A DNA stretch of 53,461 bases from a virus (Duplodnaviria > Caudoviricetes): positions 1 to 53,461 of the IMG/VR virus record IMGVR_UViG_3300006162_000017; one strand, written 5' to 3'. A model generated the notes under the pieces. That model was not told the origin of the DNA, did not search any database, and saw only the letters and a program-made list of their open reading frames with translations. The position numbers and the translations under genes are program-made. This document shows positions 1 through 53,461 of this stretch, piece by piece. Position 1 is the first letter of the stretch, and each line of letters opens with the position of its first letter.

Positions 1-141
1 ATAGCCAAATTGATTGGTATTTCCTGTTTGTAACTGAAGTAGGTTATCTGAAATACGGACTTGGAAGGTCTTGCAAAGAAGAGTACGAACACCAGAAGTC
101 GTAGAAAGGAACGATTCTGATGGGATTCCATATTTGTACAT
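1..141 (-). CDS. 5' part of a virion (capsid decoration-like) gene that continues across the window edge into 52671..53461
   Basis: ATG at 141 preceded by AGGAG; open to base 1 (MYKYGIPSESFLSTTSGVRTLLCKTFQVRISD...FGY); directly after the capsid gene. Confidence 0.7.
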   Translation of the reverse strand, partial: MYKYGIPSESFLSTTSGVRTLLCKTFQVRISDNLLQLQTGNTNQFGY

Positions 142-152
142 TTATATCTCCT

Positions 153-184
153 AAGAGGCCGGGTTCGCCCCCGGCCCCTCTCTT
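153..184 (-). terminator. GC-rich hairpin after the capsid gene (weak terminator or stabiliser)
   Basis: minus strand GGCCGGG-GGCGAA-CCCGGCC followed only by TCTT. Confidence 0.5.
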
Positions 185-190
185 AGGTTA

Positions 191-1105
191 TTATGCGCCT
201 GCTGAACCGAACAGACCGCGAGGATCTGACCAGCCGAAGCTAAAGCGAGTCGTTACCTTGAACTTGGCGTTCTCGGTATCAAAATCATTATCTTCGCTAA
301 ACTCGTCTGATCTGCGATCAAAGGACTTCATTCCGTCCATGACGTTGGTTCTGATGAACCATGCATCTGGATCAGTAAGGAAGTGGTTGAGCACGACACC
401 CTTACGGAACTTACCGAGGTCTCTCAGAGCATTTGCATCATTAAGGTCAGAGCCAGGACGCTGGGTGGACTTAAGGATACGATGCGCTTCAAACTCAAGG
501 TTCCAAGGAATAATAAGGCTATCAGGAACCGCAGAGATGATGAGGCCACGGTCATTCTGGAAGACAGCAATTTGAATAACTGCTTGTTCAAGAGCTGCTT
601 CAGAAAGGTCCGCAGGGATTGCTAGAGTGTTGCTCCACGTACCACCAATAACATTGGGGTGTGCGGGGTTGATTAACGAGACACCATCGCCGCCAACATA
701 AGCACTGTTGAAAGCGCGGTTATACACGTTCGCACCAATGATCTCCTTCGTTTGACGAACGGAGAACGCTAGACCCTTAGCACGCTTCTTAGCAGCTACG
801 TCATATAGATCGTCCTCGATCATCTCACGAGTGATGATGAAACCAAGGGCATACACAACGTGGGTGTAGCGGGTGATAAAGCCTTGGCGCTGAGTATCAT
901 ACGTGATACCAGAGCCTTCAGGCTTCTGAACGAGATAACCGAAGGACGTAACAAGCACGTCTTCTTCATAGTTTCTACGTGATGTTTCTTTTTCGAATAG
1001 TTTATCCCATTCGACTGGCCATTCGTTGTAGGCTTCTCCGTACCAAGCATTAATGCCGGGCCAGAGTGCCTTACTAAACGAGCCAGTAGTAACTGGACTA
1101 GACAT
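191..1105 (-). CDS. major capsid protein (LUZ24/PaP3-like)
   Basis: 304 aa; N-term FSKALWPGINAWYG and C-term RFSFGWSDPRGLFGS recalled as typical of this family; downstream of scaffold. Confidence 0.9.
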   Translation of the reverse strand: MSSPVTTGSFSKALWPGINAWYGEAYNEWPVEWDKLFEKETSRRNYEEDVLVTSFGYLVQKPEGSGITYDTQRQGFITRYTHVVYALGFIITREMIEDDLYDVAAKKRAKGLAFSVRQTKEIIGANVYNRAFNSAYVGGDGVSLINPAHPNVIGGTWSNTLAIPADLSEAALEQAVIQIAVFQNDRGLIISAVPDSLIIPWNLEFEAHRILKSTQRPGSDLNDANALRDLGKFRKGVVLNHFLTDPDAWFIRTNVMDGMKSFDRRSDEFSEDNDFDTENAKFKVTTRFSFGWSDPRGLFGSAGA

Positions 1106-1116
1106 AGTTTAGCTCC

Positions 1117-1761
1117 TTAGATGCCCGCGCTTTGGTTATTACCAAAGAAGCAGTTGTTGAGAATGACTTCTACCTTGGGGTAAATACCCGCAGTAGATAG
1201 ATCTTGGTCAATACGCATTGAGTAGCGTATGATCTTTAGCTGAAGTGTAGACGTTGTGGCAGCGGTTGAGCTATCAACCATCATACCGGAAAGGCCAGCG
1301 CCCAGGTTAGCAGTAGCGGCAGGAGCATAAATAGAGGCGTTGAGGCCAATATAGTTTGTACCAGCAGCGGCGGAAAGGTTAGGGGCAATGGCAGCGCCAG
1401 CAGCGCCGCAAAGTTGTGCTTCATAGACTACATCAGGCGTATCAGCTACCCAAACGTAACGTCCGTTAGCATTTGATGCAGGGTTAAAGCCTGAGTTTTG
1501 CAGGTTGGTGGGGTCCACCTTGAAGCCAACAATGGCTCCAAGTACAGGAACACCACCTGCGGTGGCTCTAGTTACGATGGGTACTCCAAGAGCATATGAA
1601 TCTGTGGAATTGGTAGTACCAACAAACGTAACTAGGTCGCCAACAGCATAAGCATTAGCGTCAGTAGAGGGAATAAAATACAGTTGACTTTGACCGTTAT
1701 ACTTCGAACCGTCAATATGTCGAACTGGCTTAAACCCAAACGGACGATTAATATTCGCCAT
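1117..1761 (-). CDS. virion structural protein (decoration/minor capsid)
   Basis: MANINRPFGFKPVR start, Ala/Gly/Thr-rich, next to capsid; AGGAG RBS. Confidence 0.65.
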   Translation of the reverse strand: MANINRPFGFKPVRHIDGSKYNGQSQLYFIPSTDANAYAVGDLVTFVGTTNSTDSYALGVPIVTRATAGGVPVLGAIVGFKVDPTNLQNSGFNPASNANGRYVWVADTPDVVYEAQLCGAAGAAIAPNLSAAAGTNYIGLNASIYAPAATANLGAGLSGMMVDSSTAATTSTLQLKIIRYSMRIDQDLSTAGIYPKVEVILNNCFFGNNQSAGI

Positions 1762-1786
1762 TAGGATCTCCTAGTTGTGAAGCTCC

Positions 1787-2194
1787 CTAAGAACGTCGGC
1801 GTAATTCTCCAGAGATTTTGACATCCCCGTATTGTCCTTCGGAAGCGTTTGGTTTCATTGCAGCTTCCCGATCATTAACAATCTGCTGTTTCTTCTCTTG
1901 GTCCTCTTCGTAGAATTCCTTCTCTATGGACACGAGCATTTGCTTTTTCCCACCACCAACGGAAATTGTGTTATCTGTTGGAGTAGGTATGTCAGTTCGC
2001 TGGCCCCCTAGTACATGCTTCTTAATATCTTCTACTCTATACCCTGCGTCAACAAATTGAGAGAGTCTAGCGTCATCGGCATCAATAATGCGATACTGTC
2101 TATTGGGGTCTGTGTTTACGAATTGAAGCCGTTGTCTTGCGGCAACAGGCTTACGTTCGGGGCGCACTGGCGCTTTGGTAGTTACTTTTTCCAT
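1787..2194 (-). CDS. conserved head-module hypothetical protein
   Basis: 135 aa ORF packed between scaffold and decoration genes. Confidence 0.65.
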   Translation of the reverse strand: MEKVTTKAPVRPERKPVAARQRLQFVNTDPNRQYRIIDADDARLSQFVDAGYRVEDIKKHVLGGQRTDIPTPTDNTISVGGGKKQMLVSIEKEFYEEDQEKKQQIVNDREAAMKPNASEGQYGDVKISGELRRRS

Positions 2195-2196
2195 GA

Positions 2197-2952
2197 TTAT
2201 AGTCCTTTGCTCTTCTTGAGCTGTGCTTTGTACTCTTCTGGTGTAATCTTTGCTCCGGCACGAATCAGGTTATCCATGATGCGCTGTTCCATGTCTGTGA
2301 GCTTAAAGGTGTCGCCACCCGAAGTTCTTTTAGTACTGCCCCCGCCTACCGCCGGAGCATCTTCCTTATTAGGATTACGTCTACTAAACTTTTCTGGAAA
2401 CTCTTCCCTAGCTGTTTTGCTAATATCTGCTAGAACTTCGGAAGGAGACTTACCTTGTCTTGCAAGTAAAGCACCCATTCCGTCTGCCCATGCTGTCATC
2501 TTTACATCCTTGCCATACCAGTCATTGTTTTGCTTGAACTGCGTAAATTCGGGATGTTCGGTTTGTTGAGGTTGGTTTGCTGCCTGGGTCTGGGTCTTTT
2601 GGATCTCTTCAATCTGATCCTTGATATCCTCAGCCTTGGTTAGCTCACCGTCCTCTAATGCCTTCCTTCGCTCGGCTCGAAGTTCCTTAATAGCCCGTTC
2701 GTAGGATGTTTGTTCAATAATCTTGTTATGTTGCGTAAGGGCTTCAATGCCCTTCTTCAGTGTACGAAGTTCTTTATGTTGGTCCTCAATCTTATCGAAT
2801 AAGGACTTTCTATCCATAAATTCTTCGGCAGGTCTCCACTTCTTTCCAGAATTCTTGGGATCTGCTTTAAATGCTTCTTCGGGTTGCCAGCCATGTTCCA
2901 TGGCCTGTTGTTCAACCTCAGGAACTTCTGGTGTTTGCGTCTCTTCAGTCAT
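2197..2952 (-). CDS. capsid scaffolding protein
   Basis: acidic, coiled-coil-like, GWxP...W motif; between portal and capsid. Confidence 0.75.
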   Translation of the reverse strand: MTEETQTPEVPEVEQQAMEHGWQPEEAFKADPKNSGKKWRPAEEFMDRKSLFDKIEDQHKELRTLKKGIEALTQHNKIIEQTSYERAIKELRAERRKALEDGELTKAEDIKDQIEEIQKTQTQAANQPQQTEHPEFTQFKQNNDWYGKDVKMTAWADGMGALLARQGKSPSEVLADISKTAREEFPEKFSRRNPNKEDAPAVGGGSTKRTSGGDTFKLTDMEQRIMDNLIRAGAKITPEEYKAQLKKSKGL

Positions 2953-3283
2953 GGTATCCTCTCAGACCAGCTACTACGTCTTCGTCATTAATGACAACTA
3001 CCTTAATATCTTTATTTACTGGATCTTCTATGAGCTTTCCAGCATACTTAGCGAAAGCTACATAATCTCCTACCTTAAGTCCGCCAATGTATTCCTGGCT
3101 GCAACTAGGACCAATTTCGAGAATTTGGCCTCTGTCAATACCGGCTTCCCTTCTCTTGTAGTCATCGTTGTCTTCTGGTAGTGCTAAACCAGATTTCTTT
3201 GCTCTAGCTAGAACTGGATCTAGTTCTGCAATAGTATGAACTTTAAGTACTAGCTTACAACCAACAGCGAATACATTGCTCAT
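2945..3283 (-). CDS. groES: GroES-like co-chaperonin
   Basis: SGLALP loop, GQILEIG, LKVGDYVAFAKYAG and VINDEDVVA match the Cpn10 pattern. Confidence 0.8.
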   Translation of the reverse strand: MSNVFAVGCKLVLKVHTIAELDPVLARAKKSGLALPEDNDDYKRREAGIDRGQILEIGPSCSQEYIGGLKVGDYVAFAKYAGKLIEDPVNKDIKVVVINDEDVVAGLRGYHD

Positions 3284-3501
3284 TGTTCCTCCTCTGGGAT
3301 GAAATTGTCTGCCTGAAGGATATCTTTTATCCCTGTAATATACCCTACTAAAAACCTGTCTTTTATGGGGTCTATCCCCGCTGAAGCACCTAACTCTTCT
3401 TCTTTGTCCCTAATTTGATCTTTGATTAGTTGAAAGATTATTTGCGTGATTTTGTCTGCGCGCCAGAGCTGGTATTCTTCTTTTGTAATTGGATCTTCGA
3501 T
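3280..3501 (-). CDS. 73-aa hypothetical protein missing from the ORF track; apparent ATC start
   Basis: open frame IEDPITKEEYQLWRAD...DRFLVGYITGIKDIL...EEEQ fills the portal-groES gap; GAGGAGG 7 nt before ATC; stop overlaps groES start (ATGA). Confidence 0.65.
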   Translation of the reverse strand: MEDPITKEEYQLWRADKITQIIFQLIKDQIRDKEEELGASAGIDPIKDRFLVGYITGIKDILQADNFIPEEEQ

Positions 3502-5630
3502 TTTTGAGCCTCCTCATTGAGTTTTAACTTCTGGTCATGAGCTTGCCCGGTTTGGCTGGTTTGCTGCTTGAAAGCCTCTTGTTGCTGCTGAATACCAACT
3601 TGGTGGGATTGCTCTGCGTGTTGCATCTGCTGTTGGGCTGATGCGATCTCCATATTCATCTTGGCGTGATGCTCTTGTGCATCTTGCTGTAGTTCTGCTT
3701 GGCGCATTTGAAGATCCATTTGGTTCTCCTGCTGTTTGGCTTGGAGATCTTGTTGATGTTCCTGCGCTTCATTCTGCATCTTTTGTTGACCCTGTTGCAT
3801 CTGTAGTTGGGTCTTAGCTTGCTCTGATTTAGCCTTTTCCTGAATAGCTTGTACCTTGGGATCAGGGGGTGGTTGATAGGGAGCAGGTTGTCCTTGTTGT
3901 TGCATACCTGGAATGAGTTCAGCTATATTAGGCTGTTCCTGAGCCTCTAGGATGCGTTTTACGAGAATTGGAATAGGCATATAGCCTGGGATAGCCTGAT
4001 TCAATTCCATAAGGGCCTGGGCCTTCATAAGCTTCTCTGTTTGCGTTGTAGCAGTAGGATCGGCCGTAGGACACACATCATACACTTCAGGATTGAAATC
4101 TTCAGGATTTAGGGACTGTTCCCCCAGTATAGCTAGGTAAGTATCCTTGTCTAGATAGTACCCATTTAGGTCAAATACCTTCTTATATTCCTTAGCTAAT
4201 GAACGGTAGATTCGTTTGTAAATAGCGGTGAAGACTTTCATACCCTGCTCGATCGTTGCCATAGTAGTCGTTGCAGGAGTGTTCTGTCCGGGCATTTTCC
4301 CGGTAAAGATCTCGGCTACTGAAGCCAGTTCCTTCCCTGAGGTTACAAGCATTCCCAGAAGTTGGAATAGGACATTCGATGGTTCTTTGGCAGGGATTGG
4401 GACGATTTGTTTTCGTAGGTCATCTCCTGTTGCGTTGACGGCTTTCCACTCTCCAGGGGTGAACTGGGAGGTACCCATCTTGATCCTAAGTCCTTTGCCG
4501 ATAAATCCGATTTGAAGGTTTGATAGAGTTCCGGCATCAATGAGTTGGTTGAGGATTGAATTGATACCCTCGTTGATGGGGCCCAATAGATGCCCAAAGC
4601 CGTAGTCATAATATGATCCGTCAGGATTTGGTATGAACCCAAATTTGGTATAGTAGTGGACTGGCTCATAGCAGACTGGTTTTCCCTTCTTATTTAGCTT
4701 TACGCCCTTTTTGGTGTATCTGGCAGAGATTCTAAGGACTTTCTTTGATGGGTGATCGAAAGTAACAATATAAGGTTCTCTAAGACCATCATCATTGAGG
4801 TCTAACCACGTATGTTGTTCGATAATCTTACGTGGAGTGGTCCAATCTACTTGCTTTGCTGTTTTAACAGCGTTATTTAGCTTAGAAGTCTCTGGAGTAG
4901 GAACATTTCCAAGCTCAATATCAAGAAATTCACCAGAAAGCTGCTTTCCTTTGATCTGATTCTCTGAAAGCCAAGTAACTTCACTGATTCTTTCGCAATC
5001 TTCAAGGCAACGAGTCCAATAATCTACGACAAAATTCTCTGGGAACACCAAAGTAGACTCAATTTTGTCTGTAGTCTTGCAATAATACGTCTTTTTGTGC
5101 ATCATCCCTACTACAGAACACTGTAATAGGAGCTTATCCATGTCCTCTTCCCAGTAATCCAGATCCTGCATCAGTTGCCAGGACATGTATTTACCTATTC
5201 TGTCTCCTGTTTCTGTCTTGGATCCATCTGGATCGTTTCCCCATACCTTAGTCTGTACGATATTTCCATCAGAAGGCACAAGAGAAGGATAGGCACGAGC
5301 ACTAAACTGCATAGCAGCAGTACTAATAAGAGGAAACTTGATGTTAGCAGCATCCGGCCAGGGATAAGTCTTCTTTTCCTTAATTTGACCGGCGAGTTTA
5401 AGCCAATCGGAAGTCGCCATGACCCAATCTTTACGAGAGGTTTCATCGTCTTGAAATCCCTTGTAGCATTCTTCACCAATCTTGGCTAGTTTTTCTTCAT
5501 CTAGCTTTTCAGCTATGTTCACACTTTGAAGGACTACATCAAATTGTGCAGAAGAATCATCTCCAGGATCAGTAGCCTGCCCACTGGGATCGGCCTGTTG
5601 GTTGTTCTGATTGCCGTAGTTCGAATTCAT
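3438..5630 (-). CDS. portal protein
   Basis: 730 aa directly after terL; KTYPWPDAANIKFPLI motif; Gln-rich coiled-coil C-terminus. Confidence 0.85.
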   Translation of the reverse strand: MNSNYGNQNNQQADPSGQATDPGDDSSAQFDVVLQSVNIAEKLDEEKLAKIGEECYKGFQDDETSRKDWVMATSDWLKLAGQIKEKKTYPWPDAANIKFPLISTAAMQFSARAYPSLVPSDGNIVQTKVWGNDPDGSKTETGDRIGKYMSWQLMQDLDYWEEDMDKLLLQCSVVGMMHKKTYYCKTTDKIESTLVFPENFVVDYWTRCLEDCERISEVTWLSENQIKGKQLSGEFLDIELGNVPTPETSKLNNAVKTAKQVDWTTPRKIIEQHTWLDLNDDGLREPYIVTFDHPSKKVLRISARYTKKGVKLNKKGKPVCYEPVHYYTKFGFIPNPDGSYYDYGFGHLLGPINEGINSILNQLIDAGTLSNLQIGFIGKGLRIKMGTSQFTPGEWKAVNATGDDLRKQIVPIPAKEPSNVLFQLLGMLVTSGKELASVAEIFTGKMPGQNTPATTTMATIEQGMKVFTAIYKRIYRSLAKEYKKVFDLNGYYLDKDTYLAILGEQSLNPEDFNPEVYDVCPTADPTATTQTEKLMKAQALMELNQAIPGYMPIPILVKRILEAQEQPNIAELIPGMQQQGQPAPYQPPPDPKVQAIQEKAKSEQAKTQLQMQQGQQKMQNEAQEHQQDLQAKQQENQMDLQMRQAELQQDAQEHHAKMNMEIASAQQQMQHAEQSHQVGIQQQQEAFKQQTSQTGQAHDQKLKLNEEAQKSKIQLQKKNTSSGAQTKSRK

Positions 5631-7083
5631 ATTCCTCTTCTTCTACTTCTTTTTCAGTAGGTGCTTCAATTATATTATCCAACAACATTCCCAAGTATGC
5701 GAAGGCATCAACTTGGTCATCTTTTACACCACGAGGGAACTTTAAAAGCTCATCTTCAAAGACAGGATACCAGTCAGAGGTTTTATCGAACTTTACTGTC
5801 TTCGCCCTCATTCTACCTTGAATACTTCTAGCTCTTTGGATCTTGTCCTTACCACCATGTTTTAGCTTAATTACGTTAGGGAAGATGTTCTGTTTAATCA
5901 TTTCTTCCCTAAGGAAGGGTCCAATGGACTTGGTAATCATCATATCTTCGATACCGAAAGCGTCAGCATCATAGATCTTTTGAAGAGACAGAATGGTGTC
6001 GATTATTTCTTTCGTATCCATCCGTTCTCGTATAACATTCCTAATATGAAGTCCACGATCTTCATCAACGGCAGCAACAACAAAAACAGAATAGTCACTA
6101 CGAGCTTCAGTGGACACAGCAGGATCGAGCGTAATGTAATATCTGACCTGCTTTTTCTTGTCTTCTTCTGGCTCATTTAGGAAGTCTCCACGGCGAAAGT
6201 AGGCTACTGTTTCGTCTAAGGGATTGTTAAGATACTCTTGCGAGTAGAGGTCCATCATCCCATCTTTGGAGAATTCTTCCATTCTTACTTTAAAATACTC
6301 TTTGGAGAATCTTTGTGGCCAGAGTATTTTATCGAAGTTGGGAGTATGCGCTCTATACTTAACTGACTTCCACATTAGTTTTTTAGGGTATGTAGTGTAT
6401 ACCTTTAAACCATCGTCTTGTGTCCATTTATCATTTGGCATCAGGTTCTCTAGGACCGAGTCCATGTGAAGTATAGTTCCCCACATCCTCATCTTGCCCT
6501 TTAGGGACAGTGCTGGGATCAGTGCTCCCCGGAACCATCTCTTGAGTTTGTCCCTTCGATCCTTGTTCATAACCAGTTCGTCGTTCTCTAAATCGTCTAC
6601 TAGAACCAAGTCTGGTCTTATACCATCCCATAAAAGTCCTCTAAGCTTTTGTTCAGCGCCCTTACCCATAACTCTAAAGGTCTTGCCATCTTCAAACTGA
6701 ACAATAAAGTCTGTTTCAGTATCTTTGATTAAACTGGCTTGCTTTTTCTCGTTTCTCTTAATTCCGAACAAATCTATTAAAGATTCATTCTCAGATATTT
6801 CCTGTTTCATGCTGGATACGAACATCGCCGCCTGAGCTTCCGTATCTGACACGATAAGGCAATATCTGGAGTTGCGGAATAACAGTTCGGCCAATCCGTA
6901 TGCTAGGGTTCCAGCCGTAGATTTGGCGTGTCCCCGTGGAGCAGCGATAGCTACAAACTGATGGTCCGAACATGCTAGTTCCCAAAGCTCTTTATGAAAT
7001 TGTGGAGTTTCAACAGCATCATCAAATCTCTTTGCTAATACTGATCCTACAAAACCTTCGATGATTGATGCAGTTAGTTTCAA
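5569..7083 (-). CDS. terL: terminase large subunit
   Basis: Walker A APRGHAKST, Walker B LVLVDDLE, nuclease motifs LDPA and DDQVDA; TTG start. Confidence 0.95.
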   Translation of the reverse strand: MKLTASIIEGFVGSVLAKRFDDAVETPQFHKELWELACSDHQFVAIAAPRGHAKSTAGTLAYGLAELLFRNSRYCLIVSDTEAQAAMFVSSMKQEISENESLIDLFGIKRNEKKQASLIKDTETDFIVQFEDGKTFRVMGKGAEQKLRGLLWDGIRPDLVLVDDLENDELVMNKDRRDKLKRWFRGALIPALSLKGKMRMWGTILHMDSVLENLMPNDKWTQDDGLKVYTTYPKKLMWKSVKYRAHTPNFDKILWPQRFSKEYFKVRMEEFSKDGMMDLYSQEYLNNPLDETVAYFRRGDFLNEPEEDKKKQVRYYITLDPAVSTEARSDYSVFVVAAVDEDRGLHIRNVIRERMDTKEIIDTILSLQKIYDADAFGIEDMMITKSIGPFLREEMIKQNIFPNVIKLKHGGKDKIQRARSIQGRMRAKTVKFDKTSDWYPVFEDELLKFPRGVKDDQVDAFAYLGMLLDNIIEAPTEKEVEEEEYEFELRQSEQPTGRSQWAGY

Positions 7084-8747
7084 GGGATTAGTTGAATTGC
7101 TTGCCTAATTTTATCAGCGATTCTTTGGCTATAATATCTATATCCAACTGGGGAGACATAATGAGTGGCATCATAATTATAAATATCGTTGTTACCAACG
7201 CCAGTTTGAGCTAAAGCATATCCAGTACCAGTAACCCAAGGTCCCGTAGTATCATTTGTAATAGAAAAATAAAATGTTTGGGGATCATTAAATTGTGCGA
7301 TAGCCGCTTGATATGCAGCATCTGTTAATGGATATCTACTTTGATTACTTGGAGAATTATTTACTCCAATAAAGAAAATTGGAACATTTCCTCTAAGTTG
7401 CCGAATATTTTGTAAAAGGGCCAATGTAGTAGTTTGTACAGAAGTATATCCATTCCCAGCACCCCAGGAACCATCATTAACAGATCCTTGAATAACAATT
7501 ACATCGGGATCTGGACAAGTTGCAACATCTTGATAACGATATATATAAGGTACTGTACCGGCATTAATAGTATTAGGAGCGATAACGCCAGCCCCAGCTT
7601 GTCCCCAGCTCCAATTATCTTCCCAACCAAGATATTTACCAACCATATTAGTGAAATCTCCACCAAGTCCGGTAGGTCCACCAAAAGAATCAGTAAACCA
7701 AACTGCACGAATAAATTGATTTCTTGCTAAAGGAAAAACACTATCTTGTTGATTAAAATTTAAAGAATAAAAAAAGCTAGTGTATCCTTGAATTTCTATA
7801 ACAACTTTTCTTAATTTGGGCTGTCTAGTTGGATAAGTAGCTGTAAAATCTACTGTAGCCCTAACAATAGCATTTCCTGGTACATTTGCCGCAACATAAT
7901 TTCCATAAGTTACATATTTATCGTCTACTAAAATTCTCATGGAGCCATTGCCGCCCCCACTAGAAATACCAACTCCAAATTTTACAGAATCTGTATAAAA
8001 TACAAGTTTTTGTGTGATTGCTGGAAGAGAATAACCAGTTTGGAAATTTGGTTGAATTGGCCAACCAGCGCCATTATTAGGTTGTGTTTGGGTAGCTCCT
8101 GCAGTTGGACCAGAAACACCATAAAAAGATACTCCAAGATTAGCAGCAGCGTAATTAAACCATAACCCGCCCGTAAAGGTTGCTAATTGCCCAGAAACTG
8201 GATAAGAAACCCCCCAATTTTTATTGTATAAAGTAGTTTCTACACCAAAACCAAAAGCAGTGTTACTGGTAACAGTTACAACTGGAGCGCCGGCTTGGGC
8301 AGAAGAATTAATAACTGGACCAATATAAGTCCAAGAACCGCTTCCATCTGTGATGGGAGTAGTACCTGTTCCAGTAGGAGCAGTGCCTGAAGTAGCTATA
8401 GTAGCTAAACAATTATATAAATTACCAGCATTTGAGACAATATGGTTTTGCTGATATGCTGTTGCAGTAACCCAAGCTGCTTCCGTTTGCCAAGGAGTAT
8501 TGGTCATTGGATTACCGTTTTGCTGTGCTTGTAATGCAAACCTACGTAATTTGCTACCAACAGTTTCTGAAGTTGCAGATGCATACGTCCAACCTGCTTG
8601 CAAAGCACCTGGAATATCTACAAATTGAATATCTGCCGTTCCTCCAGCATTGGACACATATTGAATACCACTTGAAGCACCAGTATATCTTGTATTGGCT
8701 ACAAGGCTAGGGGCTTTTAGTGTCTGAGATATAGTATTATTAGCCAT
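7080..8747 (-). CDS. SGNH/GDSL esterase-domain protein, probably virion-associated
   Basis: FTDSF, GQAGAG, QGSVND and DATH blocks; N-terminal Trp/Tyr module resembling CBM5/12. Confidence 0.7.
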   Translation of the reverse strand: MANNTISQTLKAPSLVANTRYTGASSGIQYVSNAGGTADIQFVDIPGALQAGWTYASATSETVGSKLRRFALQAQQNGNPMTNTPWQTEAAWVTATAYQQNHIVSNAGNLYNCLATIATSGTAPTGTGTTPITDGSGSWTYIGPVINSSAQAGAPVVTVTSNTAFGFGVETTLYNKNWGVSYPVSGQLATFTGGLWFNYAAANLGVSFYGVSGPTAGATQTQPNNGAGWPIQPNFQTGYSLPAITQKLVFYTDSVKFGVGISSGGGNGSMRILVDDKYVTYGNYVAANVPGNAIVRATVDFTATYPTRQPKLRKVVIEIQGYTSFFYSLNFNQQDSVFPLARNQFIRAVWFTDSFGGPTGLGGDFTNMVGKYLGWEDNWSWGQAGAGVIAPNTINAGTVPYIYRYQDVATCPDPDVIVIQGSVNDGSWGAGNGYTSVQTTTLALLQNIRQLRGNVPIFFIGVNNSPSNQSRYPLTDAAYQAAIAQFNDPQTFYFSITNDTTGPWVTGTGYALAQTGVGNNDIYNYDATHYVSPVGYRYYSQRIADKIRQAIQLIP

Positions 8748-9369
8748 TTATTGAAACCTCTTCCCATTGCATGCCAAAGGCAAGTGATGAAGCTGCAGAA
8801 GCAGCAGATGTGTAGAATGCAGCAAAACCACCTGGGGGAACGATTAGTGAACCTTCAAGGTCCACAACCTGTCCAATATCAGGTACAGTGGTAATAGCTG
8901 CGGTACCGATAACGTTTAGTAGGAGAATGCTTGTTGGGGCCACTGGTAGGGTTACGGCTGAGGCAGCAAGACCGACACCGCCTGCCGTACCTGCAAATGC
9001 ACCCCCAACAACAAGTGGCGTAGTTTGAGTAACAGCCGTAGCACTGACCCCAGACATAATACCAACCAGAAGAGCAGCGGTTTGAACCACTACTGAAGCA
9101 TACGTAACCTTATTAACCACGAGGTTAACAGAAGAGCCCACTGGATTAGTAAGGCAGAAACCAGTGTACGTAGTAGCAAAACCAGAAGTTGTAGTAACAC
9201 CGGCTAGGTTTGAGCTACGAAATAATGCCTTTCTAAAAGCAGTTTCATAATACCTGCCATGTGCTTCAGATACAACAAGGGCCCCGGCTCTATCCTGTCT
9301 TACAGGAGCTAGCTGGGAGCCGTCTGATAATACTGCAGGCCCTACAACGCCTGAGATCGGAAGTGCCAT
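8740..9369 (-). CDS. putative virion structural protein
   Basis: 209 aa Ala/Val/Gly/Thr-rich, ends WEEV; AAGGA RBS. Confidence 0.6.
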   Translation of the reverse strand: MALPISGVVGPAVLSDGSQLAPVRQDRAGALVVSEAHGRYYETAFRKALFRSSNLAGVTTTSGFATTYTGFCLTNPVGSSVNLVVNKVTYASVVVQTAALLVGIMSGVSATAVTQTTPLVVGGAFAGTAGGVGLAASAVTLPVAPTSILLLNVIGTAAITTVPDIGQVVDLEGSLIVPPGGFAAFYTSAASAASSLAFGMQWEEVSING

Positions 9370-9378
9370 TTTAAATCC

Positions 9379-10629
9379 TTATTGAAGTGTTATTGAATCC
9401 AAAATATCTGGCATATCTATATTAAAACCAGACATCTGTGCCAGTTGAAGACTTATTGTTCTTAAAAGAATTGTATTACTTTTTTGTATTTCTACTAATT
9501 GGGCGAGAAGCTGAAGATTGCCGTTTGTTTCTTGGGCAGCATTTGGAGGAAGGATACTATCTACTACAGAAACAAGTAGAGATCCATCAGAGTCTAAAGA
9601 AAGTCCTGCAGATTGTCCTGCAGTTAGAACTAATCTAGGATTGTTGTAAGTAGCTTGCGGGGTTGTCGTAACCGCAGTAGCTATGGAAACTGGTTGTGTT
9701 GCTTGCCAAAACGTACCCGTAACTGGGGTAGTAGGCATGGTAGCAATGCTCACTGGCTGTGTGGCCTGCCAGAAAGTGCCTGTAACCGCTTGTGAAGCAG
9801 GGAAGTTAGATACTGCTACTGTCCCAGAGACCGGCTGAGTCGCTTGCCAGAATGTCCCAGTAACGGCTATACTGGCATTCGTAACATTCACATTCGCGGC
9901 TGTTCCCGTTAAGGTCCACGCTGTGCCGTCTGGCTTCATTGTCCATGGAGCGCCTCCTTGGTTTGCAGTTACTGTTCCAGCTACTGTAAAGCTTCCCGAA
10001 CCCGCCACAGTCCAGGTACCGGATTGGGTGACAGCACCAATTACGTTAGAGCCTGTAGCTAAAGCTGGGAGAGTGGCGATACTGACAGGCTGGGTAGCTT
10101 GCCAAAAGGTACCGCTTACGGGTTGCGTGGCTTGCCAGAAGGTTCCAGTAACCGCCACAGAACCTTGTTGTGCTACAGGAAGGGGATTGGCTGTGGACAC
10201 CCCAACCAGATTACCGGCAGAGTTGTAACCCACGTAGTCTGCGCTAGCGGGTACAGCAGCCCCTGTGGGGCTTGCAGCAGCATTACCACCGGAAATACTA
10301 CCGGCAGCAAGGTTTACGTTCAGATTCCCAGAAGCATCTAAGGCTAGGGAATGTAGTACATTACTAGGATTCTTACCTAGAGCTACAGTGCCAGTAGGAG
10401 TAGTATTAGTAGTGCCATCAGCGTATTGGGTACCACCACCCCCGCCCCCTCCGCCAGTAACATTAAGATTGCCGGATACATCCGCGTTGAGCGTAACATA
10501 GGATAAACTAGAAGGTTGCCAAGCACCAATCGCCACAAAAGAATACCCAGCACTTCCCTGTTGAGGGTCAGTGTTCTGGGTAGCTGGGTTTAGGTGTCCT
10601 TTAGGAACACTAACATAATTATTAGCTAT
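9379..10629 (-). CDS. repeat-containing fibre-like protein; start probably ATA at 10629 rather than GTG at 10536
   Basis: five GTFWQATQPVS repeats; frame open upstream of the GTG to an ATA overlapping the previous stop (TAATA), after AGGTGA. Confidence 0.65.
   Translation of the reverse strand: MANNYVSVPKGHLNPATQNTDPQQGSAGYSFVAIGAWQPSSLSYVTLNADVSGNLNVTGGGGGGGGTQYADGTTNTTPTGTVALGKNPSNVLHSLALDASGNLNVNLAAGSISGGNAAASPTGAAVPASADYVGYNSAGNLVGVSTANPLPVAQQGSVAVTGTFWQATQPVSGTFWQATQPVSIATLPALATGSNVIGAVTQSGTWTVAGSGSFTVAGTVTANQGGAPWTMKPDGTAWTLTGTAANVNVTNASIAVTGTFWQATQPVSGTVAVSNFPASQAVTGTFWQATQPVSIATMPTTPVTGTFWQATQPVSIATAVTTTPQATYNNPRLVLTAGQSAGLSLDSDGSLLVSVVDSILPPNAAQETNGNLQLLAQLVEIQKSNTILLRTISLQLAQMSGFNIDMPDILDSITLQ
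9680..10155 (-). repeat. five coding repeats of GTFWQATQPVS
   Basis: identical peptide, synonymously diverged DNA. Confidence 0.85.
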
Positions 10630-10880
10630 TACATCACCTGGGAGGTAGCGTGTTTAGACTTATCTAATACTTTGGTAATAGCTTCTCTTAAAGCCTTTTC
10701 TTGTGAAGCTCTAGTCCAGATTTTGAATGGATGCGAGATTTCTACCAAGATTGCCTTGATGACATCCTCAAAATCAACCTCAACATGAATAGCACCCTCA
10801 GGAGCAAGATCGTCCTGATGCAAGGTTATCTTTATACCGGGGTTATGCCAGTAGTTGGATTGGACTAGATAGGTCTTCAT
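10629..10880 (-). CDS. hypothetical protein
   Basis: 83 aa ORF coupled to both neighbours. Confidence 0.65.
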   Translation of the reverse strand: MKTYLVQSNYWHNPGIKITLHQDDLAPEGAIHVEVDFEDVIKAILVEISHPFKIWTRASQEKALREAITKVLDKSKHATSQVM

Positions 10881-11008
10881 TTCTTCTTTTTAAAGTACTC
10901 TACTTGGGCAAGTCTTTTAGCGGCCGCGGCTTTGCTTAAACCCGGTTTTGACAGGTTTTTGCCCCCCTCGGACTTGACCTGAAAACCCTTTCCCGCTCTT
11001 ACTATCAT
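10877..11008 (-). CDS. small basic protein, 43 aa, not in the ORF track
   Basis: GGAGG RBS, MIVRAGKGFQVKSEGGKNLSKPGLSKAAAAKRLAQVEYFKKKK, ATGA overlap. Confidence 0.7.
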   Translation of the reverse strand: MIVRAGKGFQVKSEGGKNLSKPGLSKAAAAKRLAQVEYFKKKK

Positions 11009-11053
11009 TCTTTTTACCTCCCACTAAAGCCTTTGGGAAACTACCGGTATTAA

Positions 11054-11659
11054 TCATAGCCCAAACTGCTTGAGGACACCAAACTTATACAATGCGAATG
11101 CTCCTGCGGCTAAAGCGCTCAGGACGGCCACGATCAAGGTCCAGTTCACCCCTGCACCAGCACTTTGGGTTGGAGCAGGTGCTTCTGATACGGAGGCTAC
11201 TTTCGGGGCCTCTACCACGGGACTCTTTGGAGTTTCCGCCTTGGGTGCCTCTACAGGCTTTTCCACAGGCCTTGCTGGTGTCTCAGTTTGTTGTACAGGA
11301 TGTTGGTCCTCAACCGCCTTAGATTGAACTTCCGCCTTAACTTCTGGCTTGGGCGCCTCTTCCTTGATTCCAGGCGTAGCTTCGACTGCATCATTATGGA
11401 CCTCTTGTTTGGCAGGGAGGGAGGGAGTCGAACCCTCATCCGTCAGTTTTGGAGACTGCTGCACGGCCGGTTGTGCTTCCTCTCTATGTTCTACAGGAAC
11501 CTCTTTAGAGGTTTCCGCAACTGTTTGCTTGATTACGGCCTTTAAGTTATCCTCTACATGCTGATTATGGGCATCAATAAGAACTTGATCCGTACCACCA
11601 GAACCCACATGTTGAACCAATTTAACGATCGAATCAGTGATATTCTTTACCTCTTCCAT
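11054..11659 (-). CDS. Glu/Pro/Lys-rich protein with C-terminal transmembrane anchor
   Basis: low-complexity body then WTLIVAVLSALAAGAFALY. Confidence 0.65.
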   Translation of the reverse strand: MEEVKNITDSIVKLVQHVGSGGTDQVLIDAHNQHVEDNLKAVIKQTVAETSKEVPVEHREEAQPAVQQSPKLTDEGSTPSLPAKQEVHNDAVEATPGIKEEAPKPEVKAEVQSKAVEDQHPVQQTETPARPVEKPVEAPKAETPKSPVVEAPKVASVSEAPAPTQSAGAGVNWTLIVAVLSALAAGAFALYKFGVLKQFGL

Positions 11660-11934
11660 TATTTTCCTTTCATGGAGCCATCTTTATTCCTACGATAGCT
11701 CTCGTTTTGATGGGCTGGAATCGCCCTAAGATTACTTCTAGAGTTACTACCGCCCTTTGATAAGGGCTTCTTGTGATCTATCTGTTTTGGGGAATGCTTG
11801 GAAATAACACCTTCTTTTACCATTTCAGCTCGCGCTTTGTGTCTCTCCGCCCGCTCCTCTTTCCGGCCCTTGTGAGCCCGATCCCAGGCGTCCTCCTTCT
11901 TGTAATCCCGTTTTCCATTCGTCATGTATGGCAT
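11659..11934 (-). CDS. small HNH endonuclease, possibly packaging-associated
   Basis: [20 protein letters not shown] motif; GGAG RBS before MPYMTNG. Confidence 0.8.
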
Positions 11935-12328
11935 TTGATTTCTCCAAATTAAGCTTTTTAGGAATAACCTGAAGATTTGACCAAATATGTAACCCACATA
12001 CAGTCTTACCTTTCAGGGGCAATAAATGGTCGACATGCCATTCTATGCCAGTTACTTCATTTCGTAATTTACGTAGGGCATGCGCCTCAGAAGTAACAAA
12101 CTTGGTAAGTTCGTCATGGAATCTGGCCTTCTTAGCCCGTGTTGCTCTTAAATTTGCTTTTTTTCTATAATATTGTTTTCGTAGTTCATCTGTCATTTCT
12201 AAAGGACTACGGCGAGACAGTTTCCCCACTTTTTTCAAATAATACTGTTTGTTCTTTTCCCTGTGATATGCCAGTTGTTCCGGACGAGTCAGTTTCCTGT
12301 ACGCCACGTTTGTCATGAACGGCATCAT
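11825..12328 (-). CDS. HNH homing-type endonuclease
   Basis: [27 protein letters not shown] motif with basic N-terminus. Confidence 0.8.
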
Positions 12329-12860
12329 TTATCTCCTTAGACACCACATCTATTACTTCTATTTTAGTTGTTTTTGATGCGAATTTAGCAAAAGCTTCAG
12401 CTAGCTGTTCCAACTTACCTTGGGTAGCATGTTCCCCAGTCTCTCTTTGAAGCCTATCTTCCTGGTCATTCGCCTTAGATATAAAGTCAGAAGCTATCCT
12501 ATGGGCATCCCTAACAACTATCGGTTTTCTTATCATTTCCCCGGTTTTCTGGTTTAACACCCAATCCCCGTGGGCTATCCTATCCGCCGTAGCCTCTAAT
12601 GCCTTTTCAGCAATACCCCTTAGCTTAGTAGTAAGTTCAATATTGTTCTGAGCCTGGATTTCCCGCGTAAGATCCTTAAACCACTCAGAGTTACACCAAT
12701 TATAGAAGGTGTTTATATGTATCCCAAGGGAGGCAGCAGTAGCAGCCTTATTACCGGTTAGAAGATATAGTTTGACAGCATTTAGCTTGTCATTATCCGT
12801 ATACCAGTTATCTTTCTGTACTACCTTGGTTTTCTTGAACCTTTTTGTGTCTGATAACAT
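12207..12860 (-). CDS. terS: terminase small subunit (putative)
   Basis: first gene of late arm; HTH-like [20 protein letters not shown] then helical region. Confidence 0.65.
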
Positions 12861-12879
12861 ACATTTCCCCCTAACCAAT

Positions 12880-12909
12880 ATTATACCATATTTATGACCA
12901 TTATGTAAA
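12880..12909 (-). promoter_or_regulatory. sigma70-type promoter for the structural arm
   Basis: TTTACA-18 nt-TATAAT with extended -10 TG. Confidence 0.65.
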
Positions 12910-13240
12910 TACCCTGATGATAATAAATCATCCGGAATACCCCTATTTTTAAAATATAGTACAAATTTACTGATGTGGTATTACGCGCGCTAATTAATTG
13001 CTCCTTTTCCCCCCTCCCCCCTTGATTTTAAAGGGAGAATCCCCATGAAATGTTGTATTTATACCACTGTAATTAATTCCATTACTTAGACACGGTATCC
13101 CTCCCCTATTTATGTATCACTTGTGTAGGTTTTAGGGTATGTCCGGTATCGCGGGATGGCGGGGTTCTGGGGGTTGGGTAGCGGGTTTATGGTATGTAAG
13201 TTACATACCGCGTAAAGGGTATATTAAGGTCCTGTAGTCC
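12910..13240. other. divergent intergenic region, probable genome termini
   Basis: non-coding gap where the two arms diverge; inferred from analogy with LUZ24-like genomes. Confidence 0.5.
13191..13209. promoter_or_regulatory. palindromic operator-like site, copy 1
   Basis: GGTATGTAA-G-TTACATACC, upstream of TATAAT at 13243-13248. Confidence 0.6.
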
Positions 13241-13297
13241 TGTATAATGGTTGTCATGGATGGGCATCCCGTTCATCCACTACTAGGAGTTAATGCC

Positions 13298-14017
13298 ATG
13301 GCTAAGGTTACGACCGATATGCGCCTTTCGCTGGAAGATGATGATTCCACCTTCGTTGATATTCCCGTGTCCGTGGTTGATGACACTCGCGCGGCTATGA
13401 GTGCGCAGGCTGGGGTATCGCAACGCTGGGTCAAGGCGCAACCGCGAATCAGTGAGACGTTCGGCGCTCCCGCGTGCTATGAGGCAGGCTCGAAGGAGCG
13501 CAAGCTTCTTACCGAATTCCTCAACCAGATGCATCCGCAGTACAAGTCCCTCCAGGCTGCTAAGGCGCGCAAGGAAGAGGCACGCAAGGCGATGGATGGC
13601 GAAGCAGAGCAGCGCGCCAAGCTGGATCTCGCGTTCCTCATCGGGCAGGTGGACAACGATGTTGCTAATGCCATGCGCGCACTGCGCAAGTACTACACGG
13701 ACAAGGGAGACAGCACGGAATCCCGGCGCGAAGGGAAAACCGCTGATGATTTGTTCCTTGATTGGGCGGCCCGTGCTCAGAAGATGGCGGACAAGGAAGG
13801 GACTTCCTCCCCGGACAAGTCCCGCCTTGTTCTGGTTTCTCGTATCCTTAAGCTGTTGATGACGCCCGATGCGATGAACCACGTCCGCACTCTGACCCTT
13901 GCCCTGCCCATCATCCCGCTAACTGACATTGCCGGGAAGATTGAGCACCCAGAGCGGGCGGCTAGCCCGGTCAAGGTCACGAAGGGCGAGCCTGCGAAGG
14001 ATTCGATTGCAGCGTAA
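13298..14017 (+). CDS. first early protein, function unknown
   Basis: AGGAG RBS before MAKVTTD; GC-rich codon use; own -10 box and terminator. Confidence 0.75.
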   Translation: MAKVTTDMRLSLEDDDSTFVDIPVSVVDDTRAAMSAQAGVSQRWVKAQPRISETFGAPACYEAGSKERKLLTEFLNQMHPQYKSLQAAKARKEEARKAMDGEAEQRAKLDLAFLIGQVDNDVANAMRALRKYYTDKGDSTESRREGKTADDLFLDWAARAQKMADKEGTSSPDKSRLVLVSRILKLLMTPDAMNHVRTLTLALPIIPLTDIAGKIEHPERAASPVKVTKGEPAKDSIAA

Positions 14018-14036
14018 TCCTCCCTTGATGTACTTG

Positions 14037-14060
14037 GCCCGCTTCGGCGGGCTTTTTTTT
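14037..14060 (+). terminator. Rho-independent terminator
   Basis: GCCCGC-TTCG-GCGGGC-T8. Confidence 0.9.
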
Positions 14061-14201
14061 GTCTGTTGTTTTTGTAAAGGTCGGTGCTAATAACTCTGCG
14101 GCGGGCGGGTATGTTCAATATGTAAATCTAAAAGGTCGGTGCAAATCGTGCACAAGGCTAAGCTAATATAAATCCAAAGTGTTGTTTTAATACAACAACC
14201 A

Positions 14202-14210
14202 TGCTATAAT
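14202..14210 (+). promoter_or_regulatory. extended -10 early promoter
   Basis: TGcTATAAT upstream of the early gene/tRNA block. Confidence 0.6.
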
Positions 14211-14257
14211 ATACATACTGGGACATGGGGTATGTGTCTTCAGTATCACGTCAACAT

Positions 14258-14276
14258 GGTATGTAGATTACATACC
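14258..14276. promoter_or_regulatory. palindromic operator-like site, copy 2
   Basis: GGTATGTA-GAT-TACATACC, near-identical to 13191-13209. Confidence 0.6.
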
Positions 14277-14292
14277 GCATTTGGAGATAGGC

Positions 14293-14565
14293 ATGGATCC
14301 ATCCCTTGTTCTAGCTCTAGGTCTATGGACCGCTGATTATGGACAAACCCGGTCCATCCCTTCCCATCCTCAATTCTACGAAACCAATCCAATCATAGGA
14401 AAACATCCCAATGAAGGCAGAATTAATACCTATTTTGCTTTGGGCTATGCTGTTATTCCTTTTCTGCATTACCAACTTGGTAACAAGTATACGTTCGTTG
14501 TGGTCGCAATGGAAGCAAACACAGTAAGGCATAACGCCAAGTTGGGAATTAAATTCAACTTTTAA
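14293..14565 (+). CDS. hypothetical membrane-associated protein
   Basis: GGAG RBS; ETNPIIG motif; hydrophobic segments. Confidence 0.6.
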   Translation: MDPSLVLALGLWTADYGQTRSIPSHPQFYETNPIIGKHPNEGRINTYFALGYAVIPFLHYQLGNKYTFVVVAMEANTVRHNAKLGIKFNF

Positions 14566-14566
14566 T

Positions 14567-14643
14567 CTGTCCTTAGCTCAGTTGGATAGAGCACTGGCCT
14601 TCTAAGCCAGTGGTCAGAGGTTCGAATCCTCTAGGACAGGCCA
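14567..14643 (+). tRNA. tRNA-Arg (UCU)
   Basis: cloverleaf: CTGTCCT/AGGACAG acceptor, CTTCTAA loop, TTCGAAT, CCA. Confidence 0.95.
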
Positions 14644-14659
14644 ACCTTAAGGAAAGTAA

Positions 14660-14995
14660 ATGAGCACTGAGCAATTGAAGATGATTATCGAAATGCTTTC
14701 TTCTCTTGGTGCAAAGGGGATGGAAGGATTTATGTGGTGGTTGGGAATTGAGTATATCTTCAATCCTCTGTTGTGGTTTACGTTCTTTCTCATCATTGCC
14801 CTCATGATCTATCGTTTGATTTCTCGGGCCATGTCTGGTGCAGACAACTATGAAGGCTACCTTATGGAGCTTCGAGCACTGACGAATTCAGGGGAAGGAA
14901 TCTTGAGCAAGCAAGAAGTAGTCCAAACCATGGATAAATTGAGAGCCATGATTCAGTTTTACAAGCAAAACGCCCCAACTTACAGACAAAAGTAG
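14660..14995 (+). CDS. hypothetical membrane protein
   Basis: AAGGA RBS; hydrophobic helix PLLWFTFFLIIALMIY. Confidence 0.7.
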   Translation: MSTEQLKMIIEMLSSLGAKGMEGFMWWLGIEYIFNPLLWFTFFLIIALMIYRLISRAMSGADNYEGYLMELRALTNSGEGILSKQEVVQTMDKLRAMIQFYKQNAPTYRQK

Positions 14996-15033
14996 TTTTC
15001 TTGTAGTCCAACCGCAGTCAAAAGGAGAAAGTA

Positions 15034-15546
15034 ATGAAGAAGTTCATTCTTGCTGTTCTTGCTGTTCTTGGTATGTCCGCTGCCAATGCTGCTGGCATTG
15101 ATTTCTCGCAGTGGATCAGCATCACTCCGGGGCAGCCCTTGTCCCCGGAACCGGGCTGGTATGCGCAGGCAACGGTGCCAAACTGGAAGACCTGTTGTAC
15201 TGCGCAATACACTGTCAAGCAGACAGCAGATGGTCCTGCTGAATTTACGCTCACGTTTCCAGTGGAAAAGACTGGATGCGGTCGGTGCGTAAACTCGACG
15301 TTGTACACTGTGCCGCTGTCGCTGACTGTCACTGACATGGCTGGCAACAGTTATCCCGGCTGGTCTTGTGTGCCCGATGGAACTGAAGGAGCTGGTTCCT
15401 GCTCTGGTGGCAGTACGTGGACTTACGCGAACTTGCCCGCTGGTACGTACTATCTCACCATGGTGATGATTGGCTATCGCATCACCACTCAAGGTGTTCG
15501 GTACGACAACGACGGCATTACGTACTGGAATCTCCACGCCGAGTAA
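15034..15546 (+). CDS. secreted Cys-rich protein
   Basis: signal peptide MKKFILAVLAVLGMSAANA; six Cys; AGGAG RBS. Confidence 0.75.
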   Translation: MKKFILAVLAVLGMSAANAAGIDFSQWISITPGQPLSPEPGWYAQATVPNWKTCCTAQYTVKQTADGPAEFTLTFPVEKTGCGRCVNSTLYTVPLSLTVTDMAGNSYPGWSCVPDGTEGAGSCSGGSTWTYANLPAGTYYLTMVMIGYRITTQGVRYDNDGITYWNLHAE

Positions 15547-15552
15547 TCAAAC

Positions 15553-15574
15553 GGGGAGGGCAACCTCCCCTTCT
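15553..15574 (+). terminator. hairpin after secreted-protein gene
   Basis: GGGGAGG-GCAA-CCTCCCC then TTCT. Confidence 0.5.
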
Positions 15575-15575
15575 C

Positions 15576-15658
15576 GTGCCCATGGTGGAATTGGTAGACA
15601 CAAGAGACTTAAAATCTCTCGCGTAAGCGTGCGAGTTCGAGTCTCGCTGGGCATACCA
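15576..15658 (+). tRNA. tRNA-Leu (UAA)
   Basis: GTGCCCA/TGGGCAT acceptor, CTTAAAA loop, variable arm, CCA. Confidence 0.93.
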
Positions 15659-15671
15659 AACAGGAGTCAAT

Positions 15672-15887
15672 ATGTATTATGTTATGCGCATGAATGGAGG
15701 GACGAAGCCAGTACGTATTCATCTAACCCTACTTGAGGCGGAAAGAGAAGCTATTAGGCTTGGGGTTAAGGATCCAACTGGAATTTTTCTTGTACTGAAA
15801 ATTGTATCTGGATTTCGCCCAAGAGTTGATGTTGATCGCGTGGATGAACCTGATCTTCAGAAACTTCTCTCTCCTCCATCATTCTAA
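15672..15887 (+). CDS. hypothetical protein
   Basis: AGGAG RBS; EAEREAIRL motif. Confidence 0.65.
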   Translation: MYYVMRMNGGTKPVRIHLTLLEAEREAIRLGVKDPTGIFLVLKIVSGFRPRVDVDRVDEPDLQKLLSPPSF

Positions 15888-15893
15888 TCAATT

Positions 15894-15970
15894 GGGCCGC
15901 TAGCTTAATTGGTTAGAGCAAGCGACTCATAATCGCTAGGTTATTGGTTCGAGTCCAATGCGGCCCACCA
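15894..15970 (+). tRNA. tRNA with CAU anticodon, most likely Ile2 (lysidine)
   Basis: GCGACTCATAATCGCT arm like E. coli ileX; C4:G69 and C5:G68 pairs; CCA. Confidence 0.85.
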
Positions 15971-15983
15971 ACTAGGAGAAATT

Positions 15984-16109
15984 ATGGGTAACTGGAGAAT
16001 GGCATACAGAAAGATTGTGGTATACACAAAATTCAGGCTCAAAGAACATTGGGCTTTCACCATGATTGATGCGGGATACTGCATTGATCGTGAAATGGTC
16101 GGTGGCTGA
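15984..16109 (+). CDS. small hypothetical protein (41 aa)
   Basis: AGGAG RBS; fills gap. Confidence 0.5.
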   Translation: MGNWRMAYRKIVVYTKFRLKEHWAFTMIDAGYCIDREMVGG

Positions 16110-16127
16110 CAACATAGGAGCATTAAC

Positions 16128-16322
16128 ATGAAGTTTCGCGGAAACAATCGTATTACCCTCTCCCAAGAAACCCTTAAGGAGATAATCACTGAAGGATTAC
16201 CACAGCTTGTTAATGCAAGCACTGATGGTGACTTTCTTACCATTACCAAGGTGTCTTTGTATGAGAACATTGATACAAAGACCATTGAAGCCATCGTTGA
16301 ATTCACCACGGAAGACGAATGA
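16128..16322 (+). CDS. hypothetical protein
   Basis: AGGAG RBS. Confidence 0.65.
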   Translation: MKFRGNNRITLSQETLKEIITEGLPQLVNASTDGDFLTITKVSLYENIDTKTIEAIVEFTTEDE

Positions 16323-16522
16323 AGTTCATTGACGAGCATCTTTGGTCTATTCTCATGTACTTTTGCATGGGAATAGCCGGGTTTATCTGGGGTGCGCGAT
16401 GGGATGAGGACTATCAATCCCGAATTGACGCACGAAATGTTCACGAAGCCTATCTTTGGGGAGAACGGGTAGGCTATCAAGCGGGTACGAACAGGACCAA
16501 AGCCTGTAAATACCTGTACTAG
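16319..16522 (+). CDS. hypothetical membrane protein
   Basis: ATGA overlap; N-terminal hydrophobic helix. Confidence 0.6.
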   Translation: MKFIDEHLWSILMYFCMGIAGFIWGARWDEDYQSRIDARNVHEAYLWGERVGYQAGTNRTKACKYLY

Positions 16523-16530
16523 GAGGAATC

Positions 16531-16617
16531 ATGCAAGAAGAAGAGGATTTCAAAGGAGTTGTCATCCTTTGTGTCATTCTGGTCATGCTCTGTGTGGCCT
16601 TTTCTCTAATTCGATAG
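16531..16617 (+). CDS. 28-aa single-helix membrane peptide
   Basis: AGGAGG RBS; MQEEEDFKGVVILCVILVMLCVAFSLIR. Confidence 0.5.
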   Translation: MQEEEDFKGVVILCVILVMLCVAFSLIR

Positions 16618-16626
16618 GAGGAATAG

Positions 16627-16827
16627 ATGCAAAACTTCTTCTTTGTATTCTGTGTGGTAATTCCAGTGGTGGGATTACTGGTTCTTACACCTTTCTTGCC
16701 GCCATTGAAATGCTGGTGGGGGCACAAATGGAGCGAGTGGATGCTTGTTGGATCAACATACGAAGACTGCGAGGTCGAACGCCGCGTCTGCTACAGATGC
16801 GATCAAGTTGATTACAACGTCAGATAG
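16627..16827 (+). CDS. membrane-anchored Zn-finger-like protein
   Basis: AGGAGG RBS; TM helix then CWWGHKW...CYRC. Confidence 0.6.
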   Translation: MQNFFFVFCVVIPVVGLLVLTPFLPPLKCWWGHKWSEWMLVGSTYEDCEVERRVCYRCDQVDYNVR

Positions 16828-16838
16828 GAGGTCGGTGC

Positions 16839-17045
16839 ATGTTTTTCGCCATCGCTGAAGTTCGGGATCATTCATCTCACAAAGAAAATGCGTGCACCAT
16901 CACCAATTGCCACATAGGAGGCTATAAATACCTCAAAAGAGCCCTCAATTCACTACTCAAGCACTATTCAAACGGGTATATTCTTGACGAAAACAGGAAT
17001 ATTGTTGTCTTGATACAAAACAACAAGATAACATATCCAAGGTGA
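16839..17045 (+). CDS. hypothetical protein
   Basis: AGGAGG RBS. Confidence 0.6.
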   Translation: MFFAIAEVRDHSSHKENACTITNCHIGGYKYLKRALNSLLKHYSNGYILDENRNIVVLIQNNKITYPR

Positions 17046-17048
17046 AAC

Positions 17049-17336
17049 ATGCACAATCCAAATGCCATCCCGGAGGATCAAAAGTATGGACTCCTCCTCT
17101 GCACAGGAGAAATTGGAATCGACTATCCCAACATCGAAACCGAATTCTACCGCGGACCAAGAGATGAAATTGAATCCTTATATGCTTCTGCTTTACATGA
17201 TACCGATATGGATGATATACAAAATGCACAAACAGTCTTCCTCGTCAAAATCATCAAGTTCGCAACCCCTGTTGTTAACACCGCCATCTTCGAAGACCCC
17301 GATATCGAAGATGTGTCAATGCTCGGGATCGGATAA
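17049..17336 (+). CDS. hypothetical acidic protein
   Basis: AAGGTG RBS; tight packing. Confidence 0.6.
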   Translation: MHNPNAIPEDQKYGLLLCTGEIGIDYPNIETEFYRGPRDEIESLYASALHDTDMDDIQNAQTVFLVKIIKFATPVVNTAIFEDPDIEDVSMLGIG

Positions 17337-17717
17337 ATGCTCGAACGATTCATCAACTACGCAAGGAGAAAAGGATTCTATGGGAAAAGAAGAGTCATTT
17401 GTTTTGCCCTTAGACAGGGGAGAATCGTATCCATTGGAACAAACAGTTTTAACGACTCCTCCAAGTACCACAGACAGTGTTGTGGAAGATTTTCTGAACG
17501 AATATTTAATCACGCAGAGACAAATACATTACAGAGAATACTTCGACACGGATTGTCTATAGATACGCTTGTTGTTGTTAGATTAAATGCTAGGGGGATG
17601 CCCGTTATGGCTAAGCCCTGCATTATATGTGAAGGTGCAATAAAATCAGTTGGAGTTAAGAATGTCTACTGGACTACTGAAGATAAAGCACACGGATGGG
17701 CAAAGAAAGAAGGATAG
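17337..17717 (+). CDS. cytidine/dCMP deaminase-fold protein
   Basis: HAE and PCxxC (AKPCIIC) zinc motifs. Confidence 0.8.
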   Translation: MLERFINYARRKGFYGKRRVICFALRQGRIVSIGTNSFNDSSKYHRQCCGRFSERIFNHAETNTLQRILRHGLSIDTLVVVRLNARGMPVMAKPCIICEGAIKSVGVKNVYWTTEDKAHGWAKKEG

Positions 17718-18084
17718 GCATGAATTCTGGGCATGGATGGAGTGGGCCAGAGAAAAGATTCAAGAAGAAATAAAGTCAGGAAGAGTTAGACCTGAGCCGG
17801 GAGATATGTCCTATCGTGGTATATGGAAGACAGAGGGGAGCATGATGTATACTCCCTACTCTCAGCTATCCTGTGCTATTGGGCAAGCTGTTGTGAATTC
17901 AGTAGCTGATTTAGAAAAGCTTTCAGAATTAACTGAAGAACTTGGTAAGTCTTTTATATTTTCTGCAGTGAAGTCAGTGTTAAAGAAGCACATCGAAGCA
18001 AATCCCACCAAATTTTCAGTGCTACTCATCCAAGAAGGATGGATGGATAATGCTGAAGTCATGCTCGTTTCCACGAGGCCATAA
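17662..18084 (+). CDS. hypothetical protein
   Basis: GGAG RBS before ATG 17662; TAATG coupling. Confidence 0.6.
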   Translation: MSTGLLKIKHTDGQRKKDRHEFWAWMEWAREKIQEEIKSGRVRPEPGDMSYRGIWKTEGSMMYTPYSQLSCAIGQAVVNSVADLEKLSELTEELGKSFIFSAVKSVLKKHIEANPTKFSVLLIQEGWMDNAEVMLVSTRP

Positions 18085-18494
18085 TGAAGCATACTGATGA
18101 ATCTCGTAAGTATCATCTCAACCAGATAGTTCTCCCCATGGATCCTAAAGTAAATAAATTCATGGCGAAACATTTCTTAAATAGTGGTGGTGGGTTTGAT
18201 TTGTATATTGGTATTATGACTAAATCAAACTTCTCGTGTGGATACATGCAAGCAAATCTTTTGTTGTATTCACAGATGGATTTCAAAAAAGAGTGGTACG
18301 AAGAACTGGTTAGGCTATGCGAAGTTCATCGAAAGCCCATGATCTTTACAGCAATTCATAGTCTTAAGACTAATCTGGAAAAGTTTATCAAAAAAGAAAA
18401 TCCAAGGTATCTAAAGAAGCTAACTGAAACAGAATCTGGACATGGCAAATACTACGTTGGTCTTTACATTGTGGATATGCCTGATCTAGAATAA
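18084..18494 (+). CDS. hypothetical protein
   Basis: 136 aa coupled ORF. Confidence 0.6.
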   Translation: MKHTDESRKYHLNQIVLPMDPKVNKFMAKHFLNSGGGFDLYIGIMTKSNFSCGYMQANLLLYSQMDFKKEWYEELVRLCEVHRKPMIFTAIHSLKTNLEKFIKKENPRYLKKLTETESGHGKYYVGLYIVDMPDLE

Positions 18495-18504
18495 AGGAAA
18501 TGAA

Positions 18505-18690
18505 ATGAGAAGCACAAGAGAAGGGTCGGTGGTTGTGTTGCCAAGGCCAGATGGTAAGACAATCGACATATTCACAGACAAGGGATGGACAAGGCATTCT
18601 GTATTTGAATACCATGATGGTAAAGTATCCTTTGTGAAGGGTGCTGATCTATCTCCATTTGAATTCAAAGTGTTCAAGACGAGATTATGA
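18505..18690 (+). CDS. hypothetical protein
   Basis: AAGGA RBS; ATGA overlap with next gene. Confidence 0.6.
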   Translation: MRSTREGSVVVLPRPDGKTIDIFTDKGWTRHSVFEYHDGKVSFVKGADLSPFEFKVFKTRL

Positions 18691-19307
18691 AAACAATTGC
18701 CAATGCTCTCTTCAGAGACAAAACGTTCAGTAGTAGGACAGGTGTTGTCACTTATCCTGAAGATCTTGCTGGTTATGATCTGCTTGTGCTTCATGGTGGC
18801 GAGGATATCTCCCCATCTATCTACGGCGAAACGGTACGAGCAGCAAGAGCCTCAGAAAATCCATCAACACGAGATAAGCTGGAAATTGCTTTAGCTCGTG
18901 AAGCTCTCAAACTCAAGATTCCTATTCTTGGAATCTGCCGTGGTGCACAGTTAATGTGCTGTCTACTTGGTGGGAAGTTATACCAAGATGTGCCTGCCCA
19001 TGGCAGCGGACAACACAAGCTGATTCTTCCGCAAGATCCATCAAGAGTTATCTTTAGCAATACCTGTCATCACCAGATGATGATTCCAAAGAATGGAACC
19101 ATGATCGCTCATGCTGGCCTTCACAAGGGCGCAAGATTCAAGGAGAATGGATATGTAGAGGAAGAGATATTCGAACCGGAAATAGTTTATTGGGGAGAAC
19201 ACAAGACATTAGCTGTTCAAGGCCATCCAGAATGGGATCATTCTGGTGACAAGAATGGCTTGTATTGTTTTGTCCGTGAGAAACTAAACGAACTCTTTGA
19301 GGTTTAA
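18687..19307 (+). CDS. class I glutamine amidotransferase (peptidase C26 type)
   Basis: GGEDI, GICRGAQ nucleophile elbow, QGHPE. Confidence 0.9.
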   Translation: MKTIANALFRDKTFSSRTGVVTYPEDLAGYDLLVLHGGEDISPSIYGETVRAARASENPSTRDKLEIALAREALKLKIPILGICRGAQLMCCLLGGKLYQDVPAHGSGQHKLILPQDPSRVIFSNTCHHQMMIPKNGTMIAHAGLHKGARFKENGYVEEEIFEPEIVYWGEHKTLAVQGHPEWDHSGDKNGLYCFVREKLNELFEV

Positions 19308-19308
19308 T

Positions 19309-20112
19309 ATGCTATTTATCAAGAGCGATCATAACAAGATAATAACCATTGGTTCAGACCCAGAGTTATTTCTTGTTGACAAATCTGGTAATTTTGTGTC
19401 CGCTATTGGAAAGATCCCGGGCACAAAGAATCTTCCCTATCCTGTCCCCAAGTTTGGGAGGGGATCTGCCCTTCAGGTAGATAATGTTCTTGTTGAATAC
19501 AACACTGCCCCAACAACAGATCTTGGAACTTGGGCAACTCTTCATACTGGGATGCTCGAACATATAAAAGATCGAGTCTCTGAATTTAATCTCCTCCCTA
19601 AGATTGTGGCGGCAGCAGAGATGCCTGAGTCTGAGCTAATGGATCCAGCAGCATGTGTCTTTGGCTGTGACCCAGACTACAATGCTTGGGAACTACAGCC
19701 CAATCCTACTCCTCGTAGTAATAATCCACGCCTTCGAAGTGCTGGTGGTCATATCCACATTGGGGTAGAGGGTATGACTGAATTAGAAAAGATCAATACA
19801 ACCCGAGCTATGGATCTGTTGGTCGGTGCATATTCAGTTGTGCATGATCCAGATACCAAACGTGCTGAGTTGTATGGCAGGCCCGGTGCCATGCGTCCAA
19901 AACCATACGGCATTGAGTACAGAACAGTCAGTAACTTCTGGCTAACTGATTCTGGACATATGGAAAATGTATTTAGTTTTGCGCAGACAGCGGCTAAATA
20001 CAATAGTAGATCTTTTCAACATCTAAAGGAGAAGGTCTATTCAATGTTCAGGAATAGAGACAAGGAGTTAGCAAAGCAGTTGGCAGCAGAAAATTTCGGT
20101 GTGGGGCTGTAA
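19309..20112 (+). CDS. phiEco32-like COOH-NH2 ligase type 2
   Basis: GSDPELF, QVDNVLVE, FGCDPD, RSAGGHIH, YGIEYRT. Confidence 0.88.
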   Translation: MLFIKSDHNKIITIGSDPELFLVDKSGNFVSAIGKIPGTKNLPYPVPKFGRGSALQVDNVLVEYNTAPTTDLGTWATLHTGMLEHIKDRVSEFNLLPKIVAAAEMPESELMDPAACVFGCDPDYNAWELQPNPTPRSNNPRLRSAGGHIHIGVEGMTELEKINTTRAMDLLVGAYSVVHDPDTKRAELYGRPGAMRPKPYGIEYRTVSNFWLTDSGHMENVFSFAQTAAKYNSRSFQHLKEKVYSMFRNRDKELAKQLAAENFGVGL

Positions 20113-20816
20113 TGGAATTCGATATCCAAGCTCTACAGAGGAAGTTTGGTGGAGTGATGGCAGCTCTATTTGTGGAGAATCCATCTAGTGACCCACCTTT
20201 TGAAAATATCTTCGGTTTCGTTGAGGATATTTCTCCTACTGATGGAAAGGGATCTAAACGAGGGGCACCATACGTTCAGGTTAGAGTGTTTCCAACATGG
20301 GAATCAAGAGCGTATGCTGTTTTAACAGAGATTGAAAACTACGTTCTTCCGGGCAGAAAGGTGGCAGAACTTCATCCTTTCTTTGTTAAACCTAAGCTAG
20401 AAATCTCCTACACTAGGGGGCTTGAAATTTGTCCTCCGAATAGACTTGAACAACATACTGAACTTGTCCTCTCCGTTTCTCTATGCCATCGTATTGTTGG
20501 TAAGAGCTTTCTAGCTGGGCCTGCATACGGAGCTAATTTCAAGCGGAAGTTGATTGCTTCTGGAGATAAAATTCTTACGGAGACTATTCCAAGAGAAAAG
20601 AAGTTTCCAACAAGTCCATATGAAACAGAAATTCCAGACGGACTTATAAAAGATTTTCAACATATCTCAGGACTTCTCTATATTCATAGAGACGATCTTT
20701 GTTACGGCCAAAGAACAATTGGAATACATAAGGGAAATAAAGAGTTTTGGATCCCCAATCCAGTGATTGCGAAGCTGGTATCTCCAGAGATTGAAAGATG
20801 GAAAACAAAAAGCTAG
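20112..20816 (+). CDS. hypothetical protein within the amidoligase operon
   Basis: 234 aa overlapping both neighbours. Confidence 0.65.
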   Translation: MEFDIQALQRKFGGVMAALFVENPSSDPPFENIFGFVEDISPTDGKGSKRGAPYVQVRVFPTWESRAYAVLTEIENYVLPGRKVAELHPFFVKPKLEISYTRGLEICPPNRLEQHTELVLSVSLCHRIVGKSFLAGPAYGANFKRKLIASGDKILTETIPREKKFPTSPYETEIPDGLIKDFQHISGLLYIHRDDLCYGQRTIGIHKGNKEFWIPNPVIAKLVSPEIERWKTKS

Positions 20817-21670
20817 ACCGGATCTATCCAAGGACATTAGCAAAGCTAACCGGACAAGTTGGGAGGCTATTTGATGTCAAGGAAAAATTTGGGGATCTTC
20901 CCAAGACATTCTTTTCTTCTTTTACCAAACCAATTGGGCTTGAGTTTGAAGTAGAGGGAATACAACCACATCTAGATTCTTATCGTGCCAGTCTTCAAAA
21001 TCCAGTATTAGCTCTCTGGGCCGTAGAGCAAGATGGTAGTCTACGTAATGGTGGAGTTGAATTTATTTCTTCTCCACTGGTCGGTGAAAACATTGATTAT
21101 GCGCTGCATGAGTTAGAAACAGTTTTTTCTATCTTGGAAGGTAAGTACAATAGACCTCCGAAAGCTTCTGTTAGGACCAGTATCCACATTCATGCAGATG
21201 TATCTGAATGGGGTATCAGGGATGTGTATTTATGCACGGCGTTGTATGCTTTATTTGAGCCTTTGTTCTTTAGTCTCCAGCCCCTAGAACGGATACTTAA
21301 CCCCTATTGCTGGGAGATAACAGACATTCTTCCAGAACAGTTGGGAGTTCATAAGGAGTTCAAATATTGTGCATTGAATCTAGCCCCAATTGAGCGGCAG
21401 TTCTCCATTGAATTCAGGCACGGGGCATTCAGTACGGACATGCGGGTTAATCGTAGGTGGATTCAAGTTGTGTGCAAGTTCATGAAGTTTGTTGAAGAAA
21501 ACAGAGAAAACTTACAGAAGATCATAGAGGATACTATACTTTACGAAGACTACTTTAAGCTATTTTTACGGGTGTTTGGTAAATCTTCCGTTCTTTTTAA
21601 CAAAGATAGCGTACTTTCAATGATGAAGGAAAACGCTATGTGGACAACTCTTGTATTGGAGCTATTATAA
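20798..21670 (+). CDS. putative amidoligase (Amidoligase_2 type)
   Basis: GLEFEVE, DGSLR, EFIS, TSIHIH, KYCALN, IEFRH. Confidence 0.85.
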   Translation: MENKKLDRIYPRTLAKLTGQVGRLFDVKEKFGDLPKTFFSSFTKPIGLEFEVEGIQPHLDSYRASLQNPVLALWAVEQDGSLRNGGVEFISSPLVGENIDYALHELETVFSILEGKYNRPPKASVRTSIHIHADVSEWGIRDVYLCTALYALFEPLFFSLQPLERILNPYCWEITDILPEQLGVHKEFKYCALNLAPIERQFSIEFRHGAFSTDMRVNRRWIQVVCKFMKFVEENRENLQKIIEDTILYEDYFKLFLRVFGKSSVLFNKDSVLSMMKENAMWTTLVLELL

Positions 21671-22908
21671 TGTGTGGACTTTGGGGAGTATTCAACAGCA
21701 GGCCAGAAGGGACGCTGATTCAAAATGACATTGATATGGCTTTGGATATGGCCGTATTCATGTCTCGAAGAGGGGATCATTCATCTGGATTTTGTACCAT
21801 CCCACGAGTTTCAACATACAAGGTGTTCCCATCTACCCCAAACATTGCCCGATGTGTTGGGTCTCCATACGTGATTATTCATAGTAGGGCCGGAACGGAC
21901 TATTTCAAGTGGGCCATTGAAAATGGGAATGCTATCTTTGGGCACGGCAGACGAGCTACTTCTGGGGCGATTAGTGTCAAAAACGCCCACCCATTCGAAG
22001 AGGGAGATTGGATCCTTGTCCACAATGGAACAATCAGGGATGGTGTAAAGGTCAATGAAGAAATCGAAGTTGACTCACATGCCTTATGTGTGAAGTTCAA
22101 TGAAGTTGGAATCAAGGATGCTTTGAAGACCGTCAATGGTGCCTATGCCATCATGGCTTTCCACAAGCCTACAAAGAAGATGTACTTTGCCCGCAATCAT
22201 GAGAGAGACCTCTGGTATTTCCGCCACGTTGGTATGTTCTATTTCATGTCGGAAGACTTCCTTCTTCGGGCTGCTCTCAAGAGAAACAATCACTACTACA
22301 AAGATGGGAACATAGACAACCCTGTACTACTTCCCCCAGAGAAGCTATATACCATCGAAGATGGTAAGCTGGTTTCAGTAGATGATCTGAAGAAGGAATA
22401 TCCTAAGAGAGATTATTACGGATCGGGTACTGTAGCTGAAACCAAGGTAACTAGAGATGATCTATTTGCCAGACGTAGGAAGAAGAATGAAGATGAGCCT
22501 CTCTTTATTAAGAAGGAAGAACTTCTATTATTCAAAGTTATTAGCATGGCATATCATGGAGAGAATAACTACGAGTATACTTGTGAGTCTTCTGATAACA
22601 TGGATGTGCCTGTGGTATTTCACCACAAGTATCAAAGACCGGATATTATCAATAAGTGGGGAGTAGTAGATAAATATACCCACAAACTTGTACAGAACAA
22701 GCCTGAAGATGAGTGTATCTTCGTTCGTTACGAAGAGATTGATTGGGATGAGGAAGAGAAGCTTATTGCCTGTACAGAATGCGCCGGGGCAATCAAGTTC
22801 GGAGAGGGAGAAATCAGGACTCTGGATAACAAACATATCTGTGGCGAGTGTGTTGAATCCTTTATGAGAAGTGGTGGTGGACTACCTAAGGAACAGGCAG
22901 CGGCATGA
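21670..22908 (+). CDS. class II (Ntn) glutamine amidotransferase with C-terminal Zn ribbon
   Basis: start MCGLWG via TAATG; RGDHSSG, GHGRRAT, NAHPF, HNG, DS; CTEC...CGEC. Confidence 0.88.
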   Translation: MCGLWGVFNSRPEGTLIQNDIDMALDMAVFMSRRGDHSSGFCTIPRVSTYKVFPSTPNIARCVGSPYVIIHSRAGTDYFKWAIENGNAIFGHGRRATSGAISVKNAHPFEEGDWILVHNGTIRDGVKVNEEIEVDSHALCVKFNEVGIKDALKTVNGAYAIMAFHKPTKKMYFARNHERDLWYFRHVGMFYFMSEDFLLRAALKRNNHYYKDGNIDNPVLLPPEKLYTIEDGKLVSVDDLKKEYPKRDYYGSGTVAETKVTRDDLFARRRKKNEDEPLFIKKEELLLFKVISMAYHGENNYEYTCESSDNMDVPVVFHHKYQRPDIINKWGVVDKYTHKLVQNKPEDECIFVRYEEIDWDEEEKLIACTECAGAIKFGEGEIRTLDNKHICGECVESFMRSGGGLPKEQAAA

Positions 22909-23603
22909 GACCCCATATCGTAACGTACAACCTGTATAGCCAGTCAGCGAAGTTGATTCAAAAGCATCTCAGCAACATTCTTGGATACAAGGTGTATCGT
23001 GGAACCACACCGAAAGACAATCGCTTTAATCTCGTTTGGGGATTACCTAACGGAATTGGAGCGAACAAACTTAGAACTTTTGAAGTATTTAGAGAGCATG
23101 GAGTACAATCCCCTCCATTCACTACGAGCCGTGCCACTGCCGAACAATGGGCTATGCAGCATCCAATTGTTGCTAGAAAATTGCTTCGGTCTTCAGGAGG
23201 AAAGGGAGCAGTATATATCGAACGAGGGGGAGCGGTTATTGATGCCCCTTTGTATGTAAAATATATCCCAAAGAAGAAAGAGTTCCGTGTCCATGTTCAT
23301 AACGGGAATATCATTCTTGTGCAACAGAAGCGGAAGCGTTCGGGCACTAGCCCAGATACCAAGATCCGCTCTCACGAGAATGATTGGGTATTCTGTATCA
23401 ACAATATTACTGAGCCAGAAGATCTTAGGTCGGTGGCGCTGGCTGCATGTGCTGCTGTGGGTCATGGTGGCGGAGTGGATATCATTTGGAATCAGCTACA
23501 AAATCGCTGCTATGCTCTCGAAGTCAATTCTGCTCCGGGACTTAGTGACAGTTCAGCTTTGACATACGCGAATGTATTTGTTCAGGAACTCCAAAATGGA
23601 TAA
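22905..23603 (+). CDS. ATP-grasp ligase (RimK-like)
   Basis: SSGGKG, EFRVHV, GVDIIW, LEVNSAPG. Confidence 0.88.
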   Translation: MRPHIVTYNLYSQSAKLIQKHLSNILGYKVYRGTTPKDNRFNLVWGLPNGIGANKLRTFEVFREHGVQSPPFTTSRATAEQWAMQHPIVARKLLRSSGGKGAVYIERGGAVIDAPLYVKYIPKKKEFRVHVHNGNIILVQQKRKRSGTSPDTKIRSHENDWVFCINNITEPEDLRSVALAACAAVGHGGGVDIIWNQLQNRCYALEVNSAPGLSDSSALTYANVFVQELQNG

Positions 23604-24000
23604 CAAGGAAATCAAGGCAAAGCTTTCAGAACTAAACACCGCTTCCCAAGGATTCCGGCCGGATGGTGCAGCTAGGGGAGTGATGCGGAAGTACCAAGAA
23701 ATAGCAGAGGAGCTGTATGAGAAGTCATACACTCTGGACTCTATAAGATCGGACATGAAGAAGTATGAGAAAGCCCTTGAAGAGAGAAACAAGCAGGTTG
23801 CAGAATTGTCTCTCAAGGTGGAGAAGTTGAGCAGGTCTGAATTCAGCTTTGATGAATTCCAGAAGTATCTCTCTCAACTGTACCGTGTCCTTAAGCTGTC
23901 TCCTACTTTTAGGGTAAAGAACAAAGAAGATTTTCCGCAATTGATAGATTTCCTATTCACTGAATACGCCAAGAAGGGTGGGGAGCCTGACCTTCCATGA
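23596..24000 (+). CDS. coiled-coil hypothetical protein
   Basis: AGGA RBS before MDNKEI. Confidence 0.6.
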   Translation: MDNKEIKAKLSELNTASQGFRPDGAARGVMRKYQEIAEELYEKSYTLDSIRSDMKKYEKALEERNKQVAELSLKVEKLSRSEFSFDEFQKYLSQLYRVLKLSPTFRVKNKEDFPQLIDFLFTEYAKKGGEPDLP

Positions 24001-24698
24001 AAGTTAAACATATGCCCTGCCCAGAGTGCAGGAAGCAAGGCAAGGATAGATCTGGAGATAACCTTGCTGTATACCCGGATGGGGGTACTTTCTGTTTTTC
24101 TTGTGGGCACAGTACGCCAAGTACTAAATTTACTCCAGATCTCCCTCAAACCTTTATTGGCAGTAAATTTAAGGAAAGTGAACTCCCTCAGAGTGCTCGT
24201 AACTACCTGTCGGTATGGCTGAATCAAGAGGAGATAAATAAACACTTTACTTTTGACAAGCCTTATGATAGAGTGGTTCTCAAGGATACCCTTCCTAGCT
24301 TCTATTGGGGAAAGTCCTATACCTCTGGGGTTAGGCCCAAAGTTTACACGGAGGGATCTGTTCCTGTTCATATCTTTGGTGGGTATAATACCACAAATCT
24401 GGTAATTGTGGAAGACCCTATCTCAGCAATAAAGGTAAGTAGAGTTAAAGGTCTTGATGTATTGCCTCTCTTCGGTAGTCATCTGTCGTTAAAAGTCCTT
24501 AGATGCCTTTCTTTGATGCCAAAAGAGAATCTGTTCATTTGGCTTGACAATGACAAGGAAAAGGAGGGACTGTCTATGTGTCTCTCCTTACGGCATTTGT
24601 TTAAGTGTAAGTGGGTGTCTACGAACTTTGACCCCAAGTCATACCGGCCAGAGGAAATAATCAAAATACTAGGACTAAAAGATGCTCCGACCAACTAA
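23997..24698 (+). CDS. DNA primase (Zn finger plus TOPRIM)
   Basis: CPEC...CFSC, VIVED, WLDND. Confidence 0.85.
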   Translation: MKVKHMPCPECRKQGKDRSGDNLAVYPDGGTFCFSCGHSTPSTKFTPDLPQTFIGSKFKESELPQSARNYLSVWLNQEEINKHFTFDKPYDRVVLKDTLPSFYWGKSYTSGVRPKVYTEGSVPVHIFGGYNTTNLVIVEDPISAIKVSRVKGLDVLPLFGSHLSLKVLRCLSLMPKENLFIWLDNDKEKEGLSMCLSLRHLFKCKWVSTNFDPKSYRPEEIIKILGLKDAPTN

Positions 24699-25257
24699 AT
24701 TTGTCAGAAGGGATTTTGAAGGGGATGATGAAACATTCGAGATCTTCTTGGAAGAAGACGAGGATCCAGATCATTCTGGGATCTGGGAGAAGATTTCTGT
24801 TTCCTTGAAGGAACGAACAGTAGTTCATGATCCTATACCAAAAAAGAAGAAGGTTGTTTCTAAATCAAAACCATCTAGTTTTTGGGATACCGTACAGGCT
24901 TTAGCACAGCAAAATGTTCCGGCAGCTCCTCCCGGACAGCATCCATTCCACACAGGGAATCCATTGGGCGCTGCTGGTATAGGACAAACTTTAGGCACTG
25001 CCACTGGAACTACCATCGGTGCCGGTACAGGAAATACGCTTACGTTCACTACAGCTAATCTACAAAATCAAAATCAGCCCCAAAATCAAGCCAATGGTTG
25101 GGATCCAGAGCTAGGTAATTGGGAGGAGGAACGTGATACAGATACCCACGAAAGATTCATGCAAACAGGAAATGCAATAATGCCAATAGGCACCAATAGA
25201 ATGATTAACGGATGGTGGTGGGTGCACCAAGGAGAGGGATTTTGGGTATTAGCTTGA
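24682..25257 (+). CDS. hypothetical low-complexity protein
   Basis: AGGA RBS; acidic then Gly/Thr/Gln-rich; Trp-rich end. Confidence 0.6.
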   Translation: MLRPTKFVRRDFEGDDETFEIFLEEDEDPDHSGIWEKISVSLKERTVVHDPIPKKKKVVSKSKPSSFWDTVQALAQQNVPAAPPGQHPFHTGNPLGAAGIGQTLGTATGTTIGAGTGNTLTFTTANLQNQNQPQNQANGWDPELGNWEEERDTDTHERFMQTGNAIMPIGTNRMINGWWWVHQGEGFWVLA

Positions 25258-25282
25258 CAACGGACATAAAATATGATAGAAT
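25254..25282 (+). promoter_or_regulatory. sigma70 promoter
   Basis: TTGACA-17 nt-TAGAAT with extended -10 TG. Confidence 0.75.
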
Positions 25283-25393
25283 AAATTAAAAGATAATTAT
25301 ATATATATATATATATATATTAATATATAATAGTATACGTATATATACTATAATATATAAAAACATAATATTAATATATTATAGGGTTTTAAT
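25283..25393. repeat. AT-rich tract with (TA)11 run; candidate replication origin
   Basis: alternating TA 25298-25320; inverted repeat TAGTATA/TATACTA 25331-25350; between primase and helicase. Confidence 0.6.
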
Positions 25394-26569
25394 ATGATTG
25401 AATTACTATTATTAAAAGCTTTACTTGATAGAAATATATTTCTTGAATATAGGAATTATATTTCTATTTCTACTGAACTTGTTCCTGTGTTAAAAGCTAT
25501 TGATCTGTGGTATAGAAACAACACTACTAATCCTTCGGTGTCAGACATAGCTGTTTCCGTGCCCAAAGGATACCCTCAGGAGGCTCTAAATCGGCTCCAG
25601 AGCCTCGATCTCCCGAAAGATGTACCGGGACTGCTCCGAAGGGCGAAAGTGGCTCAAATCGCCTCTAAACTCGCCATAGAGGCACATATGGTGGCTGAGG
25701 AGGAGGGGGATCTACTCCGGGTACTAGAATTATCCCGTGAACTTGGTGGTGTGGAGAGTTCTTTGGTTGTTGGGGATTATGTTACGGACAATATCGAGGA
25801 GATTATCTCCCAGACTGTTCGTACTCCCGGCTTAAGATGGAGGTTAAATTGGCTGAACAAGAGTTTGGGGTCGGTGCGGAAAGGGGATTTAGGCATAGTG
25901 TTTGCACGCCCAGAGACGGGCAAAACAAGCTTCCTAGCTTCCGAAGTAACACACATGGTGTCCCAGACAAGGGAACCTATCCTTTGGTTCAACAACGAGG
26001 AACAGGGCGGGAAAGTCAAGCTCCGCTGTGTTCAAGCCATGTTTGGGGCCACCATCCAAGAGCTAGCGAAAGATTCCAGACAAGCCACCCTGAGATACAT
26101 GAAAGCTACGGACGGACGTATAAAAATCGTTGATGACTCCGGGGTTACGGCCAAGAAGGTAGAAAGCTACGTCCAGAGAGAGAAACCGGCATTGATCGTA
26201 TTCGACCAGATTGACAAGATTCAGGGGTTCAAGTCCGATAGAGAAGACCTAGCCATGGGGGCTATCTACCAATGGGCAAGGGAATTGGCTAAGGAATACG
26301 CTCCTGTAATCGGGGTATGCCAAGCCTCCGGGGATGCTGAAGGAGAGGCGTGGTTGAACATGGGGCATATGTCCAACGCCAAGACAGCCAAGCAAGCAGA
26401 AGCAGATTTCATTATCGGGATAGGGAAGACACATGCACATGACTATATCCGGTACTTTAACATTTCCAAGAACAAGCTTTTAGGAGACCAAGATACAGAC
26501 CCTTCTATGAGACATGGTAGGACCGAGGTAATCATCAAACCTGAAATCTCTAGATACGAGGAAGCATGA
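25394..26569 (+). CDS. DnaB-like replicative helicase
   Basis: ARPETGKT Walker A, IVFDQID, GVCQ, ADFIIGIG, KNK. Confidence 0.9.
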   Translation: MIELLLLKALLDRNIFLEYRNYISISTELVPVLKAIDLWYRNNTTNPSVSDIAVSVPKGYPQEALNRLQSLDLPKDVPGLLRRAKVAQIASKLAIEAHMVAEEEGDLLRVLELSRELGGVESSLVVGDYVTDNIEEIISQTVRTPGLRWRLNWLNKSLGSVRKGDLGIVFARPETGKTSFLASEVTHMVSQTREPILWFNNEEQGGKVKLRCVQAMFGATIQELAKDSRQATLRYMKATDGRIKIVDDSGVTAKKVESYVQREKPALIVFDQIDKIQGFKSDREDLAMGAIYQWARELAKEYAPVIGVCQASGDAEGEAWLNMGHMSNAKTAKQAEADFIIGIGKTHAHDYIRYFNISKNKLLGDQDTDPSMRHGRTEVIIKPEISRYEEA

Positions 26570-26802
26570 TGAAGTTAGTTAGATTTTCTAATGGTAAGTT
26601 TGGTATTACCAAATGGGCATTTCCCTTTGGGCAAGAATTTCTATCAAAGGGGGGTGGATTTTCCTTTTTAGATTCCTTAGCTGGTAGTTCGTGGTTTTGT
26701 TTCGATACCGAAGAGGAAGCTCTAGAAGCCTTGGAAAAATATAAAGAAAACGTTCGTATCAAAAAACAACAACCATTCAAAGTAATCAGGGAGGTAGAAT
26801 GA
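26566..26802 (+). CDS. hypothetical protein
   Basis: coupled ORF. Confidence 0.6.
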   Translation: MMKLVRFSNGKFGITKWAFPFGQEFLSKGGGFSFLDSLAGSSWFCFDTEEEALEALEKYKENVRIKKQQPFKVIREVE

Positions 26803-27065
26803 ATCCAATAGACCTTAGAATTTGGGATATTGCGTTTGTAGATGGACACCTAAGTGTGATAACGGGCGGCCAATATCGAGGGACTCATGGAATCTCTAAT
26901 TTCTGGACATGGCGTAGAGTAAATAAAAACGGCGTTCTTTCTAAAAAAGAACATAGTGGCTATTTTAATGGTTCACATACCTTGAAAAAAGCAGTGGGAT
27001 ACAAGAAAGTAATCACTATTTTGCCATATACATTAGCCGAGAGCGGGAAGGGAGGCCGTGAATGA
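26799..27065 (+). CDS. hypothetical protein
   Basis: GGAGG RBS. Confidence 0.6.
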   Translation: MNPIDLRIWDIAFVDGHLSVITGGQYRGTHGISNFWTWRRVNKNGVLSKKEHSGYFNGSHTLKKAVGYKKVITILPYTLAESGKGGRE

Positions 27066-27694
27066 CAGTCGAGCATGGGGAGGGGGAGATGACTCCCGAT
27101 CAGATTGAAATTTCTCGCCAGCGCAGAGGAAATCGCAGGAAAGGAGACGCAATCGTGAGCAGACCGGAAGAAGCATGGGAGCGTAGCGATGATGACAAAG
27201 CCGCCTCCCCGGAGGAAGCGCCTGCGGTTGGGTGGAAACTGGTTCCCGTGGAGCCGACGCGGGAAATGCTGTTAGCTGGATGGCAAGAGGGCAGCTTCAG
27301 CACGCAAGAACTAGCAACACACTACCGCGCCATGCTCGCCGCCGCGCCGCAGAAGGAAGCGCAGCCCGAGGCGAAGGCTGCTCCGGTGGCTGATGGCGAC
27401 CGAAAGATGCTTGTGGAGATTCTTGCTGACCTCGACCTTACCTACTGGAATTGCGAGCGATGTGGGTATGCGGAATCAACATCAACGATGGATGTTGCGT
27501 ACATGCTGCGCGACTACCTTGCTGACCACCCCTCCCCCGAGGCGGGGCGGATTGAGGCGAAGGATGCCCCGGAGGGATACGTGGTCCTTTACCCGGACGG
27601 TCGCTTTGGGCGAATGTGGGAGCACCCCGTCGTAGTTACAGACTACGACGAGCGGCAGTTCGCGCTCTACCCCATGCAAAAGGAGCAGCCATGA
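27062..27694 (+). CDS. accessory protein of a type common in lambdoid phages
   Basis: GWKLVPVEPTREML...YRAMLAAAP motif; GC-rich. Confidence 0.65.
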   Translation: MTVEHGEGEMTPDQIEISRQRRGNRRKGDAIVSRPEEAWERSDDDKAASPEEAPAVGWKLVPVEPTREMLLAGWQEGSFSTQELATHYRAMLAAAPQKEAQPEAKAAPVADGDRKMLVEILADLDLTYWNCERCGYAESTSTMDVAYMLRDYLADHPSPEAGRIEAKDAPEGYVVLYPDGRFGRMWEHPVVVTDYDERQFALYPMQKEQP

Positions 27695-27960
27695 CCCAAG
27701 ACGCCGGGAAGGTGGTGGCAGAGGTCTGTTCCTGTCCACCGGAAGGCTACAACGAGGGAGGCATCATCTGGCTCAAGCCGCTGCCACCTGACGGCACGCA
27801 ACTCGTCCTCGCCTCCGACTATGAGGCGATGAAGGCCGAGCGGGACAGGCTGCGTTATGCGCTAGAAATCGTAGCCGGACTACGACAACCAGCAGACAAC
27901 CTAATGAGCAACGCGGACATCGCCAGCGCCGCCCTTGCCGCGAAGGAGACGCCGAAGTGA
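27691..27960 (+). CDS. hypothetical protein
   Basis: AGGAG RBS before MTQDAG; GC-rich. Confidence 0.6.
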   Translation: MTQDAGKVVAEVCSCPPEGYNEGGIIWLKPLPPDGTQLVLASDYEAMKAERDRLRYALEIVAGLRQPADNLMSNADIASAALAAKETPK

Positions 27961-28391
27961 ATCCCTGCGAAACCTGCGGCAAGCCGTCTACCTACACGTC
28001 CTGCCTGACCATCATCCCGAAGCACTGGTGCGCAGAGCATGGGCCGTTTACCGACCTCCAATCCACTGCGGCCAAGCTGCGAACGGAGGCAGAGATCGCC
28101 TCCCTCCGCTCCCGCCTCGCCGTCCTCGAAGTCGCGCAAGAGCAGCACAACGCGGTGCTACAGGCAAAGGCTCTCGAATGCGAGAAGGCGCTGGCGAGGG
28201 TGAGGGATGAGGCGCTGGAAAAGGCAATTAAAATATGTGAAAAAATGGCATCTACATATAGAAAAAGGGGGGCAGAGATTCGAGAAACAACGGCATGGGA
28301 ATGTGCTGATGAGATACGAATCTTAAAAAAGGAAACTTTAGAAAAATACCATGGGTATTTAGGTGCTCAGGGAGAAGGGGAAGAGCTATGA
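27957..28391 (+). CDS. hypothetical protein (N-terminal CxxC, coiled coil)
   Basis: GTGA overlap; GC-to-AT switch mid-gene. Confidence 0.6.
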   Translation: MNPCETCGKPSTYTSCLTIIPKHWCAEHGPFTDLQSTAAKLRTEAEIASLRSRLAVLEVAQEQHNAVLQAKALECEKALARVRDEALEKAIKICEKMASTYRKRGAEIRETTAWECADEIRILKKETLEKYHGYLGAQGEGEEL

Positions 28392-28409
28392 ACAATAAAA
28401 ATAAAAACC

Positions 28410-28580
28410 ATGACATACGAAGAAGCACTTGACATAATCAAATTATTGTTGTATACTTACAATGAAAGGGGGTATGTAAACCCCCAAGATTTTGAGAAAG
28501 TAAGGGAGGCGTTGTTCATACTTGAGTTACGCAAAAGAACAGAAATACCGCTCGAAGAAACTTCTGGAGGCAGCGCGTGA
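28410..28580 (+). CDS. small hypothetical protein (56 aa)
   Basis: MTYEEALDIIK... fills gap. Confidence 0.45.
   Translation: MTYEEALDIIKLLLYTYNERGYVNPQDFEKVREALFILELRKRTEIPLEETSGGSA
28429..28457 (+). promoter_or_regulatory. sigma70 promoter
   Basis: TTGACA-17 nt-TATACT. Confidence 0.7.
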
Positions 28581-28827
28581 CTGTCCTTTCTGTTTTGGGT
28601 GTGGGATGTCAAATGATGGCAGTGTTGTTGCTGCTCATTCAAACCAGCATAGAGATGGCAAAGGGCTTGGAACAAAGTCGCATGACTTTAGGGTGGCTTA
28701 TCTTTGTCATAGGTGCCACACTTTTGTCGATCAATCAACTGGTTCGATAGAAAAGAAACTTGAATTGTGGGAAGAAGCACATAGAGCTACTGTAGGGTAC
28801 TGGTTCCTTTCAGGACTTGTAAAATGA
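28522..28827 (+). CDS. DUF1364/YbcO-like Zn-binding putative nuclease
   Basis: RSKKLLEAAR, CFGC, VVAAHSN, GKGLGTK, AYLCHRCH. Confidence 0.7.
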   Translation: MSYAKEQKYRSKKLLEAARDCPFCFGCGMSNDGSVVAAHSNQHRDGKGLGTKSHDFRVAYLCHRCHTFVDQSTGSIEKKLELWEEAHRATVGYWFLSGLVK

Positions 28828-28997
28828 TTATTACGAATAAAGTAAAATGTAATGTTTGTAATGATATCATAGAGTCAATACATAGACATGATTTTAAGTG
28901 GTGTAAGTGCGGCAATATTGCTGTTGATGGTGGGAAGGATTATTTAAGAAGAGTTGGAAATGTTCGGGAATACACGGAATTATCGGAAGAATCATGA
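28824..28997 (+). CDS. small Zn-ribbon protein (57 aa)
   Basis: KCNVCNDIIES..HDFKWCKCGNIAVDGG. Confidence 0.7.
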   Translation: MIITNKVKCNVCNDIIESIHRHDFKWCKCGNIAVDGGKDYLRRVGNVREYTELSEES

Positions 28998-29122
28998 TAC
29001 CTACTGATCCAGATAGTATTGAGTATATTTTGAGTACAGCCAACATAGATTGGCAAGAGTTTTACGAGGAGCGCGCTATTGACCTACTTGGTGATAGATT
29101 CAGAGAACACTACGTGGAGTAA
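28994..29122 (+). CDS. small acidic hypothetical protein
   Basis: ATGA overlap; 42 aa. Confidence 0.4.
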   Translation: MIPTDPDSIEYILSTANIDWQEFYEERAIDLLGDRFREHYVE

Positions 29123-30197
29123 AGGTGATCCGCATGACCAAAGAAACAAAAACGTCTGCTGGTCTTTCAAAGAGTCAGGTAAAGAGGCTGTCTGTACAAA
29201 TGAAAAGAAAGAAGTTAGAGAAGCAGTACAAAGAGCTGGGACGCTCGTTGGATTCCACCTTGGGTATGACCTTGAATGGCTTTGGAAAGAAGGAATAGAT
29301 ACAGAAGGTAAGAAGTTTTTTTGTTGTCAGGTAGCTGAATTTGTACTCAATTCGTACACTACACCATATCCGTCATTAAATGACGTAGCCCAAAAATATT
29401 TAAACAGGCAGAAACTGGATGTAGTAGAGAAAGAGTACTGGTCCAAGGGAATAAATACAGATCAAATTCCTTGGGACATATTAGCCGAGTACGCACGCCG
29501 TGACGTTGAACTTACGGAAGCTGTGTACTTAAAACAACTAAAATTAATTCCGGCAAGTAAACAGAAGTTAATTAGTTTGAAAATGCAGGACATGGCAGTA
29601 CTCGCAGAGATGCGCTTTGCTGGCATGAAGTTTGATAGGGAATACGCTGAACAACAAGCAACGAGAATCCGACAAGAGATTCAGGAAATCCAATCAAGAC
29701 TTAACTTACTCCATAATATCCCTTCCTTTAATTGGGCTTCTGGGGATCATTTATCTGCCCTTCTCTATGGTGGGGAGATTGTTGAGAAAAAGAGAGTTCC
29801 GATAGGAAAGTACAAGAGCGGAGCGAAGGTCGGTGAAAATAGATACCAGATCCAAGAAGAAGTTCATTCTCTTCCCAGATTGTATAAACCAATTCGTGGA
29901 AGTGAATTAAAAAAAGGAGGAGTGTGGTCAACTGACGAAGATACTCTTAAGAAGCTAGACGATGGCACAGAACTGATCGGAGGTATCTTAAAGTTACGGG
30001 AGTTGTCCAAACTTGTCGGAACATACTATGAAGGAATTCCAGAACTGGCTAGAGAGTCCTTTTGGCCTGAAGGCTACCTGTATGGCAATTTTAATCAGTG
30101 TGTTGCTGCAACTGGTAGGCTTAGCTCTAGCCGTCCTAACCTTCAGAACATTAGTGGAGACGCTCTAAAGATGTTTACATCGAGATGGGAGGAATGA
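29079..30197 (+). CDS. family A DNA polymerase, part 1 (3'-5' exonuclease, thumb, start of palm)
   Basis: ExoI DSE, ExoII YDL, ExoIII YARRD, FNWAS, STDE, TGRLSSSRPNLQN; GAGGAG plus TTG. Confidence 0.9.
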   Translation: MTYLVIDSENTTWSKGDPHDQRNKNVCWSFKESGKEAVCTNEKKEVREAVQRAGTLVGFHLGYDLEWLWKEGIDTEGKKFFCCQVAEFVLNSYTTPYPSLNDVAQKYLNRQKLDVVEKEYWSKGINTDQIPWDILAEYARRDVELTEAVYLKQLKLIPASKQKLISLKMQDMAVLAEMRFAGMKFDREYAEQQATRIRQEIQEIQSRLNLLHNIPSFNWASGDHLSALLYGGEIVEKKRVPIGKYKSGAKVGENRYQIQEEVHSLPRLYKPIRGSELKKGGVWSTDEDTLKKLDDGTELIGGILKLRELSKLVGTYYEGIPELARESFWPEGYLYGNFNQCVAATGRLSSSRPNLQNISGDALKMFTSRWEE

Positions 30198-30460
30198 TGC
30201 GGTGTGATGAATGTAAGTTTAGTAAGGTTAAGACTACTTTAGCTCCTGATAAGGAACTGGTTTCACAGAGGTTTTGTATGTTCAATCTGCCATCTGTCCA
30301 GCTCATTCCTACCCAACATGGGCCAGCTAGGATCAGTTTCAGGCCAGAAGTAGAAGATGATGATTTCTGTAAGGAGTTCGTAAAGAAACCCGGAAAGGCC
30401 AATGTACATGCAATCTTCAATGAATCAGAGTCAGCAGGAACAGGCCCTGTCGCTGAGTAG
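30194..30460 (+). CDS. small Cys-containing protein between the polymerase halves
   Basis: CDEC...FCMF...PEVEDDDFCKEF; GGAGG RBS. Confidence 0.65.
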   Translation: MMRCDECKFSKVKTTLAPDKELVSQRFCMFNLPSVQLIPTQHGPARISFRPEVEDDDFCKEFVKKPGKANVHAIFNESESAGTGPVAE

Positions 30461-30752
30461 TCTGTACATCCAGACGTTTGGTGCTAGGACCTATCTGGAT
30501 GCCTTTAAGGATGCTTTCCCAAGAGAGTGTCAGAACCTTGTAGATGTAATTATAGGGCAACAGAAGAAAAAGGGAGTTTTGCTAGATGCTGGTAGTTTGC
30601 GACGCAAGCCAGTTAGAGTGGAGGATACTGCTCCTGCTGAGCGGAGACCAAGTAGGTATCCGGGAGATCGTGGAGGGGCAGGACGTACACGGAAACAACC
30701 AGAAGGAACTGAAGCTGCCGTCACGCCTGATAGCAAAGATCTTCCTGTTTAG
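30402..30752 (+). CDS. hypothetical protein between the polymerase halves, overlapping part 2
   Basis: open frame covering the rest of the gap. Confidence 0.45.
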   Translation: MYMQSSMNQSQQEQALSLSSLYIQTFGARTYLDAFKDAFPRECQNLVDVIIGQQKKKGVLLDAGSLRRKPVRVEDTAPAERRPSRYPGDRGGAGRTRKQPEGTEAAVTPDSKDLPV

Positions 30753-31299
30753 GACTATCTTCAGGGGGTCTGGGTGGGCGTTTGCCAAGGACAATGATTT
30801 CAGGCATATCAGCGATGATCCGAAGTTCTGGGATGAACGGAATGAAGCTTTCTATAGAAAATACTGGGAGATAGACAGATGCCATCAGACGTGGGCAATG
30901 CAAGTGATGAAGAACCATTTCATGTCCGGACCCTCGGGGGCGACATGGGAGATCTCGCCAAAAGAAGATGGCAACATACCATGGACGCAATTGACCAACT
31001 ACCCCGTTCAGGGAACAGCGGCGGACTTAATGTCAATAGCTCGTGTTTCCCTAAGGAACCGCCTCCGGGCTGGGAAATTACAATCATTCTTGACCAGCAC
31101 GGTACACGATTCACTTATAGTGGATGGGCCTGCATCTGAGCTTGACAAAGTAGCAGAATTAATGTACAATACGTTCTATAGTCTTGTACCTAATATGAAG
31201 AAATTGTGGGGAATAGAGAGTCCAATCCCGTTTCCCTGTGAAGTAAAGTACGGCCCTAATCAAGGAGATCTGGTTAAGTATGGAAACGATCCACATTGA
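30586..31299 (+). CDS. family A DNA polymerase, part 2 (motifs A, B, C)
   Basis: DASQLEWR, RLIAK, NYPVQGTAAD, TVHDS; GGGAG RBS. Confidence 0.9.
   Translation: MLVVCDASQLEWRILLLLSGDQVGIREIVEGQDVHGNNQKELKLPSRLIAKIFLFRTIFRGSGWAFAKDNDFRHISDDPKFWDERNEAFYRKYWEIDRCHQTWAMQVMKNHFMSGPSGATWEISPKEDGNIPWTQLTNYPVQGTAADLMSIARVSLRNRLRAGKLQSFLTSTVHDSLIVDGPASELDKVAELMYNTFYSLVPNMKKLWGIESPIPFPCEVKYGPNQGDLVKYGNDPH
31142..31170 (+). promoter_or_regulatory. intragenic sigma70 promoter
   Basis: TTGACA-17 nt-TACAAT inside pol part 2. Confidence 0.65.
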
Positions 31300-31732
31300 G
31301 ATTTTGAACATTGCTGTTGACAAGGTAAAGACCTATCAACAGATGACAGTAACGTATAAGACCCCAGAGGGTAAGCTTGACTCCAAGAAGATCATGGATT
31401 TTGTCAAGCCAACCAATGTTTGGGATGCTCTAGTTAAGGCTAATCCGGGGGATACGTTCACTGTTGAACGTGAAAAGAACGCCAAGGGATATTGGGATTG
31501 GAAGGAAATCCATCGTCAGGATGGGACAGTAGCAGCGGGGGCACCTGTGGCAGGACATTCATATGAAGACAAGAGACAGAAGTTTATTATCCGCCAGAGT
31601 TGTCTGGCGCAAGCAGTAGCTTTAAGCAGGAAGCCCACGGAACCTGATGAAATTAATTATCTGGAAGAAGTGGGAGAGATTTTAAGTCTAGCAGAAGAGT
31701 TTGAAAAGTGGGTACTCAGGGAGACTGTATAA
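31280..31732 (+). CDS. putative ssDNA-binding or annealing protein
   Basis: beta-rich N-terminus, IIRQS motif; position between pol and exonuclease. Confidence 0.45.
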   Translation: METIHIEILNIAVDKVKTYQQMTVTYKTPEGKLDSKKIMDFVKPTNVWDALVKANPGDTFTVEREKNAKGYWDWKEIHRQDGTVAAGAPVAGHSYEDKRQKFIIRQSCLAQAVALSRKPTEPDEINYLEEVGEILSLAEEFEKWVLRETV

Positions 31733-31923
31733 TGTATCAAATCGTAAATCTAAAGAACAACAGAGCACTTAAGGTTAAGTTTAATTCGTACCATGCAGCA
31801 TACGGCCATGTTCGTAAGCTGATCCGTAAGATGACCGATGCCCGTGCTAATGGTCAGCCAATTAATGGTTTCGGTGATTTCGGGATTGACGCTTTTGGGT
31901 ACGGTGTCCGTAAGGTAAACTAA
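31732..31923 (+). CDS. small basic hypothetical protein
   Basis: GGAG RBS; TAATG coupling. Confidence 0.6.
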   Translation: MYQIVNLKNNRALKVKFNSYHAAYGHVRKLIRKMTDARANGQPINGFGDFGIDAFGYGVRKVN

Positions 31924-31928
31924 AAGGA

Positions 31929-31983
31929 TTGCGGCGCAGCGGATGCTGCTTAATAGCTATTAGGAAGGTCCATAGCACCGCGA
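31929..31983 (+). ncRNA. candidate three-way-junction RNA leader
   Basis: TTGCGG/CCGCGA closes GCAGC/GCTGC and GCTAT/ATAGC hairpins. Confidence 0.4.
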
Positions 31984-31988
31984 CTATT

Positions 31989-32747
31989 ATGGTACTAATT
32001 GACGGTGATATTATCAGTTACAGATGTGCCGCTAGTTGTGAACCAACTAAAGAAAGACAGGAGTTACTAGACCTTGACACAGCAATCCAACGAGCAGATG
32101 AGCTCGTTTATCGCATCCTCGATTCATGTGGAGCTTCAGAGTATAGAGTCTTTCTCTCCGGCTCTGAAAATTTTAGAAAGCTTATCTGCCCAAGCTACAA
32201 AGCTAACCGTATTCAAGAGAAACCAAGATACCTTGATTCCGTTCATGACTTTCTCTTTAAAGAATGGAATGCTGAAGTCTCAGCCGGATGCGAAGCTGAC
32301 GACCGAATTGGAATCGCAGCTAAAGGCGATTTTATCATCGCAAGCATCGACAAGGATTTTAAGCAGATCCCCGGAAGACACTACAACTTCGTTAAAGACG
32401 TTCATTTTGAAGTCAATGAACAAGACGCCACTAGGTTCTTTTATAGCCAGATGCTTGCTGGGGACCGCAGCGATAATGTTAGTGGAATACCCGGAATCGG
32501 TGAAGTCAAATCCACAAGAGCCCTTCAGGGTTTATCTCCCCAAGAGATGGACGCCTGCGTTCGAGATTACTACGAAAGAACCTACGGAGACTTGGACCAA
32601 TTCTTTCTTACTCACCTGCTGCTACGTATCTTAAGAAAAGAAGAGGAACTAGAAGAAATTGAAGCCGCAATCAGCCAAGGCGAAAGGCCGCAAATTACAG
32701 CAATATGTAGTTTCGAGGATACTGAGCTACTTCCCGAGCTTGACTGA
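31989..32747 (+). CDS. 5'-3' exonuclease (T7 gp6/FEN-like)
   Basis: LIDGD, YKANR, EADD, SIDKD, GDRSDNVSGIPGIG. Confidence 0.9.
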   Translation: MVLIDGDIISYRCAASCEPTKERQELLDLDTAIQRADELVYRILDSCGASEYRVFLSGSENFRKLICPSYKANRIQEKPRYLDSVHDFLFKEWNAEVSAGCEADDRIGIAAKGDFIIASIDKDFKQIPGRHYNFVKDVHFEVNEQDATRFFYSQMLAGDRSDNVSGIPGIGEVKSTRALQGLSPQEMDACVRDYYERTYGDLDQFFLTHLLLRILRKEEELEEIEAAISQGERPQITAICSFEDTELLPELD

Positions 32748-33009
32748 GCGTGACGTTAAATCAACATCAATGGGAAAACCCGGAGCAGACATTGAACTCT
32801 CAGAAGCAGCCAGCAGACTACTACACTATAACTTTGAATGCAAATCTAGGGCACGAAGCAGTATTTACGGAGACTTTGACCAAGCCGCTGAAAGGATTTC
32901 CCAAGGAGAAACTCCGTGCGTTGTTATCAAGATTAATGGAAGATCTCCACTCGCTGTGATAGACCTAGAGGTATTTCTAAAACTAAATGCAAATCAAAAA
33001 AACATTTGA
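32659..33009 (+). CDS. PD-(D/E)xK endonuclease, Holliday junction resolvase-like
   Basis: SAKAKGR, GADI, FECK. Confidence 0.75.
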   Translation: MKPQSAKAKGRKLQQYVVSRILSYFPSLTERDVKSTSMGKPGADIELSEAASRLLHYNFECKSRARSSIYGDFDQAAERISQGETPCVVIKINGRSPLAVIDLEVFLKLNANQKNI

Positions 33010-33178
33010 GCACCGGGATGGAACACTTCTGTTCGAGGCGGAGCTTACGCCAGAAGAAGTATCTATGGTAGTTGAGGTTGGTCTAAACACTTTGTTTGCT
33101 AATGGCTCTATTCCATTTACTAAAGTAGATGCAAAGGATATAGCTAAGGTAGGCCCATTATCGGATAGCGTAAATTGA
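32987..33178 (+). CDS. hypothetical protein
   Basis: 63 aa ORF overlapping neighbours. Confidence 0.6.
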   Translation: MQIKKTFEHRDGTLLFEAELTPEEVSMVVEVGLNTLFANGSIPFTKVDAKDIAKVGPLSDSVN

Positions 33179-33927
33179 AGATCTTGTTTCTTGACATAGA
33201 AACAGCTCCCAATGTAGGATATGTCTGGGATCTATGGAATCAGAATATTGGACTTAACCAACTAGCAGCCCCTAGCTATACTCTTTGCTGGGCGGCCAAG
33301 TGGTATGACGGAAAAGAAATTTTCTTTGATTCTCTTGAAACTTCTCCAAAGAAGAAGATGATTGCCGGGATACACAAGCTTCTTGATGAGGCTGACGTAG
33401 TTGTCCATTTCAATGGCACTAGGTTCGATATCCCAACGCTGAACAAAGAGTTCATAGAAAATGACTTTTTACCACCATCTCCATATAAACAGGTGGATCT
33501 TTACAAGACTTCCAAGCAATTTAAGTTCCCTAGCCACAAGCTAGCATACATAGTAGAAGCCCTTGGCATCGGGCATAAACTAAAGCATCAGGGACAAGAA
33601 CTATGGACAGGGTGTATGAACAATGACCCTGTGTGCTGGAAGATAATGAAAAAGTACAACATCAATGATGTAAAGCTTCTTGCCGTACTTTATGAGAAGT
33701 TCCTTCCTTGGATAAAGGGGCATACGAATCATGGGTTCTTTAGTAGCGGTGCTAGTATTACTTGCCGTAATTGTGGTAGTGACAGAATCCAACGACGAGG
33801 AGTAGCTAGAACTGCTCTAGGAACCTTTACCAGATTCCAGTGTCAGGACTGTGGAACTTGGTCTAGAGACAATGTAAACTTATTAGATAAAGAAACAAAG
33901 GATAAATTATTAAGGCAGATAACATAA
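33175..33927 (+). CDS. DnaQ/RNase H-fold 3'-5' exonuclease with C-terminal Zn ribbon
   Basis: LDIET, HFNGTRFD, YNIND, CRNC...CQDC. Confidence 0.85.
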   Translation: MKILFLDIETAPNVGYVWDLWNQNIGLNQLAAPSYTLCWAAKWYDGKEIFFDSLETSPKKKMIAGIHKLLDEADVVVHFNGTRFDIPTLNKEFIENDFLPPSPYKQVDLYKTSKQFKFPSHKLAYIVEALGIGHKLKHQGQELWTGCMNNDPVCWKIMKKYNINDVKLLAVLYEKFLPWIKGHTNHGFFSSGASITCRNCGSDRIQRRGVARTALGTFTRFQCQDCGTWSRDNVNLLDKETKDKLLRQIT

Positions 33928-34082
33928 TGGTGTATTTAAATACACTTTGGCTAGCTTTGTTCTCCTATGTATTTGTTGTAGGAATGCTACAGGACAAAGA
34001 GGAGCTAGCTACCTTTACTAGATTTTTGATGGTAGGAACAATTCTATTATTCGGAGCTAACATATGTTCCTTGCTCTTTTAA
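33927..34082 (+). CDS. 51-aa two-helix membrane protein
   Basis: TAATG coupling; two hydrophobic segments; precedes spanins. Confidence 0.5.
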   Translation: MVYLNTLWLALFSYVFVVGMLQDKEELATFTRFLMVGTILLFGANICSLLF

Positions 34083-34456
34083 CGAACAAATATGTTCTTG
34101 GCGCAATAGCCATCCTAGCTATTCTAGGCGGGGTATTCTACTACGGGTATTCAATAGAAGAAAAGAAATTCAGTGCCTACAGACAGGAACTGGAAGCCAA
34201 GACTAATTTAGTAGATACTTTAATCTCACAAAGAGATGAAGCAATTGCTACAAAGACAGTGGAAGAGAAGGTGGTAGTCCAAACCAAGATACAAAAGGTG
34301 CAGAATGATGTTGAAAAGATTGTGGAAAAGCCTATCTATAGGAACGTGTGTCTTGATGATGATGGCCTGCGCGCAGCCAACAGTGCGCTTACGGCCGGAG
34401 CCACTGCCACCGGAAGCACTCCTGCAGAAGTGCCAGTCCCTAACCCCGCTAAGTGA
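34064..34456 (+). CDS. Rz: inner-membrane spanin (Rz-like)
   Basis: N-terminal TM, coiled coil, VEKPIYRNVCLDDDG. Confidence 0.75.
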   Translation: MFLALLTNKYVLGAIAILAILGGVFYYGYSIEEKKFSAYRQELEAKTNLVDTLISQRDEAIATKTVEEKVVVQTKIQKVQNDVEKIVEKPIYRNVCLDDDGLRAANSALTAGATATGSTPAEVPVPNPAK

Positions 34457-34601
34457 TGGTACCTCTGGTACTGTATTGAAGAAGATTGTAGAAGTATCTG
34501 GACAATATTATGACTGTGCGCTAACTCATAATAATCTAGTAGACGCAATAAAGGCAAATCATGACATTGCAGGATCTAATCCTTCAGCTCAAAAACCTTG
34601 A
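34305..34601 (+). CDS. Rz1: outer-membrane spanin lipoprotein (Rz1-like)
   Basis: overlaps Rz in +1 frame; lipobox-like MMAC, Pro-rich, YYDCA..H..L. Confidence 0.75.
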   Translation: MMLKRLWKSLSIGTCVLMMMACAQPTVRLRPEPLPPEALLQKCQSLTPLSDGTSGTVLKKIVEVSGQYYDCALTHNNLVDAIKANHDIAGSNPSAQKP

Positions 34602-34812
34602 TGAAGTAACACTTCTGGAAGTTTTAGACTTGCATTCTGATGAAATAGTGGATCAGTTTGAATGGCTGATAGAAGAGAGATATGACCAGCTTATCGGGAA
34701 AGTCGAAGATCCCCGGGAGGAGCCTAGAGAAGAAAGAAAAGAGCTCTCAGGACACCTTTCGTGGGAAGCACCGGACAAAGAAACATCATTTGAATTCGAT
34801 TTTGATGAATGA
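34561..34812 (+). CDS. hypothetical acidic protein
   Basis: DEVTLLEVLDL motif. Confidence 0.65.
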   Translation: MTLQDLILQLKNLDEVTLLEVLDLHSDEIVDQFEWLIEERYDQLIGKVEDPREEPREERKELSGHLSWEAPDKETSFEFDFDE

Positions 34813-34829
34813 CGCAGAGGAGCAGATTG

Positions 34830-35015
34830 ATGAATATTCAAGACAGAGTGACCTCGATACTTGAGACGTACGCAGTAGCTATCGAGCACGCAGCAGAGCA
34901 TGAGAAAGAGATTATCTCTAGTACAGTACATTCGGAATTAGCTAAGATTGAAGCTATGGTACATGGACTAGTAGCTCAACTAAAGGCTAAGCTGAATGCA
35001 ACAACCAAGGTTTAA
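34830..35015 (+). CDS. hypothetical protein
   Basis: GAGGAG RBS before ATG 34830. Confidence 0.6.
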   Translation: MNIQDRVTSILETYAVAIEHAAEHEKEIISSTVHSELAKIEAMVHGLVAQLKAKLNATTKV

Positions 35016-36648
35016 GACGCAGTTCGGAGAAAATATATTTCATGCAAAGTATGCAACTGGACCAAATGACACCTGGGACAACCTTGCCGAACGGGTGGTT
35101 GAAGATGTCTGTGGAACTAGGTGGGGCACCGATAGACCGCTCCTTAGCAGTGGAGATCGCAAAGAGCTTGCAGAGTATATTAAAACCTTCAAATTCGTTC
35201 CGGGAGGCAGATATCTGTATTACGCGGGACGGCCAGCAAAGTTTTACAATAACTGCTACTTACTACGTTGTGAAGAAGATACAAGAGAAGAATGGGCAAA
35301 CATAGCATGGAGAGCAATGTCATGCTTAACAACTGGAGGCGGGATTGGAATTGACTACTCAAGACTTAGAGCAAGTGGCGCTCCGCTTAGAAGGACTGGA
35401 GGACTCGCTAGCGGCCCTCTCCCTCTTATGTCAGCAATCAATGAAATCGGGCGTAATGTCATGCAGGGTGGTTCTAGACGAAGTGCGATTTATGCAAGCC
35501 TTAATTGGAGGCACGAGGACATTCCTGCTTTCCTCACTGCCAAAAACTGGGACGAGCAACGAATCGGATCAACTGGAACTACCACTGGAGACTTAAAGAG
35601 AGCTGACTTTAACTTCCGTGCTCCGTTGGATATGACCAATATCAGTGTCAATTATGATGATGCTTGGGGGTTTGATCCAAATAATCCAGTATTTCTAGCT
35701 AACGTAAGACAAGCTATGATGACTGGTGAGCCAGGATTCAGTTTTAACTTTGGTGATAAAGAAAATGAAACGCTTAGGAACGCATGCACTGAGGTTACGA
35801 GCGAAGATGATTCTGACGTTTGTAATCTTGGGTCAGTCAATCTCGGAAATATTCGTTCTTTGGAAGAATTCAGAGCGGTGGTCGAACTGGCTTCGAAATT
35901 CCTCGTATGTGGAACAATTAGGGCAGACCTCCCATACGCGCGTGTCCGTGAGGTTCGAGAGAAGAATCGCCGTCTCGGCTTGGGGCTCATGGGTATCCAT
36001 GAATGGCTCCTCCAAAGAAGCGAAAGATATGGAATCACAGATGAACTTAAAAGTTGGTTAGAGGTATATAAAAATGACTCTATTAGGTCTGCTAACGCTC
36101 ATTGCGATCATCTCTACATTAGCCATCCCGTGGCTTATCGCGCTATCGCCCCGACTGGTACGATCGGAATCCTCGCGTCTACTACTACAGGGATTGAGCC
36201 TTTGTTTGCTGTCGCTTACAAGCGGCGTTATCTTGTGGATGGGACTCGTTGGCGTTATGAGTATGTGGTCGATTCTACTGCCGATCATCTCATCCGTTCT
36301 TATAGTGTTGATCCTAGCAACATAGAAACTGCACAGGACCTAGCAAATGACCCAGAACGAAGAATCAGATTCCAGGCCGACGTTCAAGATTACGTTGACA
36401 TGTCAATATCATCCACTATTAATCTCCCACCTTGGGGAACTAGAGGAAATAATGAAGACTCGGTTGAGTTATTTGCAAGCTGCTTGTCGAGATACGCTCC
36501 TCGCCTCAGGGGCTTCACCTGCTATCCAGATGGCTCTCGTGGTGGACAACCTATCAGTAAAGTAGATTATTCCGAAGCAATCAAGCACAAAGGTGTGATT
36601 TTTGAAGAACATGAAGAAGTCTGTAGGGGGGGAATATGTGGAATCTGA
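34996..36648 (+). CDS. nrdJ: class II (adenosylcobalamin) ribonucleotide reductase
   Basis: PGGR, NNC, GGGIG, NACTE, CNLGS, APTGT, C-terminal Cys pair; no NrdB gene seen. Confidence 0.85.
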   Translation: MQQPRFKTQFGENIFHAKYATGPNDTWDNLAERVVEDVCGTRWGTDRPLLSSGDRKELAEYIKTFKFVPGGRYLYYAGRPAKFYNNCYLLRCEEDTREEWANIAWRAMSCLTTGGGIGIDYSRLRASGAPLRRTGGLASGPLPLMSAINEIGRNVMQGGSRRSAIYASLNWRHEDIPAFLTAKNWDEQRIGSTGTTTGDLKRADFNFRAPLDMTNISVNYDDAWGFDPNNPVFLANVRQAMMTGEPGFSFNFGDKENETLRNACTEVTSEDDSDVCNLGSVNLGNIRSLEEFRAVVELASKFLVCGTIRADLPYARVREVREKNRRLGLGLMGIHEWLLQRSERYGITDELKSWLEVYKNDSIRSANAHCDHLYISHPVAYRAIAPTGTIGILASTTTGIEPLFAVAYKRRYLVDGTRWRYEYVVDSTADHLIRSYSVDPSNIETAQDLANDPERRIRFQADVQDYVDMSISSTINLPPWGTRGNNEDSVELFASCLSRYAPRLRGFTCYPDGSRGGQPISKVDYSEAIKHKGVIFEEHEEVCRGGICGI

Positions 36649-36956
36649 TGTACCTCATTGGTTACATATACTTGGGATGGATACTGTTCATAGCATATGC
36701 AGCAGCGAGCGCTCAGTGGTCAGTATTGCCCAAGTCTATCCGGGCACTGTTGCTTCCGGCGGGGTTACTGGGTTTTGGTATGGACGTAATATTCAACTGG
36801 ACGCTGGCAAACATTCTGTTTCTAGAACTGCCCTCCACCTGGACCCTGACCCAAAGGATGCACAACCATCTACTGGATACAGGGTGGAGGGGTGTGATGT
36901 CTAGATGGATCTGTAAGAACATGTTAGACGCTTTCCAAGTTCATCACTGTGAATAA
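36636..36956 (+). CDS. hypothetical membrane protein
   Basis: two hydrophobic segments; last gene of + arm. Confidence 0.65.
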   Translation: MWNLMYLIGYIYLGWILFIAYAAASAQWSVLPKSIRALLLPAGLLGFGMDVIFNWTLANILFLELPSTWTLTQRMHNHLLDTGWRGVMSRWICKNMLDAFQVHHCE

Positions 36957-36985
36957 AAAAAGGCCCCGAAAGGGGCCTTTTCTTT
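36955..36985. terminator. bidirectional Rho-independent terminator
   Basis: A7-GGCCCC-GAAA-GGGGCC-TTTTCTTT at the arm convergence. Confidence 0.92.
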
Positions 36986-36996
36986 AGATGAGAGGA

Positions 36997-37272
36997 TCAC
37001 GCTCCCTTCTGTAATATCTTTAGTTTCTTAACCATCGGCTTTGGAATTCTAATTCGTCCGTTCCAGTGTAGGTCTCCTTGCTCATCAGTAGATATAGTAT
37101 GAGAAATATAGTATGCAGTTTTAGTCTCCTTCACAAGGAATCCTACAGTTAATACTAAAGCATCCTTACTGTCATCTATCTCCGTCTCAGCTTCGTTGTC
37201 CCAATTTGAATCAGTCTCTGCATCATCCCAGGTAATTTCTAGAAGATTAACTGGAATTGGCTTGGTTAGCAT
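36997..37272 (-). CDS. conserved phage hypothetical protein
   Basis: ITWDDA...TVGFL...IP pattern; GAGG RBS. Confidence 0.65.
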   Translation of the reverse strand: MLTKPIPVNLLEITWDDAETDSNWDNEAETEIDDSKDALVLTVGFLVKETKTAYYISHTISTDEQGDLHWNGRIRIPKPMVKKLKILQKGA

Positions 37273-37516
37273 CTTCCCTCCTCAGATCAATTGCTCGATC
37301 TCCCCTCATATATTGGGCAGCTCCTAGCGCTCCAATGATCGTACTACACGACCCAGCAAAAGAAATGGCGCTAAAAGTATGTCCCAACCAAAAGACATCA
37401 TAACCAGTAAAACCAAGAAGAGCGACAAAAGCGTGAGCCGCACCCACTTCGGCCATGTTATAATGGCCGGAAGAATCCTTAAACGCATCTAATAATCCTT
37501 GGATGTTCACACCCAT
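37247..37516 (-). CDS. putative holin
   Basis: two hydrophobic helices, charged C-terminus, next to endolysin. Confidence 0.5.
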   Translation of the reverse strand: MGVNIQGLLDAFKDSSGHYNMAEVGAAHAFVALLGFTGYDVFWLGHTFSAISFAGSCSTIIGALGAAQYMRGDRAIDLRREDANQANSS

Positions 37517-37935
37517 ACTCCTGTTTTAATCTGTTCTGCGAGCCTTTGCGCGCGGTTTGGAACCTGCTTTGCCCAAAGACTATTCAACATATACGCACTA
37601 GCGTTAACCCAGTTCTGTTCTTTGAATGCTTCTATGGTGTTCGAGAACTGTAGGAATCTACTGATACCTAGATTGAATACCATGTTGCATACTGCTCCCT
37701 GCCGTACAAAATCCATCCCATGATACCATGAGTAAGGATCTAGTTGATCTTCTACTTTAGCGATATCTGCTGCAAGCCAGTCCAGAGCTTGTTGATAACT
37801 GATACCATCCGCAAACTGTTGTAACTCCTCCGCGCTCATTAGGTGCCCAACACCTATTGTCCAATTCCCTAGCGTATCCTTATAGGGCTTTAGTACTAGC
37901 CCCTCATCTCTGATTAGCTGCGTTTGCAGGTCCAT
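37507..37935 (-). CDS. endolysin (T4-type lysozyme, GH24)
   Basis: DEG..LKPYKD..G.WTIGVGH, NMVFNLG, SLWAKQVPNRA. Confidence 0.9.
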   Translation of the reverse strand: MDLQTQLIRDEGLVLKPYKDTLGNWTIGVGHLMSAEELQQFADGISYQQALDWLAADIAKVEDQLDPYSWYHGMDFVRQGAVCNMVFNLGISRFLQFSNTIEAFKEQNWVNASAYMLNSLWAKQVPNRAQRLAEQIKTGVWV

Positions 37936-40900
37936 AATAATTTTGTACTCCCAATAGATAATTTCTCAGTCTCATGTACTTTTCGGCACCTTCGAGGTTA
38001 CGTGCGCCTAAAGCAGCCTTCTGCTGAAAGTCTGTATTCCATTTAATAACCAAATCTCGGAAGTGGTTATTAGACATTAGTGTTCTTGGATCTCCGCCAA
38101 GGCTTACGTACTTTTGGATATAGTTCGTAGCCCCGGACATATCATTATTACGGATAGCAGAATCTAGAGAACTGGTAAGGGAGTCTCTACGTTCCTGTAA
38201 AGACTGCTCATTCTGTTTGGATGCGAAGTCTCTTTCCTTTGTAGCTGCTTCCTTGGTACCCATAAATCCCCAGGAACGGATGTTCTCCTCGTTGGTCATT
38301 AGACCTCCGGGGGCTTCTCCACGCCTGTAGTTACCTTCTCCGGGATTGTTGGGGGAACTAGATACCCCAGCAGGGGAAGTGAACCAGCTACGGGTGTTTA
38401 TGGCATCTGGTAAATCCTGCCCAAAAGCCTTGCCAGTTTCCACCATACCGCGCATACCATAAGGAAGCTGATTATAGATCATCTTATGGAGATTGTCTTT
38501 TGATGGGTTTGATATGTAATCCCATACTGGGGCAGTAGTATTCTTTAGTTCTGATAGGAATGGGAATATGCCCGTTAACGATGGATCTACGATAGTACCT
38601 GATTCAAGAGAACTAGCAAAGTTAATCCCTGTCCAGGGAGATACAATACCTCTCTGGGCCTCAAAGGGAAGATGTTGCATTACGAAGTTCTTGGGACTCC
38701 ATTGGGCGAACTCTGGGGATACGAACTTTGTGGGAACCATATCTCTAAACCATCTGTATAGCTGGTCCAAGGATTCGAACCCAACAAATCCCATAATGCC
38801 CGCGTAGGCAAGTTGTATACCAGACATAGCCAGAAGAGGAGCATAGTTTTTCTTTTCTATTGCAAGTTTAGCATAATCATGGAACTGATTAAGGAAGTTA
38901 ATTTCAAACTGACGTAAGGTAGATAGGCCTGTACCAACTAAACCAAGCTTGGTGAATGCTAGGGCACGGTCGGTGTGACGAAATGAGCCCATCGTTTCGG
39001 TTGTCTGTCTGTTGGCATCAGAAAACAAATTCAGCAGATTTTCGTGATTGCTTAGATCTCCGTATTTGCCTGACTGTCTCAAATGGTGTACGAACGACAT
39101 GAAGGCATTGACACGGGCTACGCGTTCGCCTTCTTGCATGAAGTACCCACCAATGGCCTGTGACTTCTTTACGAAAGCGTCCGATACACTACGGCCTAGT
39201 TCTCCAACATCAGAGAACGGATTGTTCGTAGCTACCTGATTGGTTACAAGGAAGTCCGCTGCTTTTTTAGCAATGTCAGTAAGCTTGACTGTATTCCCAC
39301 CATTAAGGCCTTTACTATAATGATTAATAAGAATAGCTTGAGAATCTCGCATCCCATGAACTAATGTCTCCAGTGGATTGTGTGAATACCCTTCAGCAGA
39401 CAGCTTCATATGTCTGGGCATAGTAAAGAAAGGCTGGAACAGTCCATTAACCAACAGGTGCTGTGGCTTCCAGAATCCAAGTGCCTTGAGGTAGATAAGG
39501 TTCTTGGAGAACTTAAGGGCTTGAGTACCTGCTCTCAGGTCAATGGGAACGTTCCTGATACCGGGGATAGTATCTATCATCTCTCCCAGTCCCTTGAATA
39601 CGGCATTCTCAAATGCAGAGACAAGCTTGTCCTTACCAAAGCCCATCTGGACTCTGGCATGCTCGGCAAGGTATTCTAGTGTGTTGGGGTGTGACTGCTT
39701 TAGTTCTGGATCGCTGAGGATCTTGGAGGAGGCGTGTACAGCGTCCTGCATACTGGCCCACTTGTATCCTTGGGACATGTGATCCAGTTGGGTACCCCAC
39801 CAACTGACTGTATCTTTTCTAGCATCCAGCCAAGGTCTATCTCCTACAAAGAATCTGCTTCCTTGTTTAGGTTCGAAATGCTTGGAGAAGTCATTAACGT
39901 TCTTGCCTTCTTTGGCATAGAAATCGTTTATGAAGTCAGCAAAGGCTTTGGTGTGAGGACTATCCTTACCAAAAGCAGTAATGAAGTCTTTGTATGTGGT
40001 CATGTAATCCTGTCCCTTGTCGTAGAGTTGTCTACGATAGTCAACCTTTTCGTTGACTTGGTAATCAGGATTGTTCTTCTTTATGTACTCGATACCCTTA
40101 CGGACTTCAGCCTTGCTGTGTCCAGCAACCCAGCCTACGTTAACAGGCTGCCCATCAATCATCTTGGTTACTTCCGCCTTCCATGGACCAGACCAGTGAG
40201 AGGTCATATACTGATCTCTTGGCTTGATCGGATCCATACCGTTAGCTAGTCTCTTCTCATTGATGAAGTCCAGATTCTTCTTCTGGGTTTCTCTCATCAT
40301 GTCATAGACTTTCTTCTCGGCAGGAGAAAGCTTGGCCTGTTCCTTTAAGTCTGGGGCGTTGTCAAGATCCTCTTTAATCATTAGATCTTTGACGTTCTTT
40401 AGACTTTTCCAATTAGAATCAGGAATAAGGTTCTTAATGTCTTCTCGGAGTTTATTAACAACGGTATCTTCGTAATAATGAGCAAGAGCATTAGCCCTAC
40501 CATACAACTTACCAAACATATAGATAGCAGGATTACGCTTAAGATTAGCATATTGCTCATTCGAGATAGTGAAGTGCTGCTGTACAAACTCCCCAACAGT
40601 CTTTGGTAGGTCCTTTACTCCTAGCATTGCTGCCTTAATCATCTCTGGTTTAGGGGCAGGCTCTACATACTTCTCCTGCATTTTTCCTAGACCAGGCGTA
40701 GCAGACACAGATTTGTCTATTGGATCTTCAGAGATACCTTTTTCATTAGCTTGTCTGGCAGCAGATTGCATGGGAGTTTCCATATGATCTCTGGCTTTGA
40801 TACCAGCTTTATGGAAATCATCCTCTATTTTATTGAAATTCTCTGCATGATATTGAGCAATGGATTTTGTGATGTCTATGAGCGGATTCACTACATAACG

Positions 40901-42739
40901 AGAACCATCAAATACTTTAGACACACCATTGACGATAGTTTGGTATCCGTCAATGCCACGGATCTTTATCTTCTGCAGTAATCTTTGGAAATTGGGATTG
41001 GAAAAGGTCTCGCTGAGAAGTTCTCGTATGTTGCTTAAACCATACACTGGACCTCTCTTTACGTTAGTTCCTTTGAATTCGTAGGAAGTGCGCTGCCAAG
41101 GATCTCCCTCGAACTCTGATCTTGGAGAACCAGCATCCTTGATTCTAGCTAGAATGGTTTCTAGATCTTTATTGAATTTATCAATAGTGGGATTGCTATA
41201 CTTTGTACCAACAAGTCTTAACACTCTTGAAGTGGCAGCATGGAGCATTTCGTGCATAAACACACGATCATTAGTATACCCCTTACCTAAGGAAATTGAG
41301 TGTGTATCGGGATAGTATGATCCTGCGTTACCAGTTTCATTGGCATGCCCATCAAACTTACCAAGCTGTACGTATACGTCAAGGGATTTGAAGATATCTG
41401 GAAATTTCTGGAGCATCTTGGCAGCATAACGGAGATACCCATCAGAATTACTAGAGATCCAGTCCATAGCTTTAAATGGATCTATTCTACCCTGGTCATC
41501 TATTAGATGAGAAAGGTCTTTGCCTCCAGTGGAATTCCAATGGAGATTGGCCTCTTCTCTATCGTCCGGGTGCATGAAATCGCCCTGACCATGCTCATCC
41601 ACCCAAGCTTGTTCTCCGGGATTTAATTCCCTACCAAGGAAAGAACTATAGTGTGGACTGGCGATAGAGGTATCCTTACCTGGGATTCCACCACCTGGAT
41701 TACCTCCCTCAGCTTCCATGTCCTTAGCCTGGGCTTCATGTTCGGTATCCTTCCTAGTGATATTATCATGGGAGGTACCTTCTGGAAACAGGGACATTTG
41801 GTTTCCAGGTTCAAACCCTCTGTGTAATAGAGAACCTTGTTCTCCATACATCTCTGGACGTTCTGCTTCCCAGTCTCTGGGGGTAGTCTTGTCTGCGAAT
41901 AGATCCCCCTGGTGATAACCCCCCTGTAAAGGAAGTTCTAGCTGGGATGGGGGTGGAGTACCTGCTTCAGGAGAAGTCGTCTCTGGGGCCGTTTTAGAGG
42001 GTTCTGAAGGGGGTTTTTCACCCCAGAGAGCATGAGCAATTCCGCCAAAAATGGCATCATTAACCATGCTTTCCATGTCATTCCAAGCAGGTTGTTTTTC
42101 TGCAACATCATTGTAACCTTGGGACTTGAGGTATTGTTTGGTAGCTCCTCTGACGGCAGCATTTGCTGCTACGTTAGCTCCGATGGTTGGTAGGAGTCCT
42201 TTGGGAAGAACAGCACCGGCAGCTAGATTACCTCCAAATTGCATCTCTCCAGAGGTTAGGGCCGTAGTAGGATCAACCCCCTGATTAGAGAGTTGATCCA
42301 TGTGCTCGGTAGCTCCACCACCCATGGCACCGATGGCATTACCTGCCCCGGCACCAAGAGATGTTACACCTGCAATAAGGTTACTAGCCTTCTCCCAATT
42401 ACCTTGGGGGGACATTCCCTGATCTCCAAAGAAATCATGAATGCCTTTGTTAAGAGATCCTGGTTCTCCAGCATTCTCTTTACGAACAGCTTCGAAGAAG
42501 TCGTCTGCTGTTCCTTGTGCACCAAGCGCGCCAGCTACACCACCTATACCAAGTGCAGCACCCTTCAATATACTTTGCCCGCCCATAGCAATGCCTTGAC
42601 CAACAGCACCTGCTGCTTGTCCTAGAGCACTGGGTTGTTTGGGGAATAACTTATCCGCTACCGCCTGAATGTCTTCAGGGGAAGGTTGTTGATCGAAATT
42701 TACGCTATGCCCGGAATCGAAATTAACCGTGTAAGGCAT
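37904..42739 (-). CDS. large internal virion/ejection protein with zincin-like motif
   Basis: 1611 aa, last of three non-tail virion genes; HEMLH. Confidence 0.75.
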   Translation of the reverse strand: MPYTVNFDSGHSVNFDQQPSPEDIQAVADKLFPKQPSALGQAAGAVGQGIAMGGQSILKGAALGIGGVAGALGAQGTADDFFEAVRKENAGEPGSLNKGIHDFFGDQGMSPQGNWEKASNLIAGVTSLGAGAGNAIGAMGGGATEHMDQLSNQGVDPTTALTSGEMQFGGNLAAGAVLPKGLLPTIGANVAANAAVRGATKQYLKSQGYNDVAEKQPAWNDMESMVNDAIFGGIAHALWGEKPPSEPSKTAPETTSPEAGTPPPSQLELPLQGGYHQGDLFADKTTPRDWEAERPEMYGEQGSLLHRGFEPGNQMSLFPEGTSHDNITRKDTEHEAQAKDMEAEGGNPGGGIPGKDTSIASPHYSSFLGRELNPGEQAWVDEHGQGDFMHPDDREEANLHWNSTGGKDLSHLIDDQGRIDPFKAMDWISSNSDGYLRYAAKMLQKFPDIFKSLDVYVQLGKFDGHANETGNAGSYYPDTHSISLGKGYTNDRVFMHEMLHAATSRVLRLVGTKYSNPTIDKFNKDLETILARIKDAGSPRSEFEGDPWQRTSYEFKGTNVKRGPVYGLSNIRELLSETFSNPNFQRLLQKIKIRGIDGYQTIVNGVSKVFDGSRYVVNPLIDITKSIAQYHAENFNKIEDDFHKAGIKARDHMETPMQSAARQANEKGISEDPIDKSVSATPGLGKMQEKYVEPAPKPEMIKAAMLGVKDLPKTVGEFVQQHFTISNEQYANLKRNPAIYMFGKLYGRANALAHYYEDTVVNKLREDIKNLIPDSNWKSLKNVKDLMIKEDLDNAPDLKEQAKLSPAEKKVYDMMRETQKKNLDFINEKRLANGMDPIKPRDQYMTSHWSGPWKAEVTKMIDGQPVNVGWVAGHSKAEVRKGIEYIKKNNPDYQVNEKVDYRRQLYDKGQDYMTTYKDFITAFGKDSPHTKAFADFINDFYAKEGKNVNDFSKHFEPKQGSRFFVGDRPWLDARKDTVSWWGTQLDHMSQGYKWASMQDAVHASSKILSDPELKQSHPNTLEYLAEHARVQMGFGKDKLVSAFENAVFKGLGEMIDTIPGIRNVPIDLRAGTQALKFSKNLIYLKALGFWKPQHLLVNGLFQPFFTMPRHMKLSAEGYSHNPLETLVHGMRDSQAILINHYSKGLNGGNTVKLTDIAKKAADFLVTNQVATNNPFSDVGELGRSVSDAFVKKSQAIGGYFMQEGERVARVNAFMSFVHHLRQSGKYGDLSNHENLLNLFSDANRQTTETMGSFRHTDRALAFTKLGLVGTGLSTLRQFEINFLNQFHDYAKLAIEKKNYAPLLAMSGIQLAYAGIMGFVGFESLDQLYRWFRDMVPTKFVSPEFAQWSPKNFVMQHLPFEAQRGIVSPWTGINFASSLESGTIVDPSLTGIFPFLSELKNTTAPVWDYISNPSKDNLHKMIYNQLPYGMRGMVETGKAFGQDLPDAINTRSWFTSPAGVSSSPNNPGEGNYRRGEAPGGLMTNEENIRSWGFMGTKEAATKERDFASKQNEQSLQERRDSLTSSLDSAIRNNDMSGATNYIQKYVSLGGDPRTLMSNNHFRDLVIKWNTDFQQKAALGARNLEGAEKYMRLRNYLLGVQNYYGPANAANQR

Positions 42740-44301
42740 TACCTACCTCCAGACTTTAGCCTTATTGCTTCTCCAACAGCAGCCAGTTGAACCATCGCTT
42801 CCTGGCTTTGGGGATTCTTTTGGAATAGGTCCCTAGCCTGCATGAACATCTGCTTAAGGGTTGGGAGATCATAGTTCTGAGCAAACATATAACCATTCCT
42901 GCGGGCAGCAATACCAGCCTCTTGTTGAGACATAGCTTGCTGTTGAGGAGCCTGAGGAGGCTGCCCCTGAGGAGCTTGTGGTGCTCCTTGTGGTGGAGCA
43001 GCGACCGCGTTTCCAGCAGCGCCAGTTTGACCAGGATTATATCTACCTTGGCTCATTAACTGTTGCTTTTGATTCAATAGCATTGACATTTCATTACGGA
43101 TAGAACTTTGATCGTTAGCGTATCTAGGATCGGATAGTTCTTGTCTTAAGATGTTAAGCCTGGAATCAATGTCATTTCCCTGGACAGGGAAGTTAGCTCT
43201 GAGATCAGATTGCGGCTGTGCTGGCTGTGGAGGTTGTGCTTGAGGCATTGGCTGCCCTTGAGGACCACCAACAGGAAGACCTGCCATGTTGGGCGTAGCC
43301 GAAGGAGAACCTCCAGGAGCAGCGCCTGGGGCAGTGACTGTATAGCTTTTGCCATTGACTGTACCACTTTCAACGCCAGGAGCAGCTCCACCCCCACCAC
43401 CAACTCCGGGTGGAGTAGCCCCAGTGGGACCGGGCATACCCATCATACCATAGAGCATGTACTGTTGCATGAATGCTTGGAATGCTTTGATGCTATTGTT
43501 ACGATCTGTGGCGTCTTGGGTTTGTCTAATGGCATAAGCTTCTCCATTAGCATCCCCGTTTTGATGTGCTTCAAACGCCTTGGATGCCCAGAATTGACCC
43601 GCCTTTTGGGGGTCAGATTTAAGATCAATTTGATGTTGCGCAGCTTCGAAATCCATTTTCTTTTGTGCAAGCTTTTCTTCCATAGTAAGCTGCATACCAG
43701 TACGCTCAGTAGCTCCTGATTGCTCAATAGCAGTCTTCATAAGCTCTGGATTAAGTTTTAGGAGACGTTCTGCATTAGCTTGATGCCCACCACCACTATA
43801 TTGAAATGCCGCCTGTGCTGGACCTAGACTAGCTTGTTGAGATTTAGCAGCAGCCACTGCTCCGCCCTGCCATCTATTAAGAGCATCTGCTGGATCTATA
43901 TTGTATTTCTTGGCTAATGCCATTTGGGCTTGTTCTGCTTGGGCAGGATTCATATTATCAAACACAGGAGCATTCTTAATGTATTCCTGATCTGCTAGAT
44001 TCCTACGTTCAGATTCTGTTTTGGCTAGTTGACCTGTAAGATCTGATGTAGCTGCTTGGATTCGTAGATTAGGATCTAGGCCAGCAGTAACATCATTCTT
44101 AAGTCTTTCCTCACGAGTTAATTCTTGAGTTTGCCCAGTTTGAGCTTGTGTATTAGCTGTAGTGGCTTGGGCATTAGCCATGTTTTGTTGCCAAGCTTGT
44201 TGCCCCATTTGAGCTGCTTGGGCTGGACCATATAGTGGATTAGCTATGGGAAGGCCAAGGCCATTCCCCATTCCACCAAGATCTGCAGTAGATACTGTCA
44301 T
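42739..44301 (-). CDS. internal virion/ejection protein
   Basis: Gln/Ala/Gly/Pro-rich; start MTVSTADL just after previous stop. Confidence 0.65.
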   Translation of the reverse strand: MTVSTADLGGMGNGLGLPIANPLYGPAQAAQMGQQAWQQNMANAQATTANTQAQTGQTQELTREERLKNDVTAGLDPNLRIQAATSDLTGQLAKTESERRNLADQEYIKNAPVFDNMNPAQAEQAQMALAKKYNIDPADALNRWQGGAVAAAKSQQASLGPAQAAFQYSGGGHQANAERLLKLNPELMKTAIEQSGATERTGMQLTMEEKLAQKKMDFEAAQHQIDLKSDPQKAGQFWASKAFEAHQNGDANGEAYAIRQTQDATDRNNSIKAFQAFMQQYMLYGMMGMPGPTGATPPGVGGGGGAAPGVESGTVNGKSYTVTAPGAAPGGSPSATPNMAGLPVGGPQGQPMPQAQPPQPAQPQSDLRANFPVQGNDIDSRLNILRQELSDPRYANDQSSIRNEMSMLLNQKQQLMSQGRYNPGQTGAAGNAVAAPPQGAPQAPQGQPPQAPQQQAMSQQEAGIAARRNGYMFAQNYDLPTLKQMFMQARDLFQKNPQSQEAMVQLAAVGEAIRLKSGGR

Positions 44302-44302
44302 A

Positions 44303-45982
44303 TTAGAACCACCCTGCAATAGAATTAATAAGGTTAGAACCACCTGAATAGAGATTATTTAATCCTCCTGCTATTCCTCCAAGTTGTCCAATCATCCCCG
44401 CCGTACCACCACCGGAACCATTAGGAGTTCCTAGAATACTATTGATTCCATTGGTTGTAGAAGCAGCATTTGCCGTATTACCAAGAGCAGTACCAAAGGC
44501 ATAATCAGCACCATATTTAGCCTGATTACCAAGGAAGCCCTGAGCTACGTTGTTAACAGAGTTTAGATAGTTATCGTACGTCTGTGCTCCAAAGCCCATC
44601 ATCTTCTGAGTGTAGTCTATTGGGTTGCCATTTGTACCTGCAGCGTTCTTGCCTGCATTAACATTGTTACCATATAGACTAGCTAGAGATTGATAGAAAG
44701 GAGATTGGAAAAACTGGTTTGGGTTAGATACTGTACTATTTACTGTGTTTACCGAAGGTTGGGCTATATTACCAGCATTGGTATACATACCCATTAAATT
44801 ATTGGCAATGTTCTGCTGTGCACGATTTCCAGTAATGGAATTATATAAGCCAGACCCACCGTTTTGCCATAGCTGTTGTAAACCATTACCCACTTGCTGT
44901 ATATTTTGGAAGATATTACTATTTCCATTAGTAGAAGTTTGATCTGCAACTTGTCCTCCAAGTGAAGTAGGGCCAGTAGTTGGAGAAGGGCCATATCCAA
45001 AAGGATTATTAGGATCTGGGACAGAGGGATTGTTAAGTCCGTAAGGATCAGAAGGAGTTCCTCCATAAATATTTGGAGGATTCTGGTTCTGAAACATTAT
45101 AGAATTACCTGAATTTGGTGTAGATAGACTCATATTTGATGTCCCTGAATTTCCTAGTTGTGATGCAATACCTCCAACTCCTCCTGCCCCAGCTCCTATT
45201 TGTCCTAATGTAGGGCCCCCAGTTTCTGCTGGGAGAGAAGTTCCATTAGTAACTATCGTACCTAAATCTGTTGGTGGAGCGGCACTTGGCATACCAGCAG
45301 TAAAATCTGGACCTGAGCCAAGCATAGTAGATGGTGTGTCTCCAGCAACAGACGGCGCTGAATTAGCCGCTCCGGTCGCAGCATCCCCGGCTAAACCATA
45401 ATAAGCCCCGGCTACTGCAGGCAGCACTTGATCTACTGTTTGCACACCATTACGCTGCCACCAGGATTCTCCCCCGTTCTGACTTTGTATATTACTAGGA
45501 GTGTAATATCCCGTGGAAGGATCTAGTGAATAAGAAGCTGTTGTAGTGTCTGCGGTACCTGGACGCTGATAATAATATGTTCCCCCTGTCATGGAGGGGG
45601 CATTGAAACTGGTGTGAGGTACATTGCTAGTTGGATTATATGCGGTGTCACTACCAACACCTAACATTCTATTAGCTGGAGAAGCTGTGTCAGCGGCAGT
45701 CCAAGTAGGCATAAAAGTGCCTCCTTGTGTAATGCCCTGATTTGTAGTACTGTATCCTGCAAGCCCTTGCCCGTTATTCCATTGAGATTGTGTAAATATA
45801 GGTAAAGGAGTATTTCCCACCATTGTCTGGTACATCCCAGTCTGGGGGTTCATATTAACGCCAAAATTAGCGTTAGATCCTGATCCAGAAACTTGTAATC
45901 CATTGCTGTATGGATTACCTTGGGTTACTTGGGGAGGACCAGAGATCCCAGTGGAATTACCATACATTGACTGTAGGCTCAT
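44303..45982 (-). CDS. internal virion/ejection (pilot-like) protein
   Basis: Gly/Asn/Ser/Thr-rich, Gly-rich amphipathic C-terminus. Confidence 0.6.
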   Translation of the reverse strand: MSLQSMYGNSTGISGPPQVTQGNPYSNGLQVSGSGSNANFGVNMNPQTGMYQTMVGNTPLPIFTQSQWNNGQGLAGYSTTNQGITQGGTFMPTWTAADTASPANRMLGVGSDTAYNPTSNVPHTSFNAPSMTGGTYYYQRPGTADTTTASYSLDPSTGYYTPSNIQSQNGGESWWQRNGVQTVDQVLPAVAGAYYGLAGDAATGAANSAPSVAGDTPSTMLGSGPDFTAGMPSAAPPTDLGTIVTNGTSLPAETGGPTLGQIGAGAGGVGGIASQLGNSGTSNMSLSTPNSGNSIMFQNQNPPNIYGGTPSDPYGLNNPSVPDPNNPFGYGPSPTTGPTSLGGQVADQTSTNGNSNIFQNIQQVGNGLQQLWQNGGSGLYNSITGNRAQQNIANNLMGMYTNAGNIAQPSVNTVNSTVSNPNQFFQSPFYQSLASLYGNNVNAGKNAAGTNGNPIDYTQKMMGFGAQTYDNYLNSVNNVAQGFLGNQAKYGADYAFGTALGNTANAASTTNGINSILGTPNGSGGGTAGMIGQLGGIAGGLNNLYSGGSNLINSIAGWF

Positions 45983-46413
45983 TACTTACCTGTAAAATAG
46001 AATCCCTGGAGGGATATGTTTGTTGACACAGTTATATTACCGCCTAGATTAATAAGTTGCGCTGTGTTAGTCCCACGCTGGAGGATCAGATTGCCCAATG
46101 AAGCGCCAGTCGTGTTGTTTATTAATGGTACGGCCGTAATCATCTGGACTGTTCCAGTAACGTAGGCTAATTGCTTCGGAAGATTTATATATTGGTTCGT
46201 GTTCCATGCAGTTACTCCAGTCATCTGGATGTTAAAGAAAAGACCAGTTGTTACAGCCCTTGTCCAGTAAGCATATGTTGTTGTAGATAATGCCCCTGTT
46301 GGGAAACTACTTGCTGGGATTGGATTCCATATACTAGAGGAAATGTTATCCAGCAGGGTACGCCAGTTCTGGTCTGATATCTCTATAGTGCCATCTGGGT
46401 TGCTGAAGTTCAT
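45982..46413 (-). CDS. putative tail-associated protein
   Basis: 143 aa beta-rich, coupled to neighbours. Confidence 0.55.
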   Translation of the reverse strand: MNFSNPDGTIEISDQNWRTLLDNISSSIWNPIPASSFPTGALSTTTYAYWTRAVTTGLFFNIQMTGVTAWNTNQYINLPKQLAYVTGTVQMITAVPLINNTTGASLGNLILQRGTNTAQLINLGGNITVSTNISLQGFYFTGK

Positions 46414-47573
46414 GCTGTACCCATATTGTAGACGATATCAAATGCCCTGTGATGGGCAGGTCCAATACCAGTCATATCAATTCTGAAAGATCCTCTACGG
46501 AATCTGGTTACGTTACTCCACTCAATGGTATTCTGATAGCCTTCTGCGGAGGGGTTCTTAGTAGTACACTGCACGAAGTTCGTATACGTAGGATCATTGG
46601 AATACCAGAGAGTAAGGCTATTCTGCCCATAGTCTCCGATAGAGTATACCTTAGCAATATGCTTCCAGTAGTTAACGTCCATATCAATTACTTCGGTATA
46701 ATAACTAGCAGTTCTGGAAACTGTATCTTCCAAGTCCGCAGTACAAATCTTTAGCACGGAAGAATTACCAGAACCTGTTACATAGTAGGGACGTTGTGTA
46801 TTTGGCTTAACCTGTGTTGCTAGGACAATGTTGGATCTGTATTGATCCCCATTATTTATGTCCGTCATCGTTACTGTCCACCAAACTTCTTCTTCGGGGA
46901 AATAAGCTATGGCTTGGTTTGTACCAGTGAAAGAGATAACTATCATGGTATGAGTATCTATCGGAAGTAACTCAATTCCAATAATAGACCCAGAAGTATT
47001 GGTATTATAATAATTCAACACTTCACGGATATAGTGCGTACCAACAGGCTTAATCATGTACTTGGACATGACGTAAACATCTAGATAGTTATTATCGTTC
47101 TTGCCGATAAAGTACATATCGTCTTTATCTTTGGCTATGGTATTGGTTAAACCATAAGCCATTAAACCTAATTGCTTGGAGAAGATAGGCTGCCTTGCTA
47201 ATGGGGAGCCTAATCCATTACCGGCATCATAAAAGAATTCTATGGAGTTTGCTAGGAATGCTACCAGATAGTTGTGGTGCTTCTCCATCCACTGGATTTC
47301 ATCTGGATTGATCTGGGTGATAGCATAGCTAGTAGCATCCCAGTTGGTAAATGGATCTCCTGAATACTGGGAGTTGTAGATATAGTTGTAAGGTCCATTA
47401 CCACCAGCGTCAGATGGAGCAGTGGCGTTGAGCGTAGCAGCTACAAAGAAATAGTTATCTAGATAAACCATTCCCCTGTCTGGAGCTATATACGGCGGTT
47501 GGGTAGGCTGCATATAGTAGTTCGTTGGGGACGAACGGAATGTATATGGAGCTACAACATATGGAGAAGCCAT
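46410..47573 (-). CDS. tail nozzle/DNA-stabilisation protein (P22 gp10-like), C-terminal part
   Basis: VYLDNYF, IYNS..DP..W, NYLVAF...SIEFFYDAGN..GSPL. Confidence 0.7.
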   Translation of the reverse strand: MASPYVVAPYTFRSSPTNYYMQPTQPPYIAPDRGMVYLDNYFFVAATLNATAPSDAGGNGPYNYIYNSQYSGDPFTNWDATSYAITQINPDEIQWMEKHHNYLVAFLANSIEFFYDAGNGLGSPLARQPIFSKQLGLMAYGLTNTIAKDKDDMYFIGKNDNNYLDVYVMSKYMIKPVGTHYIREVLNYYNTNTSGSIIGIELLPIDTHTMIVISFTGTNQAIAYFPEEEVWWTVTMTDINNGDQYRSNIVLATQVKPNTQRPYYVTGSGNSSVLKICTADLEDTVSRTASYYTEVIDMDVNYWKHIAKVYSIGDYGQNSLTLWYSNDPTYTNFVQCTTKNPSAEGYQNTIEWSNVTRFRRGSFRIDMTGIGPAHHRAFDIVYNMGTA

Positions 47574-48904
47574 TATCCGATTACCCCATAAATCGTACCA
47601 TAGGTACCAGCACCAGAATAAGAACCATTGGGGATATTAAGAACAGAGTATCCATTACATTGAACAGCGTTACCAGCAGCTCCTCCCGGAGCGCCATAAT
47701 AAATGGGACCTGTCCCAGAATTACCTCCCCTACCACCAGGAGACGCTGGACCTCCCCCTCCTCCTGCTCCTCCGCCATTTCCACCTACATTAAAATTATA
47801 ATCCGCTCCTTGTGTACCTGCAACTAAATAAGTGTTTCCACCAGTTCCACCAAGAGAGCCACTGGCAGATTGTCCGTTTCCTCCGGTTGTTAATCCTGCC
47901 GGAGAACCACTCCACCCAGATCCTGCGGGATATCCAGCACCCCCTCCTCCAGTTGTTGGATAGGTTCCTAAATATTCTTGTCCTGCACCACCTCCACCGC
48001 CTCCACCGGATATTATGCCTGAATTTGTAATGGAGACATTCCAGTTTAAATACAAACCTGGAGATCCATTTCCTCCGGCAGCAGAAATGCCAGCACTTCC
48101 AGGTAATCCACCACTACCACCACTACCTAGAATATTACCATTATTAATAATATTAATAATGGAACCAGTAGCCCAGCCAGTGCCTGTTTGGAGATTACTT
48201 ACAGAAACAGCGCCGTTGATAGTAACATTTATTTGAGCAGGGGCTCCTGGAGTCATCCCTGCTGAAACAGCATTGGTATAAATATTATACCCGGAAATTT
48301 GATTAGAACTAATAGTAAGTGTAAATTGTGGCAGAGGTCCTAAAATAAGATAATATGGATCGTTACTTGTTATGGTAGGTCCAGAGGCGGGCACACTGAA
48401 CGTCCCCATAGTAGCACATCCTAATGCAGGTGCGCCAAAAAATAAATATAAGGGCTTAACTAGACTGATTACTGTACCTGACGTACCACTGACATCTATT
48501 TCTAAAGATACTGCTACTGTGTTATATGGAGATGCATTCGCTTGTTTGGTCATCAGTACAGTTACGTACAATGCGGTACCACTAGCATCTTCATTAACTA
48601 CTAGCATCTGTCCTATCTGAGAAATAATATATCCAGATAGATTAGCTGGGGGAGCAGCAGCTATGGCACTATTAAAAGGAGTTCCAGCGGTAGTAATCGT
48701 ACCAAGATCGTATGTAGAAAGCTGTTTAAAAGCTTCTCTCATTGCCACTTGATACAATGGCTTTTCGCCAAACTGCTCTTCTTTTACAGGATAACAGTCT
48801 ACATAGTTTAACGTTTGGGGAGTACGTGACGTGTTATTGGCAACCTCGAAAGGACTACCAATAGCTGGAACTCTAATTATATTATGTGACTTTTGTTGAC
48901 TCAT
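47573..48904 (-). CDS. nozzle-like N-terminal region fused to a Gly-rich gp38-like adhesin domain
   Basis: first ~190 aa follow the adaptor gene (LNYVDCYP); then IINNGNILGSGGSGG, NSGIISGGGGGGGAG, GGGGAG, GAAGNAV. Confidence 0.6.
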   Translation of the reverse strand: MSQQKSHNIIRVPAIGSPFEVANNTSRTPQTLNYVDCYPVKEEQFGEKPLYQVAMREAFKQLSTYDLGTITTAGTPFNSAIAAAPPANLSGYIISQIGQMLVVNEDASGTALYVTVLMTKQANASPYNTVAVSLEIDVSGTSGTVISLVKPLYLFFGAPALGCATMGTFSVPASGPTITSNDPYYLILGPLPQFTLTISSNQISGYNIYTNAVSAGMTPGAPAQINVTINGAVSVSNLQTGTGWATGSIINIINNGNILGSGGSGGLPGSAGISAAGGNGSPGLYLNWNVSITNSGIISGGGGGGGAGQEYLGTYPTTGGGGAGYPAGSGWSGSPAGLTTGGNGQSASGSLGGTGGNTYLVAGTQGADYNFNVGGNGGGAGGGGGPASPGGRGGNSGTGPIYYGAPGGAAGNAVQCNGYSVLNIPNGSYSGAGTYGTIYGVIG

Positions 48905-49629
48905 CGAGGTCTGGGTTGTACGTAAATACTACCTTCTTCTGTGCCAAAACTTAGGGCTTGCTCTAGGAACATCTTGTAGTCTTCCTTAAGAAGATTACGT
49001 TGTTCCGTATCGATACCATATTCTGGAGCTAGAACTATAGCTAGTCCGTAGATTAAAACTAGATTCCATTCGATAGGAAAGTCTGGTTCATCTGTGCCTG
49101 TAGTGAAGTCCTGATAGGGCCGATGGTACCGAAGGTAGAGGGAACCGTTGACCTGCCAGTAGGTTGGGTCTGGGAGGGGCCAAACATTAATTCTACCAGA
49201 ATTACGAAGAGGCTGATAAAAGACATGAACAGGAGCACCAATAGCATTTTTGTTAGAAAGGATTTCATAGTCTTCATAGGTGTAGATGTTGAGGGGAACA
49301 TCAATTACAGCAAGATTGTCCCTACGCAATCCTTGAATAACTTTAAGTGGTGCTACTTGATTTATTGTTTGTCCTGTCAATCCTATGGTTACGGCCGCTG
49401 TGGAACTAAAGTTAGAGAATGGAATGGTAGCTTCTGTTACTGCCCATACAGGCATCCCTAAAGCCATGTATGCTTTAATCAAAGGATTGAGCATGGCTTG
49501 AGCAGCAAGGTACCTATTGTCGCTAGTAGACAATGTTTCAAAATCACCAACAGCATTAACCTTTCTTAATGCTCCAGTGATTACCGCCGTTTGGCTAGTT
49601 GAATAAGTATAGACTCCAGAGGTTGCCAT
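48901..49629 (-). CDS. head-tail adaptor (tail tubular A/P22 gp4-like)
   Basis: MATSG...GALRK, GMPVW, VWPLPD, DFPIEW..LIYGLA..LAPEYG. Confidence 0.75.
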   Translation of the reverse strand: MATSGVYTYSTSQTAVITGALRKVNAVGDFETLSTSDNRYLAAQAMLNPLIKAYMALGMPVWAVTEATIPFSNFSSTAAVTIGLTGQTINQVAPLKVIQGLRRDNLAVIDVPLNIYTYEDYEILSNKNAIGAPVHVFYQPLRNSGRINVWPLPDPTYWQVNGSLYLRYHRPYQDFTTGTDEPDFPIEWNLVLIYGLAIVLAPEYGIDTEQRNLLKEDYKMFLEQALSFGTEEGSIYVQPRPR

Positions 49630-49632
49630 TAA

Positions 49633-51378
49633 TTATCTCCTTCTCCTGGCCCATATTTGACCCCCGCAACTAGCATTTGTTCCAGCACCAAGTTGTTCTC
49701 CAACAAGATATACAGTTGTAGTAGTGGCAAATGTAAATCTTTGCGAAGGAACAGGTCCTATGGGAGGAGTACTACTTGAAGGAGTCCCCTGATAAAGTTG
49801 ATAATTAAATGATGGTAAAGTTGCTGCAGTTGTATTAATGCCTGCTGTAAATCCAGTATTGGTAGTTCCCAAAGCCCCGGAAGCGAACGATCCGTGTACA
49901 TCCCAATCCCCGGCAGTTAATGAAATGGAAGTTATAGTAGTTTGCGTATTAGGAGCTACAGCAACAGCAGAGGCATGACTTTCAATATATTCTCCAATAT
50001 TACCTGCTGCTGCATTACTTCCATCTGTCCACCCCTGTATATTAGATCCAGTAGTGGACGTGGAAATAGCAGCACTGCCAGAAACTCCGTTGACGGTAAG
50101 ACCAACGCCGCTAGTTGGCGCAGGAACCGTGACATTTCCAGCGGCGGTTGCCTGTAGGTAGTTGTGCCCATTGATCGCAAAGTAAGTGCTTAGAACAGCA
50201 GATCCGGTTGAGAGCTGCGCGTAAGGAGATCCGCTATTGTCTACAATGCCCAATCCGAAATAGGAGTTTGCAGTAGCAGAAACCAGTTGAAGCGTGGAAC
50301 TTCCGTTAGTGCTGTTATTCCAAATCTGTGCAAAAAGCGTGCTGTTTGTCCCAGGCCCGCCGATAACTTGCAAAGCAACAGGTCCAGCTCCGGCTGCGGG
50401 AGCAACGGTTAAGGAAATGCCGCTGCTGGGAGCGCTAACGTTGACATTGCCTGCATTAGTGATACCGATGCGCTGGTTGTTGTTGGTGACCAACCCAATG
50501 CCGATGTTCTGCGTGGTGCCGAAGTACCCAACCGTCGTGGAGGAATCGACGAGGTAAAAAGCCGCAGCGCCGCCATCCGTGGTCTGGAATTGGTAGATTC
50601 CGTTGTGCGCGGTCGTGCCAACTTGTAGCTGCACCCCGCCGGAGGGGCCAACAACAGTAGTGCTGTTGGTTCCGTAAATCGCCGGGTTGTACGCACGGAA
50701 TGCGATCTGGTTCGTGGGGGTGATCGTGAAGGAGTACAGCCGCGGATCCGAGCCAGAGAACGTCAGGCCCGTGATCGCGGCGTTGTTGTTGACGGTGCTG
50801 ATCGCTTCCACGTCAAGGTTTGCGGGGGAAGCCGTAACCACCGTATTCATCGCAAGAGTCTGTGACAGCGTGGAAGAAAACACCCACTGCCCATTCGCAT
50901 TCACACTGCCATACGTCTGCGACCCGACCGAGTTCTGCCACGACATCGTGGCCGCGCGGAATGCAAGGTTCCCGACTGCCGATCCCGCCGTGAGGAACGC
51001 CCCTGGTGAACCGTTGCCATCTCCGAGAATCAGCGAGAGGTTAGAGTTCGGGGTACCTGTTTTGCAAATGAGCTGTGCTACAGAACTGGCAGAGACTGCA
51101 GCATTATAGACATCAAGATAGACAGTACCATTAAAATTCCCTTGAAAAAGACCACAATCGTAACCAGAAATACCATTAACTGTTAAAGGCACCCCACTTG
51201 TGGGGGCGCCGATAATTACATTTTTTAATAAATTACTTGTACCAGCTACACTAAGATTTCCACTTAAATTTATATTTGCTGTGGAAACAAATATCCCGTT
51301 ATATACAAGATTATTAACATCGTTAAGCCAAGAGGCTACGACCGGGGTTGCTCCATCTACGAAGACTGTTGATGCCAT
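49633..51378 (-). CDS. tail fibre
   Basis: MASTVFVDGATPVVASWLNDVN head; three NV...APxSG..LTV repeats; AAAGNIGEY...LTAGDWDV...ARRRR C-terminus. Confidence 0.75.
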   Translation of the reverse strand: MASTVFVDGATPVVASWLNDVNNLVYNGIFVSTANINLSGNLSVAGTSNLLKNVIIGAPTSGVPLTVNGISGYDCGLFQGNFNGTVYLDVYNAAVSASSVAQLICKTGTPNSNLSLILGDGNGSPGAFLTAGSAVGNLAFRAATMSWQNSVGSQTYGSVNANGQWVFSSTLSQTLAMNTVVTASPANLDVEAISTVNNNAAITGLTFSGSDPRLYSFTITPTNQIAFRAYNPAIYGTNSTTVVGPSGGVQLQVGTTAHNGIYQFQTTDGGAAAFYLVDSSTTVGYFGTTQNIGIGLVTNNNQRIGITNAGNVNVSAPSSGISLTVAPAAGAGPVALQVIGGPGTNSTLFAQIWNNSTNGSSTLQLVSATANSYFGLGIVDNSGSPYAQLSTGSAVLSTYFAINGHNYLQATAAGNVTVPAPTSGVGLTVNGVSGSAAISTSTTGSNIQGWTDGSNAAAGNIGEYIESHASAVAVAPNTQTTITSISLTAGDWDVHGSFASGALGTTNTGFTAGINTTAATLPSFNYQLYQGTPSSSTPPIGPVPSQRFTFATTTTVYLVGEQLGAGTNASCGGQIWARRRR

Positions 51379-51698
51379 TATACGTACGCCTGATGATTTT
51401 GGCCAGCTACCATACAACCAGCTACTCCGAGTCCAGAAACTCCGACTGAGTTAGCTAATGTACAGGCTAGGTGTTGCTCTGAATAAGTATCGCCATCATT
51501 ATCAAAAGTAAAGGGAAGGATATTGGACTTTTCTTGGATACCGCGAACGAAGTCTTGGGGGTGTCTAGGTTCCCAATCTTCATCACATACTAGAAGTCCA
51601 TCCCAACGTTTCCTGATCTCATTAGACTTATACTTACGTCCACAGGACATGCAGTATATATTGAATAGACCAGCAACGTAATATTCCCTGTCATCCAT
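51378..51698 (-). CDS. conserved Zn-binding hypothetical protein
   Basis: CMSCG...WDGLLVC..DWEPRHPQDF. Confidence 0.7.
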   Translation of the reverse strand: MDDREYYVAGLFNIYCMSCGRKYKSNEIRKRWDGLLVCDEDWEPRHPQDFVRGIQEKSNILPFTFDNDGDTYSEQHLACTLANSVGVSGLGVAGCMVAGQNHQAYV

Positions 51699-51876
51699 TC
51701 TTAGTTAAATCCGATGTATCTTTCTTTTGTCTTTTTCTTCTTATATATTCTACTAGCTGAATTGCATACCATAGGATAGAAGCTAGAGCTGCTATATCTG
51801 GTAGAATCTGCATAAAGGATGCAGCGGCTACTCCTGCTGCGGCTGCATCTGTGGCTTGACGAACTGGATGGTCCAT
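51691..51876 (-). CDS. small membrane protein, holin-like
   Basis: hydrophobic helices then RRKRQKK; TAATG start. Confidence 0.5.
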   Translation of the reverse strand: MDHPVRQATDAAAAGVAAASFMQILPDIAALASILWYAIQLVEYIRRKRQKKDTSDLTKNG

Positions 51877-52631
51877 TAAGATGCCTGCCATACTTCTACT
51901 GTAGCTCCAGTACCAGACAGCACAGTGACGTTGGCTCTAGCATACTTGAACCCAGTAGTTACGGTAAATCCATCAGAAGCGGTAAGACCTGAAATTGCGG
52001 TAAAAGTAATTGTACCTAATGCGGTAGTTGCCCAATAGTTATTAGCAAAGGTGACTAGGTATACGCCCGTTGTACCTGTAAATGCTGAAGTAAGTACTAG
52101 GGTGGTTGGGTTAGTGATTGAGGCTACCGTGTTTATGGTACTTGCATTCATAAGCCCTGGAACACCGGTAACGGTCATACCAGCCAGTACAGGGACCATA
52201 TTAGAGGTTGGGTATGCTTCTCCGTACACGGAGGTAATGAGAGCAACTCCTCGATCAATAGGTACTGCAGTAAATGTTGCTGGAGATGATGTTGCGATTG
52301 TTCTAACTGCAGTTGGTTGCATGTTAGCATCTAACACATTCATCTGATAAGGTGCCGTAGGAATTGTTACTGAGGTACTAGAATTGGTAAGAAGTACCGG
52401 CATTGTTAAACCATGCGCAGTCAACATATCATTCGTACCCTGAATTACAATGGTAGCTGAAGCACCTGTTGCTGTAGCAGTTAGGAAAGCTTGATAGTTA
52501 GCATAAATCGAATCTATTTGTTTGCCCATTGAAGGCTGAACAATAGTGGTTGTTACTGCCCCCTGTTCTATTGGTCCAAACGTAAATGGACGAACTGAGT
52601 TGGAGGACTTTACGAGGGTCACATTAGACAT
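51876..52631 (-). CDS. virion structural protein
   Basis: Thr-rich beta protein; AAGGA RBS. Confidence 0.6.
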   Translation of the reverse strand: MSNVTLVKSSNSVRPFTFGPIEQGAVTTTIVQPSMGKQIDSIYANYQAFLTATATGASATIVIQGTNDMLTAHGLTMPVLLTNSSTSVTIPTAPYQMNVLDANMQPTAVRTIATSSPATFTAVPIDRGVALITSVYGEAYPTSNMVPVLAGMTVTGVPGLMNASTINTVASITNPTTLVLTSAFTGTTGVYLVTFANNYWATTALGTITFTAISGLTASDGFTVTTGFKYARANVTVLSGTGATVEVWQAS

Positions 52632-52645
52632 GGGGTATCCTTGAA

Positions 52646-52665
52646 ATGGGGGCCGGAGCCCCCAT
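52646..52665 (-). terminator. intergenic hairpin
   Basis: ATGGGGGC-4 nt loop-GCCCCCAT, short U tail on minus strand. Confidence 0.5.
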
Positions 52666-52670
52666 CTCTC

Positions 52671-53461
52671 TTAGTTAAAGTAGTAAATAAACATTGTCCA
52701 AGGACCACCAGAGGTCGCGGCTACGAAGCCTGACGTGGCATATTCTTGGAAGAATGCATAGATCTGTGCATCTTGGGTGGGTTCTACAAAGTAGTTGTAG
52801 TTACCATCCGCACCTAGCAGAGGACTTAGAGCACCTGAAACACACCACACTGGGGGCGTACCTGGAGCTGAAACAACGCCAGGAGCAGTAGCTCCAACGT
52901 ATGTAGTTGCAGCTTGCCAGTAAGCCGTAGGCGTAGTAGCAGCAAATGATCCAACGTTCTTGACAGGTAGCCACTGCATACCAGTAGCTAGACCACCTGA
53001 TTGAACGTTTGCATTGGTGTAGTAAGAAGTACAGACAATAACACCTTGGGTGGACGTAGTATTAACTGTGGTTGATGGAATAGTTACCGTGAACACAGTT
53101 GGATCTGACGCACTTGGGGTTACTGTTAATGGTTGCTTGTTCTGGATTGTGAACGTTGAGAGGCCATTAAAGGTAGTTGCAGCTACGGTATCGAACGTAG
53201 CAACACCTGAGCCTTGGATATGAATGGTATCTGAAGAGGTTAATCCATGAGCAAACTTACAAGTAACAGTAAGTGTGGTGGCACCAGTAGCAACCATTGT
53301 TAGGAAGGGAATAGCTCTTCCAACAGTCAATTGACCAGCAGCACCAGTACCCGTGGTATTACTTACAGCGTTGTTATAAAGACCGATACCAGCGATAGTT
53401 GCGGTACCAGGAAGGACAACTTTTAGTCCACGAGCATTGCCCATTCCAGCGCCACCAACAG
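52671..53461 (-). CDS. 3' part of virion protein beginning at 141 across the window edge
   Basis: frame open to window end with no RBS before ATG 53444; Thr/Gly-rich. Confidence 0.65.
   Translation of the reverse strand, partial: VGGAGMGNARGLKVVLPGTATIAGIGLYNNAVSNTTGTGAAGQLTVGRAIPFLTMVATGATTLTVTCKFAHGLTSSDTIHIQGSGVATFDTVAATTFNGLSTFTIQNKQPLTVTPSASDPTVFTVTIPSTTVNTTSTQGVIVCTSYYTNANVQSGGLATGMQWLPVKNVGSFAATTPTAYWQAATTYVGATAPGVVSAPGTPPVWCVSGALSPLLGADGNYNYFVEPTQDAQIYAFFQEYATSGFVAATSGGPWTMFIYYFN

Follow-up and report, generated by a model that had tools for sequence, protein, structure and literature searches.

The window analysed here, a stretch of 53,461 nt of phage DNA, carries on its minus strand a very large virion-type gene whose product contains a run of short peptides resembling ligands of the bacterial beta clamp (DnaN). 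This raises the question of whether such a protein, if delivered into the cell with the phage DNA, could dock on the clamp of the host. An earlier note had listed five such peptides, four of them clustered, and had read them as clamp-binding sites in an injected protein. All five were found exactly at the positions given there and in one gene, with four of them inside 53 residues (Table 1). We put at roughly 0.55 the probability that the linker peptides are genuine clamp-docking motifs, which would make the injected protein a putative multivalent tether for host DnaN. Papers cited by PMC number are cited from excerpts of their text.

Table 1. Features of the giant gene and its neighbors, with positions in the window.
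Feature	Position	Strand	Basis
P0001 gene, giant ejection-type (polyvalent) protein	37904..42739	-	ORF and translation, homologues
Gly/Ala-rich N-terminal region, aa 1-242	42014..42739	-	17% G, 15% A
Predicted disordered linker, aa 230-363	41651..42052	-	AF2 model
Pro-rich spacer, aa 243-265, fast-evolving	41945..42013	-	6/23 identical to P0002; pLDDT <50
QLELPL, aa 266-271, hexapeptide-type clamp-binding-like motif	41927..41944	-	strict match
QGDLF, aa 277-281, pentapeptide-type clamp-binding-like motif	41897..41911	-	strict match
QGSLL, aa 301-305, poorest match of the four, with L at position 5	41825..41839	-	loose pattern only
QMSLF, aa 314-318, pentapeptide-type clamp-binding-like motif	41786..41800	-	strict match
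QGDFM, aa 385-389, unsupported as clamp-binding-like motif	41573..41587	-	neither pattern
Zincin-like metallopeptidase (MPTase) domain, aa ~409-660	40760..41515	-	AF2, profile matches
HEMLH, aa 496-500, zinc-binding/catalytic motif	41240..41254	-	H496, E497 and H500 nearly invariant among 28 sequences (alignment A4)
E573...E577, candidate third zinc ligand (gluzincin-type)	41009..41023	-	both nearly invariant in A4
Large conserved C-terminal domain, aa 661-1611 (~950 aa)	37907..40759	-	homologue coverage
P22 gp10-like head-closure gene	46410-47573		PHROG 578 at 1.7e-15; Pfam Phage_stabilise
Three genes (534, 559, 143 aa), candidate further internal/ejection proteins	42739..46413	-	position only
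Phage lysozyme gene, directly downstream of P0001	37507..37935	-	Pfam Phage_lysozyme 1.9e-15

A giant gene at the end of the virion module

On translation the gene gave a single open reading frame of 1611 aa (P0001). It closes the virion module, of which it is the largest gene; the order is the P22 gp10-like gene, genes of 143, 559 and 534 aa, P0001 and, after it, the lysozyme gene. Searches of family databases and the PDB returned no match for the three intermediate genes. P0001 itself, searched as a single sequence, had no match in Pfam, NCBIfam or, with phmmer, the PDB, and its PHROG matches were restricted to weak families of unknown function, as were those of its N-terminal region. This region has glycine-zipper-like hydrophobic segments at aa 50-78, 120-140 and 168-192 (Kyte-Doolittle peaks of 1.2-1.4), and is 88% identical between P0001 and P0002, a close homologue with 86% identity to P0001. 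The linker is acidic (12% E, 12% G and 11% P, with a net charge of -19, over aa 243-400). At the other end of the protein, the C-terminal domain contains a hydrophobic segment at aa 1299-1324 (38768-38845; hydropathy peak 1.55) and is the part common to all 150 homologues among the matches listed.

The zincin core was modelled with pLDDT values of 82-97 by AF2, and the candidate third zinc ligand agrees with the description of such domains, where this ligand is a Glu of the second helix (PMC5512222). Comparison of the family profile (A2) with the PDB gave matches to 23sg_S gp10 (5.8e-11), the internal virion protein 9sfn_G (1.5e-10), the PhiM1 tetrameric ejection protein 8vb2_A (4e-8) and anthrax lethal factor (1.1e-4). 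The top rows of a Foldseek search were again lethal factor (E 0.13, TM about 0.2) and 8vb2_A, all of them weak (E>0.1). Like T7 gp16, PhiM1 gp48 (8vb2), 9sfn_G and 23sg_S, P0001 is encoded by the largest and last internal-protein gene, and its layout is that of podophage ejection proteins (compare P0153): hydrophobic, Gly-rich sequence comes first, followed by a linker, the zincin and a large C-terminal domain. Detectable homology to these proteins, including the profile matches to solved structures, is confined to the zincin domain, and T7 gp16 has a transglycosylase where P0001 has the zincin (PMC8954989). The zincin profile matches and the gene position bear out the proposal that the carrier is of the ejection or internal virion type. 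Judged from its sequence, P0001 probably serves an uncultured short-tailed phage as its large ejection protein (internal virion, polyvalent), injected with the DNA.

P0001 also resembles the polyvalent proteins with a zincin-like MPTase described by Iyer et al. (2017, PMC5512222), which are giant injected proteins with an HExxH, a downstream Glu and a link to lethal factor. Those proteins carry variable 'cargo' N-terminal to the zincin; the cargo of P0001 is short motifs and no domain. The N4 virion RNA polymerase is counted among the zincin polyvalent proteins for its C-terminal part (PMC13434306), but the homology of that part to P0001 was not significant (whole-sequence score of the family profile -12.5). 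As a lead only, neighbors in the ESM Atlas carry LPD38, LPD39, LPD22, PBECR3 and MuF_C families.

Clamp-ligand-like peptides in a predicted disordered linker

Bacterial clamp ligands occur in a pentapeptide form and a hexapeptide form, the latter generalised as QLxLxL. We scored peptides with strict patterns, Qx[DES][LM]F or Q[LM]xLx[LF], and with a looser set. The published consensus for beta-clamp binding is QL[S/D]LF (PMC9690074, PMC3716654); among clamp clients, Pol II has QLGLF and UmuC has QLNLF (PMC3716654, PMC9690074), whilst the hexapeptide ligand of Pol IV is QLVLGL (PMC3716654). Set against this consensus, the resemblance to clamp ligands held for four of the five peptides, QGDLF, QMSLF and QLELPL as strict matches and QGSLL as a loose one. 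The fifth, QGDFM, could not be retained as a motif: it has F at position 4 and M at position 5, reads QGDYM in P0002, and sits between two short helices of the AF2 model, where confidence is low. Nor could it be assigned to the DENGIP...NLWGDEL module, as the HMM of that module had no match in P0001.

The four retained motifs lie in a segment that is predicted to be flexible, as had been supposed. AF2 modelling of aa 230-700 left almost every residue of the linker (aa 230-363) with pLDDT <50 and no secondary structure, and this applied throughout aa 265-363. The confidently folded core starts near aa 409, and so the motif cluster ends about 90 residues ahead of the zincin.

The clustering of the four motifs in P0001 is far beyond chance. 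The whole protein contains four loose matches, all within 53 residues, and at least four such matches in any 53-aa segment were seen in only 2 of 20,000 whole-protein shuffles; when the linker was shuffled, none of 20,000 trials gave at least four. Across the phage proteome (62 ORFs, 16,383 aa) there were 14 loose matches, including the four in the P0001 linker, and three strict matches, all of them in that linker.

The nearest viral parallel is MuC of phage Mu, which has validated clamp-binding motifs QHDLF and QPDLF and a family consensus of Qx[D/E][L/M]F (PMC12867686). Both proteins have near-consensus motifs, which in MuC bind the host beta clamp: the counterpart of QGDLF in P0002, QPDLF, is the C-terminal motif of MuC, and QHDLF occurs at the corresponding place in the homologue P0060. 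MuC, however, is produced after infection as a small transcription factor and bears its motifs at either end, whereas P0001 is by its sequence a putative virion-packed carrier, and in its family the motifs are internal and number up to four or more per protein. The cellular clients use the same pentapeptide and hexapeptide forms as the P0001 family. The motif of UmuC is internal and has acidic residues after it, and in the P0001 family D occurs at +1 after the F in 29 of 90 matches. The family differs from these clients in that G, R or Q frequently replaces the consensus L at position 2, in being multivalent, and in that the carrier has no DNA-enzyme domain.

Conservation and enrichment among homologues

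P0001 had 499 homologues at E<=1e-3 in a representative library (50% identity). The enrichment counts below rest on the matches listed (150 of 499), comprising 149 homologues, or 136 when a length of at least 1100 aa was imposed. Between P0001 and P0002 it was the motifs that were kept while the adjoining sequence diverged, the reverse of the pattern that the earlier note had named as speaking against its reading: the motif block is identical at 53 of 61 residues (87%), the Pro-rich spacer at 26%, and the anchor residues of the motifs at 13 of 13. QGSLL and QMSLF are unchanged in P0002, which has QLSLPL for QLELPL. Among more distant sequences, Q[LM]ELPL and QGDLF itself recur in many homologues, and QMSLF is also found in P0114. 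In an alignment of a 10-sequence subfamily with 24-37% identity (A3), the only invariant columns of the first ~480 residues are M1, Q-x-E-L-P-L and Q-x-x-L-F.

Enrichment over shuffled sequence, which the earlier note had proposed as a test, was pronounced. Strict matches in the 149 listed homologues were concentrated at aa 200-399 (75 of 97), where the reversed motif occurred five times. Within aa 151-500 we counted 84 strict matches in 58 of the 136 listed homologues of at least 1100 aa (shuffle mean 3.8, maximum 13 in 1000), and 136 loose matches in 78 of them (shuffle mean 13.8, maximum 25). The true pattern ranked first among its permutations, of which there were 72 for the pentapeptide and 144 for the hexapeptide. 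A control family of 70 PhiM1-type ejection proteins with the same architecture, including the same zincin, gave no strict and three loose matches in 15,789 linker residues.

The composition of the motifs was also informative. When Q..[LM]F alone was imposed, an acidic residue (D or E) stood at position 3 in 58 of the 90 matches in the linker and in 6 of the 30 elsewhere in the proteins, a preference that reproduces the published Qx[D/E][L/M]F (PMC12867686). A variant with W, QRNLW, was common (35 in the linker region, 2 elsewhere). The ...LF pentapeptide and ...LxL hexapeptide forms both occur across homologues, often in tandem, and the number of motifs (1-4 or more) and their spacing (5-29 residues) vary. 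In some subfamilies the spacing is fixed, with motifs 22 residues apart and about 21 residues from a conserved 33-residue module; there the motif could belong to a larger unit, not to a free peptide.

The motif is not universal. Its loose form is absent from 58 of the 136 listed homologues of at least 1100 aa, and fairly close relatives are among the motif-poor sequences (P0007 has none and P0003 no clean motif), so the feature is dispensable for the family. A search for hidden [DE][LM]F motifs in these 58 homologues found no enrichment (6 observed, 7.6 expected). On a tree of the C-terminal domain, motif presence changes 38 times, compared with 44 (minimum 37) for shuffled labels; on this evidence, either the trait is easily gained and lost or N-terminal parts have been exchanged. 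Presence is also independent of HExxH, the loose motif being found in 22 of 44 listed homologues with HExxH and in 56 of 92 without it. The peptides are very likely functional, since more than half of the 136 distant homologues carry them as well.

Candidate partners and roles of the peptides

If the peptides are functional, their partner has to be considered. One alternative, which we regard as possible but rather unlikely, is that they are assembly peptides for a phage protein, serving as a 'molecular tape' or in docking to the portal or core stack, and that their likeness to clamp ligands is coincidental. There is a precedent in T7 gp16, where an extended segment after the N-terminal domain (residues 157-228) is a periplasmic 'molecular tape' that binds gp15 (PMC8954989). 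The fixed spacing seen in some subfamilies would suit such a role, and three candidate partner genes lie directly upstream of P0001. However, Qx[DE][LM]F and Q[LM]ELPL are unchanged at 20-25% identity, at which structural partners must have diverged to a similar degree. The number and spacing of motifs vary, and their absence from 58 of the 136 listed homologues would be odd for a structural interface. The PhiM1-type ejection proteins manage without them, and the joint presence of the ...LF and ...LxL forms is an equivalence known for the clamp cleft. The wide conservation across very diverse phages points to a conserved host target, which might be another protein with a hydrophobic groove for Q-x-acidic-L-F. 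The frequent departures from L at position 2 and the abundance of QRNLW would fit such a target, but we consider it improbable, since every constrained position of the clamp consensus is matched, in both forms. We know of no other bacterial hub with a motif of this kind, and a literature search for one found none.

Autoprocessing is one of the roles proposed for zincins in polyvalent proteins (PMC5512222), and the motif cluster lies upstream of the zincin domain, so the peptides might be recognition or cleavage sites of the protein's own zincin, cut to free the N-terminal part before packaging or after injection. This is very improbable, as 56 of the 78 motif-bearing listed homologues have no HExxH, and the PhiM1-type proteins have the zincin and no such motifs. 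As for chance, the motif is short and degenerate, the pattern was picked after the sequence had been seen, and a low-complexity linker containing Q, L and F can yield look-alikes; this explanation is scarcely tenable, being refuted by the shuffles of linker, protein and 136 homologous regions, by the reversed and permuted patterns and by the control family.

For clamp docking itself, three points are inferred: the identity of the partner as DnaN, the arrival of the linker in the cytoplasm and the outcome of clamp binding. The record (CheckV 100% complete) contains no DnaN domain, so a clamp partner would be the host's; the search, which also considered a phage-encoded pocket-only mini-clamp as partner, gave no candidate. 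In the mechanism that we favor, the acidic linker would present three good and one weak beta-clamp-type motifs, one a QLxLPL hexapeptide and several of the form Qx[DS]LF, and P0001, probably in a few copies per virion, would serve on the side facing the cytoplasm as a tether for the DnaN ring of the host. Most probably, host clamps and their riders would thereby be held at the entering genome or the ejection complex; a draining of the clamp pool is less likely. That pool amounts to some hundreds of clamps per cell. The analogous ejection protein is tetrameric (PMC11440229) and the T7 core has four copies of gp16 (PMC8954989), from which about 16 motifs would arrive per virion; on this stoichiometry the suggestion that DnaN is sequestered at entry is unlikely. 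Two further proposals of the earlier note fared no better. Help with genome replication is not suggested by the gene content, as the phage encodes its own family A polymerase and a DnaB-like helicase and no clamp, and aiming the protease at the replisome is disfavored as a general role by the independence of motif and HExxH.

The location of the linker bears directly on this mechanism. For T7, the published model places gp16-C in the cytoplasm, and gp16-N is periplasmic (PMC8954989). If, by analogy with gp16-N, the linker were periplasmic after ejection, P0001 would make no contact with DnaN at entry. P0001 itself is synthesised in the cytoplasm, late in infection.

A bolder version, which we think improbable, treats the ejection complex as a clamp-threading device that would align a host beta-clamp ring with the axis of the DNA channel where this opens into the cytoplasm, so that the genome enters clamp-loaded. 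With some four subunits, each bearing three or four motifs, the complex would present a ring of docking peptides, and the free end of the linear genome would pass straight through the clamp with no need of a clamp loader. The DNA might thereby be marked within the first seconds for clamp-dependent nick sealing or repair by the host, or for clamp-stimulated transcription (compare Mu and T4). Were this so, the family would be a counterpart of N4, injecting hooks for a host ring where N4 injects an RNA polymerase.

Of all phage molecules, ejection proteins are the first to enter the cell, and beyond channel building little is known of their roles in the cytoplasm. If clamp docking is confirmed, a conserved multivalent docking array on an ejection protein would add a new class to the known clamp clients, and would give the virus a new hold on the central DNA-tracking hub of the host ahead of the expression of any phage gene. 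The P0001 family would also add 'short-motif cargo' to the concept of the polyvalent injected protein. We found no prior description of clamp motifs in such ejection proteins in the literature: PMC5512222 does not use the word 'clamp' in its main text, and in the excerpts of the ejection-protein review PMC8954989 it occurs once, apparently for the 'clamping' of the genome by gp16-C.

No relatives of P0001 or of alignment A6 were found in the genome contigs and viral contigs. The size of the family (499 representatives at 50% identity) and the existence of one cultured member make the clamp-docking idea directly testable. This member is Alcaligenes phage vB_Af_QDWS535, whose gp19 carries the peptides QVQMF, QMDMF and QGQLF around aa 200-290. 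It has the same gene order as the phage studied here, and its gp19 is homologous to P0001 over the C-terminal domain (tblastn 8e-61, profile 1.5e-223).

Clamp-binding-like motifs in the P0001 linker

The earlier note had placed five peptides resembling ligands of the bacterial beta clamp, DnaN, in an injected virion protein. All five were confirmed at their coordinates in the translation of that protein, the 1611-aa ejection-type P0001. Matches in P0001 and the whole phage were counted with a loose set of patterns (Q..[LMI][FLM] or Q[LMIV].[LMI].[LFM]) and a strict set (Q.[DES][LM]F or Q[LM].L.[LF]). P0001 contained four loose matches, 4/4 inside one 53-residue stretch; at least four in any 53-residue window arose in 2/20,000 shuffles of the protein, and at least four in 0/20,000 shuffles of the linker (aa 243-400). 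Across the 62 phage ORFs (16,383 aa) there were 14 loose matches, four of them in the P0001 cluster, and three strict matches, all three in that cluster. With a net charge of -19 the linker is acidic, and it is enriched in E, G and P. In an AF2 model of aa 230-700 (28-row alignment, mean pLDDT 61), nearly all of aa 230-363 was predicted at pLDDT <50 and without secondary structure.

Loss of the motifs as the linker diverged, together with a lack of DnaN binding, had been named as what would refute the clamp reading. The opposite of such a loss was seen in P0002, an 86%-identical homologue, where the motif block (aa 266-326) was identical at 53/61 positions, against 6/23 in the Pro-rich spacer (aa 243-265) and a lower 192/260 in the zincin domain. 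All 13 anchor residues of the motifs were kept in P0002, with QLSLPL for QLELPL and QPDLF for QGDLF.

Table. Positions of the motifs and of other features of the phage and of P0001 homologues
Feature	Position	Strand	Details
QLELPL	P0001 aa 266-271	-	ORF 37904-42739
QGDLF	P0001 aa 277-281	-	ORF 37904-42739
QGSLL	P0001 aa 301-305	-	ORF 37904-42739
QMSLF	P0001 aa 314-318	-	ORF 37904-42739
QGDFM	P0001 aa 385-389	-	ORF 37904-42739
HEMLH	P0001 aa 496-500	-	ORF 37904-42739
~33-residue module R[IV]DENGIPIRADLSME..NPLQRNLWGDEL	aa ~200-460		homologues P0035, P0038, P0053, P0069 etc.; not in P0001
GroES/Cpn10-like protein	2945-3283	-	112 aa; Pfam Cpn10, 5.2e-5; among head genes
tRNA Trp-CCA	11410-11485
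tRNA Arg-TCT	14567-14643
tRNA Leu-TAA	15576-15658
tRNA Met-CAT	15894-15970
Glutamine amidotransferases (class-I, class-II), phiEco32-like COOH-NH2 ligase, amidoligase, ATP-grasp-like genes	18687-23603	+
Family A DNA polymerase, two ORFs	29079-31299	+	372 aa (exonuclease and polymerase start), 237 aa (remaining polymerase)
116-aa ORF	30402-30752		overlaps gap between the polymerase halves

Enrichment among distant homologues

A scan of P0001 aa 1-1200 against 1.84 billion representatives gave 499 proteins at E<=1e-3, with 150 listed; most of those listed have the C-terminal domain alone in common with P0001. In the 149 homologues among these matches, 75/97 strict matches fell at aa 200-399, where two bins reached 3.2 and 1.8 per 1000 aa (about 0.1 in most others) and reversed patterns gave 5 matches. 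The comparison with shuffled sequence that the earlier note had proposed came out in favor of enrichment: at aa 151-500 of 136 homologues (those listed that reach 1100 aa or more, which leaves out 13) strict matches numbered 84, spread over 58 proteins, of which 21 had at least two, whilst 1000 shuffles of this region averaged 3.8 matches and peaked at 13. The true patterns ranked first against permuted ones (59 matches versus a mean of 2.2 among 72, and 25 versus 1.7 among 144), the runner-up permuted patterns overlapping strings of the true patterns. Once the patterns were loosened to Q..[LM]F or Q.[DES][LM].[LF], at least one match was present in 78/136 proteins, at least two in 42 and at least three in 13 (shuffle mean, 13.1 proteins), and permitting W at position 5 made 90/136 positive. 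When Q..[LM]F alone was imposed, position 3 was D in 44/90 and E in 14/90 of the matches in the region, and acidic in 6/30 outside it.

In an alignment of a 10-sequence subfamily (24-37% identity), Q-x-E-L-P-L and, 22 residues on, Q-x-x-L-F were the sole invariant columns past M1 in the first ~480 residues. Family-wide, 5 to 29 residues separate the hexapeptide from the pentapeptide, and the pair is duplicated in one member. In a control family of 70 PhiM1-type proteins, built from the same parts in the same order, 15,789 linker residues contained no strict match and 3 loose ones; this family is less diverse than that of P0001, as its members are 47-100% identical to P0153, the PhiM1 tetrameric ejection protein.

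Roughly one in three family members carries the strongly conserved ~33-residue module (31 seeds, 52 HMM matches among 152 proteins), which is flanked by Q..LF-type motifs. In one subfamily a motif lies ~21 residues N-terminal to the module, and in some members the QRNLW at the module end is swapped for QRDLF, QRNLF, QARLF or QTHLF. Given this distance and these replacements, the clamp-like motifs can belong to a larger unit, which counts against the tether reading proposed below.

The zincin domain and its relatives

P0001 had no Pfam or NCBIfam match, and PHROGs returned weak families of unknown function only. A profile of 32 family members matched three virion proteins of solved structure, each in the HExxH domain, 23sg_S ('gp10', 5.8e-11), 9sfn_G ('internal virion protein', 1.5e-10) and 8vb2_A (4e-8), identified as the tetrameric PhiM1 ejection protein (PMC11440229); the next match was anthrax lethal factor (1.1e-4). 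H496, E497, H500, E573 and E577 are near-invariant in the family alignment, the zincin core of P0001 was modelled by AF2 at pLDDT 82-97, and Foldseek with this model gave lethal factor and 8vb2_A as top, weak rows (E>0.1). The HExxH domain is thus the zincin-like 'MPTase' that injected polyvalent proteins carry and that Iyer et al. connect to lethal factor (PMC5512222). ESM Atlas neighbors bear polyvalent-protein families, which we take as a lead only.

P0153 has the same layout as P0001, with a Gly-rich hydrophobic N-terminus, a Pro-rich linker, a zincin and a large C-domain. Public records disagree on the names of zincin-bearing PhiM1-type ejection proteins (P0154, P0157, P0159), giving 'diguanylate cyclase/phosphodiesterase', 'internal virion protein with endolysin domain' and 'internal virion protein C'. 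Of these names, the first and second look wrong for a zincin-bearing protein. The sole cultured relative found was gp19 of Alcaligenes phage vB_Af_QDWS535 (P0152; L001:8029-11601; 1190 aa; annotated hypothetical). Its gene order is that of P0001, with lysozyme adjacent and RNR on the other strand, and it carries QVQMF, QMDMF and QGQLF at about aa 200-290 and no zincin HExxH.

Candidate partner, proposed role and phage setting

Clamp ligands follow the consensus QL[S/D]LF (PMC9690074; PMC3716654), with QLGLF in Pol II, an internal QLNLF followed by aspartates in UmuC, and the hexapeptide QLVLGL, LGL replacing LF, in Pol IV (PMC3716654). In phage Mu, MuC attaches to the host clamp by means of QHDLF and QPDLF, and Qx[D/E][L/M]F is reported as the family consensus (PMC12867686). 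The P0001 family shares this pentapeptide (QPDLF in P0002, QHDLF in the homologue P0060) and also shows the hexapeptide form, as in Pol IV. We prefer DnaN as the putative partner, mainly because it is hard to see why another pocket should take both a penta- and a hexapeptide. Clients with clamp motifs are already known, and we rate as new the motif array on a predicted injected virion protein; no relevant work on virion or ejection proteins with motifs of this kind turned up in the literature searched, and the word 'clamp' is absent from the main text of PMC5512222.

We suggest, at a probability of roughly 0.55, that the P0001 linker is a multivalent clamp tether. Its motifs would hold the clamp at the incoming DNA or the ejection complex, which fits because they sit N-terminal to the zincin. 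In N4, an HExxH C1 domain is likewise preceded by the virion RNA polymerase domain (PMC13434306); this parallel is one of architecture only, and a P0001-family profile gave no significant match to the N4 polymerase. Aiming of the protease by the motifs, as had been proposed, does not hold as a general role because most motif-bearing members lack HExxH, and the two features were not associated (22/44 proteins with HExxH and 56/92 without it carry the motif). Clamps number some hundreds per cell. The counterpart of P0001 is a tetramer in PhiM1, and the T7 core contains four copies of its own (PMC8954989). At that number each virion would bring about 16 motifs, which makes the suggested draining of the cell's clamps at entry unlikely. 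A late effect on host clamp traffic before assembly is possible, since P0001 is produced in the cytoplasm.

Against the tether stand the 58/136 homologues without a motif under the looser set, in which a hidden [DE][LM]F signal was not detected (6 observed, 7.6 expected); the homologue P0007 has no motif and P0003 no clean one. On a quick FastTree built from 138 rows of the C-terminal 950 residues, motif presence required 38 changes, versus 44 (minimum 37) with labels shuffled; either the motif trait is highly labile or N-terminal parts are exchanged among homologues. The T7 protein gp16 has its N-terminal part, with the 'molecular tape' for gp15, in the periplasm, and gp16-C is modelled as cytoplasmic (PMC8954989).

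The virus record is complete at 53,461 bases (CheckV estimate 100%). Its minus strand carries the late genes, its plus strand the early genes and those for replication. The P0001 gene is the largest and last of four genes that come after a P22 gp10-like head-closure gene (PHROG 578, 1.7e-15), and a lysozyme gene comes next. No DnaN domain was found in this complete record; the replication genes include the split family A polymerase, with no clamp-like motif in either ORF, and a DnaB-like helicase. The plus-strand amidotransferase and ligase cluster looks like the peptide/amide-ligase systems of phiEco32-type phages.
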